Part shown: positions 1-64,000 of the stretch, in pieces
How positions within the stretch are numbered: the stretch's first letter is position 1
Layout: each line of letters opens with the position of its first letter
Source: Chloroflexota bacterium
GTDB taxonomy: Bacteria; Chloroflexota; Limnocylindria; Limnocylindrales; CSP1-4
Length of the DNA stretch: 64,000 nt
Assembly (NCBI GenBank): GCA_034667005.1
Contig: JAXDKU010000003.1
Location: 920-64,919, forward strand
Reading direction: 5' to 3'
Program-made: the position numbers and the translations under genes
Notes under the pieces: generated by a model
Told to the model about the DNA's origin: nothing
Database searches by the model: none
Seen by the model: the letters and a program-made list of their open reading frames with translations, nothing else

Positions 1-1790
1 CGCTCGAGTTCGTCGACATCGATAACGAGCCGCACGGCTTTGGAATTACGCGCGACATCAGCGGCCGCAAGGCGTCGGAGAAGCTCCTTCGGGACAGCGA
101 GGAGCGGTTCCGGACGCTCGTGCACAGCTCGCGCGACGCCATCCTGGTCACCGACGGAGCCGGCCGCCTGACCTACGTCAGCCCGGGCATCGAGTTCCTG
201 CTCGGCTTTCAGCCACACGAGCTCATCGGCACCTACGAACGCCGGCTGATCCATCCGGACGACATCCGCATCCGGGACGCGGTGGTCGAGCGTCTGAAGG
301 CGGTCGGGACGCCGCATGCGCCCGCCGAGCTGCGCATGCGCCACGCCAACGGCGAGTGGCGTTGGATCGAGACCATCGACACGAATCGGCTGGAGGACAC
401 GGCCATCCTCGGCATCGTGACGAATGCCCGGGATATCACGGATCGACGCACGCTCGGCGACAGCCTCGCGTTCGGGGCCCTCCACGATCCCCTCACGAGC
501 CTGCCCAACCGGCGGCTGCTCGACGATCGCATCGACGTGGCCCTCGCCAGGGCCGCGCGGTTCGGACATCTGCTGGCCGTGCTCTTCTGCGATCTGGACG
601 GGTTCAAGGAGATCAACGATCGCTTCGGGCACGACGCGGGCGACGCGGTGCTCCAGGAGCTGGCCACACGGCTTCGTACCGCCCTCCGGCCGAGCGACAG
701 CCTGGCCCGCCTGGGTGGCGACGAGTTCGTGGCCGTGTGCGGCGACCTCAATTCGGTCACCGAGGCCGCAAGCATCGCGCGCCGGGTCATGACAGCGGTC
801 GAGCAACCGACCCCGACCGCGGCGGGTCCGGTCCAGTTGACCGTGAGCATCGGCATCGCGACGGTCGGTGGCGCGGATGCGCCGTCCACCGAGGCCGGGA
901 CGCTGCTTCGCAACGCGGACGCCGCCATGTACCGGGCCAAGAGCCGTGGCGGCAATCGCTGGGAGCTGTTCGACGCGGCCATGCAGGAGCGGGCCCGCCA
1001 CCGGCTGGAGCTCGAGGGGGAGCTCCAGGGTGCGCTCGACCGCAACGAGTTCGTGCTGATGTACCAGCCGATCGTGCGACTGGAAGATCACGGCATCGCC
1101 GGGTTGGAGGCGCTGCTGCGGTGGCAGCACCCGGCGCTCGGCCTCGTCCCACCGGCGTACTTCATGGAGGCGGCCGAAGGCAGCGGCCTCATCGTGGCGA
1201 TCGGCGACTGGGTGCTGACGACCGCGGCCCGCCAGATCCGGGAATGGCGACAGGACGCGCCGGACCTCTATGTGTCGGTCAATGTCTCGGGCCGGCAGCT
1301 CAGCGACATGGGCCTGCGGCAATTCCTGCTGAACGTCGCGCAATCCAGCGATCTGCCGCCGGACTCGCTGCGCCTGGAGCTCACCGAGACCGTCCTGATC
1401 GATTACACGGCGGCCGTCCAGGCCGAGCTCGCCCGAGCCGTGGAGATCGGAATCCGCGTCGGGATCGACGACTTCGGCACCGGTTTCGCTTCGCTGACGT
1501 ACCTCCAGCAGTTCCCGATCAGCTTCCTGAAGATCGACCGAAGCTTCGTGACGGACCTTCACCCCAAGGGTGGCTCCGCCCCGCCGGTTCACCGTCCCGC
1601 GCTCCTCGCCATGATCCTCGATCTGTGTCGCACGCTCGAGCTCGAAGCGGTCGCCGAAGGCGTCGAACGGGCCGAGGAGGCCGCCGCCCTCACGGCCATG
1701 GGTTGTGTGTACGGCCAGGGGTTCCTGTTCTCGGAGCCGTTGACCGTCGCGGCAGTCGACGAGTACCTGGGCGCGACCAGGCTGCGTTAG
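1..1790 (+). CDS. PAS/GGDEF/EAL sensor diguanylate cyclase-phosphodiesterase (5' partial; frame open from nt 3)
   Basis: The frame is open from the window start (LEFVDIDNEPHG...). A PAS-like region is followed by an intact GGDEF motif (LGGDEF) and an EAL domain (EALLRW, DDFGTG). Stop at 1788-1790. Confidence 0.85.
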   Translation, partial: LEFVDIDNEPHGFGITRDISGRKASEKLLRDSEERFRTLVHSSRDAILVTDGAGRLTYVSPGIEFLLGFQPHELIGTYERRLIHPDDIRIRDAVVERLKAVGTPHAPAELRMRHANGEWRWIETIDTNRLEDTAILGIVTNARDITDRRTLGDSLAFGALHDPLTSLPNRRLLDDRIDVALARAARFGHLLAVLFCDLDGFKEINDRFGHDAGDAVLQELATRLRTALRPSDSLARLGGDEFVAVCGDLNSVTEAASIARRVMTAVEQPTPTAAGPVQLTVSIGIATVGGADAPSTEAGTLLRNADAAMYRAKSRGGNRWELFDAAMQERARHRLELEGELQGALDRNEFVLMYQPIVRLEDHGIAGLEALLRWQHPALGLVPPAYFMEAAEGSGLIVAIGDWVLTTAARQIREWRQDAPDLYVSVNVSGRQLSDMGLRQFLLNVAQSSDLPPDSLRLELTETVLIDYTAAVQAELARAVEIGIRVGIDDFGTGFASLTYLQQFPISFLKIDRSFVTDLHPKGGSAPPVHRPALLAMILDLCRTLELEAVAEGVERAEEAAALTAMGCVYGQGFLFSEPLTVAAVDEYLGATRLR

Positions 1791-2815
1791 CGGCGCTCGC
1801 TCTGCGGCTCTGCCTGGGCCGTCACCAGCTCGTCCGCGCGGATCTCCTCGGTGGTCGTCGGCTCGGCCGATGGCGCCGGCACCTCGCCGGGGAAGGGCCA
1901 CTCCCAGCTCTCGAGACGGTGCAGCAGCCGGCCCGCGGTGAGGTCGAGCTGGATCGGGGTGACGGCGATCTTCCCGCTGACCACGGCGTGGAAGTCCGTG
2001 CCGGGCTCCGCGTGGCCTGACGGAGGCGGACCGCCGATCCAGTAGTAGGGGATGCCCCGCGGGTCGACGCGCTCGATCAGCTGGTCCTGGTAGATGCGCT
2101 TCCCCATCCGCGTGACCTCGACGCCGTTGCACTGCTCGGGCGTGAGCGCGGGGACGTTGATGTTCAGCAGCTCGCCGGGCCCGAGGCCGTGCTGGAGGAT
2201 GTTGACCGCGGTCAGGTGCGCCATGCGCGTGGCCAGCGTGAAGTCGGGATTCTCGTAGTACTCCTGCGAGATCGCGAACGCCGGGCAGCCGTTGATGACC
2301 GCCTCCATCGCCGCGCTCACGGTTCCCGAATAGGTGATGTCGTCGCCGAGGTTCGCGCCGTAGTTGATCCCCGACGCCACCAGGTCGAAGACCAGGTCGA
2401 AATACCCGAGGAACGCGAGGCTCACGGCATCGGTGGGCGAGCCATCCACCGACCAGCCCGTGGTGCCATCGGCGAGGGTTCGCTCGCGCACGCGCAGCGG
2501 GCGCATGAACGTCTTTCCGTGCCCGACGGCCGACTGGTTGGTCTCCGGCGCCACGACGTAGACGTCGCCGATGGGCTGGAGCGACTGCGCGAGTGACAGC
2601 AGCCCGCGAGACTCGATGCCGTCGTCGTTCGTGACGAGGATCCGGGGCCGCGGATCCCACTCCTCCAGCGGCCGTGCCTTGCGCGGCGTTGCGCGGCCCT
2701 TGGCGAGGTGCCGGTCGCCGGCGGAGAGCGGCTCGCCACGCTCCCGGTCCACGTCGCGTCGGGCGGCCTGCTTGCGGTGGCGGCGTCCCTCGCCGGTGCC
2801 ACGCTGGTCCGTCAT
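1787..2815 (-). CDS. surE: 5'/3'-nucleotidase SurE
   Basis: ILVTNDDGI...VVAPETNQSAVGHG is the SurE signature. The ATG at 2815 overlaps the upstream gene's stop by 4 bp (ATGA). Confidence 0.85.
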   Translation of the reverse strand: MTDQRGTGEGRRHRKQAARRDVDRERGEPLSAGDRHLAKGRATPRKARPLEEWDPRPRILVTNDDGIESRGLLSLAQSLQPIGDVYVVAPETNQSAVGHGKTFMRPLRVRERTLADGTTGWSVDGSPTDAVSLAFLGYFDLVFDLVASGINYGANLGDDITYSGTVSAAMEAVINGCPAFAISQEYYENPDFTLATRMAHLTAVNILQHGLGPGELLNINVPALTPEQCNGVEVTRMGKRIYQDQLIERVDPRGIPYYWIGGPPPSGHAEPGTDFHAVVSGKIAVTPIQLDLTAGRLLHRLESWEWPFPGEVPAPSAEPTTTEEIRADELVTAQAEPQSERR

Positions 2816-4011
2816 GCGGTGTCCTCGCCGAGTGCCCCCTCGACGTCCGGGCCCGTGATCGGGGGTGGAGCTGGGACCCGGACGCGGCGGCCCTCGCGCT
2901 GCTCCACGCGCAGTGCGGCCCGGGTCGTCACGTCGCGCGCCCCGCCCGTCGTGCGCTGGAGGTAGTAGAAGAAGAACGTGGAGATCACCGCGGCCACCGG
3001 GATCGCGAAGATCGCGCCGATGACGCCCTGGAGCTTCAACCCGATCAGCACGGACACCAGCACGAGCACCGGGTGAATGCCCACGGTCCGCTCCATCAGT
3101 CGCGGCTGGAGGAAGTTCATGACCACGAACCAGCCGACCCACATGACGATGAAGATCGGCAGCACGGCATCCGGCTTGGCGACGAGCGCGGCGACCACGG
3201 GCGGAGCCCATGAGACGAAGGGCCCGAAGAACGGGATCATCTGGAGGATCGCCACGGCGGCCGTGGTCACCGGGATGTAGTCGACCCCCAGGACCATGCT
3301 CGCGATCGCCGCGACGGTGCCGTAGACCAGACCCTGGATCGCCTGCCCGCGCAGGAAGCCGCCGAACGATGCCGCCACGCTCTGCTGGAAGAGGTTGGCC
3401 TCGTCGGACCAGCGCGGCGGCACCAGCCGGTTGACGAACGTCAGGATGCGCTCCTTGTCGATGACGATGAAGAGCGACAGGAACACGATGATCAGCAGGT
3501 TGCCCAGCAGCCCGAGGCTTGCCAGGGCGAGGTTGGTCAGCGGGACGACCAGCGTCCCTGCCAGATCCTGCAACCCGACCACGGCCTGCTGCGCGACGCC
3601 CTGGAGGTCCACCTTGAAGCCCAGCGATTGCAGCCGCTCCTGCCACGGCGCGAGGATGCCCGGCAGCCGATCCTGGAATCCGGGCAGCCCGCGGATGAAG
3701 TCGCCGATGGACGAGGCCAGCGTGGCCGCCACGAGCAGCACCAGCCCGATCAGGACCACGAACAGAGCGGCGTAGACGAAGACCACGACGATCGTGCGCG
3801 GCAGGGTCGGCACGGCCCGGAGGATCCCGTCGACGAGCGGCGACACCATGAAGGCGAACAGCCACGCCAGGATCAGGATCACGAGGATGTCGCTGAAATA
3901 GAGGACGACGTTCGAGACGAGGCCCAGCAGCAACAGGCCGACCGCGAGGGTGCCCAGCACCAGCAGCGCTCGCAGCCAGCGTCGCTCCGACTCCGGCAGC
4001 CTCGAGACCAT
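2812..4011 (-). CDS. AI-2E family transporter (PerM/YdiK-like, UPF0118)
   Basis: Polytopic membrane protein with the AI-2E pattern (FFGPFVSWAPPVV, LQPRLMERTVGIHPVLVL). GC3-rich codons. Confidence 0.82.
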   Translation of the reverse strand: MVSRLPESERRWLRALLVLGTLAVGLLLLGLVSNVVLYFSDILVILILAWLFAFMVSPLVDGILRAVPTLPRTIVVVFVYAALFVVLIGLVLLVAATLASSIGDFIRGLPGFQDRLPGILAPWQERLQSLGFKVDLQGVAQQAVVGLQDLAGTLVVPLTNLALASLGLLGNLLIIVFLSLFIVIDKERILTFVNRLVPPRWSDEANLFQQSVAASFGGFLRGQAIQGLVYGTVAAIASMVLGVDYIPVTTAAVAILQMIPFFGPFVSWAPPVVAALVAKPDAVLPIFIVMWVGWFVVMNFLQPRLMERTVGIHPVLVLVSVLIGLKLQGVIGAIFAIPVAAVISTFFFYYLQRTTGGARDVTTRAALRVEQREGRRVRVPAPPPITGPDVEGALGEDTA

Positions 4012-4180
4012 GCAGGGAGTCTAGCGCGGCGTCCGGCCTCGTCCGGGCCGCTTCGCAGCGACCCGAGACGGTCGAATCATGGGGATTGATAAATGGCTGA
4101 CGGATGGCGCACCATCCGTGCGCTCTGGGGGATGGCTGGCCGGCCCGTCGCCGGCTGCAACGGGGATGGAGGGTGAAGAC

Positions 4181-5245
4181 GTGGCCCGTCCGGTCCTAGC
4201 GCGGCCCAAGGTCATCACGCAGCTCGACGGAACGATCTGGGGTCCGAAGAACTGCGCGTTCGCGACCGCGGCGTCGCTGGCCTTCGCCGCGTCCGGCGGC
4301 AAGGTCAGGGTCACCCCGATCCAGATGCGCCGCCGCGCCGGCGACACGGTCTGGGTCGACAACGCGAAGCAGGAGGATGTCGATCGGCTCGGACCGGCCA
4401 ACATCAAGGACCAGAAGCGCGCGATCCTCAACCCGAGGACCGTCCAGGAGTTCGCCGACGTCGGGCTCCGACCGCCGCGGATGCGCAACCTCGGCAGCGC
4501 AAGGCCGAAGGACGTCCGCTCGTACCTCGCGCGTGGCGCCACGGTCAGCGTCGCCATCGGCTACCACGTGATCAACGAGCAGGCGCCGAATGCGTCGGGA
4601 CAGCGGGACTTCCGCACGAAGCTCGCCGACGGGCACTCGGTGCGCCTCCAGGGGCTGTTCCACGCCGACAAGACGCCCGTGAAGCGTGGCGAGCTCTGGG
4701 ACCAGCAGAACTTCACCTACATGGTGGATCCGCTCGCGAACGGCCGGGTGCGCGACGGTCGCCGCGTGGCCTGGGGTCCACAGTTCCTTCCGCTGCGGAT
4801 CGTGTTTGCCGCCGCCGCGGCTGTGCCCATCAACGGCGGGACGCGCATGCTCGGCGAGGGCCAGGTGCTCGCGATGGCCGTCTTCCCGTCGAGGCCGCTC
4901 CAGGACGACCACGACGGCCAGGACGACCACGACGACGAGCCCTCGGCGGCCTGCGCGGGCGTGGAACAGCAGCGCGACGCGGCACTGAGCCGGGTCGCGG
5001 ATCTGGAGGACGTCATCCGGGCGGTCCGCGCGGAAGCGCTGGAGGCGACCGGCGAGCTCGCGAAGGTGGTCGACGCCGCGTCGGTGAAGCTCGACGACGT
5101 CGACGGGACGGCTCCGGGCGGCGACGAGCAGGACGGCTCCGACAGCTTGAACGAGGGTGGCGAGTCTCTCGTCCCCGACCCGCCGACGTCGGTGGACACG
5201 CAGATCCTCGCCGAGGCGAAGGAACCGACCGGACCGAACGTCTGA
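4181..5245 (+). CDS. hypothetical protein with an acidic low-complexity C-terminal tail (start uncertain; ORF opens at 4079)
   Basis: GC3-rich ORF. GGAGGG lies 7 nt before the GTG at 4181. No TM segments. An NCAF Cys and several His are present. The last ~110 aa are D/E-rich (DDHDGQDDHDDE...). Confidence 0.5.
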   Translation: MARPVLARPKVITQLDGTIWGPKNCAFATAASLAFAASGGKVRVTPIQMRRRAGDTVWVDNAKQEDVDRLGPANIKDQKRAILNPRTVQEFADVGLRPPRMRNLGSARPKDVRSYLARGATVSVAIGYHVINEQAPNASGQRDFRTKLADGHSVRLQGLFHADKTPVKRGELWDQQNFTYMVDPLANGRVRDGRRVAWGPQFLPLRIVFAAAAAVPINGGTRMLGEGQVLAMAVFPSRPLQDDHDGQDDHDDEPSAACAGVEQQRDAALSRVADLEDVIRAVRAEALEATGELAKVVDAASVKLDDVDGTAPGGDEQDGSDSLNEGGESLVPDPPTSVDTQILAEAKEPTGPNV

Positions 5246-5254
5246 CCGCCGGAC

Positions 5255-6301
5255 CTAGCGGGGGCCGAGCCCCATGAGGTCGTGGCACTCGCGCATGGTC
5301 TCGGCCGCGAGCGGCGCCAGCCTGGCTGCGCCCGCGGCCAGCACCTCCTCGACGTAACCCGGCCGCGACTCGAGCTCGCGGCGGCGTTCCCTCGCCGCCG
5401 CGAAGGTCTCGATGATGCGGTCGGCGAGGAGGCGCTTGACGTCCACGCAGCCCGTGCGCGCCGACCGCTCGCCCTCCCAGATCTGCTCGTAGTCCGGGCT
5501 GAAGAAGCGATGCAGCTGGCACACGTTGCAGACCTCGGGCCGGCCCGGCTGGGTCCGCAGGATCCGCTGCGTGTCCGTGACCATGCTCATGACCTGCTTC
5601 CGGATGGTCGCGTCGTCCGCGAAGATCTCGACGACGTTGCCGGTGGACTTGGACATCTTGTTGACGCCATCCGTGCCGAGGATGACCGGTGACTCGGTGT
5701 GCACCGCCTGCGGCTCGGGGAAGACGTCCCCGTAGCGGCGGTTGAAGGCGCGGACGATCTCGCGTGCCAGCTCCAGGTGCGCGTCCTGGTCCCGGCCGAC
5801 CGGCACGTGCGTGGCCTTGTAGATCGCGATGTCGGCGGCCTGGAGCACCGGGTAGCTGAGCAGCGCGAAGTTGACGTCGTCGGGCTGGCTGCGCTTCTTC
5901 TCCTTGAACGTCGGCGTCCGCTCGACCCAGGAGACCGGCACGACCGAGGCGAGGAACCACGCGAGCTCCAAATGCTCGGGGCGGTCCGACTGGCGGAAGA
6001 GCGTCGAACGCTCCGGGTCGAGCCCCAGCGCGAGCAGGTCGAGCGCCATCTCGCGCGTGTTCCGCCGGATCAGCTCGCCGTCGTGCGTGGAGGTCAGCGC
6101 GTGGTAGTCGACGATGCAGTAGATCGCCTCGTGCGTCTCCTGCATGGCGATGTAGTTGCGGAACGCGCCGAGGTAATTGCCGAGGTGCGGCAGGCCTGAC
6201 GGCTGGACGCCGGAGAAGACGCGTTCGCGCACGGCGCGCGGCGGCGGGGCAGGGATCGGGCTGGTGGTCGTCACGGCGGCCGAGTCTATCAGCGTGCCCA
6301 C
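5255..6301 (-). CDS. trpS: tryptophan--tRNA ligase
   Basis: Class I aaRS HIGH-like motif (PHLGNYLGAF) and KMSKS. Length fits TrpS. The start may be an internal GTG (6274 or 6232), because hom starts divergently only 14 bp away. Confidence 0.88.
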   Translation of the reverse strand: MGTLIDSAAVTTTSPIPAPPPRAVRERVFSGVQPSGLPHLGNYLGAFRNYIAMQETHEAIYCIVDYHALTSTHDGELIRRNTREMALDLLALGLDPERSTLFRQSDRPEHLELAWFLASVVPVSWVERTPTFKEKKRSQPDDVNFALLSYPVLQAADIAIYKATHVPVGRDQDAHLELAREIVRAFNRRYGDVFPEPQAVHTESPVILGTDGVNKMSKSTGNVVEIFADDATIRKQVMSMVTDTQRILRTQPGRPEVCNVCQLHRFFSPDYEQIWEGERSARTGCVDVKRLLADRIIETFAAARERRRELESRPGYVEEVLAAGAARLAPLAAETMRECHDLMGLGPR

Positions 6302-6315
6302 CTACAATCGGCGGC

Positions 6316-7599
6316 GTGGGAGGGCTTCCGTCACAGGCACCTCTGCGCGTCGCGCTGCTCGGCCTCGGAAACGTTGGCCGGCCGGTCGCTGCGCGCCTGC
6401 TCGACGATGCCTGGCGCGCCCGCGTCTCGGCGGCGGGCATCGTGCCGCCGGTCCTGGTCGCTGTCGGCGTGCGTGACTCCGAGCGCGCTCGCGGCATCGA
6501 TCTTCCCGACTCGGTCCGCCGCACGGACGATCTCATCGCCGCGGCCGCGGATCCGGAGATCGACGTGGTGATCGAGCTGGTCGGCGGCACGGACGGCGCC
6601 CGCAGCGCGGTCGAGTGTGCCGTCGAGGCGCGCAAGTCGATCGTCACGGCGAACAAGGCGCTGCTTGCGACGTGCGGCCCTGCCCTGGAGGCCGCGGTCC
6701 GCGGAGCGGGCACGGCGCTGCGGTTCGAGGCGGCCGTGTGCGGCGGCACACCGGTGCTGGGGCCGCTGGTCCACGACCTGGCGGCCAACCGGATCGACGC
6801 GGTGCGCGGCATCGTGAATGGCACGACGAATCACATCCTCTCGGCCATGGCCCGGGACGCGCGCTCCTATGAGGACGTCCTCGATGAGGCACAGGCGCGC
6901 GGCTACGCCGAGGCCGATCCGAGCGGCGACGTCACGGGCATGGACTCGGCGCACAAGCTGGCGATCCTGATGCGCCTCGCATTCGGGGCGTGGCCCGATG
7001 TGGCCCGGATCCGCCGAACGGCGCCCGTCGTGGATGCGCAGCCACACGAGGGCATCACCGGCGTCCAGGCCGCGCACCTGCGCAAGGCGGCCGGCCTGGG
7101 GCTGACGCTCAAGCTGGTCGCGCGCGCGGAGCGCGCCGCAGACGGGGCGCTGCTCGCCGGCGTGACGCTCGCCGCGGTGCCGCTCGGCTCGCCGCTCGGC
7201 GAGGCGAACGGGGTCACCAACGTCGTGGAAGTGGTGGGCACGCCCATCGGCCGCGTGGCGTTCCGCGGTCCAGGGGCGGGGGGTGACGCCACGAGCAGCG
7301 CGGTCCTCGCGGACCTGCTGGCGCTGGCGCGCGGGGAGGGCTCGACCTGGGACCCGCTCCCTCCAGCCGGCGCAGCCGAGGTGGCCGACGATCTGGAGGC
7401 TCCCCGGGCGTGGTACTTCACGGCCCCGGAGCTCCTCGTCGGCACGCTGCCCCGCTCGGTCTCGGACGTCGTCCTCGTATCCGCCGAGGACGCCATCGTG
7501 ACCCGGCCGATGGATGCCGACGACCTGCGCGTCCGGCTGGCGGGGGCGGGCTATACCGACCTGACGCTCTACCCGGTGCTGGAGATGGGGACGGCCTGA
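6316..7599 (+). CDS. hom: homoserine dehydrogenase
   Basis: N-terminal LGLGNVG Rossmann motif, ANKALLA, GIVNGTTNHIL and a C-terminal ACT-like region. Confidence 0.88.
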   Translation: MGGLPSQAPLRVALLGLGNVGRPVAARLLDDAWRARVSAAGIVPPVLVAVGVRDSERARGIDLPDSVRRTDDLIAAAADPEIDVVIELVGGTDGARSAVECAVEARKSIVTANKALLATCGPALEAAVRGAGTALRFEAAVCGGTPVLGPLVHDLAANRIDAVRGIVNGTTNHILSAMARDARSYEDVLDEAQARGYAEADPSGDVTGMDSAHKLAILMRLAFGAWPDVARIRRTAPVVDAQPHEGITGVQAAHLRKAAGLGLTLKLVARAERAADGALLAGVTLAAVPLGSPLGEANGVTNVVEVVGTPIGRVAFRGPGAGGDATSSAVLADLLALARGEGSTWDPLPPAGAAEVADDLEAPRAWYFTAPELLVGTLPRSVSDVVLVSAEDAIVTRPMDADDLRVRLAGAGYTDLTLYPVLEMGTA

Positions 7600-8717
7600 T
7601 GCGAATGAGCGAAGTGCTGCGCCAGTTGCGCGCGGAGCAGACCAAGAGCATCGGGGCACGGCCGCGGCTGCTCCAACGGTTCGAGCCGTTCCTGCCCGTA
7701 TCGGAGAAGACGCCGGCGCTCTCGCTGGGCGAAGGCTTCACTCCGTTGGTCCATGCTCGGAGCCTGGGCCGGGCCATCGGGTGCCCATTGCTCTACCTCA
7801 AGTTCGAGGGCATGAATCCGACCGGATCCTTCAAGGACCGCGGCATGGTGCTGGCCGTGGCCAAGGCACTGGAGGCGGGCGCGGAGGCGATCATCTGCGC
7901 GTCGACGGGCAACACCGCGGCCTCCGCCGCGGCGTACGGGGCGAGCGCCGGCATGGAGGTCGTGGTCGTCCTGCCGATCGGCCAGATCGCCGCGGGCAAG
8001 CTGGTGCAGGCCCAGGTCGCCGGCGCGAGGGTGGTCGGCATCCAGGGCAACTTCGACGACGCCCTGCGCGTGGTGCGCGAGATGATCGAGAACCAGTCGC
8101 CCGAGCACCCGCTGACCCTCGTCAACTCGCTCAACCCGCACCGCCTGGCGGGGCAGAAGACGGCGGCCTTCGAGGTCTGCGAGGACCTGGGCGGCGCGCC
8201 CGACTACCTGGCGATCCCGGTCGGCAATGCCGGCAACATCAGCGCCTATTGGCAGGGCTTCCTCGAGTATCGCCAGGCGGGGCTCGTGGAGACCGTGCCC
8301 GTGATGCTCGGCTTCCAGGCGGCGGGCGCGGCGCCGCTGGTGATCGGGGAGCGGGTCCTGCATCCGGAGACGGTCGCGACGGCGATCCGCGTCGGCGACC
8401 CGGCCAGCGCTGACCTCGCTAGGCGGGCGCGCGACGAGTCGGGCGGCCGGATCGACTCCGTGACCGACGACGAGATCGTGTCGGCCTACCGCGACCTGGC
8501 CCGACATGAGGGCGTCTTCTGCGAGCCGGCGTCCGCGGCGTCGGTCGCGGGGATCCGGAAGCTCGCCGCCGAAGGCGCGATCGATCCGGGGGCCACGATC
8601 GTCTGCGTCCTGACCGGCCACGGCCTCAAGGACCCCGACTTCGCGACGCGCAATAGCGCAGCGATCCTCCACGCTGAGCCCACGCTGGCCGGCGTGCATG
8701 CCGCGCTGGGCTGGTGA
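7599..8717 (+). CDS. thrC: threonine synthase
   Basis: PLP-lysine motif TGSFKDRG. The ATG at 7599 overlaps the hom stop (TGATG). Confidence 0.88.
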   Translation: MRMSEVLRQLRAEQTKSIGARPRLLQRFEPFLPVSEKTPALSLGEGFTPLVHARSLGRAIGCPLLYLKFEGMNPTGSFKDRGMVLAVAKALEAGAEAIICASTGNTAASAAAYGASAGMEVVVVLPIGQIAAGKLVQAQVAGARVVGIQGNFDDALRVVREMIENQSPEHPLTLVNSLNPHRLAGQKTAAFEVCEDLGGAPDYLAIPVGNAGNISAYWQGFLEYRQAGLVETVPVMLGFQAAGAAPLVIGERVLHPETVATAIRVGDPASADLARRARDESGGRIDSVTDDEIVSAYRDLARHEGVFCEPASAASVAGIRKLAAEGAIDPGATIVCVLTGHGLKDPDFATRNSAAILHAEPTLAGVHAALGW

Positions 8718-9652
8718 GAGTCCGGGTCGAAGTCCCGGCCACGACGGCCAACCTCGGCGCCGGGTTCGATGCGCTGGCGCTCGCGCTCGGGCTGGCCAAC
8801 GTGGTCGACGTGGAGACGACCGACGGAGGCCGGGGCTGGGTCGACCTCGAGGTCGAGGGCGAGGGTGCGGGCAGGCTCAAGGCGGGACGCGGCAACCGCT
8901 TCGTCGGCGGGCTGCGGGGCGGCCTGACGGAGGCCGGCATCGATCCGGATCGCTGGTCGTACCGGATCGGCATGCACAACCAGATCCCGCTGTCCCGGGG
9001 GCTCGGATCCTCGGCGGCGGCGACGGTCGGCGGGCTGCTCGCCGCGCGCGTCCTGGCAGGGCCGGCAGGTGCGGCCGCGCTCACGGCCGAGCGCGTGCTG
9101 GAGATCGCGGCCGGCATGGAAGGCCACCCGGACAACGCGGCGGCCGCGGTCTACGGCGGGTTCGTGGTCGTGGCATCGATGGACGGCGCGCCGAGAGCGG
9201 TTCGCTTCGACCCCCCGGTGGCGCTCGTCTGCGCGCTGTTCATCCCGGAACGGCCCCTCTCCACAGCTGCGATGCGAGCGGCGCTTCCGACCACGGTCCC
9301 GCACGCGGATGCCGTGCACAACCTCGGCGCCGCGGCCCTCTGCGTGGCCGCGTTCGCGACGGGCGACCTCTCGCTCCTGCGTGCCGCGACCGTCGATCGG
9401 CTGCACGAGCCGTACCGGGCTGCGGCGGTCTTCCCGGAGCTGCCGGCGCTGATCGCGGCTGCTCGGGAGGCCGGGGCGCTCGGGGCGTGCCTTAGCGGCG
9501 CCGGGTCGACGGTCATCGCATTTGCCGATTCGGAGCCACGCGCCCAGGCAGCCGGCGCCGCGATGGCGTCGACTGCTGAGTCGCTGGGGCTCGAGGGTCG
9601 CTGGCGGATTGCCAGGCCGGAGTCGCGAGGCGCTTCAGCCGACGTGGACTGA
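8714..9652 (+). CDS. thrB: homoserine kinase
   Basis: GHMP kinase motif PATTANLGAGFD. The GTG start overlaps the thrC stop (GTGA). Confidence 0.86.
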   Translation: MRVRVEVPATTANLGAGFDALALALGLANVVDVETTDGGRGWVDLEVEGEGAGRLKAGRGNRFVGGLRGGLTEAGIDPDRWSYRIGMHNQIPLSRGLGSSAAATVGGLLAARVLAGPAGAAALTAERVLEIAAGMEGHPDNAAAAVYGGFVVVASMDGAPRAVRFDPPVALVCALFIPERPLSTAAMRAALPTTVPHADAVHNLGAAALCVAAFATGDLSLLRAATVDRLHEPYRAAAVFPELPALIAAAREAGALGACLSGAGSTVIAFADSEPRAQAAGAAMASTAESLGLEGRWRIARPESRGASADVD

Positions 9653-9669
9653 GCGACGGGCTCGGGCGC

Positions 9670-10383
9670 TCAATCGGGGATAGGGCACCGGACGTTGGTG
9701 AACGGGAACGTCAGGATGTCGCCGATGTCGACGTCCTGATCGTGGCTGAAGGTCTGCCAGCGGTACGTGACGAGCGCGGACGTACGAGCCAAGAAGCTGC
9801 CGTCTGTCGTGACCGTCATGCAGGGCGCCGTGTGGGCGACGACGCGAATCGACCGTTCGGCGTGGGGTGGGAGCAGGAACGACGCGAAGGGCTGTGGATC
9901 GCGGATGCCGTCCTCGATCGACGGCGACAGCACCTGGACCGCATCGACGATGACGAGCGGTCCGTCTCCGAAGCTGACGCGGTCCACGTAGACCGGCAGC
10001 GACCCGGTGTTCGCAACGCTGAACTCGAACGCGTAGAGCTCACCGGGCTTGGGTTTCGCGACGCAATCGCTCTCCGGGAACAGCTGCGCGCAGACGAGCG
10101 GGTACCGACCCAGGTGGCCGGGCGCGAGCGGTTGCGTGGCGCCGTAGCCCAGGTCCACCGCTGACGCCGCCAGCACGATCACGGCGAAGAGGGCGAGGAT
10201 CGTGCCCCACCAGGGAAGGGGCCATCGGTCGCGGAGGCGCGGCCGCGCCACGGCCGGCTGCAACGGCGTGAACAGCGGCGAACCAGGTTCCCAGCTCAGC
10301 CGATCGTCCATGTCACGCCACCACATGCGATTTGTGACCGTGCCCCGGGCCGGAGCATAGGCGCCGGCCAGCTGGCTGTACAT
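9670..10383 (-). CDS. hypothetical membrane-anchored protein
   Basis: GC3-rich ORF with one predicted TM helix (ILALFAVIVLAASAV). No recognisable domain. Confidence 0.5.
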   Translation of the reverse strand: MYSQLAGAYAPARGTVTNRMWWRDMDDRLSWEPGSPLFTPLQPAVARPRLRDRWPLPWWGTILALFAVIVLAASAVDLGYGATQPLAPGHLGRYPLVCAQLFPESDCVAKPKPGELYAFEFSVANTGSLPVYVDRVSFGDGPLVIVDAVQVLSPSIEDGIRDPQPFASFLLPPHAERSIRVVAHTAPCMTVTTDGSFLARTSALVTYRWQTFSHDQDVDIGDILTFPFTNVRCPIPD

Positions 10384-10418
10384 GAAAACGTGCCGGTGTT
10401 TTGGTCAGCGCGGCGCCC

Positions 10419-10856
10419 CTACGCGCCGTCCGGCCCATCGCCGATGCGGTTCATCCGCTTCCGGATCGACCGGCGTTGCAATGGTTCGACCAACCGGACC
10501 AACGGCGACGGCAGGCAGCCGCCGCTTCCGTCTGACGTCAGGCCGACCCGAGTCCGCCTGCCGCCGTCAATCGACTGGAGCTCGTATCTCTGGGTGCTCC
10601 GTGTGCCCATCGCCATGAGCCCGGAGGTCGTGACCTGGATGACGACAAGGCCGGGTGGCTCGAAAGCCACGTACTCGACTCGGACGCGGAGCTGGTCCAT
10701 GGCCAGCACGGCCCAGGAGCCCGTCGTGATCGGGCCCGAGGACTGCTCGACGATCCGGCGCGGGCGGTTGGCGAGAATGGCGTTCCCGGGATCGGCCAGG
10801 TACGCCACGACGCGATCGCGCCGGACCTGGACCTCGAACACGGCATGTCCCTCCAC
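10419..10856 (-). CDS. putative SRPBCC-like small protein
   Basis: 145-aa ORF with strong GC3 bias and balanced composition. It lies in the ~500-bp region upstream of lysC. Confidence 0.45.
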   Translation of the reverse strand: MEGHAVFEVQVRRDRVVAYLADPGNAILANRPRRIVEQSSGPITTGSWAVLAMDQLRVRVEYVAFEPPGLVVIQVTTSGLMAMGTRSTQRYELQSIDGGRRTRVGLTSDGSGGCLPSPLVRLVEPLQRRSIRKRMNRIGDGPDGA

Positions 10857-10896
10857 GCCGCGATGGTATCGGCGCGCGCCCTACAATCCGCGCCGC

Positions 10897-12159
10897 ATGG
10901 CAACGCTCGTGGTCCAGAAGTACGGCGGCTCGTCCCTCGCGGACGCGGACCGGATCAAGCACGTCGCGCGGCGGATCGCTCGAGAGCGGGCCACGGGGGT
11001 GTCCCTGGTTGTCGTCGTCAGCGCGATGGGCGACACGACGGACCACTTGATCGAGATGGCGGCGCGAATCACCGATGAGCCCGACCCCCGGGAGATGGAC
11101 CTCCTGCTCGCCACGGGGGAGCACATGAGCGGCACGCTCGTCGCCATGGCGCTCCACGCCCAGGACGTGCCCGCCATCTCGCTGACGGGCGCCCAGGCCG
11201 GCATCCGCACCGACTCCGCGCATGGGCGCGCACGAATCGCGAACGTCGACCCCGCGCGGGTCCAGAGCGAGCTGGACGCGGGCCGGGTCGTGATCGTCGC
11301 GGGATTCCAGGGAGCCACGGACGAATCCCACGTCACGGGCGAGGTGACCACGCTGGGCCGGGGCGGCTCCGACACGACCGCCGTGGCGCTCGCGGCGCGG
11401 CTCGGCGCGTCGCGGTGCGAGATCTATACCGATGTCGAGGGCATCTTCACGTCGGACCCGCGGGTCGTGCAGGACGCGCGGCTCCTGCCGGTCATCGGGT
11501 ACGAGGAGATGCTCGAGATGGCGCAGCACGGCGCACAGGTGATGCAGACCCGCGCCGTAGAGCTGGGCTGGGTCAACGGCGTGGAGATCTGCGTCCGATC
11601 GACCTTCTCGGACCATCCCGGAACGCTGATCAAGGAGGACCCGGACGTGGAGCAGCGCAACAAGGTGCGCGGAGTGGCGCTGGAGCGGAGGGTCGCCAAG
11701 CTGACGCTGGTACAGGTCCCCGATCGGCCGGGAATCGCCAGGCAGGTGTTCGAGCCGCTCGCGGAAGCCGGCATCAACGTGGACATGATCGTGCAGAACG
11801 TGGGCCACGCCGGGTTCACCGACCTGTCCTTCACCGTGCCCGAGACCGATCTGGCGCGCGCCCGCCGCATGCTCGATCCGCTCGTCCGGGAGATGGGCGC
11901 GCGGGAGCTGACCACGGATTCGTCGGTTGCGAAGGTGTCCGTGGTGGGGGCGGGGATCCAGAACGCGCCGGGCTATGCGGCGCGCATGTTCGGGGCGCTG
12001 GCGGACGCCGGCGTGAACATCGAGATGATCTCGACCTCGGAGATCCGCATCACCTGCATCATCGCGGAGGACCAGCTCGAGCTGGCCGCGCGGGCGCTCC
12101 ACACGGCGTTCAAGCTGGAGCAGCCCGACAGCGGCGTGCTGGCGGCGGCCGTCGGCTAG
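10897..12159 (+). CDS. lysC: aspartate kinase
   Basis: VVQKYGGSSL and VVVVSAMGDTTD motifs plus C-terminal ACT domains. ATG at 10897. Confidence 0.9.
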   Translation: MATLVVQKYGGSSLADADRIKHVARRIARERATGVSLVVVVSAMGDTTDHLIEMAARITDEPDPREMDLLLATGEHMSGTLVAMALHAQDVPAISLTGAQAGIRTDSAHGRARIANVDPARVQSELDAGRVVIVAGFQGATDESHVTGEVTTLGRGGSDTTAVALAARLGASRCEIYTDVEGIFTSDPRVVQDARLLPVIGYEEMLEMAQHGAQVMQTRAVELGWVNGVEICVRSTFSDHPGTLIKEDPDVEQRNKVRGVALERRVAKLTLVQVPDRPGIARQVFEPLAEAGINVDMIVQNVGHAGFTDLSFTVPETDLARARRMLDPLVREMGARELTTDSSVAKVSVVGAGIQNAPGYAARMFGALADAGVNIEMISTSEIRITCIIAEDQLELAARALHTAFKLEQPDSGVLAAAVG

Positions 12160-12440
12160 AAGCGCCAGCGAGGGCGATGGTGCGTCAATCGATGTCTATG
12201 GTCCACCGGTGGAACCGTATCCACGATGGTTGCAGCGGCGGGCGGTCGGAGCACGCCTGTCGCGGGGCATCGCATGCCGATCCGAGCGTGGGACGGTTGC
12301 CTCCTGCCATCGCGAGGAGCGCGGTGCGCCGGGACGGGGACGCTCATCGTGGATACGGTGCTGCCAGTGGTCGTTAGACCGAAACACTGGACCCGGCATC
12401 ACGTCGGGATCGGCGAAGCCCATGAATCGGATCGCTCGGG

Positions 12441-13262
12441 ATGATGGCGAGGCCTGACGCGTTTCTGTCGCGCCTGGAGCGGTTCGGCTCCATCGAATCG
12501 ACACAGCCGGTCGTGCGCGAGTGGCTCGAGGCCGGTGTGCCGGAGGTGGCCGTGGCGGTCGCCGACGAGCAGACGATGGGGCGTGGTCGCCAGGGACGCG
12601 GCTGGAGCGCGCCTCCGGGGACGGCGCTCCTGGCGTCGGCCGGCTTCCGGCCGCAGAACATCCAGCTCGGCCACGCGTGGCGGCTGGCGGCAATCGTGGC
12701 CCTGGCGATGGCCGATGCCGCCGAGGAGGTCGCCGGACTCAAGGACGCGACCATCTGGCTCAAGTGGCCCAACGACCTGGTCGCCGACGCCCCAGACGGC
12801 CGCCTCGTGAAGCTTGCGGGCGTCCTCGGTGAGAGCACCAGTGACGGCGCGAGCGGCCTGGTGACCACGGCGATCATCGGGATCGGCATCAACGCCGACT
12901 GGCCGGCCGGCGCGTTTCCGCCCGAGCTGCGCGACTCGATGACCAGCCTCCGCGAGCTGTTGGGCGGCCGGCCCATCGACCGCGACGCGCTCCTCGACGC
13001 GTGGCTTGCGCGCCTGGAACCCCGTTACGAGGCGCTCCGCGACGGCCACTTCGACGCCGGGGGCTGGACCGCGCGGCAGCGCACCACGGGGCACGGCGTG
13101 GAGGTGGACACGGGCGGGTCGATCCTCACCGGGACGGGCGTCGGCGTGGACCCGGAGAGCGGCGCGCTCCTGGTCCGTGGCCGCGACGGTGCCACGCAGC
13201 CGGTTGGCTCCGGCGAGGTTGTGCGGTGCCGGGTGATGACCGGCAACCTCAGCTGGCGATGA
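12441..13262 (+). CDS. birA: biotin--[acetyl-CoA-carboxylase] ligase
   Basis: GRGRQGRGW biotin-binding loop with the BPL fold pattern. Confidence 0.83.
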   Translation: MMARPDAFLSRLERFGSIESTQPVVREWLEAGVPEVAVAVADEQTMGRGRQGRGWSAPPGTALLASAGFRPQNIQLGHAWRLAAIVALAMADAAEEVAGLKDATIWLKWPNDLVADAPDGRLVKLAGVLGESTSDGASGLVTTAIIGIGINADWPAGAFPPELRDSMTSLRELLGGRPIDRDALLDAWLARLEPRYEALRDGHFDAGGWTARQRTTGHGVEVDTGGSILTGTGVGVDPESGALLVRGRDGATQPVGSGEVVRCRVMTGNLSWR

Positions 13263-13366
13263 CGCGCGGCTGCCATGCCGTCACGATACGGAGACCCTGA
13301 GCTCCCAGTGATCTCGCGCCTCCCCCGCTGGTTCGAGCGCACACCTGTAACGACTAGACTGCGGCG

Positions 13367-13990
13367 GTGTTTGAGAAGGGGAGGGACCGGGATGCTGCGC
13401 GGCCGATCCCGTTCGACGCCGACCGCCCTGCCGTGGAGGCGGCCCGCAGAGATCCGCGTCGCTTCGAGGCGCTCTACCGCAAGTACGTGGCCCAGATCTA
13501 CAGCTATGCGCTCTACGAGACGCGCGACCACCATGCCGCCGAGGACCTGACCGAGCAGGTCTTTCTGAACGCCCTGCGCGCCCTGCCGCGCTTCCGGGAG
13601 GGCGGCCTTGACGAAGGGAGCACCTTCCGCGTCTGGCTATTCCGGATCGCGCGAAACGCGCTGTCGAACGCCCGCCGGACCGAGCGCCGCCATCCCCAGG
13701 CGCCGCTGGAGCTGGCCGCACAGGTGGCCGCCGCCGACGACCCGGCCCGGAGCGCCGTCGAGCGCGACGAGGTCGCCCGGGCGTGGCGCGCCATCGAGCG
13801 CCTGCCGCAGGAGCGCCGCCGCGCCTTGGTGCTGCGTTTCGTGGAGGAGATGAGCGCGCGGGAGATCGGCGCCGTCCTCGGCAGGACCGAGGGTGCGGTG
13901 CGGGTCCTGATCCATCGCGCGCTCCGCTCCGTCGCCGAGGACCTCGGGCACGAGGAGGCGGCCGAGCGCCGGCACTGGTGGAGCCGGTGA
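13367..13990 (+). CDS. ECF-family RNA polymerase sigma factor
   Basis: Region 2 (FRVWLFRIARNALSN) and region 4 HTH (LRFVEEMSAREIGAVLGRTEGAVRVLIHRAL). Confidence 0.85.
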   Translation: MFEKGRDRDAARPIPFDADRPAVEAARRDPRRFEALYRKYVAQIYSYALYETRDHHAAEDLTEQVFLNALRALPRFREGGLDEGSTFRVWLFRIARNALSNARRTERRHPQAPLELAAQVAAADDPARSAVERDEVARAWRAIERLPQERRRALVLRFVEEMSAREIGAVLGRTEGAVRVLIHRALRSVAEDLGHEEAAERRHWWSR

Positions 13991-14424
13991 CGGCTGCCGA
14001 GGACGGAGCCTTCCAGGTCGACGCCTACCTCGACCAGCTCCTCGGGGCAGGAGCCCCCCGCCCGCGCGACCTGGCGACGGACGATGAGCTCGACGCCGAG
14101 CTGGAGCGGACGGTCGGCCTGGTGCATCGAGCCCTGGCTCGCTTTCACCCATCGTTCGCATTCGAGGAGCGCCTGGCGGTCAGGCTCCGGGGCGATGCCG
14201 ACGCCCCGTTTGCCGGTGACGTCCTCGACTTCCGGGTCGTGCCGTTTGCCGCGCCGACGGCTGCCGAGCGCCGCGCTCGGGGCTTGCTCGTCGGCGGGGC
14301 CATTGCTTCGGGCGTCTCGATCGCGAGCGTCTCGCTGGCCGGAGCCGCCATCCTCGTCCGGCGTCGCGCCCGGCCGCAGCTCCGCGCCTCGCGCCTTCGG
14401 CACCGCGCGGAGGTCAGCCTCTGA
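13987..14424 (+). CDS. putative anti-sigma factor (C-terminal TM anchor)
   Basis: The GTG overlaps the sigma stop (GTGA). Small protein with a C-terminal hydrophobic helix (LLVGGAIASGVSIASVSLAGAAILV). Typical gene-pair arrangement. Confidence 0.5.
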   Translation: MTAAEDGAFQVDAYLDQLLGAGAPRPRDLATDDELDAELERTVGLVHRALARFHPSFAFEERLAVRLRGDADAPFAGDVLDFRVVPFAAPTAAERRARGLLVGGAIASGVSIASVSLAGAAILVRRRARPQLRASRLRHRAEVSL

Positions 14425-15390
14425 TGCCGATCAAGCTGCCGTTCCGCCAGCGCCGCGACGAGTTCCCGCCGGACCTCTGGACGCAGTGCCCCAACTGCCG
14501 CGAGATGCTCTACAACAAGCAGCTCGACAAGAGCTTCCGCGTCTGCTCGAAGTGCGGCCACCATCTCCGGCTGCGCGTCGACGCGAGGCTGCGCCTGCTG
14601 CTCGACGCCGACAGCTTCGAGGAGCGCGACGCCGGGCTGGAGTCGCTCGATCCACTGGGTTTCGTGGACACCAAGCCGTACCCGGACCGCCTCGCTGCCG
14701 CGCGGGTCACGACCGGCATCCGGGACGCCGCGGTATGGGGGTTCGGCACGATCCAGGGCACCCGCGTGGCCATCTGCGTCATGGACTTTGCCTTCATGGG
14801 CGGCTCGATGGGCTCGGTCGTCGGCGAGAAGGTCGCCCGAGCGGCCGAGGCCGCCCGCAGCGAGCGCGTCCCGCTCATCGTCGTGAGCGCCTCCGGTGGC
14901 GCCCGCATGCAGGAGGGCACGCTGGCCCTGATGCAGCTCGCAAAGACGGTTGCCGCGCTCGAGCGGCTGGGGCACGCCGGCGTCCCGTTCATCAGCGTGT
15001 TGACCGACCCGACCACGGGCGGCGTCTTTGCCTCCTTCGCCGCGCTCGGGGATGTGAATCTGGCCGAGCCGGAAGCACTCATCGGGTTTGCGGGTGCGCG
15101 CGTGGCCGCCGGCACGACCGGAGAGGCGCTGCCGGAGGGCTTCCAGCGTGCCGAGTTCGTCTACTCGCACGGGCTCGTCGATCAGGTGGTGCCTCGACCC
15201 GAGCTGCGGGCACGCATCGCCACGCTCTTGTCCCACCTGCGCCCCGCACCGCAGCCGCACCGTGACGAGAGCGCCGGCAACGGCCGCGTGCTGCGGCCGC
15301 TGGCGTTCCTCGAGGGCCTCGTCGACCGCGAGCCCGCCCCACGGCCTGCCCAGACCGTCCTCGAGATCTCGCCCGAGCTGGAGCCGGCCC

Positions 15391-15398
<8 letters not shown>
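14424..15398 (+). CDS. accD: acetyl-CoA carboxylase carboxyltransferase subunit beta
   Basis: N-terminal C4 zinc ribbon (CPNCREMLY...CSKCGHH) and a carboxyltransferase domain. The ATG overlaps the anti-sigma stop. Confidence 0.9.
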
Positions 15399-16404
<1,006 letters not shown>

Positions 16405-16405
16405 G

Positions 16406-17047
16406 ATGCCCGACGAACCCGGCGGCGCGATCGCCGGCACGGCGCCCGCGTCAGACCCCGTCTCCACGGCGTCCGCGTCGGGGTCTTCATCGTCCTCCGG
16501 CGCGGGCGCGATCGCCCTGGTCGCGGAGCGCGTGGTGCCGGCGCTCATCGCGAAGCTCTCGGCCAGCGACCTCGGGGAGCTGGAGGTCTCGGAGAGCGGG
16601 TGGCGCGTCCGGCTGCGCAAGGACCTGTCGGCCGGTGCGCCCGGGGACGGCGGCGCGCGATCCGGGAGCGGCGGCCGCGGCGCAGCGACACATGGCGCGG
16701 GCGCGCATGCCGGCCACGTGGGCGGTGCTGCCACAGGCAGCGCCTCGGCGGGCTCGTCGGGAGCAGCAGGCACCGGCGCGGGTGCCGCGGGACGAAGCGC
16801 GGTCGTTCGCCGCGCGGCGGAGTCCCCGGCTGTCGGCTACTTCACGCCGCGCGACGGGCTGGCAACCGGCCAGGCGGTGCGCTCCGGCGACGTGCTCGGC
16901 ACGGTGAACGTGCTCGGTGTGCCCCAGCAGGTCGTCGCCCCCGGCGACGGGGTGGTCGGGCGGTTGCTCGCCGCCGCGGGAGAGGCCGTGGAGTACGGCC
17001 AGGAGCTCGTCCGCATCGACGGCATCGAACGGGCGGTCGACGGCTGA
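16406..17047 (+). CDS. BCCP-like protein lacking the biotinyl-lysine (biotin/lipoyl-attachment-like domain)
   Basis: The C-terminal ~70 aa align with the genuine AccB at 20957, but the EAMK motif is replaced by NVLGV, so there is no Lys. It occupies the canonical accB slot immediately upstream of accC. Confidence 0.7.
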   Translation: MPDEPGGAIAGTAPASDPVSTASASGSSSSSGAGAIALVAERVVPALIAKLSASDLGELEVSESGWRVRLRKDLSAGAPGDGGARSGSGGRGAATHGAGAHAGHVGGAATGSASAGSSGAAGTGAGAAGRSAVVRRAAESPAVGYFTPRDGLATGQAVRSGDVLGTVNVLGVPQQVVAPGDGVVGRLLAAAGEAVEYGQELVRIDGIERAVDG

Positions 17048-18411
17048 TGTTCGGCCGCGTCCTGATCGCGAACCGGGGTGAGATCGCGGTCCGCATCCTG
17101 CGTGCCTGCCGCACGCTCGGGATCACTTCGGTCGTCGCTTACAGCGAGGCGGACCGCGACACGCTGGCGGTCCAGCTCGCCGACGAGGCGATCTGCGTCG
17201 GGCCCGCGGAGTCGGCACGCAGCTACCTGTCGGCGTCGTCGATCCTGTCCGCCGCGATCGTCACCGGTTGCGAGGCGATCCACCCCGGCTACGGCTTCCT
17301 CTCCGAGGACGACTCGTTCGCCGAGATGACGCGCGCCCACGGGCTGACGTTCATCGGGCCGCCGCCCGAGGTGCTCGAACGGTTCGCGTCGAAGGCGGGC
17401 ACGCGGGAGCTGCTCGCGCGCCACGGCCTCCCGACGATCCCCGGCTCCGAGGGGATGCTGCGCGACGACGATCACGCGCTGGCCGAGGCGGAGCGCATCG
17501 GCTACCCGGTGCTGATCAAGCCGTCGGCAGGAGGCGGTGGACGCGGCATGCGCATGGTCCGCTCGCCGCGCGAGCTCCAGCAGGCCATCACGATCTGCCG
17601 CTCCGAGGCTCGCGCTGCGTTCGGCGACGACTCCCTCTACCTCGAGAAGTGGCTGGAGGAGAACCGCCACGTCGAGGTCCAGGTCATCGTCGACCGCTAC
17701 GGCGCGGGCGTCCACGTGGGCGAGCGGGACTGCTCCGTCCAGCGGCGCCACCAGAAGATCGTGGAGGAGGCGCCCAGCCCGGCCATCGACGAGGCCACGC
17801 GATCCGCGCTGGCCGTGAGCGCCGTCCGGGCGGTGGTCGCGGCCGGCTACGAGAACCTGGGCACGCTCGAGTTCCTGGTCGACACGCAGGGCCGCTACTA
17901 CTTCATCGAGATCAACTGCCGGATCCAGGTGGAGCACCCCATCACCGAGATGCTGTCCGGGATCGACCTGGTGGTCGAGCAGATCCGCATTGCCGCGGGG
18001 CAGCCGCTCGGCTACACGCAGGCGGACATCCAGTTGCGCGGCCACGCCATCGAGTTCCGCATCAACGCCGAGGACGTGCGCAACGATTTCCGGCCGCAGG
18101 CCGGCGTCGTCGAGCGCTACCTGCCTCCCGGCGGCCCGGGTGTCAGGATGGACAGCCACCTGTACAGCGGGTACGAGGTGCCGCCCTACTACGATTCGCT
18201 GCTCGGCAAGCTCGTCGTCTGGGGTCCCGACCGGCAGGTCGCGATCGCCCGGGGACGAGTCGCGCTCGAAGAGCTGGTGCTCGAGGGGCTCACGACCAAC
18301 GTGGAGTTCCACAGGGCCCTGCTCGGAAACGAGGCGTTCCTCGAGGGCGCCTTCACCACCAACCTGATCGACCGGGTCGGCAGCGCGGCGTTCCTCGCCG
18401 CAGCCGGCTGA
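17047..18411 (+). CDS. accC: acetyl-CoA carboxylase biotin carboxylase subunit
   Basis: ATP-grasp biotin carboxylase (RVLIANRGEIAVRI, EMNTRIQVEHP-like INCRIQVEHP). Confidence 0.9.
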   Translation: MFGRVLIANRGEIAVRILRACRTLGITSVVAYSEADRDTLAVQLADEAICVGPAESARSYLSASSILSAAIVTGCEAIHPGYGFLSEDDSFAEMTRAHGLTFIGPPPEVLERFASKAGTRELLARHGLPTIPGSEGMLRDDDHALAEAERIGYPVLIKPSAGGGGRGMRMVRSPRELQQAITICRSEARAAFGDDSLYLEKWLEENRHVEVQVIVDRYGAGVHVGERDCSVQRRHQKIVEEAPSPAIDEATRSALAVSAVRAVVAAGYENLGTLEFLVDTQGRYYFIEINCRIQVEHPITEMLSGIDLVVEQIRIAAGQPLGYTQADIQLRGHAIEFRINAEDVRNDFRPQAGVVERYLPPGGPGVRMDSHLYSGYEVPPYYDSLLGKLVVWGPDRQVAIARGRVALEELVLEGLTTNVEFHRALLGNEAFLEGAFTTNLIDRVGSAAFLAAAG

Positions 18412-18439
18412 CGTCAGCCCACGAGGCCAGAGGAGGCCA

Positions 18440-18940
18440 ATGACCGACACAGACGCCCCCAGCGCCAGATCAGCCGCGCCCGCACCCGGCCGCGCGCTCC
18501 TGACGACCGCCGAGATCCAGGCGATCATTCCGCACCGCTGGCCCTTTCTGCTCGTCGACCGCGTCGTCGAGGAGGACCGCGAGCGCGGCTACATGCGCGC
18601 GGAGAAGGGTGTGACGGCCTCGGAGTGGTTCTTCCAGGGCCACTTCCCGGGGCTGCCGGTCGTCCCAGGCGTGATCCAGGTGGAGGCGCTGGCCCAGACG
18701 ATGGCCGTCTACGTGGCGCGCGAGCCGGGGATGGGCGATCGGATCGGCCTGTTCGCCGGCATCGAGGAGTGCCGCTTCAAGCGGATCGTCCAGCCGGGCG
18801 ATCGACTGACCCTGGAGATCACCATGGAGAAGCTCGGCCGCCGCTTCGGCAAGGGCCGCGCCGTCGCGTCCGTCGACGGTGAGGTGGCCTGCGAGGCGCT
18901 GCTGTCGTTCGTCATCCCGCCGGAAGGCGCGCTCCGTTGA
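18440..18940 (+). CDS. fabZ: 3-hydroxyacyl-ACP dehydratase
   Basis: Hot-dog fold with FFQGHFPGLPVVPGVIQVEALAQ. AGGAGG RBS 4 nt upstream. Confidence 0.88.
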   Translation: MTDTDAPSARSAAPAPGRALLTTAEIQAIIPHRWPFLLVDRVVEEDRERGYMRAEKGVTASEWFFQGHFPGLPVVPGVIQVEALAQTMAVYVAREPGMGDRIGLFAGIEECRFKRIVQPGDRLTLEITMEKLGRRFGKGRAVASVDGEVACEALLSFVIPPEGALR

Positions 18941-19686
18941 CCACGCTTCGCGTCGCCGTCCTCGGCGACATCCACGGCAACGTTGCGGCCCTGGAGGCCG
19001 CGCTGAAGGACATCGCGCCGCACAAGCCGGATCGCATCCTCGTCACCGGTGACCTGGTGCTCAACGGGCCGCGACCGGTCGAGGCGCTGGACCGGGTGCG
19101 CGAGCTGGAGGCGGCCGGCGCGTTCGTCATCCAGGGCAACACCGACGTGGCGGTCGCGGACGGCGACTACGCGGCAGCCTTCCCGTGGCTGGACGAGGTT
19201 CCCGCCTCGCAGCGTGCCGCCGCCGAGTGGGCGCGGGAGCAGCTCTCCGAGGACCAGCTCGACTACCTGCGGCGGCTTCCGGCAGAGCGCCGCCTTCTGA
19301 CCGAGGACGATCTGGTGCTGGTGTGCCACGGCTCGCCGGGAAGCCAGACCCTGGGGCTGCCGCCCGACCTCGATCCCTCGGTCACGGTGGAGCGTGTGAC
19401 GCGCACCGATGCGCGCGTCATCTGCTGCGGGCACACGCACGTCTCGGACGTCCGTGAGCTCGGGCGCAAGCTGATCGTGAACCCGGGCTCCTGCGGCTAC
19501 GCCTTCGACGGTGAGCCGTCCGCGTGCTGGGCGATGGTCACGGTCGATCCCGAGGATGGCCCGACGGCCCAGCTGTACCGGCCCGCCTACGACGCCCAGA
19601 CGGCGTCCGAGGAGGTCAGCGCTCGAGGGCTGCCGGGCGACGTCTATCGAGCGGCCACGATCCGTACGGGCCGCTTCATCCGATGA
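18937..19686 (+). CDS. metallophosphoesterase (calcineurin-like)
   Basis: GDIHGN, GDLVLNGP and GHTHV motifs. A TTG start overlaps the fabZ stop. Embedded in the fab cluster. Confidence 0.72.
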   Translation: MTTLRVAVLGDIHGNVAALEAALKDIAPHKPDRILVTGDLVLNGPRPVEALDRVRELEAAGAFVIQGNTDVAVADGDYAAAFPWLDEVPASQRAAAEWAREQLSEDQLDYLRRLPAERRLLTEDDLVLVCHGSPGSQTLGLPPDLDPSVTVERVTRTDARVICCGHTHVSDVRELGRKLIVNPGSCGYAFDGEPSACWAMVTVDPEDGPTAQLYRPAYDAQTASEEVSARGLPGDVYRAATIRTGRFIR

Positions 19687-20960
19687 GCGCCGCCCCCGTG
19701 CCCCAGTCGAACGGGCGTCGCGTCGTCGTCACCGGGTTCGGCGCGGTGACGCCGCTCGGCAACGACGTCGAGACGTTCTGGAGGCGCCTGGTGGCCGGGG
19801 AGTCGGGCGTTCGGCGCATCGAGGCCTTCGACCCCGAGCGGGTGACGAGCAAAGTCGCCGGCGAGGTCCGCGACTTCGACCCCAGCACCGTGCTCGACCG
19901 CAAGGAGATCCGCCGCAACGACCGCACCACGCAGCTGGCGCTGGTGGCGGCGCGCGAGGCGATGGACTCGGCGGGGCTCCCCGCGCGCCTGGAGGGGACG
20001 GCGGCCGAGGAGACAGGTGTGCTCATCGGCTCCGGCCTGGGCGGGAGCGGGACGCTGATCGACCAGATGGGCATCGCCGCCACACGGGGCCCCGAGCGCC
20101 TCAGCCCCTTCTTCATCCCGATGTCGATCGCCAACATGCCGGCCGGCCAGGTGGCCATGAGCTTCGGGCCGCAGGGGCCGAACTTCGCGCCGGTGAGCGC
20201 CTGTGCGACGGGCGGCCACGCCATCGGCGAGGCCACCGAGATGATCCTGCGCGGCGACGCCGAGATGATGCTCGCAGGCGGGACCGAGGCCGTCGTCTAC
20301 GAGGCGATCGTCGGCGCCTTCGCGGCCATGCGGGCCCTCTCGACGCGGAACGACGATCCCGCGGGCGCCAGCCGCCCCTTCGACCGCGGCCGGGACGGCT
20401 TCGTGATCGCCGAAGGCTCCGCGATCCTGGTCCTGGAGGAGCTGGATCACGCCCGGCGGCGCGGCATGCCGATCCTTGCCGAGGTGATCGGCTACGCCGC
20501 CAGCGCCGATGCGTACCACATCACCCTGCCGTCGCCGGGGGGCGCCGGTGCGGCGCGGGCAGGGCGGCGTGCCCTCCAGAAGGCCGGCCTCGCACCGCAG
20601 GCCGTCGACCTGGTCTGCGCCCACGCGACCAGCACGCCGGAGGGAGACAGCACCGAGCTCCAGGGCATCCGGGCACTCCTCGGGGACGCCGCGAACGATG
20701 TCGCCATCACGGCCACCAAAGGCTCGATCGGCCATACGCTCGGGGCCGCGGGGGCCATCGCGGCCGTGGTCGCGATCAAGGCCATGCACGAGGGCTGCGT
20801 GCCACCGACCCTCAACCTCGTCGATCCCGACCCCGAGGTCGGCGAGCTCGACTGCACGCCGTTGGCCGCGCGCCCTCGGAGCGTGGACGTGGCGATCGTC
20901 AATGCCTTCGGCTTCGGCGGACAGAACGCCAGCCTCATCCTCCGGCGCTGGAAGGCATGA
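19683..20960 (+). CDS. fabF: beta-ketoacyl-ACP synthase II
   Basis: RVVVTGFGAVTPLG N-terminus with active-site Cys (SACATG) and His-His residues. The ATG overlaps the upstream stop (ATGA). Confidence 0.9.
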   Translation: MSAAPVPQSNGRRVVVTGFGAVTPLGNDVETFWRRLVAGESGVRRIEAFDPERVTSKVAGEVRDFDPSTVLDRKEIRRNDRTTQLALVAAREAMDSAGLPARLEGTAAEETGVLIGSGLGGSGTLIDQMGIAATRGPERLSPFFIPMSIANMPAGQVAMSFGPQGPNFAPVSACATGGHAIGEATEMILRGDAEMMLAGGTEAVVYEAIVGAFAAMRALSTRNDDPAGASRPFDRGRDGFVIAEGSAILVLEELDHARRRGMPILAEVIGYAASADAYHITLPSPGGAGAARAGRRALQKAGLAPQAVDLVCAHATSTPEGDSTELQGIRALLGDAANDVAITATKGSIGHTLGAAGAIAAVVAIKAMHEGCVPPTLNLVDPDPEVGELDCTPLAARPRSVDVAIVNAFGFGGQNASLILRRWKA

Positions 20961-21493
20961 GCGACGATCCGTCGGTCGGCCAGCTCCTCGACGTCATCGA
21001 TCGCCTGGAGGCGCTGCTCGATGGCTCCGAACTGGCAGAGATCGAGGTCGAGGCGGGCGGCACGACCGTCGTCCTGCGAAAGCCGGAGGCCGTCTCGCCG
21101 TTCCTCGGCGCGCTGCCGGCCGGTGCCGGCGGGGCTTTTGCCGGCGCGGCCGGAGCTGGATCGGGTGGAGGCGGCCTTGCCGCGGTGCCAGGCGGCTCCT
21201 CGGCTGGCCTGGCCGCGACCGGTCCCGGTGGGGACACGGGCCCCGGGCATGGGCTCCACGCGGTCGTCGCGCCACTCACCGGCGTCTTCTACACCTCGCC
21301 CTCACCCGGTGCGGTCGACTACTGCCGTGTCGGCGGCGCGGTCAGCGTCGGCCAGGTGATCGGCCTGATCGAGGCGATGAAGCTGTTCAATGAGATCAAG
21401 AGCGACGTCACGGGCACGGTCCGCCGGATCGCAGCCGAGAGCGGGGCGCTCGTCAAGGCCAAGCAGACGCTCATCGAAGTGGAGCCCTCGTGA
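20957..21493 (+). CDS. accB: biotin carboxyl carrier protein
   Basis: Canonical biotinylation motif IEAMKLFNEI, with a Pro/Ala/Gly-rich linker. Confidence 0.88.
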   Translation: MSDDPSVGQLLDVIDRLEALLDGSELAEIEVEAGGTTVVLRKPEAVSPFLGALPAGAGGAFAGAAGAGSGGGGLAAVPGGSSAGLAATGPGGDTGPGHGLHAVVAPLTGVFYTSPSPGAVDYCRVGGAVSVGQVIGLIEAMKLFNEIKSDVTGTVRRIAAESGALVKAKQTLIEVEPS

Positions 21494-21521
21494 GGGCGCA
21501 GGGCGGAGACAGGAGGGACGG

Positions 21522-22712
21522 ATGAAGACGCCGCGCAGCGTCAGGATCACGGGGTGGGGGAGCTATGCGCCGGAGCGGGTGCTGACGAACGCGGACCTGG
21601 AGAAGCTCGTCGACACGTCCGACGAGTGGATCCGCTCGCGGACGGGTATCCGCGAGCGGCGCGTCGCCGCGCCGCACGAGACCACGGCAACGCTCGCCGC
21701 GATCGCGGGCAAGCGAGCCATCGCGGTCGCGGGGCTCCAGCCGGACGACATCGACCTGATCCTGGTCGGGACGCTCACGCCCGACTACTGGATGCCCGCG
21801 ACCGCGGTGCTGGTCAAGGAGGCCATCGGCAACTCGACGGCGGTTGCCTTCGACGTCATGGCGGCATGCTCGGGATTCGTCTACGGCTATGCCACGGCCG
21901 ACGCGTTCCTGCGGGCCGGCGTGTACAAGAACGCGCTGGTCATCGGGGCCGAGGTCCTCAGCCGCTTCCTCGACTTCAGCGACCGCAACACCTGCATCCT
22001 CTTCGGAGACGGCGCGGGTGCCGTGGTGCTGTCCGCGTCCGACGAGCCGGGCGGGGGCATGGGCGGGCTCGAGCTCACCACGGACCCCGACGGGGCGTAC
22101 ATGATCTGGCTCCCCTCCGGCGGCTCGAAGAGCCCGCCGTCCAACGAGACGATCAGCCGCGGCGAGCACTTCGTCCGGATGGAGGGCCGTGAGACCTACC
22201 GGTTCGCGACCAAGACCCTGGCCTCGTCCGCCCTGAAGGCGATCGGGAAGGCCGGCTGGAAGCCCGAAGAGGTCGATCTCTTCATCCCGCACCAGGCGAA
22301 CATCCGCATCATCGAGTCGGTCGCCAAGGGGCTCAACATGTCGATGGACAAGATGTTCGTGAACGTGGACCGCTACGGCAACACGTCCGCCGCGTCGGTG
22401 GGCATCGCGCTCGCGGAGGCCGTGGACTCGGGTCGCATCCAGATCGGCAGCAAGATCGTCTTCGTGGCGTTCGGCGCCGGCTTCACGAGCGGAGCTGCCG
22501 CGGTCGAGTGGACCGCCGATCCCGCCAATGGCCGCCGTGCAGACTCCGTGGTGCCGGTCGCGTCGGTCCGCGCGCCCGTCGACTGGGATTCGGTCGATCC
22601 CATGCCGCCGCGGCTGATGGCGGCGCTGGCCGATCGCTCAGGCCCGCCGGTCCCGCTCGACGACGTGGTGCCGGGAGAGCCCGAGCACGCCCACACAGAG
22701 GTGACCGCGTGA
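21522..22712 (+). CDS. fabH: beta-ketoacyl-ACP synthase III with ~66-aa C-terminal extension
   Basis: AACSGF active-site Cys, HQAN and GNTSAAS motifs. AGGAGGGA RBS upstream. The extra tail follows ...AAVEW. Confidence 0.86.
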   Translation: MKTPRSVRITGWGSYAPERVLTNADLEKLVDTSDEWIRSRTGIRERRVAAPHETTATLAAIAGKRAIAVAGLQPDDIDLILVGTLTPDYWMPATAVLVKEAIGNSTAVAFDVMAACSGFVYGYATADAFLRAGVYKNALVIGAEVLSRFLDFSDRNTCILFGDGAGAVVLSASDEPGGGMGGLELTTDPDGAYMIWLPSGGSKSPPSNETISRGEHFVRMEGRETYRFATKTLASSALKAIGKAGWKPEEVDLFIPHQANIRIIESVAKGLNMSMDKMFVNVDRYGNTSAASVGIALAEAVDSGRIQIGSKIVFVAFGAGFTSGAAAVEWTADPANGRRADSVVPVASVRAPVDWDSVDPMPPRLMAALADRSGPPVPLDDVVPGEPEHAHTEVTA

Positions 22713-23458
22713 TCAATCTGGAGGGCAAGAGCGCCGTCGTGACCGGCGGGTCCCGGGGCCTTGGGCGCGCGATCGCGGTCCGGCTCGCCGAGCAGGGCGC
22801 CGACGTGGCCTTCAGCTACCGGGGGAACGCGGCGGCCGCGGCTGAGGCGAAGGCGTCGGTCGAGGGGCTCGGGCGGAAGGGCCTGGCGATCCAGGCCGAC
22901 GTGACGCAGCCGGAAGCGGCGGAGGCCCTGATCAAGGGTGCCCTGGAGGCCTTCGGGAAGATCGACATCCTGGTCAACAACGCGGGCATCACACGCGACG
23001 ACCTGATCATGCGGATGAGCGTGGATGCGTGGCGCGAGGTCCTGGAGACGAACCTCTTCGGCGCCTTCTACACGATCAAGGCCGTGACCCGGCCGATGCT
23101 CAAGGCCCGCAGCGGCCGGATCATCAACATCACGAGCGTGTCCGGGCAGGCGGGCCAGACAGGTCAGGCGAACTACTCGGCGGCGAAGGCCGGCCTCATC
23201 GGGCTGACGAAGGCAACCGCCCGCGAGCTGGCAAGCCGGGGGATCACGTGCAACGCGGTCGCGCCAGGGTTCGTCCTCACGGAGCTGACCCAGGATCTCC
23301 CCGAGGCGCTCAAGGAAGAGGTCACCAAGCGCACGCCGCTGGGCCGCTTCGGGACCTCGGAGGAGGTCGCGGCGGCCGTGGCGTTCCTCGCGTCGGACGA
23401 GGCCTCATTCATCACGGGGCAGGTGCTGGCCGTCGACGGCGGCCTAGTGATGATGTAA
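22709..23458 (+). CDS. fabG: 3-oxoacyl-ACP reductase
   Basis: SDR motifs TGGSRGLG and NNAG, with YSAAK catalytic residues. The GTG overlaps the fabH stop. Confidence 0.9.
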   Translation: MINLEGKSAVVTGGSRGLGRAIAVRLAEQGADVAFSYRGNAAAAAEAKASVEGLGRKGLAIQADVTQPEAAEALIKGALEAFGKIDILVNNAGITRDDLIMRMSVDAWREVLETNLFGAFYTIKAVTRPMLKARSGRIINITSVSGQAGQTGQANYSAAKAGLIGLTKATARELASRGITCNAVAPGFVLTELTQDLPEALKEEVTKRTPLGRFGTSEEVAAAVAFLASDEASFITGQVLAVDGGLVMM

Positions 23459-23549
23459 GCCTCGTTTGATCTCGATGTGATCCCGTCGGAAACCATCGGG
23501 AAGCTTCGGGTACAGTCGGCGTCGACACTCCGGCGGCTTGAGGCAAGGC

Positions 23550-26210
23550 ATGCGCGCGTCCGGCGCCCCGCAATATGACGTCTTTCTTTCGTTTGTGCCT
23601 GGCGGCCCGCGGGCAGCCAAGGTGGCAAATAAAGTGCGCAATGCTCTTCAGCATCCGCAGTTCAAAGTGTTCGGCGGAAACGAGCGCGGAGTAAGCGTTC
23701 GCGCAAGGACGGCAGCACTCGCGGAAGCCATTCTCGATGCGCACGTTGTCGTCGCGCTGATCGATGACGTGTACTGGCAGAGCGAGGCGACGAGATGGGA
23801 GCTGGCGGCAGCTCTGCTCCCCTGGCGGCGTGACTGGGCGAACGGCAGACGCGCGCAACCGTCGCACTTGATCGCGGCGGTCGTTGACGAAGGAGGCCGA
23901 GCGCAGCTGCTCCGTCACTACCCAGATGGCAGTTCGGCGGACTGGGCGACCGTCCTGAGCAACCCGAAAGAGATCGCGAAACTAGTCAAGAGTCGACTCG
24001 GCGTCAACGGGTTCGAGCACGACGTGGAAGCCGCGAGGGCGCCGATGCGGTTGCGAGATCGTTTGGGACTCGCGACATCGGGCGCCTTGTTGCGGCGGAT
24101 GACGCGCAACGAACCGGTGCCCCTACCACCGTGGGATCGGAACACATTCATTTCGGTCCCATTCAACCCCGGACGAATTCCGCAGGAACGCGACGACCAC
24201 ACCGAAGACGTGTGGTCCATAGACGGCCTACTCCATTTTGATCGGGACGGACGTGCCCGCGCGTTGAATGTGGTGGCCTCGCGGGAAGCAGCGACCGAGC
24301 TTGGCCATCAATACGTACGCCGGTACAGCGACGCGTATCCCGGCGGCGTGATCTGGATCGACGCACACGCAGGCTCGACTCCGGAGCCGACTCAATTCGC
24401 GCGGGCTGCGGAATCGTTGAGAGAGTATTGGAAGATCACCGAGGAGGCTGCGTCACCTCCGGACCCTGCGGAACGCCTCGCGGCGGCCCTTCATGCCGTT
24501 CCGAGCGACAAGGCCGTGCTGTACATCGTCGATGGCGTCCACGCGGGCGGTGGTCCGACGGGCCTGGGCGACCTTCGCACTTGGTGTCCTGCCCGGGATC
24601 GCGTTGAGCTAATGGTCACTTCCACCTCGGCCCTGCGCGTTGAGAACCTACCAACGGTTTTTGTCCAGCCAACGGAACAACTCGCGCCTGCCCAGCCTCG
24701 GGCTTCGGCGCGCGTGAAAGAGGCCGTCGCCTTCATCGCGGCGGTCTGTGCGATTCTTGGATTCGGCGCCGCAATTGCCACGGGGACTCTTGATCGCTTG
24801 TTCCCGTCGAACCAGTCGTCGCCATCCGCCGTTGTGTCCGATGCACCGCGGACGCTCGCACCGGCCTCCATTGTCATGTCTACAGAGGCGCCGCCGAGTT
24901 CGTCCGTCGGCCCCACCGTGAGTCCAGCGCCCACGACGACAGGGGCACTGGTAACGCCGACGCCCGTCTCGCCACCGCCGGGTACGCCGCCTCCCGTCAC
25001 GCCGGCACCTACTCTCCCGCCGCCAGTCGCCGTGGCATGGCATGTCGGTGATTCATTCCCGGAGCCGAAGCACTTCATTGCCAACAAGATCGTTGTCGCG
25101 GGTGGGCGGTTGTGGCTGCCGAAGTCCGATGGCAGTCGCCTGGCGATCGTCGACGCGGCCAACAACAAGACTCTAGTGCCGGTGCACCTCGATGGACGAC
25201 CTGGTCCGATCACGGAAGCCCGTGGGAGCGTCTGGGTGACGGTCGATAGGTTGGATCAGCCGGACCAGCTCGAGCGCGTCAGTCTGGCAACGGGGCGGAC
25301 CATCGCCAGTCGCAGAGTAGGCGGAACCCCGACCGACCTGGCTGGGGGCGAAGACGCAGTCTGGATCGCGACAGATACGGCGGTCACGCGGATTTTTGTC
25401 GACAGTTTGCGCAGTCGACGTTTCTTTGCCGTTCAGCACCCGCGTCTAGTTGCGCCCAGTGGCCATAAGGTCTGGGTTTCGACGAGCGACGGAGAGGTCA
25501 AGCAACTGGACACTGTTGCCGATAGCGTCCTGAATGTCGCTGTTACCGCCAAAGCGACCGTGCGGGCCCTACTGGTCGTCGGAACATACCTGATTGTGTT
25601 GCACGAAGATGGAGTCGACGTACTGAATGATGGCGATGGGACGTCCCTAGGGCTTCACTTGGGGACTCAGGATGCCGTCACGGCTGCACCCGGATTGGAC
25701 GGATTCTGGTGGATCCGCGGACTCGAATGCGAGTCAGGTCGGTGTCAACGGTCGCGCATTGAACAGATTGCTGTAAACCAGGCAGAAATGCACGTGGCTG
25801 CCTATGTCGACATTGATCAATCGCCAGATAGAGCGGCACTGGCCTACGGGGAGGGTTCTCTCTGGGTGTTGCTGCCCGAGGCTGGTCGCATCCTTCGGAT
25901 CGACCCTCCGGATCTGCGGCCGCCATCTCCGGTGACGCCCCAGGACGGGCAGCACATACGTGCAACTAGCCACCGTGTCGAATTGGGCTGGTCGGCGATT
26001 GGAGATGCGGACAGTTACTACGTCGCCGTGCAGTCGTGTAGCGGACCGAACCGCGATTGCGTCGATCTCCCACCGGGCGAGGTCATAGAACCGAGGATCG
26101 CGGTGAATGTCGACGGAGTCACCTTCGGCCGTTGGCGAGTCTGGAGCGTGCGCGCGGACGGGGCCCGGGGCCCCAGCTCACGGTGGTTTCACTTCAGGAT
26201 CGGCACCTAG
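23550..26210 (+). CDS. TIR-domain transmembrane protein (N-terminal TIR, middle alpha/beta domain, TM helix, Pro/Thr linker, C-terminal beta-propeller-like plus FN3-like domains)
   Basis: TIR signatures YDVFLSF and SEATRWELAAAL (W-x-EL with a putative catalytic Glu). A hydrophobic helix (AVAFIAAVCAILGFGAAIATGTL) lies at ~24724-24790. A PT-rich linker and repeated G.[LVW]W[IV] blade-like motifs follow. The C-terminal stretch resembles FN3 (SYYVAVQ). GAGG RBS before the ATG at 23550. Local GC is visibly lower than the flanks. Confidence 0.8.
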   Translation: MRASGAPQYDVFLSFVPGGPRAAKVANKVRNALQHPQFKVFGGNERGVSVRARTAALAEAILDAHVVVALIDDVYWQSEATRWELAAALLPWRRDWANGRRAQPSHLIAAVVDEGGRAQLLRHYPDGSSADWATVLSNPKEIAKLVKSRLGVNGFEHDVEAARAPMRLRDRLGLATSGALLRRMTRNEPVPLPPWDRNTFISVPFNPGRIPQERDDHTEDVWSIDGLLHFDRDGRARALNVVASREAATELGHQYVRRYSDAYPGGVIWIDAHAGSTPEPTQFARAAESLREYWKITEEAASPPDPAERLAAALHAVPSDKAVLYIVDGVHAGGGPTGLGDLRTWCPARDRVELMVTSTSALRVENLPTVFVQPTEQLAPAQPRASARVKEAVAFIAAVCAILGFGAAIATGTLDRLFPSNQSSPSAVVSDAPRTLAPASIVMSTEAPPSSSVGPTVSPAPTTTGALVTPTPVSPPPGTPPPVTPAPTLPPPVAVAWHVGDSFPEPKHFIANKIVVAGGRLWLPKSDGSRLAIVDAANNKTLVPVHLDGRPGPITEARGSVWVTVDRLDQPDQLERVSLATGRTIASRRVGGTPTDLAGGEDAVWIATDTAVTRIFVDSLRSRRFFAVQHPRLVAPSGHKVWVSTSDGEVKQLDTVADSVLNVAVTAKATVRALLVVGTYLIVLHEDGVDVLNDGDGTSLGLHLGTQDAVTAAPGLDGFWWIRGLECESGRCQRSRIEQIAVNQAEMHVAAYVDIDQSPDRAALAYGEGSLWVLLPEAGRILRIDPPDLRPPSPVTPQDGQHIRATSHRVELGWSAIGDADSYYVAVQSCSGPNRDCVDLPPGEVIEPRIAVNVDGVTFGRWRVWSVRADGARGPSSRWFHFRIGT

Positions 26211-26348
26211 AGTGGTCATACATCTTGTACGCTGCACTACGTGGTGTGGCCAAGACACGATCTTGTCGCAAGGACGCGCTGTTGTGAACACCGAAACAGT
26301 GTCAGTGGGAACCAGTTGCTCATCCACCTACGGTGCGTTGTCAGACGC

Positions 26349-26717
26349 ATGGACGACGAGCGGCTCTACCAGCGGCGACAGGGCTTCTGGCTCCGCATGG
26401 CCCGCGAGCGGGCCGGCAAGAGCCAGCAGGGCGCTGCCGAGTACCTGGGCCTCTCGGCCAAGTCCAAGTCCACGATCTCCGACTACGAGAACGGCGTGAC
26501 GGCCGTCCCGCTGTGGAGCCTCAGGCGCCTGTCCGTCTGGTACGGCGTTCCGCTCGAGCTGTTCACGCATCCTCGCCAGACGGTGGAGGAGCAGATCGAC
26601 GAGATCGTGCGCGCAGCAGGAGCGCTCGAGCGCGAGGACCAGGCGGCGGCGGAGGCCGTCGGCGACCAAGGAGCTGAAGGCGAGCCCGCCGGCGGGCGTC
26701 GTACACGCTCAGCATGA
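26349..26717 (+). CDS. XRE-family helix-turn-helix transcriptional regulator
   Basis: HTH_XRE signature (RERAGKSQQGAAEYLGLSAKSKSTISDYENG). Small protein directly downstream of the TIR gene, inside the low-GC segment. Confidence 0.68.
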   Translation: MDDERLYQRRQGFWLRMARERAGKSQQGAAEYLGLSAKSKSTISDYENGVTAVPLWSLRRLSVWYGVPLELFTHPRQTVEEQIDEIVRAAGALEREDQAAAEAVGDQGAEGEPAGGRRTRSA

Positions 26718-26969
26718 GCTGAGCCTCGATGGCCTCGATGGCGGCGCCGTCGAGAACAGGCAGGGGCGGCGGTCGGCGCATACGGCACTCCCAGGCGGCG
26801 GGCGGTCGTGCTGGACGCTCCGTCCAGGTCATGGCCGGAGCCACGGGTGCCCTCCGCTGGGAGGTCAGAATAGAACATCCGTTCGGTATTGGCAAGGCCC
26901 GGCTTTCGTCCTCGATGATGCTCCGCGATACTGCGTAGCCTCATAGGGCGGGCACGAGGGGCACGGCGG

Positions 26970-27908
26970 TTGGACCATCCCATGACTGAGATCCAGGGCC
27001 GAGCAGCCGCGCCGGCGGCGGCACCTCCCGTGTCGCTCGCGATCTGCACGGGGAGCGGCTGGCCCCACGTCGAGCGGTTCGTGCGGGCGCTCGAGCACGC
27101 GGCAGCCGAGGTCGACGGCGAGGTGATCGTCGCCGACGGCAGCGGGAAGCCGGCGCCGCCGGCGGACAGCCTGGGAGCGTCGACGCGCTGGCTTTCGTTC
27201 CCGCGCTCCTCGGTCTACGAGCTGCGACCCGCGCTCCTGGAGGCGTGCCGCGCGGAGATCATCGCGATGACGGAGGACCACTGCCGAGTGGAGCCGAACT
27301 GGGCGGCCGCGCTCCTGGCTGCCCACGCGGACCATCCGGAGGCCCTCTCGATCGGTGGCCCGGTGGACAACCTCGCAACGGACCGTACGCTCGACTGGGC
27401 GAGCTTCTTCGTGGTCCAGGCCGGTGTGGTCCCACCCGTCACCCCCGGCGCGAGACGCAAGCTCGCCCACGCGAACGTCTCGTACAAGCGAGCGGCGCTG
27501 GACCTGGCACCGAAGGTCGCCGGCATGGGTGTGCTCGATTCCTTCCACCAGGCGTCGCTGGCGCGGACGGACGGCGCCATCCGCATGGACCCGCGCCCCC
27601 TGGTGTGGCACGACCAGTCGCTGCCGGTCGGGCCCTTCGTCGCGCAGCACTTCCACGCTGGACGCACCTTCGGCGGCTTCGTGCGGGCCACCGGCGGACG
27701 CCGCCCGGCGATCCGGCTGCTCGTCGCGCCGGCAGTGCCATGGCTCCGGCTGGGACGTGCGGCGGCTCTTGCCTCGCGGTCTCGCCACGCCGAGCGCCTG
27801 CCGGCCGCGCTGCCCTGGATGCTCGCGCTCCTCTCGGCGCAGGTCGCCGGCCAGGTGGCGGGCATCCTGCTCGGAGCGGGAGAGAGCCCGCTGCACGTCG
27901 AGGGCTGA
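26970..27908 (+). CDS. putative glycosyltransferase (GT2-like)
   Basis: A GT2-like N-terminal region (VSLAICTGSGWPH...EVIVADGSG). GC3-rich. It is the first gene of the glycan locus. Confidence 0.55.
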   Translation: MDHPMTEIQGRAAAPAAAPPVSLAICTGSGWPHVERFVRALEHAAAEVDGEVIVADGSGKPAPPADSLGASTRWLSFPRSSVYELRPALLEACRAEIIAMTEDHCRVEPNWAAALLAAHADHPEALSIGGPVDNLATDRTLDWASFFVVQAGVVPPVTPGARRKLAHANVSYKRAALDLAPKVAGMGVLDSFHQASLARTDGAIRMDPRPLVWHDQSLPVGPFVAQHFHAGRTFGGFVRATGGRRPAIRLLVAPAVPWLRLGRAAALASRSRHAERLPAALPWMLALLSAQVAGQVAGILLGAGESPLHVEG

Positions 27909-27936
27909 GCCGCGCCGAAGCGCGCCTTCCGCCGGT

Positions 27937-28260
27937 CGCCGGTCAAACGCGAATCCCGGTGGCATTCGCCCCTCGGCCGACGCGCGATCAGTGTCCAATG
28001 CCAACCCGGGTGGCGTTGTGCGCGGAATCACGCGAAAACGAGCGCGATCCGAGTGAGGCCGGAGGCGGACGCCACAGGGGTTGCTGTTAGGCCCGTTGGG
28101 GTTCGAGCGGGTGCGCCGACGCAGCGCTACGGCGCCTCGCGAGGTAGTCGGCACTCCGCGCCGGCCGCCCGCCGCGCCCGCGGCGCCACGCTGCGCCGGC
28201 GCAGCGCAACGGCGCCTCGCGACGGAGTCGAGGCACCAGACCAGCACGCGGCGCCAGCAG
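27937..28260. repeat. cluster of hairpins and an imperfect ~42-bp direct repeat in a convergent intergenic region
   Basis: Hairpin GCGAAT-N9-ATTCGC at 27949-27969. Further stem-loops follow. Two copies of gcgccgRcgcagcgcWacggcgcctcgcga..agtcg sit ~80 bp apart (28113-28154 and 28194-28237). Confidence 0.5.
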
Positions 28261-28284
28261 GCGCGCCAGGACGGACCCGGTCGG

Positions 28285-29694
28285 TCAGCGACCGGGCTGC
28301 TGCACCAGCGCGGGGATCGTCCGCAGCATGATCTTGACGTCCATCCAAAGGGACCAGCGGTCGATGTAGGTGAGGTCCAGTGCCGCCCGCTCGTCGAAGT
28401 TGGAGTCGTCGCGCGCCTCGACCTGCCAGATGCCCGTGAGACCCGGGCGCATCGCCAGCCGCCGGCGGTGCCAGACGCTGTAGTCGGCGACCTCGCGCGG
28501 TGGGGCGGGTCGCGGCCCCACCAGGCTCATCTCTCCCCGCAGCACATTCAGCAGCTGCGGCAGCTCGTCGAGGCTGGTCCTGCGGAGCCAACGGCCGCTC
28601 GGGGTGATGCGCGGATCCGCGGTCATCTTGAACGCGGGCCCGACGACCTCGCTGAGCTGCGCGACGTCCGCGAAACGCTCCTCTGCGTCGGGGACCATGC
28701 TGCGGAACTTGAAGCAGGTGAACGGCCGGCCGTGCAGCCCGACGCGCTCCTGCCGAAAGAGCACGGGGCTGCCATCCGTGACGCGGATGTAGACCGCCAC
28801 CGCGACGAGCACGGGGCTGAGGAAGAGCAGCGCCCCGCCGCTGACCACGATGTCGAAGAGGCGCTTTACGGCCATGCCAAGGACGCGGTCAGGGCCGTGG
28901 AGGAACGTGACCAGCGGCGTCCCCTCCAGCTCGTCGTAGCGGCCGCCGGTCAGCACGCCACCCAGCGCCCGCATCGAGACCCGGACGATCTTGCCCTCCT
29001 CCTCGCAGATGCCGGTGATCGGCTCCACGTAGCTCCAGTCTCCCGGGGACAGGCAAATGGCGACCTCATCGATCACGCGCGAGTGCAGCACGTCCTCGAT
29101 CTCGTCGAGCGTCCCGATGATGGGATGGGCCGATTCCAGGGCCTCCTCGCCCGGTGCGGCAAGGTGGCCCATCACGCGCAGGCCGAGGGCGGTGTGTCCC
29201 TCGATCTCGCGCGCGAACCGCTGCGCCTCGGGCCCCGCGCCAACGATCAGCATCTGCCGGCTGTTGTAGCCGCGGCTGCGGATCCAGCTCAGGAACAGCC
29301 GCAGGCAGACGCGTGAGGCCACGGTCAGGATGGGCTGCGCGACGAGGAGGATCAGGACGAACAGGCGGCTGACGCTGTGCAGCTGGAGCAGGAACAGCAG
29401 CGTGAACGAGACGAGCGCCGCGAGCACCGAGGCCCGCAGCACGTCGGCGATCTCGCCACGGATCGACCAGTGCGTCCGCAGGCGGTAGAGGCCCAGGAGC
29501 CAGAGCGACGCGACCCAGATCACGCCGTAGGCCGCCGCGACTTCGAGGGGGGCAAGGCCGCCGACATCCCAGGTCGCCGTCGGGTCGAGATACGCGAAGC
29601 GGAAACCGACGACCAGGCCGAAGAGGACGATCGCGCTCAGGGCGTCCGCGGTCATCAACGCCAGGCGCAGGAGCGTGATGTGCCGTCGGATCAT
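28285..29694 (-). CDS. polyprenyl-phosphate hexose-1-phosphate transferase (WbaP/CpsE-like priming sugar transferase)
   Basis: N-terminal TM helices, a central Rossmann-like domain and the C-terminal bacterial sugar transferase domain (FKFRSM, SLVGPRP, DELPQL). Confidence 0.86.
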   Translation of the reverse strand: MIRRHITLLRLALMTADALSAIVLFGLVVGFRFAYLDPTATWDVGGLAPLEVAAAYGVIWVASLWLLGLYRLRTHWSIRGEIADVLRASVLAALVSFTLLFLLQLHSVSRLFVLILLVAQPILTVASRVCLRLFLSWIRSRGYNSRQMLIVGAGPEAQRFAREIEGHTALGLRVMGHLAAPGEEALESAHPIIGTLDEIEDVLHSRVIDEVAICLSPGDWSYVEPITGICEEEGKIVRVSMRALGGVLTGGRYDELEGTPLVTFLHGPDRVLGMAVKRLFDIVVSGGALLFLSPVLVAVAVYIRVTDGSPVLFRQERVGLHGRPFTCFKFRSMVPDAEERFADVAQLSEVVGPAFKMTADPRITPSGRWLRRTSLDELPQLLNVLRGEMSLVGPRPAPPREVADYSVWHRRRLAMRPGLTGIWQVEARDDSNFDERAALDLTYIDRWSLWMDVKIMLRTIPALVQQPGR

Positions 29695-29790
29695 CGATCC
29701 ACCTGGCCGTTAACCCCGAGTTCATCTTGCTGGCAGCCGGCAGAGGATACAGCGGCCCCGGTCGGGAACCCGCCGCCGCTGTGCCGCCTC

Positions 29791-30759
29791 CTACGGACGG
29801 TACGCCGCGGCCGGCGTTTCGGGTTCGGAGCAGAGAGAGGCGGCGTACTCGCGCAGCGCGCCGTCCCACGGCCTGAGGACGACACCGAGGCGGGCCGCCT
29901 TTCCGGCGTCAAGGACGGCCCAGGCCGGCGGAGTCGAGGCTCGGACGAACTCCGCCGCGCGGATCGGCTGGACCGCGATGTCCGTTCGGCAACGGGCCAG
30001 CACCACCTGCGCGGCCTCCAGCCGGGACGCCGTGCCGGCGTTGACCAGGTGGTACGTGCCAGCCCGGACCCGGGTAACCAGCCCCACGATCGCCTGCGCA
30101 AGATCCACGGCGTGGGTGGGCGACCCGACCTCATCCGCCACCATCTTCAGCGGCGCACCCGCTGGCAGGCGGGCTGCCGCGGCGAGCACCTTGGTCGGGA
30201 AGTCGTTGCCCGGCGGCCCGTAGAGCCACGCGGTTCGGACGATCGTCAGGCCCGGCCCGGCGTCCGCCGGGGCATCCGCGGCAGCGGGGGCCGCGTTCGC
30301 CCCCGCAGGACTCTCCCCGGCGAACGCCGCCAGCGCCGCCCGCTCGCCGGCGAGCTTGCTTGCGCCGTACGGGTTCGCCGGCCGTGGCTCGTCGTCCTCG
30401 TCGTAGCCCCGGCCGTCGGCACGCGCACCGTCGAAGACCTCGTTCGTGGAGATGAGCGTCAGCGCGGCTCCGGCACGCACGCAGGCAGCGGCAAGCTCCG
30501 CGACGGCCTCGCCATTCCGCCGCGCGGCCAGTGCTGGGTCGCGGGCGCAGCCGTCCACGTCGGTCCAGGCCGCGGCATGGATCACGCGGGCCGGCCGGTC
30601 TCGCGCCACCAGCCGCTCCGCTGCGGCCGGGTCGTCCAGGTCGTAGTCGGGCCTGGACCACGCGACGGTGGCGATGCCGCGTGCGACGAGCGCCGCGACG
30701 AGCGCGCGGCCCAGCCGGCCCGTCGAGCCCGTGACCGCCACGGGCCCGGACGCCGTCAC
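29791..30759 (-). CDS. rfbD: dTDP-4-dehydrorhamnose reductase
   Basis: VTGSTGRLG Rossmann motif and the RmlD pattern (NPYGASKLAGE). The GTG at 30759 overlaps the rfbB stop. Confidence 0.82.
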   Translation of the reverse strand: MTASGPVAVTGSTGRLGRALVAALVARGIATVAWSRPDYDLDDPAAAERLVARDRPARVIHAAAWTDVDGCARDPALAARRNGEAVAELAAACVRAGAALTLISTNEVFDGARADGRGYDEDDEPRPANPYGASKLAGERAALAAFAGESPAGANAAPAAADAPADAGPGLTIVRTAWLYGPPGNDFPTKVLAAAARLPAGAPLKMVADEVGSPTHAVDLAQAIVGLVTRVRAGTYHLVNAGTASRLEAAQVVLARCRTDIAVQPIRAAEFVRASTPPAWAVLDAGKAARLGVVLRPWDGALREYAASLCSEPETPAAAYRP

Positions 30760-31793
30760 GCCCCGACCGATTCCGTCAGCCGCCGCCCGTACTGGCGCTC
30801 GTAGTAATCGAGCCAGTCGCCGGACTTGGCGGGCTCCCACCACGAGCGGTGATCGGCGTACCAGGCCACCGTCGCGGCCAGCCCGTCCTCGAACGGCACG
30901 CGGGGCACCCAGCCCAGGGCACGCGCGGCGGCGCCGTCCATGGCATAGCGGCGGTCGTGGCCGGGACGGTCGGGCACGCTCCGAACCAGCGACCAGGGCT
31001 TGTCCAGCGTGCGGAGGATGAGCTCGGTGATGGCCCGGTTCGTGCGGGGCGCCTCCCCCGACAGGTTGTACACCTCGCCGGCCGTGCCCCGATCCAGGAT
31101 CCAGCCGATGCCGTCGGCGTGGTCGTCGACGTGAAGCCAGTCGCGCTGCTGAAGACCGTCTCCGTAGAGCGGCAGGGGCTGGTCGTCCAGCGCGTTGGTC
31201 ACGAACAGCGGGACCAGCTTCTCGGGGTGCTGGTGCGGACCGTACGTGTTCGCGCCCCGTGTGATCACGACGTCGATGCCGTGCGTGGTGCCGTACGAGC
31301 GCGCCAGCAGCTCGCCACATGCCTTGGCCGCCGCGTACGGGCTCCGCGGGACGACCGGATCCGTCTCCACGCTGGCGCCTTCCTCGACGGCACCGTAGAC
31401 CTCGTCCGTCGAAACCTGGAGGAACCGGCAGGGCCGTCTGCCGGCCGCGTCCCGGACGGCCTCGAGCAGCACGTGGACCCCGATGACCCCGGTCCGGAGG
31501 AACGCCTCGGCGTCCAGGATCGAGCGGTCAACGTGCGACTCCGCCGCGAAGTTCAGCACCGCGTCGACGTCCGTGAGCAGGGGCCGCACGTCGGCGGGCT
31601 CGGCGATGTCGCCGACGACGAAGCGCAGGCGAGGCGCCAGCGCCGGATCCTCCTCGACCTGCGCCAGGTTCGACCGGCTCCCGGCGTAGGTGAGCTTGTC
31701 CAGCACCACGATCTCGTCCGACGTGGAGGCCAGGCGGCGCCGCACGAAGGTGCTGCCGATGAAGCCCGCTCCGCCGGTGACGAGGAGCTTCAC
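30756..31793 (-). CDS. rfbB: dTDP-glucose 4,6-dehydratase
   Basis: LLVTGGAGFIGS plus YAAAK catalytic residues and a RmlB-like C-terminus. The GTG at 31793 overlaps the rfbA stop (GTGA). Confidence 0.88.
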   Translation of the reverse strand: MKLLVTGGAGFIGSTFVRRRLASTSDEIVVLDKLTYAGSRSNLAQVEEDPALAPRLRFVVGDIAEPADVRPLLTDVDAVLNFAAESHVDRSILDAEAFLRTGVIGVHVLLEAVRDAAGRRPCRFLQVSTDEVYGAVEEGASVETDPVVPRSPYAAAKACGELLARSYGTTHGIDVVITRGANTYGPHQHPEKLVPLFVTNALDDQPLPLYGDGLQQRDWLHVDDHADGIGWILDRGTAGEVYNLSGEAPRTNRAITELILRTLDKPWSLVRSVPDRPGHDRRYAMDGAAARALGWVPRVPFEDGLAATVAWYADHRSWWEPAKSGDWLDYYERQYGRRLTESVGA

Positions 31794-32548
31794 GGCCGGG
31801 TCGCGGGCAGCCCGTCCAGGCTGCCGTTCATGGCCGCCTCGGCCGCGACGCTGCCGGCGTGCAGCAGCGATTCGGTCGTGCCGGCGTCCGCCCAGTGGCC
31901 CTCGTACTCGCGCCAGAAGAGGCGCCCACCGGGAACGTAATGGTTCAGCACGTCGGTGATCTCGAACTCGCCGCGGCCGGACGGGCTGAGATGGGCGATG
32001 ACGTCGAACGCGTCGGGGCGGAGGAAATAGACGCCGATGGGGATCAGGTTGCTCCGCGGCTGCGCCGGCTTCTCCTCGAAGCCGACCAGCGCCCCGTTCT
32101 CGTCGAACTCCGCGACGCCGAAGCGCTGCGGGTCCGGCACTCGGTAGAGCAGGGAGCCGGCGCCCCACGGCCCGACGGAGAACTCCTCGGCGACGTCCGC
32201 CAGCGCCGGGCCGCGGAGGACGTTGTCGCCGAGGACGACGCAGAAGCTGTCGTCGGCCGCGAAGTCCCGCGCGAGCCCGATCGCATGCGCGATGCCCAGC
32301 GCGCCGCGCTGGTAGCGATACGTCAGGTCGAGCCCGAAGTCGGCCCCGTCCGCCAGCAGCTCCACGATGTCCCCGATGCTCCGGCCGCCCAGCACCACCA
32401 TGACCTCGCGGATGCCCATCCCGCGCAGCGTCTCGATGGGGTAGTAGATCATCGGGCGGTCGTACACCGGCAAGAGGTGCTTGTTGGTGACGCGCGTCAG
32501 GGGATCCAGTCGGGTTGCCGTGCCGCCGGCGAGGATCAGGCCCTTCAC
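31790..32548 (-). CDS. rfbA: glucose-1-phosphate thymidylyltransferase
   Basis: MKGLILAGGTATRL nucleotidyltransferase motif. The GTG start overlaps the upstream GT2 stop. Confidence 0.88.
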   Translation of the reverse strand: MKGLILAGGTATRLDPLTRVTNKHLLPVYDRPMIYYPIETLRGMGIREVMVVLGGRSIGDIVELLADGADFGLDLTYRYQRGALGIAHAIGLARDFAADDSFCVVLGDNVLRGPALADVAEEFSVGPWGAGSLLYRVPDPQRFGVAEFDENGALVGFEEKPAQPRSNLIPIGVYFLRPDAFDVIAHLSPSGRGEFEITDVLNHYVPGGRLFWREYEGHWADAGTTESLLHAGSVAAEAAMNGSLDGLPATRP

Positions 32549-33483
32549 GAGCCGCTGCCCCGCCCGAGGCGCAGCGCGGCCAGCTCCAGTCGCTCCCGGG
32601 CGCCGATCGCGGCGTAGGTCAGCCAGCTCACCCAGCGAGGATAGCGGGGCTCGTAATGCTGCCTGTAGAAGATCCTCATCGCCTCGTGGAACGCGGGGAT
32701 CGTCCGGAGGCGCCGGTCACGTGAGCTTGCGCGCTTCGTGTGGTGGACGGTGGCGGCCGGGGTGTACATGACGCGCCAGCCCTTCGCCTTGAGCCGGAAC
32801 GCCCAGTCGATGTCCTCGCCGTACATGAAGTAGCGCTCGTCGAGCAGCCCGACCTCTCGCGCCGCCTCGGCGCGAACCATCATGAACGCCCCGCACGGCG
32901 TGTCGATCTCCGTCTCTTGCCGCTCGTCCAGGTAGGTCAGGTTGTACTGCCCGAACGTGCGGCTGCGCGGAAAGGCGCGCGAGAGCAGGGTGATGCGAAA
33001 GAGCGAGCGGAGCGGAGTCGGAAACGTGCGCCGGCAGGCGAGGTCCAGGCTTCCGTCGGGCAGCAGCAGGCGCGCCGTGGCACAGCCGACGTCCGGGCGG
33101 GCGTCCATGTAGGCGGTCATCGTGGCGATCGCGTCCGGCTCGACGCGCGCGTCCGGATTGAGCAGGAGCAGGTAGCGCCCAGTGGCCAGGCGCAGGCCCT
33201 GGTTGGAGGCGCGCGCGAAGCCCACGTTCGTCGCGTTGCGAATGATTCGAATGCCGGGGAACGCTCGCTCGCTCGCGGCCACATCGAACGAGCGCGACGC
33301 GTTGTCGATCAGGAAGACCTCCAGCGACCGTGCGGCGGTGCTCGCGGCCAGCGCGCGGAGGCAGCGATCCAGCTCCCCGGGCGTCTCGAAGTGGACGATG
33401 ACCACGCTGACGTCCGGGCCCGAGTGGCCGGAGCCGGCGTCCGCGGCACCTCCCCGGGGAGCGTCAGCGGGGCGGTCGCCCAA
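32545..33483 (-). CDS. GT2-family glycosyltransferase (rhamnosyltransferase-like)
   Basis: VSVVIVHFE...FLIDNASR...NVGFARASNQG are GT2 motifs. A proposed TTG start at 33483 has GGAGG 7 nt upstream. The rest of the 831-aa ORF (to 35040) is antisense shadow of the plus-strand gene. Confidence 0.78.
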   Translation of the reverse strand: MGDRPADAPRGGAADAGSGHSGPDVSVVIVHFETPGELDRCLRALAASTAARSLEVFLIDNASRSFDVAASERAFPGIRIIRNATNVGFARASNQGLRLATGRYLLLLNPDARVEPDAIATMTAYMDARPDVGCATARLLLPDGSLDLACRRTFPTPLRSLFRITLLSRAFPRSRTFGQYNLTYLDERQETEIDTPCGAFMMVRAEAAREVGLLDERYFMYGEDIDWAFRLKAKGWRVMYTPAATVHHTKRASSRDRRLRTIPAFHEAMRIFYRQHYEPRYPRWVSWLTYAAIGARERLELAALRLGRGSGS

Positions 33484-33528
33484 TCTCGGCTCCTCCAGCG
33501 GCGATTCTCCCCACGATAGACTGCCGCG

Positions 33529-34848
33529 GTGACCGCAGGGGAGGCGACGTGGCCGAAGGCAGGCCGAGGGTTCGCCGGGACCGCCCTGCTCGTGGCCCTC
33601 TTCCTGATCCCACTCTATCCAAAGATCGGCCTCCTGTCGGTCCCGGGCACCTACATCCCCGTCCGCATCGACGACCTCCTCATCGGCGGATGCGTGGCCG
33701 TCTGGCTGGCCGGTCTCGTCATGCAGCGCCGCGTGCCGTTCGTGCCGGCGCAGCTGGGGCTCGCGGCGGCGGCATGGGTGGGCTGCGGGCTGATCTCGCT
33801 GATCGTCGGTGCCGTCGTCCTGCGCACGATCGCCGCGACCACGGGGCTGGCCTACTGGGCGAAGCCCATCGAATACCTGCTCCTCGGTCTGATCGCCTAC
33901 GACCAGGTCCGAATGGGCCGTCTCTCGCCCCGGCTGGTGCTGGTCACGGTCTTCGCCTCCGCCGCCGGCGTTGTCGCGTACGGGGTGCTGGAACGCTTCG
34001 GCGTGCTGCCGCAGCTGCCCGGCTGGACCCCGAACCCCGGGTCGCTCTTCGCCACGACCGGCGACCCCCACGAGCTCGCCACGTACCTCGGCATGCTGAT
34101 CGTCCTGAGCGCCGTCCTCTGGCGGCATGCCCCGCGGAAGGCGCGAATCGCGTGGGCATTCGCGCTGGTGCCGACGGTCTTCGTGCTCTTCAGTAGTGCC
34201 GGACGCTCGGAGTACGTGGCGGCAGTCGTGTGCCTCGCCGCGCTGGCGTTCCACCGGCCCAGCCGCAAACCTGCACTGCTGGCGCTCGCCGTGATGGTCG
34301 TGCTCTTCGCGACGCCACCCACGCTGCGCGCCCTCGGCGCCGTGCCCGCTCCGAGCGGCTCGACGACAACGGACGTCTCCGCGCGCTTCGACGACGACTC
34401 GCTGATCGGGAACCTGAAGGTGCGGTTCCTCTACAAGTGGCCCGCGTACCTCAACGCGACCCTGCGCGACCCGCTGTTCGGGCTCGGCCCGTCGGTGGCC
34501 ACGGAGGCGGCCGACGGCTACTACGTCCGCTCCATCGTGGAGACGGGCATCGTGGGAACGGTCGCGTTCGCGGCGCTCCTCCTGGCCGTGGTCGCCGGCC
34601 TGCGCCGGGCGGCGCGTTCCATGACCGATTCGACCCGCACGCTGGCCCAGGGCCTGCTGGCGGCGACCGCGTTCCTGGGGATCGTGGGAATCCTGATCGA
34701 TACCTGGGTCGCATCGCGTGTCATGGAGATCTACTGGCCGCTCGTGGGCACCGCGCTGGCGGGCTGGACCGGCGCGCGGCACGGGTTTCGCGCCGAGGCC
34801 CCGGCGCTGCGGACGGGGGACGACGCTTCGAGCAGGGTGACTTGGTAG
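33529..34848 (+). CDS. O-antigen ligase/polymerase-like (Wzy family) membrane protein
   Basis: ~10-12 hydrophobic helices with a large periplasmic loop. GC3-rich. Confidence 0.72.
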   Translation: MTAGEATWPKAGRGFAGTALLVALFLIPLYPKIGLLSVPGTYIPVRIDDLLIGGCVAVWLAGLVMQRRVPFVPAQLGLAAAAWVGCGLISLIVGAVVLRTIAATTGLAYWAKPIEYLLLGLIAYDQVRMGRLSPRLVLVTVFASAAGVVAYGVLERFGVLPQLPGWTPNPGSLFATTGDPHELATYLGMLIVLSAVLWRHAPRKARIAWAFALVPTVFVLFSSAGRSEYVAAVVCLAALAFHRPSRKPALLALAVMVVLFATPPTLRALGAVPAPSGSTTTDVSARFDDDSLIGNLKVRFLYKWPAYLNATLRDPLFGLGPSVATEAADGYYVRSIVETGIVGTVAFAALLLAVVAGLRRAARSMTDSTRTLAQGLLAATAFLGIVGILIDTWVASRVMEIYWPLVGTALAGWTGARHGFRAEAPALRTGDDASSRVTW

Positions 34849-34900
34849 AGTCGGCGCACGAACGCCCACGTCGGGCGGCTCGGCACCGAGGTGGACCATC

Positions 34901-36139
34901 TTGACTGGCGTAGCGGCGTCCGAGAGCGCCCCGATCGGAGCGGCGACCGCCCCTCCCGACGTCGTGGTCGTCGGCGGCGGCGGCCACGTCGGGCTCCCGT
35001 TCTCGCTGAAGCTGGCCGAGGCCGGCCTTAGCGTGGGCATCTACGACGTCGCCGAGGCCACCCTGGAACGCATCGCCCGCGGCGAGATGCCCTTCATGGA
35101 GACGGGCGCGGAGGACCTCCTGAAGAGCCTCCTCCCGACCGGCCGGCTCAGCTTCAGCGCCGATCCCTCGATCCTGCACGGCGTCGACACCGTGGTCGTG
35201 GTCATCGGGACGCCTATCGACGAGTTCCTCAACCCATCGATGGCCATCTTCGACCGCGCCGTGGATCAGCTGGAGCCGCACCTCGACGACGGCGCGCTCC
35301 TCGTGCTGCGGAGCACGGTGTACCCCGGCACGACCGCCCACGTCATCCGCGTCCTCCGGGACCGTGGCCGGCCCGTGGACGTCTGCTTCTGCCCCGAGCG
35401 CATCGCGGAGGGGCACGCACTCGAGGAGCTGACGGGTCTCCCGCAGATCGTCGGTGCGGACGACGAGCGCGCGGGGGACCGGGCCGAGGCGCTGTTCCGC
35501 CGGCTCGGCGCGGAGACGGTCCGGACGAGCGCCAAGGAGGCGGAGCTGGCCAAGCTCTTCACGAACGCGTGGCGATACATGAAGTTCGCGGTCGCGAACC
35601 AGTTCTTCATGATCTCCCACGACGCGAACGTGGACTACAACAACGTGCTCCACGCGATCCGGCACCACTACCCGCGGGCGCTGGACCTGCCCGGCCCGGG
35701 ATTCGCGGCCGGGCCTTGCCTGCTCAAGGACACCATGCAGCTCGCGGCGTTCACCAGCGACCACTTCCCGATGGGCCAGTCGGCCATGCAGATCAACGAG
35801 GGCCTGCCGGCCTACGTGGTCACCGGCATGGAGCGCCGCTACGGCAGCCTGGTCGGCCGCAAGGTCGGGATCCTGGGCATGGCCTTCAAGGCGGAGTCGG
35901 ACGATGCGCGGGCATCGCTCAGCTACAAGCTTCGCAAGCTCCTCAGCTGGGCCGGCGCGGAGGTGTCCTGCACGGACCCGTTCGTGCAGGATCCGCGGTT
36001 GCGGCCCCTGGAGACCGTGCTCCGGGAGAGCGAGCTGCTCGTGCTCGGCGTGCCCCACCGGGCGTATCGCGGCATCGAGCTCGGCGGCCGCGAGCTGGTG
36101 GACGTCTGGGGCATCAGCGACAGCGGCATCATGCTGTGA
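34901..36139 (+). CDS. nucleotide-sugar dehydrogenase (UDP-glucose/GDP-mannose dehydrogenase family)
   Basis: N-terminal VVGGGGHVGLP Rossmann motif. Catalytic Cys in the GPCLLKD context. Confidence 0.85.
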   Translation: MTGVAASESAPIGAATAPPDVVVVGGGGHVGLPFSLKLAEAGLSVGIYDVAEATLERIARGEMPFMETGAEDLLKSLLPTGRLSFSADPSILHGVDTVVVVIGTPIDEFLNPSMAIFDRAVDQLEPHLDDGALLVLRSTVYPGTTAHVIRVLRDRGRPVDVCFCPERIAEGHALEELTGLPQIVGADDERAGDRAEALFRRLGAETVRTSAKEAELAKLFTNAWRYMKFAVANQFFMISHDANVDYNNVLHAIRHHYPRALDLPGPGFAAGPCLLKDTMQLAAFTSDHFPMGQSAMQINEGLPAYVVTGMERRYGSLVGRKVGILGMAFKAESDDARASLSYKLRKLLSWAGAEVSCTDPFVQDPRLRPLETVLRESELLVLGVPHRAYRGIELGGRELVDVWGISDSGIML

Positions 36140-36149
36140 CGGACGCTCG

Positions 36150-37169
36150 ATGAAGGTCCTCGTCACCGGCGCGGCCGGCTTCATCTGCGGCTACCTCGTG
36201 GAGGAGCTCCTCGCCGCGGGCCACGAGGTGGTCGGGCTGGACAACTTCAGCAAGTACGGCCGCGTCGCAAAGAGCTACGACGCGCATCCCGCCTACCGTT
36301 TCGTCGAGGGTGACGCGAAGGACGTGGCACTCCTGACCGAGCTCGCCGCGGACGTGGACCAGGTCGTGGCGGCGGCCGCCATGATCGGCGGCATCAGCTA
36401 TTTCCACGAGTTCGCCTACGACCTGCTGGCCGAGAACGAGCGGATCCTGGCGGCGACCTTCGACGCGGCGATCGCCTCCTGCCGCAGCGGACGGGCCAGC
36501 CGCATCGTGGTGCTGTCGAGCTCGATGGTCTACGAGTCCACCGACGAGTTCCCGTCGCCGGAAGGGGCGCAGCTGACCAGCCCACCGCCGCTGTCGACCT
36601 ACGGCTTCCAGAAGCTGGCCAGCGAGTACTTCGCGCGCGGGGCGCTGGAGCAGCACGGCCTGCCGTACACGATCCTGCGGCCGTTCAACTGCGTCGGCAT
36701 CGGCGAGCGCCGCGCCGTGCGGGACACCGAGATCATGAGCGGCAACGTGAAGCTGGCGCTCTCCCACGTGGTCCCGGACCTCGTCGTGAAGATCCTCGGC
36801 GGCCAGGACCCGCTCCACATCCTGGGCGATGGCGGCCAGGTCCGGCACTACACCTACGGGGGTGACCTCGCGCGCGGAATCCGCACTGCCATGGAGTCCT
36901 CCGCGGCGGTCAACGACGACTTCAACCTCTCCACGGCGCAGAGCACCACGGTCCTCGAGCTCGCCGAGACGATCTGGCGAAAGATCCGGGGAGACCGTCC
37001 GTTCCGCGTCGTGCACGACACGCCGTTCGCCCACGATGTGCAGCGCAGGGTGCCGGACGTTCGCAAGGCCCGGGACGTGCTCGGATTTGAGGCCACGACA
37101 ACGCTCAGCGAGATGCTCGACGAGGTGATTCCATGGATCGAGGGGGAGCTGACGGCGGGCCGCATCTAG
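36150..37169 (+). CDS. NAD-dependent epimerase/dehydratase (extended SDR)
   Basis: MKVLVTGAAGFICGYL, YGFQK (YxxxK). Confidence 0.85.
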   Translation: MKVLVTGAAGFICGYLVEELLAAGHEVVGLDNFSKYGRVAKSYDAHPAYRFVEGDAKDVALLTELAADVDQVVAAAAMIGGISYFHEFAYDLLAENERILAATFDAAIASCRSGRASRIVVLSSSMVYESTDEFPSPEGAQLTSPPPLSTYGFQKLASEYFARGALEQHGLPYTILRPFNCVGIGERRAVRDTEIMSGNVKLALSHVVPDLVVKILGGQDPLHILGDGGQVRHYTYGGDLARGIRTAMESSAAVNDDFNLSTAQSTTVLELAETIWRKIRGDRPFRVVHDTPFAHDVQRRVPDVRKARDVLGFEATTTLSEMLDEVIPWIEGELTAGRI

Positions 37170-37825
37170 CGACTGATCACGACGCCGTCTACGAGGGCCG
37201 CTTCGGCTCGGACGACTGGGGCGCCCGCTCCCGCATCTGGCGTGAGATCGCACGCCACCTCCAGCGCTACGTGCCGCGGGACGCGGTCGTGCTGGACATC
37301 GGCGCGGACCGCGCGCTGTTCACCGCGAACATTCAGGCCGGCGAGCGCTGGGCCAGCGACATCCGCGACATGTCGGGGCACATGCCGGCCGGCGTCCGGT
37401 TCGTCCAGTCGGACGGCCTGGCCCTCGGGGACGTGCTGCCCGCGGGGTCGTTCGACCGGGTGTTCATGAGCAACTACCTGGAACACCTGCCCTCAGCGGA
37501 TGCGGTCGTGCAGCAGATGCGCGTCGTGGCCGGGCTGCTCAAGCCCGGTGGCCGGGTGATCGTCCTCCAGCCCAACATCCGGCTGGCCGGCGGGTCCTAC
37601 TGGGACTTCATCGACCACAAGGTCCCGCTGACGGAGCGCAGCCTCGAGGAGGCGGCGTCGCTCGCGGGCCTGCGGACGACCAAGGTCGTCACGCGATTCC
37701 TGCCCTACACGACCAAGAGCCGCCTGCCGCAATCCTCGGCCCTGGTGCGCCTGTACCTGGCGGTGCCCCTCGCGTGGCGCCTCCTCGGCAAGCAGACGCT
37801 GTTCATCGCGGAACGGCCGGCGTGA
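37133..37825 (+). CDS. class I SAM-dependent methyltransferase
   Basis: VLDIGAD motif I-like with Methyltransf_11/23-like spacing. The start is uncertain: a 37-bp overlap with the upstream gene if the ATG at 37133 is used. Confidence 0.65.
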   Translation: MDRGGADGGPHLATDHDAVYEGRFGSDDWGARSRIWREIARHLQRYVPRDAVVLDIGADRALFTANIQAGERWASDIRDMSGHMPAGVRFVQSDGLALGDVLPAGSFDRVFMSNYLEHLPSADAVVQQMRVVAGLLKPGGRVIVLQPNIRLAGGSYWDFIDHKVPLTERSLEEAASLAGLRTTKVVTRFLPYTTKSRLPQSSALVRLYLAVPLAWRLLGKQTLFIAERPA

Positions 37826-38556
37826 TCGAGCCCGAGCTCTCGCTCGTCATCCCCGTCTACAACGAGCCCGACAACATCGGCCCGACGCTGCGCGAGATCG
37901 CGGACAAGGTCCGCACGCCCGCCGAGATCCTGGTGGTCTACGACTTCGACGAGGACACCACGGTGCCCGTCGTTCGCGCGCTCATCCCGGAGATGCCGGG
38001 CGTGCGGCTCGTTCGCAACGATCTCGGGCGCGGTGTGCTCAACGCGATGAAGTCGGGCATCGCCGCGTCCACGGGCCGTTTCGTGGTCATCTCCATGGCC
38101 GACGGCTCAGACGACGTCGTCTGTGTCGACACCATGGTCGCGCTCGCGCGGGACGGCGCGGACCTCGTTGCCGCGAGCCGCTACGTCAGGGGAGGGCGCC
38201 AGCTGGGCGGCCCGCGGCTGAAGGGCCTCATGAGCCGCGCCGCGGGGCTGAGCCTCCACTGGCTCGGCGGCGTGCCCGTCCACGACGCGACGAACAACTT
38301 CAAGCTCTACGGCCGCGACTTCCTCGACTCGGTGCACATCGACAGCACGGGCGGCTTCGAGCTGGCGCTGGAGCTCACGGTCAAGGCCGCGCTCGACGGC
38401 CGGCGCCTTGCCGAGGTCCCCGCCACGTGGCGAGACCGGACCGCGGGAGAGAGCCGCTTCCGGCTGCGCGCCTGGCTCCCTCTCTACCTGCGCTGGTACC
38501 TCTATCTGTTCCGCGGCCGGATCGCGCATCTCCTGGGGCGGGCCTGGCCGAGGTGA
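37822..38556 (+). CDS. GT2 polyprenyl-phosphate sugar synthase (DPM1/ArnC-like)
   Basis: LSLVIPVYNEPDNI, VVYDFDEDTT and a DxD-like ADGSDD. The GTG overlaps the upstream stop. Confidence 0.8.
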   Translation: MIEPELSLVIPVYNEPDNIGPTLREIADKVRTPAEILVVYDFDEDTTVPVVRALIPEMPGVRLVRNDLGRGVLNAMKSGIAASTGRFVVISMADGSDDVVCVDTMVALARDGADLVAASRYVRGGRQLGGPRLKGLMSRAAGLSLHWLGGVPVHDATNNFKLYGRDFLDSVHIDSTGGFELALELTVKAALDGRRLAEVPATWRDRTAGESRFRLRAWLPLYLRWYLYLFRGRIAHLLGRAWPR

Positions 38557-39557
38557 TGGACCGCCGCCGGGTCGCCCTTGCGCTCGTCGGCGTGGGCATC
38601 AGCGTCGTCGCATTCGCCGTGCTGGCGCAGGCCGTCGACCTCCGGCGGACGCTGGACATCCTCTCGCGGACCGATCCGGTTCCGCTGCTGGCTGCCTTGG
38701 TCGTCGTCGCCGTGCAGCTCGGCCTGCGCTCCATCCGCTGGGCTCTCCTGCTCCCTTCGGTCGCATCGGGTCGCATCCCCGCGCGGCGGATCGCGCCGGT
38801 GCTCCTCGTGGGCTACCTCGGCAACATCGCCCTGCCGGCGCGGCTCGGCGAGGTGGTCCGCGCCTACCTCGTCTCGCGGCGGGAGCCCGTCGCGTTCAGC
38901 CTGAGCCTCGGGACGGTGGTGCTGGAGCGCGTCATGGACCTCGCCACGCTCGCCCTCGTGGGCTTCGTGGCGGCCGTGCTCGCCGGAGGCCCCGCGTGGA
39001 TCTTGAGCGGGACGGCGGTCGTGGCCCTGCTGGGCCTGGCGGTGACGGCCTTCCTCGTGGTCGTCGGCCTCGCGCGTCTGGTCGGCTGGGCGCAGCGGCT
39101 CGTCGCCGGCACATCCCGGAGAGTGGCCGGGCTGGCGGCGTTGCTGGTCCGCTTCGGTGAGGGCGCAGGGGCGCAGCCGCGAGCCGCGATCGCAACCGCT
39201 CTGGCGATCAGCGTCGCCTGCTGGCTTCTGGACGGCACCACGTTCTGGCTGGCCGGACGCGCGCTCGGCGTGGACGTGGCCTGGCCGTCGGCCCTGTTGA
39301 TCGCGGCGGTCACGGTGCTCGGGACGGCGATTCCGTCCGCGCCCGGGTACGTCGGCACGTTCGAGCTCGCCGCGGTCGCCGCCGCGAACGCCCTCGGAAT
39401 CGCGTCGGAGCCGGCGCTGGCCATGGCCGTGCTGGCGCACGTGATGACGACGGTCCCGCTCGCGGTGGGTGGCGCGATCGCGCTCGTCGCCATGAGCGTG
39501 TCGCTGAAGTCGGTGAGCGCCGCTGCCTCGGCCCGTCGCGAGGAGGGGTTGTCGTGA
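38556..39557 (+). CDS. flippase-like integral membrane protein (UPF0104/LPG-synthase-TM family)
   Basis: ~8 TM helices. The ATG overlaps the GT2 stop. This family is commonly paired with Dol-P/Und-P sugar synthases. Confidence 0.68.
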   Translation: MDRRRVALALVGVGISVVAFAVLAQAVDLRRTLDILSRTDPVPLLAALVVVAVQLGLRSIRWALLLPSVASGRIPARRIAPVLLVGYLGNIALPARLGEVVRAYLVSRREPVAFSLSLGTVVLERVMDLATLALVGFVAAVLAGGPAWILSGTAVVALLGLAVTAFLVVVGLARLVGWAQRLVAGTSRRVAGLAALLVRFGEGAGAQPRAAIATALAISVACWLLDGTTFWLAGRALGVDVAWPSALLIAAVTVLGTAIPSAPGYVGTFELAAVAAANALGIASEPALAMAVLAHVMTTVPLAVGGAIALVAMSVSLKSVSAAASARREEGLS

Positions 39558-39587
39558 CGCGCACGAGTGGGTACCGGGAGCACAACT

Positions 39588-39627
39588 GACTCTCCGGCGG
39601 GAGAGTCGGCGGCGTCGACGCCGCCGC
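39588..39627. terminator. tandem GC-rich hairpins between convergent genes (putative bidirectional terminator)
   Basis: GACTCTCC-ggcg-GGAGAGTC (8-bp stem) is immediately followed by the perfect palindrome GGCGGCGTC/GACGCCGCC. Confidence 0.45.
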
Positions 39628-39641
39628 CGGATGACGCTGGG

Positions 39642-41021
39642 CTAGACGTCCTGCGAGAAATCGCCTTCGGGAGCGCTCGGCGACAACGCGTCGTCTTCGA
39701 GGTTCCCGGCGCGCAGGAGCACCTCGGCCAATGCTCGTGCTGCGCCGGTGGCCGTGCCATCGAGCCGCAGCGCCTCCCGAAGCGAGGTCGCGGCTGCCTC
39801 CAGGAGCCCCTGGTTGGCGAGGAGCCGGCCAAGGTGGCCGTGGACCCATGCCAGCTGCGGATCCACGTCGATGGCGTCCTGTGCAGCCAGCACCGCGGCG
39901 TCGGTGCGTCCCTGGCGGTGCAGGGCCATGCTCACCATGCCGCGATAGCCCGCGACGTCCGGAGCGAGCTCCACGGCCCGCCGGAACTCCGCCTCGGCCT
40001 CTTCCGGGCGTCCGTCGCCAAGGAGCGCGATCCCATGCGCGTGGTGGAGCCGTGGCTCGTCCGGGGCCATGGCCAACGCCTCGACCGCGACCGATGCCGC
40101 TTCGCTCTTCGCGTCGGCGGCGGCGAGGGCAAGCACGATCGAGGCGAGCTCGCCGCCGAGCCGCGGTACCCGCATGGCGGCGGCCCATGCGAGCCGGTCC
40201 ATCGCCATCACGGTTCCGGTCCGTATGGCGTCAGCGGTACCCGCGGGATCCGCGGCAAGGCGGCCCCAAAGCGCGGCCTGCGGCGATTCCCGGGGGCCGA
40301 CTGCCACGCGCAGGCTCGCAGGCCAACGCTCCGAGTCCTCGGCGGCGTGGAGCCAGGCACTCAGCGGGGGAGGGCCCCATCCGGTCGTCGTCCGCCAGCT
40401 CGCGCGGAAATGCAGCGCTGTCGCTGATTCGACGTACGCCAGGTTCGTGCCGCCCGCCGGACGCAGGATCCGCTTCCAATACTCCCAGTCGCCGCCCTTG
40501 CGAAACTCGACCGGCCAGTCGCCGAATCGCGCGATGCACGAGCGCCGGTACACCACGCACGAAGCGGGCAGGGTGTTGAACCGGGTCAGGAAGTGATCGA
40601 GCTCCTCGCGCAGACGGAGATCCACGGCGAACGGCACCATCGTCCCGTCGTCGGAGACCCAGACGGGCCGGCTGTACGCCCAGTCCACGTCGGACGGCTC
40701 AAACGCCTTGTCCATCAGTTCCAGGTGATCGTTCAGCAGCAGATCGTCGTGTGCGGCGAACGCCATCAGCTCCCCGCGAGCCTCGCGAAGCGCAACGTTG
40801 CGATTCGCGTAGCCGAAGTTCGGCGCCTTCGGCAGGTCGAACCACCGGATTCGCGGGTCGCGGAAGGCCTGCACGACGGCGGCCGTGCCGTCGGTGCAGC
40901 CATCGCCGACGATGAGGAGCTCGAAATCCTCGAGCGTCTGGGCGAGCACCGAGCGAATGGCGTAGCCGACGACGTCCGCACGGTTGTGCGTCGGCATCAG
41001 GACGCTGAAGCGCGGATTCAC
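39642..41021 (-). CDS. GT2 glycosyltransferase fused to C-terminal TPR repeats
   Basis: FSVLMPTHNRAD...LIVGDGCTDGT is a GT2 N-terminus. The C-terminal ~200 aa show TPR-like A/L-rich repeats. The GTG at 41021 was chosen to avoid overlap with rfbC. Confidence 0.78.
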   Translation of the reverse strand: MNPRFSVLMPTHNRADVVGYAIRSVLAQTLEDFELLIVGDGCTDGTAAVVQAFRDPRIRWFDLPKAPNFGYANRNVALREARGELMAFAAHDDLLLNDHLELMDKAFEPSDVDWAYSRPVWVSDDGTMVPFAVDLRLREELDHFLTRFNTLPASCVVYRRSCIARFGDWPVEFRKGGDWEYWKRILRPAGGTNLAYVESATALHFRASWRTTTGWGPPPLSAWLHAAEDSERWPASLRVAVGPRESPQAALWGRLAADPAGTADAIRTGTVMAMDRLAWAAAMRVPRLGGELASIVLALAAADAKSEAASVAVEALAMAPDEPRLHHAHGIALLGDGRPEEAEAEFRRAVELAPDVAGYRGMVSMALHRQGRTDAAVLAAQDAIDVDPQLAWVHGHLGRLLANQGLLEAAATSLREALRLDGTATGAARALAEVLLRAGNLEDDALSPSAPEGDFSQDV

Positions 41022-41028
41022 CCTCGGG

Positions 41029-41613
41029 TTACCAGCCAGGCGCGCCCCCGAACGAGTGGGGGATGAGCGGTGTGTCGAGCGGAAGCCGGTACTTGTCGGG
41101 GTTGGCATGATCGAACGGCACGGTCGGGAAGTTGATGCCGACGAGGTCCGTTGTCCCGAAATTGCGCGTGGCATGCCAGACGAGCGCCGGGATGTTCATG
41201 AGGCCCCGTTGCATCTCCGACACGCTGATCCTGGAGAGCATCCCGCAGGTCGATGAGTCAGGGCGGACGTCGTAGAGAACGACCTCTCCTTCACCCTGGA
41301 GGATGAAGTACCGGTCCTCGTGCGCCTTGTGCGCGGCCCAGCCCTTGGCGTGGCCCGGGCGGACGGTGAACGCGTACACGTACACCAGCGGATCCTCGTG
41401 CCATTCCCAGCGAGGGTCGTACATCTCCACCAACGAACCCCGGTCGTCCACGTGCGTGACCGCTGGTCGGATGGAGACGCCGTCCGGCAGCCGGGCCGTG
41501 AGCGTGCCCTTTGGCGTGACCGTCTGCGCATCCCTGATGGCTGCACCAAGGGTCAGCTGCGCCAGGTCGCCCGGCGCAAGAGGAAGGTCGTCCGGGGCAG
41601 GAAAGTCAGGCAA
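41029..41613 (-). CDS. rfbC: dTDP-4-dehydrorhamnose 3,5-epimerase
   Basis: Cupin fold with the RmlC-like pattern (RGLHY-like RGSLVEMY, HAKGW...FILQGEGEVVLYD). Confidence 0.78.
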   Translation of the reverse strand: MPDFPAPDDLPLAPGDLAQLTLGAAIRDAQTVTPKGTLTARLPDGVSIRPAVTHVDDRGSLVEMYDPRWEWHEDPLVYVYAFTVRPGHAKGWAAHKAHEDRYFILQGEGEVVLYDVRPDSSTCGMLSRISVSEMQRGLMNIPALVWHATRNFGTTDLVGINFPTVPFDHANPDKYRLPLDTPLIPHSFGGAPGW

Positions 41614-41681
41614 TCCAGGATCACCTCCGAGGTGTGAGAGGACGTCTCACGCGGGACGAATGGGCGGCTGGTCCATGATAG

Positions 41682-44228
41682 GTGACGGTCATCGAGGCTC
41701 GGCGACCCGGCCTCCGTCGCGTCGCGCCGCAGATGAGGGAGACAGCGTTGAGGCTCGCACGGACGGCCCGAGCGGGCCGCCTCATGGCGCACCGGCTGCT
41801 GGCGCATCAGGGCTGGGTGCCGTGGCATAACCCGCTGTTCGATCGCGACTGGTACCGGGATCGCTACAGCGACGTCCGGTTGAAGGGCGCGAATCCCGAG
41901 CGGCACTATCGCCGCCATGGCTTCCGCGAGGGTCGCGACCCCAACCCGTGGTTCAGCACGGCCTGGTACCTCGAGACCTACGCCGACGTTGCGGACAGCG
42001 CCGAGAACCCGCTCGACCACTACTACCTGTACGGCGCGAGCGAAGGGCGCAACCCGGGTCCGTCGTTCGATACGACGTGGTACCTGGACCAATACCCGGA
42101 CGTGCGCGCCTCGGGGATGAACCCGCTGCTCCACTATCTCGAGCACGGTGCCCGGGAAGGACGCATCCGCGCGCCGGGCGCCCGGGTGGTTCGGTCGATG
42201 CCGGGACCTTCAGCCGACGCGGCGGGCTGGGATTCCAGGCTCGTCCTCGTCGTCCATGACGCGCACGACCACGGAGCGCAGCAGAACGCGCTGCACATGG
42301 CCCGGACGCTGTTCGAGCACTTCCACGTTCGCCTGGACATCCTCCTGCTCGGGCCCGGCGCGCTCCGGCCGTCACTCGGACGGTACGGCACCCTCCACGA
42401 CCTCAATGGCGTCGACGCCGCGACCATCGATGCGCTGTTGCGGCAGCTGCGCTCGGATGGCGTCGAAGCGGCGCTCGTGAACACGACGGTCGCAGGCCGG
42501 TTGGCGCCACTCCTCGCGCGCGCCGGGTTCCGCGTCGTGACGCTCGTGCACGAGCTGCCGGGCATCATTCGCGACTACGGACTGGAAGATGTTGCGCGGG
42601 ATGTCGTTGCCTTTTCCGATGCGGTCGTCTTCCCGACTGAGAATGCGCGCGACCGGTTCGCGACGATCGGTGGTGAGCTCGGCTCGAAGGCGCGCGTGAA
42701 GCCCCAGGGCCTGTACAAGCGGCCCGAGCTGCCCGACGATCCGGTCGCCTCGCGCCGGAGCGTCATGGACGACCTTGGCCTCGCACACGCGCAGCCGATG
42801 GTGCTCGCTGTGGGGTTCGCCGATCTCCGGAAGGGATTCGACCTGTTCATCGAGGCGTACGTACGGTCGAAGGTGGCGATGCCGGAGGCCGCCTTCGTGT
42901 GGCTCGGATGCGAGAACGACGCGCTCCGCCAGCGGTACGAGCGCGGCGCGCGACGTCTGGGCATGGACGACACCCTGCGGCTGCTGCCGCGTGTCCCCGA
43001 TGTCGGACGCTATTACGCGGCGGCCGACCTCGTTCTCCTGCCATCACGGGAAGATCCCTACCCGTCCGTGGTTCTCGAGGCATTGAGCCACGGCCGTCCC
43101 GTCATCGCCTTCGATGGCGCGACCGGCGCCACCGACCTGCTGCGGCGAGGGGCGGGCGTCGTCGTGCCCTATCTGGACGTCGGGGCGATGAGCGCTGCCG
43201 CCGTCGAGCTGCTCAAGGACGGACCGACGCGCGACCGCCTCGGTTCGACCGGGAGGCAGATCGTGGCGGATGAGTACGACTGGCTGGACTATCTGCACGC
43301 CTTGCTCGAGCTTCTCGGTCAGCCGAGGGCGCGCGTGTCGGTGGTGGTGCCCAATTACAACTACGCGCGGTACCTGCCAGAACGCCTGGAGAGCATCTTT
43401 CGACAGTCATACCCGGTCCGCGAGGTGATCGTCCCCGATGACGCCTCCACGGATGACAGCCTCGCCACGCTGGCAGAGCTGCGGTCGATGCGCGGCTGGG
43501 AGATGGACGTCGTGCCGTCCGAGAGCAACTCGGGATCGGTGTTCCGACAGTGGCTGCGGGGAGTGGAGCGGTCGAAGGGTGAGCTCGTGTGGATCGCCGA
43601 AGCCGACGACGTCGCCCACCCCGGTTTCCTGGCCGCGCTGGTTCCGCTGTTCTCGGATGGAGATGTGGCGCTGGCGTACGCGCAGTCGTCCCAGATCGAC
43701 GCCGAGGGCAGGCGCCTCGCAAACGACTACCTGAACTACGTCGCCGACGTGGACCCGCAGAAGTGGCGTCACTCGTGGAAGCGCGGTGGACGTCAGGAGA
43801 TCGTCGAGAGCCTGGCGATCCGGAACACGATCCCGAATGTCAGCGCAGTGCTGTTCGATCGCGCGCGTCTCCTCGACGCGCTGCGTACCCATCTCGACGC
43901 GATAACCGGCTTCAAGATCGCCGGGGACTATGCCGTGTACTTCCACATGCTGAAGGGCGACGCAAGCGTCGCCTTCGTGAGCGACACGCTCAACGACCAT
44001 CGTCGGCACGACAAAGGGGTCACGGTCGGGTCGTTCGGCCCTGCGGTCGTCGAGGAGATCGCGAGGATGCAGGAGGCGATCGCTTCCGAGGTCGCGATTC
44101 CGGAGGAGACGGCTCGGCGCGCCAGGGGTTACCTGCGCGAGCTCGTGCAGCAATTCGATCTGCCGGACGACTTCGTCGACCGCCTGCCGAGCTCCCGATC
44201 GCGCCGGGATGGAATTGGGGCATCCTAG
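41682..44228 (+). CDS. bifunctional GT4-GT2 glycosyltransferase with N-terminal tandem-repeat domain
   Basis: Three ~38-aa repeats ([FW]FDxxWYLxxYPDVxxSGxNPLxHYxxxGxxEGRxPxP) at 41835-42176. GT4 motif EDPYPSVVLEALSHGRPVIAFD. GT2 motif VSVVVPNYNYARYL...DDASTDDS. Confidence 0.8.
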   Translation: MTVIEARRPGLRRVAPQMRETALRLARTARAGRLMAHRLLAHQGWVPWHNPLFDRDWYRDRYSDVRLKGANPERHYRRHGFREGRDPNPWFSTAWYLETYADVADSAENPLDHYYLYGASEGRNPGPSFDTTWYLDQYPDVRASGMNPLLHYLEHGAREGRIRAPGARVVRSMPGPSADAAGWDSRLVLVVHDAHDHGAQQNALHMARTLFEHFHVRLDILLLGPGALRPSLGRYGTLHDLNGVDAATIDALLRQLRSDGVEAALVNTTVAGRLAPLLARAGFRVVTLVHELPGIIRDYGLEDVARDVVAFSDAVVFPTENARDRFATIGGELGSKARVKPQGLYKRPELPDDPVASRRSVMDDLGLAHAQPMVLAVGFADLRKGFDLFIEAYVRSKVAMPEAAFVWLGCENDALRQRYERGARRLGMDDTLRLLPRVPDVGRYYAAADLVLLPSREDPYPSVVLEALSHGRPVIAFDGATGATDLLRRGAGVVVPYLDVGAMSAAAVELLKDGPTRDRLGSTGRQIVADEYDWLDYLHALLELLGQPRARVSVVVPNYNYARYLPERLESIFRQSYPVREVIVPDDASTDDSLATLAELRSMRGWEMDVVPSESNSGSVFRQWLRGVERSKGELVWIAEADDVAHPGFLAALVPLFSDGDVALAYAQSSQIDAEGRRLANDYLNYVADVDPQKWRHSWKRGGRQEIVESLAIRNTIPNVSAVLFDRARLLDALRTHLDAITGFKIAGDYAVYFHMLKGDASVAFVSDTLNDHRRHDKGVTVGSFGPAVVEEIARMQEAIASEVAIPEETARRARGYLRELVQQFDLPDDFVDRLPSSRSRRDGIGAS

Positions 44229-44298
44229 CGAGCCGGCGAATGAGCAGGATCCACGGCAGACCGGCGGGGCATCTCACCCGGAGGGGCATCGCAACTCG

Positions 44299-45264
44299 AT
44301 GACACGGCTTGGGCGGATCGAAACGGCGGACGACACCCGGATCTCGGGATGGGCGTTCGACACGGACGCTGATGGATGCCTCGTCGAGCTGATGCTCGAC
44401 GGCCGTCCGTTCGTGAGCGTCCACGCCGACCTGGCACGACCCGACGTGGCGAGGGAGTACGGCCACGAGCGGTCCGGGTTCGTGTTCCGCATCGGAACCG
44501 CCCTTGCTGACCTCATCCCCTCTGGATCCAAGGTCAGCGCCCGGTTCGCGACCGGGGAGCCCCTGGGCTTGCAATCCGGGCTCGCATCGATTGGGCGAGC
44601 CACACCGGACCTGTTCACGCGCCTCGCCCGCGGCTGGCGAGTGAGCCCCAAGAGTGGCGACGCCTACTGGCCGATCGGCAACAGTACGACGTGGACGACC
44701 TCCCTCGGCCCGACCTACCAGCGGGCGCGTGAGGTGTTCACATCGGAGCTCGGGCGCGACCTCTTCGCTGCGTACGGGTCGCTGCTCGGGCTCGTCCGCG
44801 AGGGTCGGTTCCTGGCGCACGACGATGACTTCGACGCCGCTTTCCTCTCGACCGGAACGACCGTCGAGACCGTGGCGGAGGACCTGGTCGGCGTCGCGAA
44901 ACGACTCCTCGACCTCGGCCTGGACGTGCGGCTGCTGAACCAGGGAAGCTTCCACCTCAAGCTGGCCGGCACCGGCCCGATCCTCGACATCTTCGTCTTC
45001 GCGCGAGTGGACGAGCGGATGCTGGCCTACCAGGTGTTCCGGCCGGTCCCGTCAGGGGCGCTGGATCCGACGGGCGAGATCGTCCACGACGGGGTCTCGT
45101 ACGCCGCGCCGCGGGATACGGACGCGGTACTCACGGCCATCTACGGCAGCCGCTGGCGGATACCGGACCCGCACTTCCAATGGCGGCCGGACGCCGAAAC
45201 CGCCGAGACAATGGCAAAGCTCCAACGCGCGATCGCGGCCGCCCGCGCACAGGTCGGGATCTGA
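44299..45264 (+). CDS. LicD-family phosphotransferase-like protein
   Basis: LicD signature GSLLGLVREGRFLAHDDDFDAAF and a second DxD motif. Confidence 0.7.
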   Translation: MTRLGRIETADDTRISGWAFDTDADGCLVELMLDGRPFVSVHADLARPDVAREYGHERSGFVFRIGTALADLIPSGSKVSARFATGEPLGLQSGLASIGRATPDLFTRLARGWRVSPKSGDAYWPIGNSTTWTTSLGPTYQRAREVFTSELGRDLFAAYGSLLGLVREGRFLAHDDDFDAAFLSTGTTVETVAEDLVGVAKRLLDLGLDVRLLNQGSFHLKLAGTGPILDIFVFARVDERMLAYQVFRPVPSGALDPTGEIVHDGVSYAAPRDTDAVLTAIYGSRWRIPDPHFQWRPDAETAETMAKLQRAIAAARAQVGI

Positions 45265-45888
45265 GTGGCGGGCACGGCGGCGACGAGCGTCGACTATTGG
45301 AACCGCTTCTACGCGCGGTGGCGGCACACGCTCCCGTCGCAGTTCGCGGCACTCGTCGCGTCGGAGCTCGCGCCAGCGACGCTGGTGGTGGACATCGGCT
45401 GCGGCAACGGCCGCGACACCTTCTTCTTCGCCCGCAGCGGCTTCCCCACCATCGGGATCGACCGCTCGTCCGTGTCGATCGAGGCCAACGCGCGCATGCG
45501 GTCTGCCGGTGACGTGCGCTTCATCAACGCGGACATCACGGCGTGCGACCTTGCCGCGCTGATGCCGCCGCACGAGCGGGCGTGCTTCTACGCGCGGTTC
45601 TTCCTGCACGCCATCGACGACGCGACCGAGGATGCACTGCTCGGCCGGCTTGCCGAGATCCCCGAGGGAAGCCTGCTCTGCCTCGAGTTCCGGACGCTCG
45701 CCGACGAGGCGACGGCGAAGACCTTCGGCGACCACGACCGGCGCTACATCGACCACGAGGCGCTGGTGCGCGCTCTGCCGGCCCGGGGCTTCCAGGTCGA
45801 CTACGAGCGGCAGGGCCGCGGCATGGCCAAGTTCCGCGACGAGGACCCCTACGTCGGCCGCATCCTCGCGAGCAAGGTCGCCGGCTGA
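45265..45888 (+). CDS. class I SAM-dependent methyltransferase
   Basis: VVDIGCGNGRD motif I. The GTG start follows the upstream stop. Confidence 0.7.
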   Translation: MAGTAATSVDYWNRFYARWRHTLPSQFAALVASELAPATLVVDIGCGNGRDTFFFARSGFPTIGIDRSSVSIEANARMRSAGDVRFINADITACDLAALMPPHERACFYARFFLHAIDDATEDALLGRLAEIPEGSLLCLEFRTLADEATAKTFGDHDRRYIDHEALVRALPARGFQVDYERQGRGMAKFRDEDPYVGRILASKVAG

Positions 45889-45901
45889 CAGGCGCGACGG
45901 A

Positions 45902-46711
45902 TCACTGCTTCAGGATCTCTTCCTGGTAGTAGGTCGCCGCATCCTCGGTGCTGCCGTTGAAGACGAGCCGCCCCTGGTCCAGGACCATGGCGCTGTCGGA
46001 GAGCGTGCGGACGGAGCCCATGTTGTGGCTCACGAACAGCACCGTGCGGCCCTCCTGCACGAGACGCCGGATGCGCTGCTGGCACTTCTGCTGGAAGGCT
46101 GCGTCGCCGACGGCCAGCACCTCGTCGATCAGCATGATCTCGGCGGCCATGTGCGCCGACACGCTGAACGCCAGCCGCAGGTACATGCCGCTCGAGTAGT
46201 GCTTCACGGGTGTGTCCAGGAAGCGCCCGATCTCCGCGAACTCGATGATCTCGGACTCGACGGACGCGATCTCCTCGCGGCTCATGCCCAGGATCGCGCC
46301 GCTCAGGCCGATGTTGTCGCGCCCGCTGAGCTCCGGATGGAACCCCGTGCCAACCTGGAGAAGCGCACCCACGCGTCCGCGCGTCTCCGCCCAGCCCTCG
46401 GTCGGCGAGGTGACGCGGGCAAGGATCTTCATGAGCGTGCTCTTGCCCGAGCCGTTGCGGCCGAGGACGCCCAGCACGTGGCCCTGCGGCACCTCGAAGC
46501 CCACCTCGCGGAGCGCCCAGACCTCCGGGTGCGGGTCCACGGACCGAGTGCGGGATCCGACCAGCCTGCCGAGGCGGTCGTACAGGCCGCCGTCCGGCGC
46601 CGCGCCGATGTCGTAGCGCTTCCCCAGACCACGGACGCGCACGGCCGGCTCGGCGGTCGATGCCGGCCCGGCTGTGGATGCCGGCTCGCCGGTGAACCCG
46701 GGGTCGGCCAT
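45902..46711 (-). CDS. polysaccharide ABC transporter ATP-binding protein (Wzt/TagH-like)
   Basis: Walker A GRNGSGKST, the LSGG-like signature HYSSGM and Walker B LIDEVLAVGD. The ATG at 46711 was chosen to avoid overlap with the upstream gene. Confidence 0.85.
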   Translation of the reverse strand: MADPGFTGEPASTAGPASTAEPAVRVRGLGKRYDIGAAPDGGLYDRLGRLVGSRTRSVDPHPEVWALREVGFEVPQGHVLGVLGRNGSGKSTLMKILARVTSPTEGWAETRGRVGALLQVGTGFHPELSGRDNIGLSGAILGMSREEIASVESEIIEFAEIGRFLDTPVKHYSSGMYLRLAFSVSAHMAAEIMLIDEVLAVGDAAFQQKCQQRIRRLVQEGRTVLFVSHNMGSVRTLSDSAMVLDQGRLVFNGSTEDAATYYQEEILKQ

Positions 46712-46758
46712 CGACACCGGGTCGGCCGGCACCGCGCGGTCGGCCGCGCTGGACTGGG

Positions 46759-48579
46759 TCACCGGACGGACTGTCCGGCCGTCGCGGGCGCGGCCTCGGT
46801 TGCCCACGCCGCCGCCGTCTCGGCCAGCGCGCTTCGCGTCGCCTCCAGGAAGCCATAGCCGAAGTGCGTGTCGGGCTCCAGGTTGGCGCCCTCGCCCCAC
46901 TCGTTCCACGCGTTGACGAAGATCAGCGACTCGGGCTCCGGGTTATGGCGCATCTCCTGGTCCAGGATCCCTCGGAGCCACTGGCCGTAGAGCTCCGGCG
47001 TCGCGCCGTGCCCGATGTGGGCTGCCGTTCCGAGGCGCGGCGTGTTGTCCCAGGCGAGCATGACGCCGCGGTGGGCCGGCTGGTCGTACCCGTGGCCGCG
47101 CGTCTCGAGGTTGGTCCTCACGGCGTGGCCGTAGTCGTAGATCAGCCCGCTGAAGTCGCGGTCCAGGCCCTTGACCTTTCGCGAGACGTCACGCACGGCG
47201 ATCTGGTGCGGAGGGAAGTCGATCGCGGCGTCGAAGCCCAGCTCCTGGACGTTCACGACGTCCCAGAAGCGGACGCCCGCCACGTGGATCTCGCCGATGC
47301 CCGCGGCGCGGCACTCCCGGCGCCACATCTCGATGGTCTCGGCGACATCCGGCAGGTGCCGGACGCGGTAGACGATCAGGACCGGGCGGCCGCCGTGACG
47401 CACGTAGCGCGGGTCCTCGAGGATGGGGATGACGTCGCGGATGAACCGCCGGTTCGACTCGACCGAGTACGACTGGCCGACGAGAACCTCCTGGTCGAGC
47501 CCGTCCCACCGCCGGGTCCAGTTCTCGTTGGCCCAGCAGATGCAGAACGGCAGGTCCGGCCGGCCCGACGCCAGCATCTCGTTGAGCGGCCGCTCCAGCA
47601 GGCGCCGGCCGTTGAACCAGTAGAAGTAGTAGCAGAACGCGTCGATCCCGTACCCGCGCGCCAGCGCGGCCTGGGCCTCGCGCGTCTCGGGCACGCGGAG
47701 GTCGTAGAAGCCGAGGTCTGTGGGCAGCCGCGGCTGCGGATGGCCGTCGTAGAGGGGCCGCGCCCGCGCCACGTGCGTCCACTCGGTGAAGCCCGCGCCC
47801 CACCAGCGGTCGTTCTCCGGGATGGGGTGGAACTGCGGCAGGTAGAACGCCACCAGCCTGACGCGCCGCCGCCCGATGGCCGTGCCGGGGTGGTCCACGG
47901 GAACGGACGGGTCGCGCGATGCCGACTGCGCAATCGAGATGGGGCTCGCCGATGCACCGCCTTCCGCCGCGACGTGGTCGGCCTCCGCACGGGCGTTGGG
48001 CCGCACGGATCCCGTGCCCTCCCGCGTCACGAAGTGGACGAGCGGGTTGACGCCCTCTTCCGCGGCGTCGGGATGGCGCGCGACGTACCAGGCCGAGTCG
48101 AAGTCCGGATGGGGGTCCAGGCCGAGGCCTGCGCCCGTCCGGAGGTAGTGCGACAGCGGGTTGACCCCGGGCTCCAGCGTGCCCGCATGGTGGAGGTAGT
48201 AGCCGGTGTCGAACCAGCGGTGCGGGGAGCGCTGCCGCCGGGCGCCGTTGCGGATGAAGTCGAGGAACGGGCCCGTGCCTCGCGCCGCGACTCCGGGGTA
48301 GCGGGCCGCGTAGTAGCGCGCATCGAAGAGAGGATTCGGCCGCCGGCCCTCGGCGGCACCGTGCCGCACATAGTGGGACAGCGGATCGACGCCGCTCGCC
48401 GCCACGTCGGGATAGGCGGAGCGGTAGAAGCCCTCGTCGAAGAGGCCGCTGCGCCGGATCTCTGCGAGGGCGCGTGCCTCCGCGATGCGGCCGGGAAGGT
48501 GCGTCGGGCTGGCGGCAGCCAGGTCCTTGAGCGTGCCGCGCGCCGCCCGCACCAGCCGTGTGCGCCGAGTCATTGGCAC
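46759..48579 (-). CDS. WbsX-like glycosyltransferase with N-terminal tandem-repeat domain
   Basis: Four copies of the same ~38-aa NPLxHY...EGR repeat (47998-48447). Then the Glyco_tran_WbsX hallmark AFYLPQFHPIPENDRWWGAGFTEW. Confidence 0.8.
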   Translation of the reverse strand: MPMTRRTRLVRAARGTLKDLAAASPTHLPGRIAEARALAEIRRSGLFDEGFYRSAYPDVAASGVDPLSHYVRHGAAEGRRPNPLFDARYYAARYPGVAARGTGPFLDFIRNGARRQRSPHRWFDTGYYLHHAGTLEPGVNPLSHYLRTGAGLGLDPHPDFDSAWYVARHPDAAEEGVNPLVHFVTREGTGSVRPNARAEADHVAAEGGASASPISIAQSASRDPSVPVDHPGTAIGRRRVRLVAFYLPQFHPIPENDRWWGAGFTEWTHVARARPLYDGHPQPRLPTDLGFYDLRVPETREAQAALARGYGIDAFCYYFYWFNGRRLLERPLNEMLASGRPDLPFCICWANENWTRRWDGLDQEVLVGQSYSVESNRRFIRDVIPILEDPRYVRHGGRPVLIVYRVRHLPDVAETIEMWRRECRAAGIGEIHVAGVRFWDVVNVQELGFDAAIDFPPHQIAVRDVSRKVKGLDRDFSGLIYDYGHAVRTNLETRGHGYDQPAHRGVMLAWDNTPRLGTAAHIGHGATPELYGQWLRGILDQEMRHNPEPESLIFVNAWNEWGEGANLEPDTHFGYGFLEATRSALAETAAAWATEAAPATAGQSVR

Positions 48580-48637
48580 CCCGTCACCGGCCGGCCACGT
48601 GCCGGTCGCCCTGCCACGAACCCGATCCCCGCACCCG

Positions 48638-49555
48638 TCATACGAGGTCCGAGAACGTGCGCTCGCGCTTGCGGAAGAACAGGTACCCGCTCACGAGCAG
48701 CAGGGCGGCCATGAACGGACCCAGGATCCAGGCCTCCGGTGGCGGGGGTGCCGCGCCTCCGACCGCCCAGCGGAATCCCTCGACGGAGAGCGCGATCGGG
48801 TTGAGGTGGTAGAGCGCGCGATACGGCTCGGGAACGATGGAGCTCGAGTAGATGACCGGAGACGCGAACATCCAGAGCTGTGCGAGGAACGGCAGCAGCT
48901 GGGCCACGTCCCGGTAGGCCACGTTGAGGGCGGACAGCCAGTACGCCACGCCAAGCCCGCTGGCCCAGGCCACGGCCACGAACAATGGAAGGAAGACGAC
49001 GGGCCACCCGGGAACGATGCCGAAGATCACCAGCAGGACCGCCAGCGCGCCGAAACCGAAGGCGAGATCCACCAGGCTCGCCAGCGCGACCGACGTCGGG
49101 AAGTAGACCCTCGGGAAGTAGACGCGGGTGACGAGCGCGGCGTTGGCGACGACGCTGGCGCTGCCCTCCGCCAGGATCTTGGAGACCATCTGCCACGGCA
49201 GGAGCCCGAGATAGAAGAAGACGGGATAGGGCAGGCCGCCGGAGGGAGTCCTCGCGAGGAGGCCGAAGAAGATCGTGAAGACGCCCATCAGCAGGATGGG
49301 CTGGAGCACCGCCCAGGCGCCGCCGACCAGGGTCTGCCGGTAGCGCACTTTGAGGTTCCGCCGGGCGAGCACGACGCAGATCGCGCGCAGCCGCCACAGC
49401 TCATCAAGGCCGAGGCCGGGCCAGGTCGTGGGCGGCACGATGGTGGTCACCGCGCCGCTCGTGCCCGCTGGGGCGGCGACGCGCGCGCGGCCCTCGATCG
49501 ACGCTGGCTCGTTCATCGGCGGTATTCCATCCGTGCTGATCCCAGCCGGCCGCAT
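48638..49555 (-). CDS. polysaccharide ABC transporter permease (Wzm, ABC-2 type)
   Basis: Six hydrophobic helices with the ABC-2 pattern. The N-terminal start is uncertain. Confidence 0.78.
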   Translation of the reverse strand: MRPAGISTDGIPPMNEPASIEGRARVAAPAGTSGAVTTIVPPTTWPGLGLDELWRLRAICVVLARRNLKVRYRQTLVGGAWAVLQPILLMGVFTIFFGLLARTPSGGLPYPVFFYLGLLPWQMVSKILAEGSASVVANAALVTRVYFPRVYFPTSVALASLVDLAFGFGALAVLLVIFGIVPGWPVVFLPLFVAVAWASGLGVAYWLSALNVAYRDVAQLLPFLAQLWMFASPVIYSSSIVPEPYRALYHLNPIALSVEGFRWAVGGAAPPPPEAWILGPFMAALLLVSGYLFFRKRERTFSDLV

Positions 49556-49649
49556 CTCCCGGGCGGCGGCTCCGTGACCGTGATCGGCGGATGGTACCGG
49601 GCCGTGCCGCGCGGCGACGAAGCGCGTCCTGGGCGCGTGCGCTGCTCCG

Positions 49650-50783
49650 TCAGCCGGCCAGCGATGTCAGCCAGGCCTCGTAGTCGGCGGCGATGCGCGC
49701 CCAGTCGAAGTGCTCGGCTGCGCGTTCGTGCGAGCGGCGCCGGAGCTCGGCCGCCATCTCCGGGTCGCCCAGCACGCGCTCGAGCGCGGCGGCAAGCTGC
49801 GCCGCGCCGCGGTAGTAGAGGCCGGCGTCGCCGAGCACCTCGCGGTGCTCCGGCACATCGTTGGCCACGATCGCGTTTCCGGAGCCCATCGCCTCCACGA
49901 GCGCGGGGTGCGTGCCGCCGACCTCGGTGGCCTGCACGAACGCCGCCGCCTGCGAGCGGAGCACCCGGTAGCCCTGGCCGTAGATGGCGCCCGTCAACCG
50001 GATTCGCGGATCGCCCGCGGCGGCCGCCTCGAGCCGCGCGATGTAGCGGTCCGCGTACGGGGCGTCGCCGACCACGAGCAGCGGCAGGTCCGTGGCCACG
50101 GTGCCGTACGCCTCGATAGCGACGTGCGCGTTGTTCTCCGGCTCCAGGCGGCTCACGTAGAGCACGTAGCCCCGCGGGGCCACGCCGAGTCGCGCGAGCG
50201 TGCCGTCGTCGGCGACGGGCTCCAGGTCCGCGCCGTACGGGAAGAACGACGTCTCCCGTCCGTGTGCCGAGCGGTAGTGCTCCTGAATGACGCGCGCATC
50301 GGTGACGATCTCGATTGGCAGCCGGGCTGCCAGCCATTCGCACGCCCGGTAGTAGCCGCGCCCGAGCGGCCCCCACTTCGCCCGTTTCCACTCCAGCCCG
50401 TCCACGTTCAGCGCGACGCGTTTCCCCGCGAGCCGGAGGAGGGCTGCGGCCGGCGCGTTGGCCGAGTTGCAGATGTAGACGACATCGTCGTCGCGGAGGG
50501 CGACGTGGGCCGCCGAGAAGAGCGTATGGACGACCGTCTCGAGGTACTTGGAGCGGGGCGCCGGGAGCCGGACGATGCGCATTCCACGGTGCTCGCGCAG
50601 GCCGCGCGGCACCCAGCGGTCCCTGCCGTAGACGGTGACGCGGTGGCCCCGGGCGGCGAGCCGCGCGCCGAGCTCCTCGGCGAACGTCTCGAAGCCTCCG
50701 TAGCTGGCTGGCACGCCGCGCGTCCCGAGGATCGCGATCCGCAGCCGCCGGGTCCGGGGCGCGCCCGTGGGTGCCCCTATCAT
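49650..50783 (-). CDS. GT4 glycosyltransferase with DUF1972-like N-terminal domain
   Basis: RIAILGTRGVPASYGGFETFAEEL N-terminus and a GT4 C-terminus (PALVEAMGSGNAIV). The ATG at 50783 is 28 bp from the divergent GT4 start. Confidence 0.78.
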   Translation of the reverse strand: MIGAPTGAPRTRRLRIAILGTRGVPASYGGFETFAEELGARLAARGHRVTVYGRDRWVPRGLREHRGMRIVRLPAPRSKYLETVVHTLFSAAHVALRDDDVVYICNSANAPAAALLRLAGKRVALNVDGLEWKRAKWGPLGRGYYRACEWLAARLPIEIVTDARVIQEHYRSAHGRETSFFPYGADLEPVADDGTLARLGVAPRGYVLYVSRLEPENNAHVAIEAYGTVATDLPLLVVGDAPYADRYIARLEAAAAGDPRIRLTGAIYGQGYRVLRSQAAAFVQATEVGGTHPALVEAMGSGNAIVANDVPEHREVLGDAGLYYRGAAQLAAALERVLGDPEMAAELRRRSHERAAEHFDWARIAADYEAWLTSLAG

Positions 50784-50811
50784 CGGCCGGATGGTAGAGG
50801 CTGGCCCGCCG

Positions 50812-51915
50812 ATGCGCGTCGGGTTCGACGCCCATGTCGTGGGCGGCCGGCAGACCGGCAACGAGCGCTACGCCGTGGAGCTTGCCCGGGCCCTTGCCGC
50901 GCGATCCGACGTGAACCTGCTCGCGTACGTCGAGCGCGGCGCGGCCTGGCCGGCCGGGGCCGTGCCCCAGCCGCGTCTGCGCCGGCTGCGCTCCCCGTCA
51001 CGCTGGCTGCGGATCGCGGCCGAGCTGCCCTACCTCGCGCGCCACGACCGCCTGGACGTGCTCCACGTGCAGTACGTGCCGCCCCCGATCGGGACGGTGC
51101 CGGCCGCCACGCTGATCGCGGACCTCTCGTTCGAGGATCGCCCGGACCTGGTTCCGGCCGGCCTCCGAGCGCGGCTGCGGCTGACGACCCGCCTCGCCCT
51201 GTCTCGTTCGGCGGCGGTCCTCGTCCCCTCGGCATTCACGCGAGACCGGCTGCTGGCGCACCACGGGGCGGATCCCGCGCGGATCCACGTCACACCGGAG
51301 GGCGTGTCGCCGTCATGGTCGGAAGCGCCCGGGGAGGAGGCGCTGCGGGATCTGAGCCGCCTGGAGCTGCCGGAGCCGTACGTGCTCGCCGTCGGCGCGC
51401 TGCACCCACGCAAGAACCTGCCCCGGCTCATCGGGGCGGTGGCGCTGGCCCGCGCACGGGGCGCCGGGGACCTGGCGCTGGTCCTGGCCGGTCCCGACGG
51501 GCCCGCCTCGGCGGCCGTCGAACGGGCCGTTGCAGACGTCCGCGGCGAGGCATGGGTGCGGAGGCTGGGCTATGTCCCGGATGCGGTCCTGGCCGCGGCG
51601 TACGCACGAGCCCACGTCGTTGCCTACCCGTCGCTGTACGAAGGCTTCGGGCTGCCCGTCCTGGAAGCGCTGGCCGGCGGCGCGGTCGTCGTCGCGAGCG
51701 GCACGACCGCGCTCCCCGAGGTGGCCGGCGACGCGTGCCTGCTCGCCGATCCGGACGACACCGCTGCGCTGGCCGACGCGATCGCCACCGCCTCGACGGA
51801 CGACGCGGTCCGGGCGAGGCTCCGGGCGGCCGGGCCGGCGCAGGCCGCGCGGTTCACCTGGGACCGCTGTGCCGAGGCCACGGTCGCGGCCTACCGGGCC
51901 ACACGCTCTCGCTGA
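50812..51915 (+). CDS. GT4 glycosyltransferase
   Basis: MRVGFDAH...NERY N-terminus. PSLYEGFGLPVLEALAGG is the GT4 E-x7-E motif. Confidence 0.8.
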   Translation: MRVGFDAHVVGGRQTGNERYAVELARALAARSDVNLLAYVERGAAWPAGAVPQPRLRRLRSPSRWLRIAAELPYLARHDRLDVLHVQYVPPPIGTVPAATLIADLSFEDRPDLVPAGLRARLRLTTRLALSRSAAVLVPSAFTRDRLLAHHGADPARIHVTPEGVSPSWSEAPGEEALRDLSRLELPEPYVLAVGALHPRKNLPRLIGAVALARARGAGDLALVLAGPDGPASAAVERAVADVRGEAWVRRLGYVPDAVLAAAYARAHVVAYPSLYEGFGLPVLEALAGGAVVVASGTTALPEVAGDACLLADPDDTAALADAIATASTDDAVRARLRAAGPAQAARFTWDRCAEATVAAYRATRSR

Positions 51916-51934
51916 GCGCGCAGCTCCGGGCGAT

Positions 51935-53017
51935 TCATCCTCGGATCGCCCGGCCGATCTCCACCCACGTCTGCCGGGCCGACGCGGCCCAGGTGTAGCC
52001 CGAGGCCACGGTGCGGCCGCGCTCGCGCAGGTCGGCCCGGAGCGCCTCGTCCCCCGCCAACCGAGTGACGACCAGCGCCAGGGCCTCTGGATCGTTCGGA
52101 TCGAAGATCAACGCCGCCCCGGCCGTCACCTCCGGCAGGGAGCCCGCGTCGGCGACCGCGGTCGGGATGCCGTGGGCCATCGCCTCGACCGGGGGCAGGC
52201 CGAACCCCTCGGCCAGCGACGGAAACAGGAACATCCGCGCTCCCGCGTAGAGCGCGCCGAGCCGCGCCTCCGGCACCGCGCCCGTGAAGACGATGCGATC
52301 CGGGCGCCGGAGGGCCCCCGCGCGTTCCCGCAGTTGCGGCTCGTCACGCCCCGCGGGTCCGCAGACGACGAGCGTCAGGTCGTCGGGCACGCCGCTCCGC
52401 CAGGCGTCGAGGAGCAGCCCGACGTTCTTGTGTGGCTCCGTCTGCCCAACGTAGAGCGCGTAGGGCGTCGGGACCCCGTGCCGGGCGGAGGTCCGGATCC
52501 GGGCGTGGTCCACGCCCTCCGGCGCGGTCGTGACGCGCGAAGGCTCGACGCCGAAGCGTTCGATGACCTGTCGCCGGACGAACTCCGACGGTACGACCAG
52601 ACCGTCGGCGCGTGCCGTCGCGAGATGCAGCTGTGCCGTTGCCCACCGGACATACGCCGGGTCGTAGGCCCACGGGTGCGTGAGGACGTTCACGTCGTGG
52701 ATGGCCGCCACGATCGGCCGGGGCAGGCGGAACGGGATCTGCGGCCCGGGCGAGAACCAGGCACCCAGCTGGTGTCGCAGCGTGCCCCAGGACGCTCCCA
52801 GCGAAAGCCAGCCGATCTCGGCGGCCAGGTTGATCGCTCGCCTGGCGGGCGTGGGAATGGCCTGCGACGCGGAGTCGAGCTTCGGCCAGCCGGCCAGCGC
52901 CACCAGCGAGCGCCCCTCGGGCACGCTCGCCGCCATGGCGCGATGCAGCTCCCGCGCGTACCGGCGCGTGCCGCCGCGCGGGTAGCGGAGGATCCGGAGG
53001 TCGTAGCCGACGTTCAC
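51935..53017 (-). CDS. GT4 glycosyltransferase
   Basis: FPSLAEGFGLPPVEAMAHG motif. The GTG at 53017 overlaps the upstream stop (GTGA). Confidence 0.78.
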   Translation of the reverse strand: MNVGYDLRILRYPRGGTRRYARELHRAMAASVPEGRSLVALAGWPKLDSASQAIPTPARRAINLAAEIGWLSLGASWGTLRHQLGAWFSPGPQIPFRLPRPIVAAIHDVNVLTHPWAYDPAYVRWATAQLHLATARADGLVVPSEFVRRQVIERFGVEPSRVTTAPEGVDHARIRTSARHGVPTPYALYVGQTEPHKNVGLLLDAWRSGVPDDLTLVVCGPAGRDEPQLRERAGALRRPDRIVFTGAVPEARLGALYAGARMFLFPSLAEGFGLPPVEAMAHGIPTAVADAGSLPEVTAGAALIFDPNDPEALALVVTRLAGDEALRADLRERGRTVASGYTWAASARQTWVEIGRAIRG

Positions 53018-54240
53018 GGCGCGCCCTGGCTTCCGGCGGCGTCCGGCCCGTCGAGGCCGTCGAGGCCGTCGAGGCCGGCGAGGTCGGCGAGGCCGGCGAG
53101 GCGGGCCGCCGCTTCCACGGCCGACACGAACGCCGACGCGGATGCCTCGGCCGAGAAGCGAGACGCGAGCGCCAGCCGCTCGGCATGCGGAGGCGCCTCG
53201 TCGAGCGCCCGCTCGACGGCGTCGGCGATCGCGTTCGGCTCCGGCCCCGTGGCGAAGACGGCCGCTCCCCGGAGGCTTGCCGCGTACACGGGGAGCGGCA
53301 CGGCCGCGACGCGGCCGCCGGCCAGGATCGCCTCGAGTGGTGGTAGGCCGAGCCCTTCGCGCGCTGAGACGGCCAGCGTCACGCTCGACGCGTAGAGGCG
53401 GCCCAGGGTCGCGTCGTCCACGTAGCCGAGGACCTCGACCAGCGACCCGATGCCGAGGCCCGCGGCGCGCTCCCGGAGGCGCTGCATCTCCCCGGGCAGC
53501 GGCATCCCGACGATCCTCAGCGGCAGCGGCCGCCCACGATACCGGAGGATCCCGCAGACCTCGACCGCGAGGTCGAAGCGCTTGCGCGGCTCGGCGACGC
53601 CCACGACGAGGAGGCCCTCGATCGCAGCGCCGTCTGCTGGGGCCGGCGAACCCGGCGACCCCGGCCACCCCGGCGATGTCGTCGTTCCCGGGGTCACGAT
53701 CCACGGCGGAACGACCCGGATCCGTGCCGCGGGAATGCCAAGCCGCCGCCGCAGCTCCGCCGCCGTCTCGTCCGAGTTCGCGATCACCATCCGGGCCCTG
53801 CGCAGGCGCCGCAGGTAGAGGCGGTACGCGATCCGCCGGTCGGGACGCCTTGCCAGCCTGTCGAGCGGGATGAGGTCGTGCGCGGCCACGATCGAGCGAG
53901 CCGCGGGGAGCGGGCCGAGCGGCCGGTTGACGTCCGTCTGGAACCAGAGGTCGGCCGCGCCGCGCACCGCCATCCGGTCGCCAAGGGCCGCAAGCAGCCA
54001 GTCCGTCTCCAGGTGCGGGATCGCGGGCGGTTGCGTGCGCCACGTGGCGACCATCCCCGGCGGCAGTCCCACGTCACCGTCGCCGCCCGTGAGGATCCGC
54101 AGGTGGCTGGCCGCCCACTCGGGCCGTGCCTCCGCCAGCGCCCGCAGCAGTGACCCCGTGTAGCGGCCGATCCCGCGTACGCCGTGCCCGAACGGCCCGG
54201 TCGACGGATCGATCGGCCGGGCATCGAAGCCAACCCTCAC
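53014..54240 (-). CDS. GT4 glycosyltransferase with a C-terminal G-L-A/D repeat tail
   Basis: MRVGFDAR N-terminus and an SAREGLGLPPLEAILAGG motif. The C-terminus is encoded by tandem 9-bp repeats at 53050-53103. Confidence 0.78.
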   Translation of the reverse strand: MRVGFDARPIDPSTGPFGHGVRGIGRYTGSLLRALAEARPEWAASHLRILTGGDGDVGLPPGMVATWRTQPPAIPHLETDWLLAALGDRMAVRGAADLWFQTDVNRPLGPLPAARSIVAAHDLIPLDRLARRPDRRIAYRLYLRRLRRARMVIANSDETAAELRRRLGIPAARIRVVPPWIVTPGTTTSPGWPGSPGSPAPADGAAIEGLLVVGVAEPRKRFDLAVEVCGILRYRGRPLPLRIVGMPLPGEMQRLRERAAGLGIGSLVEVLGYVDDATLGRLYASSVTLAVSAREGLGLPPLEAILAGGRVAAVPLPVYAASLRGAAVFATGPEPNAIADAVERALDEAPPHAERLALASRFSAEASASAFVSAVEAAARLAGLADLAGLDGLDGLDGPDAAGSQGAP

Positions 54241-54338
54241 GCCGGGGCTGCGGCGGCCGGCCGAAACGGACGAGTCGGGGTGATCGCGCTCACGGCGGGC
54301 CAGCGTACCAGCCGTCCACCGGCCCCTATGATCCCGGC

Positions 54339-55931
54339 GTGGACGTCGTGCGCCGGGGCCGAAACGCCGTCCTCCAGCTGATCGTCCGGACCTTCCTGAT
54401 GCGCGGCATCAGCGTGCTGGGGACGATCGTGCTCGCCCGTCTGCTCATGCCGGCGGACTTCGGTGTCTTCGCGGTCCTCGTGCTGTGGATCGCCGTGCTC
54501 ACCCAGCTCGGCGAGTTCGGGCTGGGGGCCAGCCTGGTCCAGCAGGCGCACGACCCAACGCCCGACGAGCTGTCCACGGTGTGGGTCACCCAGCAGCTGA
54601 TCTGGATTCCGGTGGTCGCCGTCGTGTGGCTCCTGGCGCCGCTGGTGACCCAGGCCTTCCCGGGCCTGGGCAGCGATTTCGAATGGCAGCTGCGAGCGAT
54701 CTCGCTGACCCTCGTGCTGTCCGGCTTTCGGGCCGTCCCAAGCGCGATGCTCTCCCGAGAGCTCCGCTTCGGTGCCCTGTCGGCCGCCGAGGTCAGCCAG
54801 CACCTGGCCTTCTACAGCGTGGCGGTGGTCCTTGCGATCTCGGGCTTTGGCTCGTGGAGCTTCGTGGTCGCCGTCCTCGCCCAATGGCTGCTTGGCACGA
54901 TCCTGGTCAATCTCGCGTGGCGGCGCTTTCCCGGCTTCCGGTTCCGCCCGCAGATCGCAAGGCGCCAGCTGCGATTTGGGGCCACGTACCAGGCCTCGAC
55001 CCTGATCGGCGTCTCCAGCACCGCGGTCATCTCGGTGTTCGGCGGGCTCGCCGGCGGCGTGGCCGCGATCGGGCAGCTCCAGTTCGCCAGTCGCGTCGGC
55101 CAGCTCGCCGCCTTCTTCGACGAGATCATCGGGCGAGTGACGTTCCCCGCGTTCAGCCGGCTCCAGCACGATCCGGAGCGGCTCGGCCGCGTCGTGCGCG
55201 ACTCCATCCTCGTAGCGATGCTCGGCGTCGCGGCCACGCAGGGCTGGGTCATCGCCGTGGCCAACTCGCTCGTGCCGCAGGTCTTCGGGCAGCAGTGGAC
55301 GCCGGCCATCGGCGCGCTCCAGCTGCTCTGCCTCGGCACGATGGCGATGATCCCGCTGCGCTTCCTGCGCTCGCTCCTCCTGGGTCTCGGGCGCGGCAGG
55401 GAGGCGCTGCTCCTGATCGCGGCGACCGTCGCCGTCCTCTTCATCGCCTTTCCGTTCTGCGTCCTGGCGTTCGGCATCCCGGGGGGCGGCCTGGCGTTCG
55501 TGCTGGCGTCGACGAGCGGCCTCACGCTCCATGCGCGTGCGGTCCGACGGGACGTGCCGCCGCTCTGGGGCGCGCTGGTGAGGATTCTTCTGCTCGTGCT
55601 CCCGCCGGCGCTGGCTGCGTGGCTCGTGTCGGAGTGGCTGCCCGGCTTCCTCGGGCTGGTGGTGTCGGGCCTGCTGTTCCTGGCCATCGACGCCGCGCTG
55701 CTGTTCACCTTCGCGCGAGCGGACCTCGAGCGTGCCTGGCGGCTCGTGGCGGGCTCCCGAGGCTCTGGGCCGCCCGCCGCGTCGGACGAGGACGCTGCCG
55801 CCGAGGCTGCGGCCGTGCCGTTCCCCGGTCACGAGCTCGCCGCGTCGCAGTGGCCCGACGAGGTTCCGCCCGCGCCGGACGCACTGCCGCGCCAGCCGAG
55901 CCAGGAGCGGGCGGCGACAAGCGGCACTTGA
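54339..55931 (+). CDS. Wzx-like polysaccharide flippase (MOP superfamily)
   Basis: 12-14 hydrophobic helices with the polysaccharide biosynthesis protein pattern. A GTG start at 54339 is proposed (uncertain). Hydrophilic C-terminal tail. Confidence 0.68.
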   Translation: MDVVRRGRNAVLQLIVRTFLMRGISVLGTIVLARLLMPADFGVFAVLVLWIAVLTQLGEFGLGASLVQQAHDPTPDELSTVWVTQQLIWIPVVAVVWLLAPLVTQAFPGLGSDFEWQLRAISLTLVLSGFRAVPSAMLSRELRFGALSAAEVSQHLAFYSVAVVLAISGFGSWSFVVAVLAQWLLGTILVNLAWRRFPGFRFRPQIARRQLRFGATYQASTLIGVSSTAVISVFGGLAGGVAAIGQLQFASRVGQLAAFFDEIIGRVTFPAFSRLQHDPERLGRVVRDSILVAMLGVAATQGWVIAVANSLVPQVFGQQWTPAIGALQLLCLGTMAMIPLRFLRSLLLGLGRGREALLLIAATVAVLFIAFPFCVLAFGIPGGGLAFVLASTSGLTLHARAVRRDVPPLWGALVRILLLVLPPALAAWLVSEWLPGFLGLVVSGLLFLAIDAALLFTFARADLERAWRLVAGSRGSGPPAASDEDAAAEAAAVPFPGHELAASQWPDEVPPAPDALPRQPSQERAATSGT

Positions 55932-55981
55932 CCCCATGCAGTACCGTGCGGTGCGCTCACTGGAAGGGGAGGGACTGGATC

Positions 55982-57040
55982 GTGTCACCGAAGCTCGCAC
56001 GGCGCGTCGCCGCCGGAACCGTCATCACGCTCGCCGCCATCCTGGCCACACCGCTGACCTCGATCGGTGCCGGGGTGGCCCTGTCCCGCCTCGCATCCGG
56101 GTCGCTCGCCGCGCTCGCGGGCGCCGTGGATCCGGCCGGTTCCATCAACTACGGGAGCGACGGCCGCTTCACGATCCTGTTGATCGGGTCGGACTACCGC
56201 AAGACCCTGTACGGAGAGCGCACCGACGTGATGATGGTGATGACCATCGACTCGTCCACCAAGCGCGTCTCGGCGGCCAGCATTCCGCGTGACACCGTCT
56301 ACTTTCCGCGGGCCGCGTCGAATGGCGGCGGCACCAGCGGAACGAACCGCGTGAACGCCATGTACTCGGTCTACTACCGCCACAACTACGCGCACGCCAA
56401 GGTGGACGTGCCGGCCCTGGTCCGTTTCAAGAAGGATGTGGGCCGCGCTCTCGACACGGAGATCGACTACGTCGCGATGGTCCGCTTCAAGGGCTTCGTG
56501 GACATCGTCAACCGCATCGGCGGGATCAACGTCCAGATCGCAGCCGCCATCCGGGACGACTTCTACCGGACGCGCACCTCCCAGCACCGGAAGGGCGTCT
56601 TCTTCCCGGTCTCCGGCTCATGGGCGCTCCAGGGCAACCCCGTCTGCAAGCCCTACCCGAAGAAGTGCCACAGCGCGCTGGCCTATGCGCGTTCGCGCCA
56701 TGGCACCGTGGGGAACAAGTACAACAACGACTTCCGGCGGTCGCTCCGCCAGCAGTCCCTCGCGGTCGCCGGCGCCGGCAAGATCGTGTCCAGAGGCCAG
56801 GGCCAGCTTTCCGACCTGGTCAGCGCGGCGCAGGGCCGCGTCTACACGGACCTGCCGCGCACGCTCGGCGCCGCGACGCAGCTCTACAACCTGGTCAACG
56901 GTGCGCACCTCGCGTCGAACGACCAGGTGGTCTTCGCGCCGAGCAAGTGGGCCTACACCGACAACCAGACGCCGCTCTACACCTTCAAGCTCGACCTCCC
57001 GAAGGTGCGCAACTGGATCAACCACCACTTCGGGTCGTGA
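55982..57040 (+). CDS. LCP-family (LytR-CpsA-Psr) glycopolymer phosphotransferase
   Basis: N-terminal signal-anchor, FTILLIGSD, RTDVMMVMTID and ASIPRDT motifs. GGAGGG RBS before the GTG at 55982. Confidence 0.85.
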   Translation: MSPKLARRVAAGTVITLAAILATPLTSIGAGVALSRLASGSLAALAGAVDPAGSINYGSDGRFTILLIGSDYRKTLYGERTDVMMVMTIDSSTKRVSAASIPRDTVYFPRAASNGGGTSGTNRVNAMYSVYYRHNYAHAKVDVPALVRFKKDVGRALDTEIDYVAMVRFKGFVDIVNRIGGINVQIAAAIRDDFYRTRTSQHRKGVFFPVSGSWALQGNPVCKPYPKKCHSALAYARSRHGTVGNKYNNDFRRSLRQQSLAVAGAGKIVSRGQGQLSDLVSAAQGRVYTDLPRTLGAATQLYNLVNGAHLASNDQVVFAPSKWAYTDNQTPLYTFKLDLPKVRNWINHHFGS

Positions 57041-57133
57041 GCGACGCGCCGACGACTGCGTAACGAGGACGGAGGCGCGCGGCGGCTGGCGGCCGCCAGC
57101 CGTCGGTACCTGTCGCCGACACGAGTCGGCCTA

Positions 57134-58978
57134 TTGGTCCTCGCGGCGACCGTCGTCCTGCATCTTCCGAGCCTCGGCCAGCCGCTCGTCGAAGGCAACC
57201 ATGCCTTCAGGCAGACCCAGACAGCCTGGACCGCGCTGCTCTTTCACGAGACCGGCATCGATCTCTTCCGCCCGCTGGTGCCCGTCCTCGGACCGCCGTA
57301 CGAGATCCCCTTCGAGTTCCCGCTGTTTCAGGCGCTCGCCAGCCTGCCGATGGACCTGGGGGTCGATCCGGACGTAGCCCTGCGCGCCACGGGCCTCCTG
57401 ATGTTCGCCATCACGGCGTGGCTGGTCTGGCGGTTGACCAGGCGATTGACCGACGAGCGGACCGGTGTCGTGGCGCTCGTCGCGTTCCTATTCACGCCGC
57501 TCGGCCTTCTGTGGTCCCGAACATCGATGATCGAGTTCCTCGTCACCGCCGCCGGTCTTGCCTACATCCTCGCGGCGCTGGAGTGGCGTTCCAGTGAGCG
57601 TGCGCGCTGGTATTTCGGTGCCATCGTCGCGGGCGCCATCGCAATGCTCGTCAAGCCCACGACGGCCGGTCTATTCCTCCTGCCCATTCTCGTGCTCGGG
57701 TGGGAAGGCTCCCGGCGGCTGCGTCGGCGAGGCGTTCCGGTCGGACGCTTTCTCGTCGCCTTGGGCGCACTGCTGGCGGTTCCCATCGGCCTCGGCGTCG
57801 CGTGGACGGCGTACTCCGACGCGGTCAAGTCGGGCACGGAGTTTGCCGCCTGGCTGACGACCGCCAATCTCCGCAACTTCACGTTCGGGACGTTCCAGCA
57901 GCGCCTCGCGTGGGACCAATGGCGCCACTTCGTCGGCCGCGCCGATTGGCTTCTGTTCGGGGGCGCGCTCGCGGCCTGGCCGGTCGTCGCGGTCGTTGCC
58001 ATGGTCAGGCATCCGCGTCGCGCGGTGCTCCTCGCCCTGGCTGCGGGAATCGCCATCGGGCCACTCGTGTTCACGAACCTGTACTTCGTCCACGACTACT
58101 ACCTGGCGGCGATCAGCCCGGTGGTGGCGATCGTTGTCGCCGTCGGCGCCGTGTGGTTGTGGCGCCAGCGACCTCCGGTGGGCAGGCTGGCGGCCACCGC
58201 ACTCGCGGTTGTCTGGTGCCTGTCGCTCTACCAGCAGCGAGACTATTGGATGGTCCAGTACCGGATCTCGGACGACGAGGGAGCCATCGCCGCCGCGCGC
58301 GTGATCGCCGACCACAGCGATCCGTCCGAGGCGGTGGTGATCACCGGCCGCGACTGGGACCCTGCGGCGCTGTACTACGCCCGGCGACGCGGCCTGATGA
58401 TCATCGGCGACCCGAATCCTTCGCTCGCGAAGGCGCTCGCGGACCCATTGCGCGGACGGCTGCTCGAGCTGGGATTCCGGACGGTCTTCGACTGCCCGAG
58501 GTTCACGACCATCTGCAACCCGATCGATATCGCGTCGGGCGCCGCACCGCCGGGCGATCGCGGCCTGTTTGTCGGCGCGATGGCCGACTTCCGCCTCACG
58601 CCGGTCGACGGAGCCGCTCAACCTGGTGCGGGCGTCCTTTCTCCGCCGGTCGTCGAGCACAGCGCGGCGATCGGCATCTCCGCCGACGGGGACGGCTGCC
58701 TCGTGTTGCGTGCCGAGGCGTCCGATCCGCAGGTCTGGTTCGAGGCGGCCGCCGGCAGTGCGTACACGCTCCGCACGGATGCCGCCGGCACGGCGCAGGT
58801 GTTCCTCTTCCGGGACGAGCTCCCCCGAGAGCTCGATTCGTTGCGCCTCACCGCCGTGCCTGGATCGACGTACCGGATTGACATTCCGGCGCCCGTCGAC
58901 GGACGGGCGTGGGGCGTTCGCGTCGATCCGCCGGACGGCTCACGGGCCGCCCAGCTGTGCGCGATCGCGGCCCAGTAG
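57134..58978 (+). CDS. GT-C fold glycosyltransferase (ArnT/PMT-like, polyprenyl-P-sugar dependent) with C-terminal soluble domain
   Basis: N-terminal ~380 aa with ~10 TM helices and an early conserved loop (LVEGNHAFRQTQTA). The TTG start at 57134 is uncertain (in-frame CTG at 57086 with GGAGG upstream). Confidence 0.72.
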   Translation: MVLAATVVLHLPSLGQPLVEGNHAFRQTQTAWTALLFHETGIDLFRPLVPVLGPPYEIPFEFPLFQALASLPMDLGVDPDVALRATGLLMFAITAWLVWRLTRRLTDERTGVVALVAFLFTPLGLLWSRTSMIEFLVTAAGLAYILAALEWRSSERARWYFGAIVAGAIAMLVKPTTAGLFLLPILVLGWEGSRRLRRRGVPVGRFLVALGALLAVPIGLGVAWTAYSDAVKSGTEFAAWLTTANLRNFTFGTFQQRLAWDQWRHFVGRADWLLFGGALAAWPVVAVVAMVRHPRRAVLLALAAGIAIGPLVFTNLYFVHDYYLAAISPVVAIVVAVGAVWLWRQRPPVGRLAATALAVVWCLSLYQQRDYWMVQYRISDDEGAIAAARVIADHSDPSEAVVITGRDWDPAALYYARRRGLMIIGDPNPSLAKALADPLRGRLLELGFRTVFDCPRFTTICNPIDIASGAAPPGDRGLFVGAMADFRLTPVDGAAQPGAGVLSPPVVEHSAAIGISADGDGCLVLRAEASDPQVWFEAAAGSAYTLRTDAAGTAQVFLFRDELPRELDSLRLTAVPGSTYRIDIPAPVDGRAWGVRVDPPDGSRAAQLCAIAAQ

Positions 58979-58988
58979 GCTGCCAGGG

Positions 58989-59873
58989 ATGCTCACCTTC
59001 GTTACGGATCCAGGAGCCGTCGCCCAGAGCCGCGCCACGCTTGAGGCCGCGCTGAATGCCGCGGCGGCGAGAGATCTCAGCGACGTCGAACGAGAGGCCA
59101 GAGAACGCCCCGACGCGTCGATCGCGGAACTGTTCGGGGACTGGGCGCTCATGGACTATGCGGCGCTCTACCTCGCGGACCTGGCGCCGTACCCGTCGCT
59201 TGAGCAGCGCCTGCCGCGGATGCCGCCGCCAGAGGTCCAGCGCGGGTGGACCGGATCTTCTGGGGCGAGCTTGATGATGCAGAGCGTCGCGTTCGTCGAA
59301 CGGTTGCGCAGCGCGTACGAGACGCTGACCGGGCGGCACCTCCAATCCGCGACGGCTCTCGACTACGGAGCGGGCTGGGGTCGCTTGACTCGCCTCATGC
59401 TCCCGTATGTCCCCGACGGCCGCCTGTTCGCCTGCGACGCGTGGGAACGAGCCCGCCGGCTGTTCGATGGGCTGGGCTTCCCGTTCAGGAGCGACGCGGT
59501 CGACGAGATTCCGACCTCGCTGCCGTATCGGGACGGACAGTTCGACCTGGTCTGGCTCTTCTCCGTGCTGACGCACCTGCCGGCCGACCGGGCCGATGCC
59601 GTCATGCGATCTCTGCCCCGGATCGTCAGTCCGGAAGGCTTGGTCGTCATCACCGTGCGGCCGCCACAACGCTGGCGATCGGAGCCCGTGCTGGCCGCGG
59701 CCCACGACCGAGATGGCTTCGCGCATCAGCCCGCGGGGGAAGGCTGGGGCGAGACATCGATGTCGCTCGACTACATCGCGCGTCGATGGCCGCAATGGCA
59801 GGTGTTGGGGTCCGAGCGAAACCTCCTCGATCCGCTCCAGAACGTGGTTCGCTTGCGGCGCGCGCCTTCGTAG
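58989..59873 (+). CDS. class I SAM-dependent methyltransferase
   Basis: ALDYGAGWGRLTRLM motif I and a downstream acidic motif (LVWLFSVLTHLP). Confidence 0.75.
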   Translation: MLTFVTDPGAVAQSRATLEAALNAAAARDLSDVEREARERPDASIAELFGDWALMDYAALYLADLAPYPSLEQRLPRMPPPEVQRGWTGSSGASLMMQSVAFVERLRSAYETLTGRHLQSATALDYGAGWGRLTRLMLPYVPDGRLFACDAWERARRLFDGLGFPFRSDAVDEIPTSLPYRDGQFDLVWLFSVLTHLPADRADAVMRSLPRIVSPEGLVVITVRPPQRWRSEPVLAAAHDRDGFAHQPAGEGWGETSMSLDYIARRWPQWQVLGSERNLLDPLQNVVRLRRAPS

Positions 59874-59915
59874 CATCCGGCCGCGGCAGATTCGGCAGCG
59901 TCGGTTGCCGGCCGG

Positions 59916-61427
59916 TCAGTCCAGGTGGATGCCCACCGCCTGGAGCGCGCTGGCACCCAGCAGCGCCACATCCAGGAGGATCACGAGCCCGACGCTGACG
60001 ATCGCCACGAGGTTCAGGCCGCGTCCGTTCGCATGCCGGCCCATCAGCCGCCGGTTGTTCACGAGCAGGACCATGAAGACCAGGACCACGGGGAGCAGCA
60101 GGCCCTGGAGGTACTGGCTGCTGACGATCAGCCCGATCAGGTCCAGGCCGGGCACCAGCGTTACCACGGCGCCGGCCACGAGCACGAACGTGAACAGTCC
60201 GAAGAACGCGGGCGCATCCCGCACGGGCTTGCCGACGCCCGATTCCCAGCCGAACGCCTCGCAGATCACGAAGGCCGTGCTGATCGGCATGATCATCGCG
60301 GCGAGGACGCTCGCCCCGAAGAGGCCGGCACCGAACAGCCCGGTTGAGAGGTCCCCGGCGACGGGCCGCAGCGCCTCCGCGGCCTGGGCGGCGTCCGTCA
60401 GCGCGACGCCCGCCCCGAAGAGCGTGGCCGCGGTGGCCACCACGATGCAGACGGCGATGACGTTGGTCCACACGGAGCCGAGGATCGCGTCGGCACGCTC
60501 GTAGCCCAGCTCCTCTTCCACGATGCCCTTCTCGGCGACCGCGGACTGGAGGTAGAACTGCATGTACGGCGTGATCGTCGTCCCGACGAGGGCCACGGCG
60601 AGCAGGAGGACCTGGAGCATCGGGACGCCGGCGACGCTGAGCGACGGATGCGTCAGCCCGGCAGCGATCTGCGAGCCGTCAGGGCGCGCCAGGTACGCCG
60701 CGGCGATGTACGTCACGAACACCAGGCTGATCAGCAGGAAGAGGCGCTCGAGGCGCCGGTAGCTGGCGAACACGACGACGCCCCACAGCGCGACCGCCAG
60801 CACAGGCACCGTGATGAGCCGCGAGACTCCGAAGATCTCCAGCGCGGCCGAGGCGCCCGCGAACTCGGCCACGGTGTTGGCGAGGTTCGCCACGAGCAGC
60901 ACGAGCATGGCGAAGGCGGTCCAGCGGACGCCGAACCAGTCGCGGATCAGGTCGGAGAGGCCCTGCCCCGTCACGGTGCCGAGCCGCGCCGCCATCTCCT
61001 GCACCACGGCCAGCACGACGATCGTGATGGGGAAGAGCCACAGCAGCGTGTAGCCGGTCCGAGCGCCGAGGACCGAGTACGTCGTGATGCCGCCCGCATC
61101 GTTGCCGGCGATGCCTGCGATGAGGCCCGGCCCGAGGACCGCCAGGAGCGGCGCGGCGCGCCGGATTCGGATCCGCGGCCGGCGGATGACGCGGCCCGGC
61201 AGTGGGAGGCGGCGAGGGGCGACGCGCGGCAGGGGGCCCAGGCGGACGCCGGGCACGAGGCGCCGCGCCGCACTCGTCAGACCCTGGGCCGACACCCCCG
61301 TGGCGGCGGACACGGCGGGGGCCCCCGGCGGCGTGCCCGGTGCGCCGGCAGCTTCCGGCGTCGGCGCAACTCCCGGCGTTTCGGGCGTCGCCGATTCGTT
61401 GCCGTTGCCGCCACGTCCGATGCGCAT
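59916..61427 (-). CDS. Nramp-family divalent metal transporter
   Basis: GPGLIAGIAGNDAGGITT (DPGN-like) and MAARLGTVTGQG-like (MPH-like region) motifs. The ~95-aa P/A-rich N-terminal extension suggests the true start may be an internal GTG. Confidence 0.8.
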   Translation of the reverse strand: MRIGRGGNGNESATPETPGVAPTPEAAGAPGTPPGAPAVSAATGVSAQGLTSAARRLVPGVRLGPLPRVAPRRLPLPGRVIRRPRIRIRRAAPLLAVLGPGLIAGIAGNDAGGITTYSVLGARTGYTLLWLFPITIVVLAVVQEMAARLGTVTGQGLSDLIRDWFGVRWTAFAMLVLLVANLANTVAEFAGASAALEIFGVSRLITVPVLAVALWGVVVFASYRRLERLFLLISLVFVTYIAAAYLARPDGSQIAAGLTHPSLSVAGVPMLQVLLLAVALVGTTITPYMQFYLQSAVAEKGIVEEELGYERADAILGSVWTNVIAVCIVVATAATLFGAGVALTDAAQAAEALRPVAGDLSTGLFGAGLFGASVLAAMIMPISTAFVICEAFGWESGVGKPVRDAPAFFGLFTFVLVAGAVVTLVPGLDLIGLIVSSQYLQGLLLPVVLVFMVLLVNNRRLMGRHANGRGLNLVAIVSVGLVILLDVALLGASALQAVGIHLD

Positions 61428-61442
61428 GCCCGCCGCGCCCGC

Positions 61443-62705
61443 CTAGCTGCTGCGGCTGAAGAGCTTGGGCAGGCGCCGCTTCCAGGCCGTCGGCAGGACC
61501 GTGTCGATCGCGTCGTCCACGGTCACGATGCCCTCGATGCGCCCGTCGTCACCGATGACCGGCACCGCCAGCAGGTTGTAGCGGGCCACGACCTGGGCGA
61601 CCTCCTCCTGCGGCGTCAGCACCCCGACCGCGACCGGCTCCGCGAACATGAAGTCCCGCACGATCGACTTCGGCTGGGCGACCACCAGGTCTCGCAGCGA
61701 GAGCACACCGACCAGGCGGCCCTCGTGGTCGGTCACGTAGAGGTAGTAGATCGTCTCGGCGTCGGGCTCCAGCTCCCGGAGGCGCTCCAGCGTCTCCGCG
61801 GCGGTCAGGTCGGCGGAGATGGCGATGAACTCGGTGGTCATGATCCCGCCTGCCGACTCCTCCGGGTACCCGAGCAGGATCTGGACCTCCTCCGCCTCCT
61901 CCCGCTCCATGAGCGGCAGGATCTCGGCGCGCGCCGCCTCCGACAGGTCCGCCACCAGGTCCGCGGCGTCGTCCGGGCTCATCTCCTCGAGGATGTCGGC
62001 GGCCCGTTCCGGCGGCAGGTCCTCGAGCACCTCGACCTGCGTCTCCGGGTCCATCTCCTCGATGGCGTCCGCCGCGGCCTCGTCGTCCAGCGATGCCAGG
62101 ATGCCGGCGCGGTCGCGGGGCGCGAGCTGGTCGATGATCGTGGCGAGGTCGGCGGGGTGCAGCTCCCGGAGGCCCTGGTGAGGGACGCGCAGCCGGATGG
62201 AGGCGATGGACGTCTCGACCGGGTCGACGTCCTCCCAGTCGATGTACTTCTCCGGGTTGGGCAGCCGCAGGTTGCGTGCCAGCGTCCGGAACGGCCCCTC
62301 GAGGCCCAGGCGCCGCGCGATCCCGGACGGCCCCACGTCCACCGCGACGAGGTGGAGCGTGCCCTCGATCTCGTCGAGCCGCAGGTCGTTGACCCGCACG
62401 ACCTTGCGGCCGTCGATGTCCACGATCTGCTTGTCCTGGAGATCGGCGTAGAGCAGCAGCTCGTTGGGCCGCTGGGTGAACTTGTTGATGTCGATGACGT
62501 GCGTGCTCAGCTGGGCTCCGGCCGCGTCGAACGAGGACACGTCGGTCCACGGCAGGAAGATCCGGCGGCGTCCCGTGGACACGACCAGGCCGGTCACCGG
62601 CGGGTACTGCCCGCCGATGGCGACGATGAGGTCGGCCACCTTGCCGATCGGCTCTCCCTGCCGGTCGCGCACGGGCCGCCCGATCGCCTGGCTGAGGTAG
62701 AGCAT
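61443..62705 (-). CDS. MgtE N-domain plus tandem CBS-domain protein lacking the MgtE transmembrane domain
   Basis: A PRC-barrel-like N-terminus, an acidic MgtE_N region and two CBS domains. The ORF ends (…AWKRRLPKLFSRSS) with no hydrophobic helices. It is 16 bp upstream of the Nramp gene. Confidence 0.78.
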   Translation of the reverse strand: MLYLSQAIGRPVRDRQGEPIGKVADLIVAIGGQYPPVTGLVVSTGRRRIFLPWTDVSSFDAAGAQLSTHVIDINKFTQRPNELLLYADLQDKQIVDIDGRKVVRVNDLRLDEIEGTLHLVAVDVGPSGIARRLGLEGPFRTLARNLRLPNPEKYIDWEDVDPVETSIASIRLRVPHQGLRELHPADLATIIDQLAPRDRAGILASLDDEAAADAIEEMDPETQVEVLEDLPPERAADILEEMSPDDAADLVADLSEAARAEILPLMEREEAEEVQILLGYPEESAGGIMTTEFIAISADLTAAETLERLRELEPDAETIYYLYVTDHEGRLVGVLSLRDLVVAQPKSIVRDFMFAEPVAVGVLTPQEEVAQVVARYNLLAVPVIGDDGRIEGIVTVDDAIDTVLPTAWKRRLPKLFSRSS

Positions 62706-62745
62706 CTGTCCGAGTATGACTCTCCGCGCGGGGCGGGCGGACGCG

Positions 62746-63567
62746 TCAGCGGGCGCGCAGCAGCACGGCGTCCTGATGGGCGTTGATGCCGCGGTCCACG
62801 TGGCTCACGACCTCGAAGGTGCGGCCCCACACCTCGCGGACGTACTCCCGGCTGTGGAATGCGGACTGGTAGAAATCGGGAAGCCCGTCGAGCTTCAGGG
62901 CGCCCGTCTGCCCGACGACGTAGAGGAAGCCCTTCGACGCCATCCGCTCTCGCTGGGCGCGGGTCAGCTGCGCATCTGTCGCCGGCGAGTGGAGGCTCAC
63001 CAGGACGTGGCCTCCCGGCCGGGTGATGCGGCGGAGCTCCTGGAGCCAGGCGAGCTGCATGTCCTCGTCGAGGTGCGTGAAGACCGAGATCGAGAAGATG
63101 AAGTCGAAGAAGCCGTCGGGATACGCCGTCGGCGGCAGGTGCGGGTTGACGTCGAACTGGCCGAGCTGGGGCTGCTCGCGGCACCAGGCGATGAGCTCCG
63201 GATCGATGTCCGTCCCGAAGAGGCGGCAGGAGGCCGGCCGGTCCCCGAAGAAGCGCAGCACCCGGGCGCAGCCACAGCCGAAGTCCAGCACGGTCTCGAA
63301 GTCGTACAGCTCCAGGCCAGACGCTCGGAGCAGCGCCTGGATGTCGCGAGCGCACTGCGATCCCACGGCCAGGAACTCCGACCCGTCCAGGGAGCCGTGG
63401 ACCCGGAAGCGCAGCTTCGGCGGTGGGAGGGGGATGCCGTCTGCCGGCGCGCCCGCCCTTTGGTCGCGGGCTTCCGCCGCGCGAATCCGGAGGGGGAAGG
63501 TCGCGGCCTTCAGAAGCCCGTACAGCTTGTAGACCGGCCCGATGGATTTGAGGTCGGATCTGCGCAT
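62746..63567 (-). CDS. class I SAM-dependent methyltransferase
   Basis: VLDFGCGCARVLRFF motif I. ATG at 63567 with AGGGG 6 nt upstream. The upper part of the 407-aa track ORF is antisense to a plus-strand ORF. Confidence 0.72.
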   Translation of the reverse strand: MRRSDLKSIGPVYKLYGLLKAATFPLRIRAAEARDQRAGAPADGIPLPPPKLRFRVHGSLDGSEFLAVGSQCARDIQALLRASGLELYDFETVLDFGCGCARVLRFFGDRPASCRLFGTDIDPELIAWCREQPQLGQFDVNPHLPPTAYPDGFFDFIFSISVFTHLDEDMQLAWLQELRRITRPGGHVLVSLHSPATDAQLTRAQRERMASKGFLYVVGQTGALKLDGLPDFYQSAFHSREYVREVWGRTFEVVSHVDRGINAHQDAVLLRAR

Positions 63568-63660
63568 GGCGCCCCTATGATCCGGGATCGGGGTGGCAAG
63601 CCGTGATCCTCCACCGGAGGTCCGCGGCCATCCGCGGACGGGTGTGCCATCCTCGGCCGC

Positions 63661-64000
63661 GTGAGCCAGACGATCCTGCGACAGGCCGGCGTGGCGGACG
63701 ATCGCGCGGAGGGCCCCGCGGCCCCTGTCGGGCGCGAGGCGGACCTGAGCCCCGCCGATCCCGCCTCGGCGCCGCCAGGCGATCCGCCCAGGACCGACCC
63801 GCGTCGGGCCCCCGTCGACGAGGCCGGCCCCGATCCGCTCGCCGATGTCCTGGCGACCGTCCCGCCCGAATCCACGGTCACACGCGAGGTGCGGCTCGCC
63901 CGCATCCGGCGGATCGTGGCCCTGCTCATCGTCCTGCTCGTGGCGGCCCTCGTCTACGAGCTGCTTCAAGGGCCGCTCTCGCCGATCGACCTCGCCGAGG
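63661..64000 (+). CDS. partial ORF (3' truncated) encoding disordered N-terminus then TM helix
   Basis: Frame 1 is open from 63607 to the window end. It has a GC3-rich P/A/D-rich segment, then IVALLIVLLVAALVY. Start codon uncertain (GTG 63661). Confidence 0.3.
   Translation, partial: MSQTILRQAGVADDRAEGPAAPVGREADLSPADPASAPPGDPPRTDPRRAPVDEAGPDPLADVLATVPPESTVTREVRLARIRRIVALLIVLLVAALVYELLQGPLSPIDLAE

What the first reader, a model, noticed from the sequence alone, without database searches (positions are those of the whole stretch)
23550..26210. Transmembrane TIR-domain protein with extracellular beta-propeller/FN3-like ectodomain (inverted-TLR-like architecture)
The N-terminal ~125 aa carry unmistakable TIR signatures: YDVFLSF, and the S..W.EL motif as SEATRWELAAAL with the glutamate positioned like the NADase catalytic Glu. 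A middle alpha/beta domain follows. Then come a single hydrophobic helix, a Pro/Thr/Ser-rich stalk, and ~400 aa of blade-like repeats (GSVWVT, DAVWIAT, HKVWVST, GFWWIRG, GSLWVLL) ending in an FN3-like module. The predicted topology has a cytoplasmic TIR effector and an extracytoplasmic sensor domain. That is a single-chain surface receptor wired to a TIR NAD+-hydrolase/signalling module, which is not a described defence-system architecture. Thoeris ThsB and CBASS-TIR proteins are cytosolic and have partner genes, and none is seen here. It sits alone in a low-GC insertion between fabG and the glycan locus.
Basis: partly seen in the sequence, partly recalled or inferred. Interest (0 to 1): 0.86.

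Follow-up and report, generated by a model that had tools for sequence, protein, structure and literature searches.

The report
Membrane-anchored TIR protein with extracellular propeller
A foreign gene in a Chloroflexota genome encodes a single-pass membrane protein that joins an inside-facing TIR "immune" domain and a crippled NLR-type ATPase domain to an outside-facing beta-propeller sensor, a rare and apparently undescribed bacterial design whose activity is untested.

Summary

- **Cytoplasmic half.** Residues 8-135 are a TIR domain. Pfam alone is sub-threshold, but a profile built only from relatives scores 143 bits. The MSA-based AlphaFold model matches plant TIR-NLR RPP1, Apaf-1 and TIR structures. 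The family-invariant Glu (E84) aligns with the plant TIR catalytic Glu.
- **Middle domain.** It descends from bacterial TIR-NB-ARC-TPR proteins, the FxSxx-COOH-system TPR family. It has lost the Walker A P-loop, the sensor-1 Arg, the ARC subdomains and the TPRs.
- **Membrane and outside.** A 23-residue uncharged helix and a Pro/Thr/Ser stalk follow. Then comes a roughly 7-bladed YVTN/NHL propeller, homologous to the ectodomains of PknD-like kinases, membrane-anchored SARP regulators, cyclases and anti-sigma factors. The protein ends in an unnamed Cys-paired FN3-like module.

GC3 is 0.69 against 0.86-0.93 for neighbours, and related genomes lack the gene, so it is a lineage-specific insertion with no partner gene nearby. 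TIR-TM-propeller proteins recur elsewhere (at least 8 found). This one is a strongly diverged singleton, so NADase activity is uncertain. Verdict: new variant of known kinds, moderately high interest.

The parts
23540..23543 (+). Shine-Dalgarno-like GAGG, 6 nt upstream of the ATG at 23550
   Evidence: Read directly from the sequence printed. It supports ATG 23550 over TTG 23538 as the start codon.
23550..26210 (+). Complete gene: 886 codons plus stop
   Evidence: P(no stop by chance) is 1.3e-11. The identical protein was called on an independent contig, L001.
23571..23954 (+). TIR domain (aa 8-135), cytoplasmic
23799..23801 (+). Glu84 codon, at the catalytic-Glu position of TIR NADases
   Evidence: Invariant in 48/48 and 16/16 aligned family members. 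The family motif 'yclwEl' aligns with plant 'WCL(D/E)EL' in Roq1, RUN1, RPV1 and AT1G72930.
23955..24185 (+). Helical linker between TIR and NBD (aa 136-212)
   Evidence: Aligned with the equivalent linker of the TIR-NB-ARC-TPR relatives. The AF2 model has helices at 139-149 and 168-185 and a low-confidence loop at 194-208.
24186..24647 (+). Degenerate NB-ARC/STAND nucleotide-binding domain (aa 213-366)
24276..24284 (+). Site of the missing Walker A P-loop (aa 243-245; beta1 joins alpha1 directly)
   Evidence: Relatives read 'EGGGGFGKTRLALEY'; the query reads 'VVASREAA-----TELGHQY'. The near-invariant G, G, G and K columns are gaps in the query. In the AF2 model strand 238-242 is followed by a helix starting at 245.
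24723..24791 (+). Predicted transmembrane helix (aa 392-414)
   Evidence: Kyte-Doolittle 2.49, Hessa sum -1.38 and a 23-residue uncharged run. AF2 models a single long helix at 383-410. No dedicated topology predictor was available.
24822..25040 (+). Pro/Thr/Ser-rich stalk (aa 425-497)
   Evidence: Composition is P 28%, V 14%, T 14%, A 13% and S 12%.
25041..25916 (+). YVTN/NHL-type beta-propeller, about 7 blades (aa 498-789), predicted extracytoplasmic
   Evidence: 27% identity over 276 columns to the ectodomain of P0001, a BTAD-TM-propeller-SBP_bac_5 protein. Dozens of propeller hits reach E down to 6e-13. The relatives are ectodomains of Pkinase, BTAD, Guanylate_cyc and zf-HC2 single-pass proteins. 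The family profile hits the 1L0Q YVTN propeller at 2.6e-70, plus Pizza/PknD, Vgb lyase and YncE. W-motifs recur every ~37-51 residues. The query alone has no Pfam hit.
25917..26207 (+). C-terminal FN3-like beta-sandwich module with a conserved Cys pair (aa 790-886)
   Evidence: 37-38% identity to two tandem copies in P0003 (E 2e-18) and to one copy in P0106. A weak match to the HCF-1 FN3 domain (E 0.09). No Pfam family. The fold was not modelled.
23460..26350 (.). Compositionally foreign island holding only this gene
   Evidence: GC profile and GC3 of 0.69 against 0.86-0.93. The gene is absent between fabG and the sugar transferase in related Chloroflexota genomes L004 and L005. No tRNA, flanking repeat or integrase was found.

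Best explanation
**What it is.** The gene encodes a type-II (N-in/C-out) single-pass membrane protein of a probably monoderm, high-GC Chloroflexota bacterium, acquired horizontally.

**Anatomy (shown).**
- The cytoplasmic half is a TIR domain plus the nucleotide-binding domain of an NB-ARC/STAND ATPase.
- That half is inherited from the bacterial TIR-NB-ARC-TPR lineage, to which the FxSxx-COOH-system TPR proteins belong.
- It has lost the P-loop, the sensor-1 Arg, the ARC1/ARC2 subdomains and the TPR sensor.
- In place of the lost parts there is a TM helix, a wall-spanning Pro/Thr/Ser stalk, a roughly 7-bladed YVTN/NHL propeller and an FN3-like module.
- The same kind of ectodomain serves as the sensor of PknD-type Ser/Thr kinases, membrane-anchored SARP regulators, adenylate cyclases and anti-sigma factors.

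**Mechanism (inferred, not shown).**
- An extracellular or cell-wall ligand binds the propeller and FN3-like module and clusters the receptors.
- Clustering brings the cytoplasmic TIR domains together, with the nucleotide-blind NBD acting as a passive oligomerisation scaffold.
- TIR self-association then builds the composite active site around Glu84.
- NAD+ is cleaved, either depleting it or producing a signal nucleotide.
- In effect this is a TLR-like outside-in logic with the chain order reversed.
For: - **Reality of the gene.** Intact ORF with a Shine-Dalgarno-like site.
- **TIR plus NBD homology.** A profile built only from relatives scores 142.7 bits (E 4.5e-43) over profile positions 2-356 of 370. 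The relatives are TIR_2 + NB-ARC/AAA_16 + TPR_10/12 proteins. P0004 and P0009 pass the NCBIfam FxSxx_TPR cut-off.
- **Catalytic position.** Glu84 is invariant and aligns with the plant catalytic Glu.
- **P-loop loss.**
- **TM helix.**
- **Ectodomain homology and location.** In 31 of 41 propeller relatives checked, a TM-like or signal-like segment lies upstream of the match. Several others are N-terminally truncated, with hydrophobic starts just under the threshold. Kinase, cyclase and DNA-binding output domains must be cytoplasmic, which places the propeller outside.
- **Cysteines.** Two closely spaced Cys pairs (727/732 and 830/837) occur only in the C-terminal half. The second pair is conserved in P0003.
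- **Recurrence.** TIR-TM-propeller designs occur in other proteins.
- **Precedents.** TM tethering controls a TIR NADase in amoeba TirC (PMC13142454). A functional defence STAND with degenerate Walker motifs is reported for KpAvs8 (PMC13581612).
Against: - **Divergence.** The protein is a strong outlier in its own family. It keeps 17 of 35 conserved TIR columns (relatives: minimum 26, median 33) and 24 of 48 NBD columns (relatives: minimum 39). Lost positions include the SYAR Arg, the FLD Asp at the start of the BB loop, and the W/Y/C residues before the Glu. Catalysis may be gone.
- **No close homologue.** No hit reaches E < 1e-30 among 1.84 billion representatives, so selection cannot be measured.
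- **Untested.** Topology, ligand and enzyme activity are all unknown. No topology predictor was run and no full-length model was made.
- **Context.** The neighbours are housekeeping genes, with no defence-island context.
- **TM ambiguity.** The TM helix aligns positionally with the GLPL helix of ARC1 in the relatives.
Confidence: 0.55

Rival explanations
1. The anatomy is the same, but the TIR no longer works as an enzyme. Either the protein is a decaying chimera from a fusion or deletion event, or its TIR and NBD act only as an interaction scaffold.
For: Half of the family-conserved positions are lost in both the TIR and the NBD. The P-loop is deleted, sensor-1 Arg is lost and ARC/TPR are absent. 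GC3 is atypical. The protein is a singleton with no close homologue. No second TIR or STAND gene lies in the window for it to talk to.
Against: An 886-codon frame is kept open (P = 1.3e-11). Both folds are predicted confidently from the family alignment. The family-invariant S14, F12, F41, Y75 and E84 are all retained. Other TIR-TM-propeller proteins with well-conserved TIRs exist, which argues the design is functional.
Confidence: 0.25
2. It is a general envelope or cell-surface signalling receptor, working like PknD or membrane-anchored SARP proteins, and not an immune or abortive-infection device. The TIR would give a graded NAD-derived signal, for example in response to cell-wall or glycan status.
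For: The closest ectodomain relatives belong to kinases, transcription activators, cyclases and anti-sigma factors, which are ordinary signal transducers. The gene sits next to a surface-glycan locus and an XRE regulator rather than in a defence island. The loci of P0075 and P0079 show no defence partners either; P0079 lies beside a two-component system.
Against: The cytoplasmic module descends from a lineage assigned to biological-conflict systems: TIR-AP-ATPase proteins of the FxSxx/VMAP systems (PMC7159879). Characterised bacterial TIR enzymes act in defence. Horizontal acquisition and rapid divergence are typical of conflict genes.
Confidence: 0.15
3. The protein is entirely cytosolic. The hydrophobic helix would be a remnant of the ARC1 'GLPL' helix, and the propeller a cytosolic sensor, as WD40 is in Apaf-1 and in many bacterial STAND proteins.
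For: MAFFT places residues 389-413 opposite the relatives' 'IAEWVGxLPLALxLLNxAL' helix. Some relatives show moderate hydrophobicity there, with Kyte-Doolittle about 1.7. STAND proteins often end in propellers.
Against: The segment has 23 consecutive uncharged residues and a Hessa sum of -1.38, whereas the relatives' helix carries several charges. The other ARC1 helices it would pack against are deleted. A 73-residue Pro/Thr/Ser stalk follows. This propeller type lies behind a TM or signal peptide in nearly all relatives. Cys pairs occur only after the helix.
Confidence: 0.05

Closest known systems
Bacterial TIR-NB-ARC(AP-ATPase)-TPR proteins, including the FxSxx-COOH system TPR protein family (NCBIfam NF040586; Kaur et al. 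2020, PMC7159879; 'group 6' TIRs of Toshchakov & Neuwald 2020, PMC7075850)
   Same: Residues 8-366 are homologous along their whole length: TIR, helical linker and NBD, at 24-34% identity and 143 bits to the family profile. The invariant Glu is shared, as are motifs such as YPGG-W-DA, LY-VD and WCPA.
   Different: There is no Walker A P-loop, no sensor-1 Arg, no ARC1/ARC2 and no TPRs. A TM helix and an ectodomain take their place. The query itself does not hit NF040586. No FxSxx-type or other conflict-system genes were seen among the neighbours examined, and no other TIR/STAND ORF lies in the window.
Plant TIR-NLRs (RPP1, Roq1) and Apaf-1/CED-4
   Same: These are the best structural matches to the TIR plus NBD model. 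The TIR motifs DVFLSF and (W)..EL match the plant consensus.
   Different: The resemblance is of fold and distant homology only. Those proteins are cytosolic, nucleotide-switched and carry LRR or WD40 sensors. This protein cannot bind nucleotide in the canonical way and is membrane-anchored.
PknD-type receptors: cytoplasmic output domain - TM - NHL/YVTN propeller (Ser/Thr kinases, BTAD/SARP regulators, cyclases, anti-sigma factors)
   Same: The C-terminal half is homologous to their ectodomains and has the same order: output domain, single TM, then propeller.
   Different: The output is a TIR plus degenerate NBD, not a kinase, DNA-binding or cyclase domain. There is no SBP_bac_5 domain; the protein ends in an unnamed FN3-like module.
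Other TIR-TM-propeller proteins in public data (P0075, P0079, P0066, P0152, P0174, P0188, P0224, P0241)
   Same: N-terminal TIR, one TM helix, and a C-terminal propeller of YVTN/NHL, Kelch, PQQ or WD40 type.
   Different: Their TIRs belong to other TIR_2 clades, score well above the Pfam threshold and are followed directly by the TM at about residue 150-320. None has the NB-ARC remnant. No function or publication was found for them.
Animal Toll-like / IL-1 receptors
   Same: The logic is the same: an extracellular repeat-domain sensor, one TM helix and a cytoplasmic TIR.
   Different: The chain order is reversed, the sensor is a propeller and not LRR or Ig, and the TIR is of the plant/bacterial enzymatic type. 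This is analogy, not membership.
Thoeris ThsB, CBASS/Pycsar TIR effectors, TIR-SAVED, TIR-STING
   Different: The query hits no PADLOC model. There is no sensor, cyclase or ThsA partner gene nearby, and no SAVED, STING or SLOG domain.

Membership tests
TIR domain (Pfam TIR_2, PF13676) | Score at or above the Pfam gathering threshold (28 bits) | tested here: not met
   25.4 bits, E 2e-5, covering only profile positions 1-77 of 122.
TIR domain (Pfam TIR_2, PF13676) | Flavodoxin-like TIR fold | tested here: met
TIR NADases | Conserved catalytic Glu in the alphaC region (plant WCLxEL, bacterial WxxxE) | tested here: met
   E84 is invariant in alignments A1 and A2. The family profile aligns it with the Glu of the Roq1, RUN1, RPV1 and AT1G72930 motif. 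The Trp/Cys residues that precede it in the family are replaced in the query.
TIR NADases | Intact BB-loop and other family-conserved positions | tested here: inconclusive
   Only 17 of 35 conserved columns are kept. R17, D43, G50, P54, R78, Y80 and C81 are replaced.
TIR NADases | NAD+ cleavage activity | not testable with these tools
   Needs a biochemical assay.
STAND / NB-ARC (AP-ATPase) | P-loop NTPase fold of the NBD | tested here: met
STAND / NB-ARC (AP-ATPase) | Walker A GxxxxGK[ST] | tested here: not met
   A five-residue deletion; the conserved G, G, G and K columns are gaps in the query.
STAND / NB-ARC (AP-ATPase) | Walker B acidic residues and sensor-1 Arg | tested here: not met
   D328 is kept, but N329 becomes G and P331/E332 become H/A. 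TSR359 becomes TST.
STAND / NB-ARC (AP-ATPase) | ARC1/ARC2 (GLPL, winged helix) and a C-terminal repeat sensor on the same side of the membrane | tested here: not met
   The region after residue 366 keeps only 5 of 27 conserved columns and is replaced by TM plus stalk. There are no TPRs.
FxSxx-COOH system TPR protein (NCBIfam NF040586) | Score at or above 300 bits against NF040586 | tested here: not met
   The query has no NCBIfam hit. Relatives P0004 (328 bits) and P0009 (378 bits) pass.
FxSxx-COOH system TPR protein (NCBIfam NF040586) | Neighbouring FxSxx peptide, radical-SAM or vWA-MoxR genes | tested here: inconclusive
   The neighbours scanned are fatty-acid and glycan genes, and no other TIR/STAND ORF is in the window. 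Not every ORF of the 64 kb was scanned.
PknD-type single-pass receptors with NHL/YVTN propeller ectodomain | Homologous propeller placed C-terminal to one TM helix | tested here: met
   The query alone has no Pfam propeller hit, so the assignment rests on pairwise and profile homology to the relatives.
PknD-type single-pass receptors with NHL/YVTN propeller ectodomain | Extracytoplasmic location of the propeller | not testable with these tools
   Inferred from hydrophobicity, the relatives' architectures and the Cys pairs. No topology predictor or experiment was available.
Known anti-phage TIR systems (Thoeris, CBASS/Pycsar TIR, retron-TIR, Aga-TIR; PADLOC-DB) | Match to a system model and presence of partner genes | tested here: not met
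   PADLOC gives 0 families for the query. There is no partner nearby.

The most novel reading that the evidence does not exclude
This protein and the other TIR-TM-propeller proteins found here may be a true bacterial class of cell-surface pattern receptors. On this reading they couple recognition of something outside the cell (a phage particle, a competitor or a wall fragment) directly to a cytoplasmic TIR NADase. That would be a prokaryotic counterpart of Toll-like receptor logic. This member would then record an evolutionary conversion of an NLR-type (STAND) cytosolic sensor into a TLR-type transmembrane sensor, with the ATPase switch discarded.
Probability: 0.3. Interest if true: 0.85.

Novelty: new variant of a known kind. 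Interest (0 to 1): 0.62.

Why it matters
The bacterial immune sensors characterised so far, and the TIR systems compared here, detect infection from inside the cell. A TIR effector wired to an extracytoplasmic sensor would mean that some bacteria can trigger NAD-based responses from the outside. It would also show that the two great eukaryotic receptor designs can interconvert by simple domain replacement: NLR (TIR-NBD-repeats) and TLR (sensor-TM-TIR).

The P-loop-less NBD gives a natural test of whether a STAND scaffold can work without nucleotide switching. The recurring TIR-TM-propeller proteins give a tractable set for experiments even if this diverged singleton proves inactive.

Tried and rejected
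- **Word-index homology searches.** The full protein found only one distant propeller hit, and residues 1-395 found nothing. The exhaustive HMMER search was needed to find relatives.
- **Single-sequence AlphaFold of residues 1-395.** This failed (pLDDT 38) and used one of the two jobs, so no model of the ectodomain or the full length could be made.
- **Genome-contig scan with the protein.** No relative was found.
- **AFDB Foldseek.** The library was unavailable.
- **Search for insertion hallmarks.** No tRNA, no convincing flanking direct or inverted repeats and no integrase-like ORF. The mechanism of acquisition is unknown.
- **Promoter and terminator consensus scans.** Nothing was found. This says little for Chloroflexota.
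- **PADLOC and NCBIfam on the query.** No hit.
- **Downstream XRE HTH gene as a partner.** Its GC3 of 0.86 is host-like, so it probably did not arrive with the gene. Only generic HTH matches were found.
- **Literature searches for bacterial membrane-anchored TIR receptors.** These returned only plant, animal and amoeba cases.
- **'Actinobacterial gene' idea.** Rejected. FabH places the host among Chloroflexota MAGs at 70-73% identity.
Full report
**1. The observation**

It runs 23538/23550..26210 on the + strand. The ATG at 23550 has a GAGG 6 nt upstream (sequence) and gives 886 residues. All quoted motifs are present. At the gene's own base composition, the chance of 886 codons without a stop is 1.3e-11. 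The same protein was called on an independent public contig (Logan SRR24887405) that is 99.98% identical to window 23267-27929.

The gene is compositionally foreign. Windowed GC falls to 0.59-0.66 against 0.70-0.75 on the flanks. GC3 is 0.69, against 0.93 for fabH and fabG, 0.86 for the downstream HTH gene and 0.89 for the glycosyltransferase.

**2. Host and locus**

FabH of the window is 70-73% identical to FabH of high-GC Chloroflexota MAGs, including RBG_16_72_14. The host is therefore a Chloroflexota bacterium.

- Upstream lie the acetyl-CoA carboxylase subunits, a FabA/Z-like protein, FabF, BCCP, FabH and FabG.
- Downstream lie an XRE HTH gene, a weak GT2-like gene, a Bac_transf priming sugar transferase, a nucleotidyl transferase, a Wzy_C-like protein, a UDP-glucose dehydrogenase and an epimerase.
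- In the related genomes L004 and L005, fabH-fabG is followed by an LCP-like gene (plus RmlC in L005) and then the sugar transferase. The target, the HTH gene and the GT are all absent there.
- The fabG-to-glycan junction is therefore variable, and this gene is a lineage-specific insertion.
- No tRNA, flanking repeat or integrase marks the insertion.

**3. N-terminal half**

Pfam alone gives only a sub-threshold TIR_2 hit (25.4 bits against a cut-off of 28). PADLOC and NCBIfam give nothing. Word-index searches found no relative of residues 1-395.

The exhaustive HMMER search of 1.84 billion representatives found 555 hits, none below 1e-30. About 60 of the listed hits are proteins of 800-1300 aa whose N-terminal ~370 residues align with query residues 8-380. 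Ten of them were scanned. All carry TIR_2, most carry NB-ARC, AAA_16 or AAA_22, and nearly all carry TPR_10/TPR_12 arrays.

By NCBIfam, P0004 and P0009 pass the cut-off of NF040586, 'FxSxx-COOH system tetratricopeptide repeat protein'. This is the TIR-AP-ATPase-TPR component that Kaur et al. 2020 describe beside a vWA-MoxR/peptide-processing conflict system (PMC7159879). Their NB-ARC+TPR part also matches AfsR (8k60).

A profile built from the relatives alone scores the query ORF at 142.7 bits (E 4.5e-43) over profile positions 2-356 of 370. It finds no other TIR or STAND ORF in the window.

With the 48-sequence alignment, AlphaFold2 gives mean pLDDT 77, about 90 across the TIR.
- Foldseek's best PDB match is the TIR-NBD core of the plant TIR-NLR RPP1 (E 2.6e-8), followed by Apaf-1, NRC3 and the RUN1, L6, RPP1 and MyD88 TIR domains.

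**4. State of the catalytic motifs**

- E84 is invariant in all 48 aligned sequences, as are S14 and F41.
- The TIR-only family profile hits Roq1 (1.4e-10), AT1G72930, RUN1, RPV1, L6, SARM1, TcpB, PdTIR and AbTIR. It aligns the family's 'yclwEl' with the plant 'WCL(D/E)EL' motif, which holds the catalytic Glu.
- The query is nonetheless an outlier. It keeps only 17 of 35 columns conserved at 80% or more in the TIR (relatives: minimum 26, median 33). It keeps 24 of 48 in the NBD (relatives: minimum 39, median 45).
- The Walker A loop is deleted: 'EGGGGFGKTRLALEY' against 'VVASREAA-----TELGHQY'. In the model, strand 238-242 runs straight into a helix starting at 245.
- The Walker B Asp (D328) survives. 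The sensor-1 Arg is lost, with TSR becoming TST.
- About 16 residues after the NBD are deleted, and everything from ARC1 onward (GLPL, winged helix, TPRs) is gone.
- The NBD therefore cannot work as a canonical nucleotide switch.
- A defence STAND with degenerate Walker motifs has been reported (KpAvs8, PMC13581612), so loss of ATPase motifs need not mean loss of function.

**5. Membrane segment and topology**

Residues 392-414 form the only strongly hydrophobic segment: Kyte-Doolittle 2.49, Hessa sum -1.38 and 23 consecutive uncharged residues. AF2 models a single long helix at 383-410.

MAFFT places this helix opposite the relatives' GLPL helix, which raises a 'cytosolic remnant' rival. That helix in the relatives is charged, however, and its packing partners are deleted in the query.

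A 73-residue Pro/Thr/Ser stalk follows. No N-terminal signal sequence exists, so the 390-residue TIR-NBD half should stay in the cytoplasm. No dedicated topology predictor was available, so topology remains an inference.

**6. C-terminal half**

Residues 498-789 carry W-centred blade motifs at 519, 559, 602, 639, 718 and 769, which suggests about 7 blades. They match many proteins at E down to 6e-13 and align over 276 columns at 27% identity with P0001.

The relatives that were scanned have the following architectures:

| Cytoplasmic output domain | Architecture |
|---|---|
| Ser/Thr kinase | Pkinase-TM-propeller(-SBP_bac_5) |
| SARP-type regulator | Trans_reg_C/BTAD-TM-propeller |
| Cyclase | Guanylate_cyc-TM-propeller |
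| Anti-sigma factor | zf-HC2-TM-propeller |

In 31 of 41 propeller relatives checked, a TM-like or signal-like segment lies upstream of the match. A profile of the query plus 24 relatives hits the Methanosarcina S-layer YVTN propeller 1L0Q (2.6e-70), the PknD-derived 'Pizza' propellers, Vgb lyase and YncE. The query alone has no Pfam propeller hit.

The last ~97 residues are a discrete module. It has 37-38% identity to two tandem copies in P0003 (E 2e-18) and to one copy in P0106. It shares a CS....DC cysteine pair with P0003, has no Pfam family, and has only a weak FN3 match. Closely spaced Cys pairs (727/732 and 830/837) occur only in this half, which fits an extracytoplasmic location.

**7. 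Is the architecture unique?**

No. Among the propeller hits, three proteins carry a well-scoring TIR_2 at the N-terminus, then one TM helix and propellers:
- P0075 (816 aa)
- P0079 (880 aa)
- P0066 (759 aa, N-terminally truncated)

A search with P0075 returned 119 further TIR proteins from a very promiscuous TIR clade. Seven of them have a single TM-like segment after the TIR. Five of these have propeller-type C-terminal domains: P0152 (NHL), P0174 (WD40-like), P0188 and P0224 (Kelch), and P0241 (PQQ). None keeps an NBD remnant.

The loci of P0075 and P0079 show no obvious partner or defence context.

Four literature searches found no description of a bacterial membrane-anchored TIR receptor. 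The nearest functional precedent is amoeba TirC, where a TM tether restrains a TIR NADase of bacterial origin (PMC13142454).

**8. Interpretation**

*Shown:* the gene is real and foreign, and its domain composition and homologies are as described above.

*Inferred:* N-in/C-out topology, and a receptor mechanism. In that mechanism, ligand-induced clustering of ectodomains drives TIR self-association on the cytoplasmic face. This activates NAD+ cleavage at E84, with the nucleotide-blind NBD serving as a scaffold. I give this 0.55.

*Rivals:*
- An inactive or merely scaffolding TIR in a decaying chimera: 0.25.
- An ordinary envelope-signalling receptor with no immune role: 0.15.
- A fully cytosolic protein: 0.05.

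**9. Novelty and score**

Each part belongs to a known family, and the general TIR-TM-propeller design recurs. The finding is therefore a new variant of known kinds, not a new category.

Two things are unusual. First, a STAND/NLR-type protein seems to have been converted into a TLR-like transmembrane receptor with loss of its ATPase switch. Second, the whole class of bacterial TIR receptors with outside-facing sensors seems undescribed and untested.

Interest is 0.62.

Noticed in passing
window 25917-26207; also P0003 (two tandem copies) and P0106: A ~95-residue module recurs in unrelated proteins and has no Pfam family. Its motifs are 'P.P.SP.DG', 'L.WS.V.GA.SY', a CS....DC cysteine pair (conserved in the query and P0003) and 'QPGRWRVWA'. 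It looks like an undescribed FN3-like extracytoplasmic domain.
   Followed up: partly
proteins P0075 (locus L082), P0079 (locus L083), P0066, P0152, P0174, P0188, P0224, P0241: These bacterial proteins have an N-terminal TIR_2, one TM helix and a C-terminal propeller (YVTN/NHL, Kelch, PQQ or WD40). Among the 119 other hits returned by the P0075 search, 7 have a single TM-like segment after the TIR, and 5 of those 7 carry propeller domains. The class seems undescribed.
   Followed up: partly
protein P0156 (650 aa) and window 26349-26717: By its precomputed Pfam list, P0156 combines TIR_2, XRE-type HTH domains, a TM-like segment near residue 290 and WD40 repeats. In the window, an XRE HTH gene lies directly downstream of the TIR gene, but its GC3 is host-like. 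A functional link between TIR receptors and XRE regulators was not tested.
   Followed up: no
window 21519-22712 (fabH): FabH has a ~65-residue C-terminal extension beyond the usual ~331 residues. Only the closest Chloroflexota relatives match it (to residues 390-397); more distant FabH proteins stop matching near residue 331.
   Followed up: no
window 23458-28285; L004 11935-13527; L005 11938-14117: The interval between fabG and the priming sugar transferase is a variable spot in this Chloroflexota group. It holds an LCP-like gene in L004, RmlC plus an LCP-like gene in L005, and the TIR gene, an XRE HTH gene and a GT2-like gene here.
   Followed up: partly
window 18883-19686: A calcineurin-like metallophosphoesterase gene sits inside the fatty-acid synthesis cluster, between the FabA/Z-like gene and fabF.
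   Followed up: no
relatives P0008, P0028, P0070, P0054, P0025 (388-573 aa): Short proteins match only the TIR plus NBD part, with no room for TPRs. They may be 'TN'-type truncated forms, as seen in plants, or gene fragments at contig ends. This was not checked.
   Followed up: no

What the first reader, a model, noticed from the sequence alone, without database searches (positions are those of the whole stretch)
41835..42176. Novel ~38-aa tandem repeat shared by two glycosyltransferases
Three copies in the GT4-GT2 fusion (41835-42176) and four in the WbsX-like protein (47998-48447) follow the pattern [FW]FDxxWYLxxYPDVxxSGxNPLxHYxxxGxxEGRxPxP. The repeat precedes catalytic domains in otherwise TM-less enzymes. 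It may serve as a membrane- or polymer-docking module, or as a molecular ruler. I cannot assign it to a named domain family.
Basis: seen in the sequence. Interest (0 to 1): 0.6.

Follow-up and report, generated by a model that had tools for sequence, protein, structure and literature searches.

The report
Unnamed helical repeat on glycan polymerases
Two sugar-chain-building enzymes in this Chloroflexota gene cluster each begin with 3-4 copies of a 38-residue helical repeat that no database names, although it occurs in over 20,000 bacterial protein families, and its placement suggests it is the docking arm that assembles the enzymes of ABC-transporter-type polysaccharide factories.

Summary
ORF A (41682-44228, GT4-GT2) has three 38-aa units and ORF B (46759-48579, minus strand, WbsX) has four. 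A profile built from one protein finds the other at E=2e-30.

No Pfam or NCBIfam model, PDB sequence or PDB fold (Foldseek) matches the repeat. It is nevertheless very common: 23,220 cluster representatives, more than 12 phyla, and up to 26 units per protein. Orthologues keep it: A-like proteins have 3 units (9/9) and B-like proteins mostly 4.

AlphaFold2 predicts, with pLDDT 95, three short helices plus a proline-rich loop per unit. In B a disordered linker tethers the array to the catalytic domain.

The family shows strict polarity. GT modules follow the array (186 of 189 recognised C-terminal domains). Capping-type enzymes and coiled coils precede it. Some coiled-coil proteins end with an array, and the next gene starts with one. 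ABC-2 transporters lie nearby in 6 of 8 contexts.

Best reading: a non-catalytic docking or spacing arm of the polymerase complex, sitting at the base of the coiled-coil ruler. It is neither a membrane anchor nor a ruler substitute. The function is inferred, not shown.

The parts
41682..44228 (+). ORF A: leader + 3 repeat units + GT4 + GT2 (848 aa from the GTG at 41682; NCBI annotates 814 aa from M35, QOH61_92)
41682..41834 (+). A leader (aa 1-51), Arg-rich, ends in VPWHNP. Orthologues have 29-57-aa basic leaders ending VWHNP/VWRNP, so the true start is probably upstream of the annotated M35.
41835..41948 (+). A unit 1 (aa 52-89): LFDRDWYRDRYSDVRLKGANPERHYRRHGFREGRDPNP
41949..42062 (+). A unit 2 (aa 90-127)
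42063..42176 (+). A unit 3 (aa 128-165)
42765..43259 (+). A GT4 C-terminal Rossmann domain (Glycos_transf_1, aa 362-526)
43332..43991 (+). A GT2 domain (Glyco_tranf_2_3 aa 551-770; Glycos_transf_2 aa 553-684)
46759..48579 (-). ORF B: leader + 4 repeat units + disordered linker + WbsX (GH99-like) domain (606 aa; NCBI QOH61_96, 604 aa)
48445..48579 (-). B leader (aa 1-45), net charge about +7, predicted as two helices (aa 4-22 and 25-44), ends in the cap motif IRRSG before LFD
47995..48444 (-). B array, 4 units (aa 46-83, 84-121, 122-158, 159-195); AF2 pLDDT 90-96
47854..47994 (-). B linker (aa 196-242), Ala/Ser/Pro-rich; aa 199-227 have pLDDT <50 (disordered tether)
46837..47853 (-). B catalytic domain, Glyco_tran_WbsX PF14307 (aa 243-581)
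48638..49555 (-). Context: Wzm-type ABC-2 permease
45902..46909 (-). Context: Wzt-type ABC ATPase (ABC_tran aa 133-264; no Wzt_C domain detected)

Best explanation
The repeat belongs to a large, so far unnamed family of 38-residue alpha-helical solenoid units. Each unit has three short helices plus a Pro-rich loop, and the array has an [ILV]xxSG-LFD N-terminal cap. The array forms an autonomous, non-catalytic arm on cytoplasmic enzymes of ABC-transporter-dependent glycan assembly.

In this window, a WbsX-GT4-GT2 polymerase that is a single polypeptide in many other bacteria is split into two proteins. Each half carries its own arm: a basic leader, 3 or 4 units, and a flexible tether.

The most likely mechanism is docking and spacing. 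The arm holds the chain-extending glycosyltransferase modules in the membrane-proximal polymerisation complex, through arm-arm or arm-partner contacts. It occupies the position where, in the E. coli O9a prototype, the coiled-coil terminator WbdD recruits the polymerase WbdA. In long versions it also adds length between the coiled-coil ruler and the GT modules.

Shown here: existence, conservation, predicted fold, domain polarity, co-occurrence in clusters, and genomic context. Inferred: the binding partners, arm-arm docking, and any effect on chain length.
For: 1. Real and conserved module.
- The cross-protein HMM gives E about 1e-30.
- All 9 A-like orthologues have 3 units. RgpF-WbsX relatives of B have 4 units in 23 of 47.
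- 97 of 120 A homologues and 102 of 120 B homologues carry it.
- The 38-aa period is sharply kept (876 spacings of exactly 38).

2. Autonomous folded arm.
- AF2 of the array gives pLDDT 94.8 and pTM 0.87, with three helices per unit.
- In full-length B the array is confident (pLDDT 90-96), but aa 199-227 are below 50.
- Nearly all family-invariant residues are helix caps, prolines or hydrophobics. Surface positions vary, as in scaffold repeats.

3. Restricted to glycan enzymes. Partners are GT2, GT4, WbsX, WsaF, RgpF, GT61, methyl-, sulfo- and pyruvyl-transferases.

4. Strict polarity in the 150 most array-rich proteins.
- C-terminal to the array: GT2 111, GT4 57, WbsX 9, RgpF 9, MT 3.
- N-terminal to the array: MT 16, PyrT 3, GT2 4, GT4 1.
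- Short C-terminal arrays sit on non-GT proteins: 8 of 10 without any Pfam domain, one MT, one sulfotransferase.

5. Coiled-coil-like segments lie upstream of arrays and not downstream.
- They make up 22.6% of N-flank residues, versus 3.1% of C-flank and 0.2% of array residues.
- 32 of 61 long N-flanks contain one; none of 150 proteins has one C-terminal to the array.
- In reference genomes, 11 of 18 C-terminal-array proteins have one.
- The layouts are therefore terminator - coiled coil - array - GTs, or X - coiled coil - array-COOH. The published systems have the same order, with the polymerase recruited at the membrane-proximal end of the coiled coil (PMC11231755).

6. Adjacent gene pairs. 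Gene 1 ends with a 2-unit array and gene 2 starts with leader + array + GT in several genomes (L018, L051, L057, L067, L084, L036).

7. Rosetta stone. 107 homologues fuse WbsX-GT4-GT2. In all 87 fusions that have an array, it lies in front of WbsX. When the fusion is split, as here, the GT4-GT2 half carries its own array in 9 of 9 cases.

8. Several enzymes of one cluster carry arrays: 2 in the window, 4 in L003, 3 in L129.

9. Wzm/Wzt-type genes lie within 10 kb in 6 of 8 contexts.
Against: - There is no direct evidence of any interaction. No multimer prediction could be run, and no coordinates were available to see which residues are exposed.
- The window contains no protein with a C-terminal array and no long coiled-coil protein. 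The proposed partner here would have to be the other arm, or something encoded outside the 64 kb.
- Unit numbers of co-clustered arrays are not matched in general.
- About 15-20% of homologues lack the array altogether, so it is not obligatory.
- The coiled-coil calls come from a crude home-made heptad scan. Its controls are GCN4, the internal background rates, and one Pfam coiled-coil hit.
- The domain-order census used local jackhmmer profiles and leaves many N-flank domains unidentified.
- TPRs coexist with the array in some homologues. This shows the array is not simply a generic protein-protein repeat that TPRs could replace.
Confidence: 0.45

Rival explanations
1. Glycan-binding track. 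The solenoid binds the nascent polysaccharide or the lipid-linked acceptor, like a non-canonical carbohydrate-binding module. This would increase polymerase processivity or guide the growing chain towards the terminator.
For: - It is found only on glycan-modifying enzymes.
- Each unit is rich in conserved aromatics and His: F2, W/Y6, Y7, H24 and Y25 at 95-100%. Such residues are typical of sugar-binding platforms.
- Variable surface positions could match different glycans.
- Accessory CBMs do occur in these systems: Wzt_C in L126 and a predicted CBM in K. pneumoniae O7 ORF6 (PMC11231755).
- Variable array length could match variable chain length.
Against: - The conserved aromatics are spaced as expected for the hydrophobic core of three short helices. 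They are the same across enzymes that must handle very different glycans (rhamnans, WbsX products, GT61 and others).
- Conservation of the same residues irrespective of partner enzyme argues for a structural role.
- No similarity to any CBM family in Pfam.
- The head-to-tail gene pairs and the fixed polarity relative to coiled coils are not predicted by simple glycan binding.
Confidence: 0.2
2. Molecular ruler proper. The rigid solenoid is itself the length-determining spacer, so the unit number sets the modal glycan chain length, as heptad number does in WbdD and WbbB.
For: - The period is rigidly kept and the model is high-confidence and regular.
- Unit number ranges from 0 to 26 across the family but is fixed among orthologues.
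- In long-array proteins the array lies in series with the coiled coil, between terminator and GT modules. It must therefore add to the terminator-polymerase distance.
Against: - In the window proteins there is no terminator in cis. The arrays are short (3-4 units) and N-terminal. In B a roughly 30-45-aa disordered linker separates the array from the enzyme, so the array cannot define a distance there.
- Long-array proteins keep a conventional coiled coil, so the array is not a substitute ruler.
- Most arrays have only 2-4 units.
Confidence: 0.12
3. Peripheral membrane anchor. The repeat itself binds the cytoplasmic face of the membrane to place TM-less enzymes next to the undecaprenyl-linked acceptor.
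For: - A and B have no TM segment, yet must act at the membrane.
- The leader in front of the array is strongly basic: mean +3.8 in the best 18-aa window, versus +1.4 in control segments.
Against: - The arrays themselves are acidic on average (-1.76 per unit; 0 and -3 for the window arrays).
- They lack exposed hydrophobic stretches.
- The leaders' hydrophobic moment is no higher than controls (0.26 versus 0.27), and their sequence is not conserved beyond the cap.
- Internal arrays of up to 24 units make no sense as membrane anchors.
Confidence: 0.06
4. No specific function. The repeat is a low-complexity or chance similarity, or a neutral expandable linker.
For: - Some homologues lack it.
- Unit number is variable across the family.
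Against: - Cross-protein E-values are about 1e-30.
- 15,110 representatives match at E<=1e-10.
- Several residues are invariant.
- The AF2 fold is confident.
- Unit number is fixed among orthologues at 49-75% identity.
- There is no DNA-level repeat.
- The domain polarity is strict.
Confidence: 0.01

Closest known systems
Coiled-coil terminator/ruler systems of ABC-transporter-dependent O-antigen assembly (E. coli O9a WbdD-WbdA; K. pneumoniae O12 WbbB; K. pneumoniae O7 ORF6), as described in PMC11231755
   Same: - Same pathway type: Wzm/Wzt lie nearby in 6 of 8 contexts.
- Same module order: capping enzyme (methyl- or pyruvyl-transferase), then coiled coil, then polymerase GT modules.
- A non-catalytic element at the polymerase-proximal end of the coiled coil is where WbdD recruits WbdA.
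- Catalytic modules are variably fused or split among polypeptides.
   Different: - The element here is a Pro-rich 38-aa three-helix solenoid, not a coiled coil and not an amphipathic helix (0.2% CC-like residues).
- It is present on the polymerase proteins themselves, often on several enzymes of one cluster.
- It has not been described in those prototypes; the paper does not contain the words 'repeats', 'tandem' or 'solenoid'.
- The window's cluster has no long coiled-coil protein at all.
Alpha-solenoid scaffold repeats fused to glycosyltransferases (TPR, Sel1-like, ARM/HEAT, ankyrin)
   Same: - Tandem helical units of 33-42 aa.
- The consensus residues are structural and the surface positions vary.
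- They are fused to GTs. A GT2-TPR protein is in this very cluster, at 39642-41174.
- ARM also has three helices per unit.
- The G-x-N-P-L-x-H motif recalls the ankyrin G-x-T-P-L-H helix start. This is my own observation: a lead, not a test.
   Different: - No Pfam TPR, SEL1, ARM, HEAT or ANK model matches the window arrays at E<=10.
- Only one near-perfect-repeat array accumulates a partial Arm match (positions 7-24 of 41, with no stretch significant on its own).
- Foldseek finds no PDB solenoid (best TM 0.17).
- TPRs coexist with the array, N-terminal to it, rather than replacing it.
Octatricopeptide repeats (OPR), the known 38-aa helical repeat
   Same: A unit length of 38 residues, helical, in tandem.
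   Different: OPR is bihelical and highly degenerate, with a PPPEW motif, and is found in algal or apicomplexan organellar RNA-binding proteins (PMC12691811). The present unit has three helices, a strongly conserved and unrelated consensus, and is bacterial and tied to glycan enzymes.
Docking domains of modular synthases (PKS/NRPS C-terminal to N-terminal docking pairs) - functional analogy from general knowledge
   Same: There is a polarity rule. The upstream protein ends with the element and the downstream protein starts with it. Fused versions have it internally.
   Different: There is no sequence or structural relation, and no interaction has been demonstrated here. This is only an analogy for how the arrays might work.
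Pfam PF24706 (DUF7669) and PF17102 (Stealth_CR3): the only Pfam models with any signal
   Same: - Stealth_CR3 positions 27-47 align with HGFREGRDPNPWF... of unit 1 of A (E=0.0086).
- DUF7669 positions 27-59 of 75 align to part of a unit in 3 of 49 proteins.
   Different: - The Stealth_CR3 score of 16.4 bits is below the 24.2-bit cut-off, and only 1 of 7 units matches.
- DUF7669 does not match the window arrays at E<=10 or 4 of 5 long arrays. Where it does match, no single stretch is significant.
- Neither is a model of this repeat.

Membership tests
Host protein A: GT4 + GT2 glycosyltransferase fusion | Pfam Glycos_transf_1 and Glycos_transf_2 above their gathering scores | tested here: met
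   77.4 bits each, against cut-offs of 26.4 and 23.3
Host protein B: WbsX / GH99-like family (PF14307) | Full-length match to PF14307 | tested here: met
   435.5 bits, E=2.4e-130, profile positions 2-350 of 350
TPR / Sel1 / ARM / HEAT / ankyrin repeat families | Sequence match to a Pfam repeat model of the clan | tested here: not met
   No such hit at E<=10 for either window array. A 13-unit protein (P0081) matches only GT61. 4 of 5 isolated long arrays give nothing, and 1 gives only a partial accumulated Arm signal with 0 significant stretches.
TPR / Sel1 / ARM / HEAT / ankyrin repeat families | Fold superposable on a solved solenoid of that class | tested here: inconclusive
Octatricopeptide repeat (OPR) | 38-aa bihelical unit with a PPPEW-like motif, in organellar RNA-binding proteins | tested here: not met
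   The consensus has no PPPEW motif. The model has three helices per unit. The partners are bacterial glycan enzymes. The OPR definition is taken from PMC12691811.
Stealth protein CR3 (PF17102) | Score at or above the Pfam gathering threshold | tested here: not met
   16.4 bits against a 24.2-bit cut-off, for one unit only
DUF7669 (PF24706) | Significant domain-level match of the array to the model | tested here: not met
   The window arrays give no hit at E<=10. Only 3 of 49 array proteins match. In P0139 the score is 25.1 bits with 0 stretches significant on their own.
Coiled-coil molecular ruler (WbdD/WbbB type) | Extended heptad coiled coil | tested here: not met
   Arrays are Pro-rich (10% Pro), and 0.2% of array residues are CC-like against 22.6% in N-flanks
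Coiled-coil molecular ruler (WbdD/WbbB type) | Lies between the terminating enzyme and the polymerase GT modules | tested here: met
   Met for long-array family members: MT/PyrT - coiled coil - array - GT2/GT4. Not met for the two window proteins, which have no terminator in cis.
Coiled-coil molecular ruler (WbdD/WbbB type) | Its length determines glycan chain length | not testable with these tools
   This needs unit-number mutants and chain-length profiling.
Carbohydrate-binding module (e.g. Wzt C-terminal domain) | Match to a CBM family or a beta-sandwich fold | tested here: not met
   The predicted fold is all-alpha and there is no CBM or Wzt_C Pfam hit. Glycan binding by a new fold was not tested.
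New family proposed here (38-aa LFD...NPLxHY...EGRxPxP repeat) | Units match the family profile in tandem with a period of about 38 | tested here: met
   All 7 window units match the profile built from them (per-unit E 2.2e-22 to 2.5e-18). With a profile built from the other protein only, per-unit E ranges from 7.8e-16 to 4e-4. The profile finds 23,220 representatives. The modal period is 38.

The most novel reading that the evidence does not exclude
The 38-aa solenoid is a previously unrecognised, self-associating docking system with a new fold that wires together ABC-transporter-dependent glycan factories. C-terminal arrays on coiled-coil terminator proteins would pair or stack with N-terminal arrays on polymerase glycosyltransferases. 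In split polymerases, as in this window, arrays on the two halves would pair with each other. Unit number would fine-tune the terminator-polymerase distance, and hence chain length. This would be a general alternative to the WbdD-WbdA recruitment mechanism, across more than 12 phyla.
Probability: 0.3. Interest if true: 0.8.

Novelty: new variant of a known kind. Interest (0 to 1): 0.62.

Why it matters
How the soluble, multi-module enzymes of ABC-transporter-dependent polysaccharide synthesis find each other and the membrane, and how termination is coupled to polymerisation, is known for only a handful of enterobacterial prototypes that rely on a coiled-coil protein. This work identifies a very common accessory module: about 15,000-23,000 protein families, more than 12 phyla, no Pfam or NCBIfam name, no solved structure, and no mention in the searchable literature. 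It sits at exactly the junction between ruler and polymerase, and it marks the chain-extending enzymes.

If it is the docking arm, three things follow:
- It gives a sequence signature for recognising polymerase components in uncharacterised clusters.
- It gives a testable handle on complex assembly and chain-length control outside the Enterobacteriaceae.
- It offers a modular part for glycoengineering.

At a minimum it deserves a curated family model and an experimental structure.

Tried and rejected
- Stealth_CR3: the hit is sub-threshold and affects one unit only, so I treated it as chance.
- DUF7669 and Arm: partial, accumulated matches in one near-perfect-repeat array. They are not models of the repeat.
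- OPR: same 38-aa length but otherwise unrelated.
- TPR displacement: TPRs sit N-terminal to the array and do not replace it.
- "The solenoid replaces the coiled-coil ruler". I held this idea after and rejected it when the same proteins proved to contain long coiled-coil-like segments upstream of the array.
- Amphipathic membrane helix in the leader: the leaders are basic, but their hydrophobic moment is no higher than controls and their sequence is not conserved.
- Matched unit numbers in co-clustered arrays: not generally matched.
- Stand-alone repeat proteins: the example examined (P0016) is a frameshift fragment of a 9-unit array. The short hits are therefore probably mostly fragments.
- Phage or giant-virus origin: only 2 pattern hits in IMG/VR, and only weak BFVD matches.
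- The search for related loci with the alignment failed because the alignment was too degenerate. A back-translated DNA pattern was used instead.
- Literature searches for the motif, for WbsX repeats, for 38-residue repeats and for helical repeats on O-antigen polymerases found nothing relevant.
Full report
**Observation**

The window is high-GC DNA from a Chloroflexota metagenome-assembled genome. Proteins A and B are 100% identical to NCBI entries QOH61_92 and QOH61_96.

ORF A (41682-44228, + strand, 848 aa) consists of:
- a 51-aa Arg-rich leader;
- three 38-aa units (aa 52-165, nt 41835-42176);
- a short linker;
- a GT4 domain and a GT2 domain.

ORF B (46759-48579, minus strand, 606 aa) consists of:
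- a 45-aa basic leader;
- four units (aa 46-195, nt 47995-48444);
- an Ala/Ser/Pro-rich linker;
- a full-length Glyco_tran_WbsX (GH99-like) domain.

The seven units align with only a single one-residue gap and one short end. A profile built only from A's units finds all four units of B at E=1.7e-30, and the reverse gives 2.3e-30. Nothing else in the six-frame translation of the 64-kb window scores better than E=1. No 114-bp tandem repeat exists at DNA level, and the units are only about 69% identical per DNA column. These are therefore old units maintained by selection on the protein. Neither protein has a transmembrane segment.

**Is the repeat named?**

- Pfam-A (2025 copy) and NCBIfam give no model for the arrays at E<=10. 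The only signal is a sub-threshold Stealth_CR3 hit on one unit: 16.4 bits against a 24.2-bit cut-off.
- A protein with 13 units (P0081) matches only GT61.
- Of five isolated 8-13-unit arrays, four give only noise. One near-perfect-repeat array accumulates partial Arm and DUF7669 signals, with no individually significant stretch.
- Profile searches of PDB sequences find nothing, with best E-values of 0.45 and 0.19.
- Full-text searches for the motif and for related descriptions find nothing.
- The known 38-aa "octatricopeptide" repeat is unrelated. It is bihelical and degenerate, has a PPPEW motif, and occurs in organellar RNA-binding proteins (PMC12691811).

**How common is it?**

An exhaustive HMMER search of 1.84 billion cluster representatives with the 7-unit profile returned:
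- 23,220 proteins at E<=1e-3;
- 15,110 at E<=1e-10;
- 4,021 at E<=1e-30;
- up to 24 units in one protein.

The inter-unit spacing is exactly 38 in 876 cases, 37 in 225 and 39 in 121. The consensus of 872 units is LFDxx[WYF]YLxx[NY]PDVAxxGxNPLxH[YF]LxxGAxEGR[DN]P[HN]P. F2 and Y7 are invariant, and L1, P21, H24, G29, P36 and P38 are at 93-97%.

I scanned 185,579 reference genomes with a back-translated pattern spanning a unit boundary (HYxxxGxxEGRxPxPxFD). By my own estimate the chance expectation is about 0.1 hit in the whole collection. The loci come from Acidobacteriota, Alpha-, Beta- and Gammaproteobacteria, Verrucomicrobiota, Planctomycetota, Gemmatimonadota, Actinomycetota, Myxococcota, Bdellovibrionota, Elusimicrobiota, Spirochaetota and Desulfobacterota. 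In that less biased sample the median is 3 units per ORF and the maximum 26. Arrays are N-terminal in 49 complete ORFs, C-terminal in 18 and internal in 16.

**Conservation in orthologues**

- All nine complete A-like GT4-GT2 proteins (49-57% identity) have exactly three N-terminal units.
- RgpF-WbsX relatives of B mostly have four (23 of 47).
- Overall, 97 of 120 A homologues and 102 of 120 B homologues carry at least one unit, over a range of 0-14.
- Units keep some positional identity: identity at the same position in different proteins is 0.50-0.53, against 0.40-0.43 for different positions.
- A few family-variable positions at the end of helix 3 are conserved among B's orthologues. This evidence is weak.

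**Predicted structure**

AlphaFold2 on B's array, with an alignment of 23 orthologous arrays, gives mean pLDDT 94.8 and pTM 0.87. Each unit forms three short helices, at roughly unit positions 4-10, 12-17 and 21-29. They are followed by a 12-residue Pro-rich loop.

The conserved D3, P12-D13 and N20-P21 sit at helix starts. The conserved aromatic and aliphatic residues have the spacing of a core. I infer that the consensus is structural and the variable positions are surface, but no coordinates were available to verify this.

In the full-length B model:
- the array keeps pLDDT 90-96;
- the leader forms two helices (aa 4-22 and 25-44);
- aa 199-227 fall below pLDDT 50;
- pTM is 0.63.

The array is thus an autonomous module on a flexible tether.

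**What it travels with**

In two independent samples, 49 array-rich proteins and 71 ORFs from reference genomes, the partners are exclusively cytoplasmic glycan enzymes. They are GT2, GT4, WbsX, WsaF, RgpF, GT61, SAM- and FkbM-type methyltransferases, Methyltransf_24, sulfotransferases, pyruvyltransferase, PIG-L and GDPD.

The window cluster also encodes:
- Wzm (48638-49555) and Wzt (45902-46909);
- three further GT4s;
- a GT2-TPR protein;
- a LicD-like protein next to a methyltransferase.

ABC2_membrane plus ABC_tran genes lie within 10 kb in 6 of the 8 contexts I examined: the window, L003, L126 (with Wzt_C), L129, L130 and L131. They are absent from L127 and L128. Several enzymes of one cluster carry arrays: 2 in the window, 4 in L003 and 3 in L129.

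**Architecture rules**

1. Rosetta stone. 107 homologues are single WbsX-GT4-GT2 polypeptides. In all 87 of these that have an array, it precedes WbsX. In this window the fusion is split, and each half has its own array. This holds for every split GT4-GT2 half examined (9 of 9).

2. Polarity. In the 150 most array-rich proteins, I located domains with local jackhmmer profiles seeded from Pfam-verified segments.

| Position relative to array | Domains found |
|---|---|
| C-terminal | GT2 111, GT4 57, WbsX 9, RgpF 9, MT 3 |
| N-terminal | MT 16, pyruvyltransferase 3, GT2 4, GT4 1 |

Ten short C-terminal arrays from reference genomes sit on non-GT proteins: eight with no Pfam domain, one Methyltransf_24 and one sulfotransferase.

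3. Coiled coils. I first thought the solenoid might replace the coiled-coil ruler of WbbB-type proteins. A crude heptad scan (GCN4 as positive control) showed otherwise. CC-like residues make up 22.6% of N-flanks, 3.1% of C-flanks and 0.2% of arrays. 32 of 61 proteins with a long N-flank have a CC-like segment of at least 60 aa. Examples are P0067 aa 257-496 before an array at 549-1306, and P0132 aa 284-678 before an array at 730. None of the 150 has one after the array. A Pfam coiled-coil hit in P0073 agrees. In the genome sample, 11 of 18 C-terminal-array proteins and 8 of 16 internal-array proteins have a CC-like segment just upstream. The gap between the coiled coil and the first unit clusters near 50 aa.

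4. Adjacent pairs. In L018, L051, L057, L067, L084 and L036, one gene ends with a 1-2-unit array, often after a coiled coil. The next gene begins with its own leader, cap motif and array, followed where visible by a GT2. Each array has its own cap, so these are not one array split by a frameshift.

**Interpretation**

Published work on ABC-transporter-dependent O-antigen assembly shows three things (PMC11231755):
- The enzymes form multiprotein complexes.
- The terminator sits at the distal end of a coiled-coil ruler.
- The polymerase is either fused at, or recruited to, the membrane-proximal end. In E. coli O9a, WbdA is recruited by the C-terminal region of WbdD.

The 38-aa array occupies exactly that junction. 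It appears at the C-terminus of coiled-coil proteins, at the N-terminus of polymerase-type GT proteins, and between the two parts in fused proteins.

The most economical reading is a docking and spacing arm that assembles the polymerase complex. For this window, the arms would hold the two halves of a split WbsX | GT4-GT2 polymerase together, or on a common partner. I rate this at 0.45. The interaction itself is inferred, and I could not run multimer predictions.

The alternatives are as follows:
- Glycan-binding track (0.2). The unit is rich in conserved aromatics and found only on glycan enzymes. However, the same residues are conserved regardless of the partner enzyme.
- A true ruler (0.12). 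This is plausible as an extension in long arrays. It is not plausible for the short, flexibly tethered arrays here.
- Direct membrane anchoring (0.06). Arrays are acidic, at -1.76 per unit. The basic element is the leader (+3.8 against +1.4 in controls). The leader has no elevated hydrophobic moment and no conserved sequence beyond [ILV]xxSG-LFD.
- No specific function (0.01).

**Caveats**

- The window has no protein with a C-terminal array and no long coiled-coil protein in the cluster.
- 15-20% of homologues lack the array.
- Co-clustered arrays do not have matched unit numbers.
- My coiled-coil scan and domain census are home-made and leave many N-flank domains unassigned.
- I could not query InterPro member databases other than Pfam and NCBIfam, so a Gene3D- or SUPERFAMILY-type assignment cannot be excluded.

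**Verdict**

This is a real, ancient and very widespread but unnamed helical repeat: a new family of a known kind of accessory module. Its architectural logic ties it to complex assembly in ABC-transporter-dependent glycan synthesis. It is not unique to this genome, so its interest lies in the family rather than in the locus.

Noticed in passing
window 41682-41834: NCBI annotates protein A from M35 (814 aa). That leaves only 17 aa before the first unit. Orthologues have 29-57-aa Arg/Leu-rich leaders ending VWHNP. The true start is therefore probably upstream, either the GTG at 41682 or the internal M18.
   Followed up: partly
L129 14069-16406 (minus strand): In one genome the B orthologue is split. 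A 383-aa gene with no Pfam hit carries a leader plus 3 units, and it overlaps by 14 nt the start of an array-less 399-aa WbsX gene (P0386, 68% identical to B). Either the array works in trans or there is a frameshift or assembly error.
   Followed up: partly
L128 8924-11207: The 'stand-alone' 144-aa repeat protein P0016 is a fragment. Nine units are spread over three reading frames directly upstream of a 983-aa WsaF-GT2 gene. Many of the short hits are probably similar fragments.
   Followed up: partly
L018, L051, L057, L067, L084, L036 (reference-genome loci): Adjacent gene pairs recur in which gene 1 ends with a 1-2-unit array (often after a long coiled-coil-like region) and gene 2 starts with leader + array + GT. 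In L051 the two ORFs are in the same frame, separated by a single stop codon.
   Followed up: partly
window 44209-45888; L127 5651-7133: A LicD-like gene next to a small SAM methyltransferase is present both in the window and beside the Aminobacter MT-array-WbsX-GT4-GT2 gene. This pair may be the chain-capping (phospho-/methyl-) activity of these clusters.
   Followed up: no
window 39642-41174 (minus strand): The same cluster encodes a GT2 fused to C-terminal TPRs. Some B homologues carry TPRs N-terminal to the 38-aa array. The two kinds of helical repeat coexist in one pathway.
   Followed up: partly
BFVD hits (Hyperionvirus, Harvfovirus, Indivirus, cedratvirus proteins): There are weak Foldseek matches (E about 6e-3) between the array model and giant-virus GT2, FkbM-methyltransferase and DUF5672 proteins. 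Single-unit superpositions reach rmsd 1.3 over 35-40 residues at 34-38% identity. A diverged version of the unit may exist in nucleocytoviricota glycan enzymes. The strict DNA pattern found only 2 IMG/VR loci.
   Followed up: partly
window 46644-46693: An 18-bp tandem repeat (2.8 copies, GCCGGCTCGGCGGTCGAT) lies in the region encoding the Pro/Ala/Ser/Thr-rich N-terminal extension of the Wzt ATPase. The ABC domain starts only at aa 133, and no Wzt_C domain was detected.
   Followed up: no
P0154, P0254, P0244 (family members): Some proteins have units arranged as regularly spaced pairs separated by linkers of about 25-45 aa (for example 29-104, 132-207, 231-307 and 334-405), instead of a continuous array. 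This suggests that a two-unit module is a functional sub-unit.
   Followed up: no
window 51935-54043 (minus strand): The 702-aa ORF has an N-terminal half of about 330 aa of Arg/Pro/Gly-rich low-complexity sequence before what looks like a GT4-type C-terminal half by eye (no Pfam scan was run on this ORF). The long ORF is probably a high-GC artefact and the real gene shorter.
   Followed up: no
window 41029-41613 (minus strand): The 194-aa protein divergent from ORF A matches Pfam Polysacc_synt_C (PF14667, E=4e-9), although it is small and soluble-looking. Its position is conserved next to A in other contigs.
   Followed up: no
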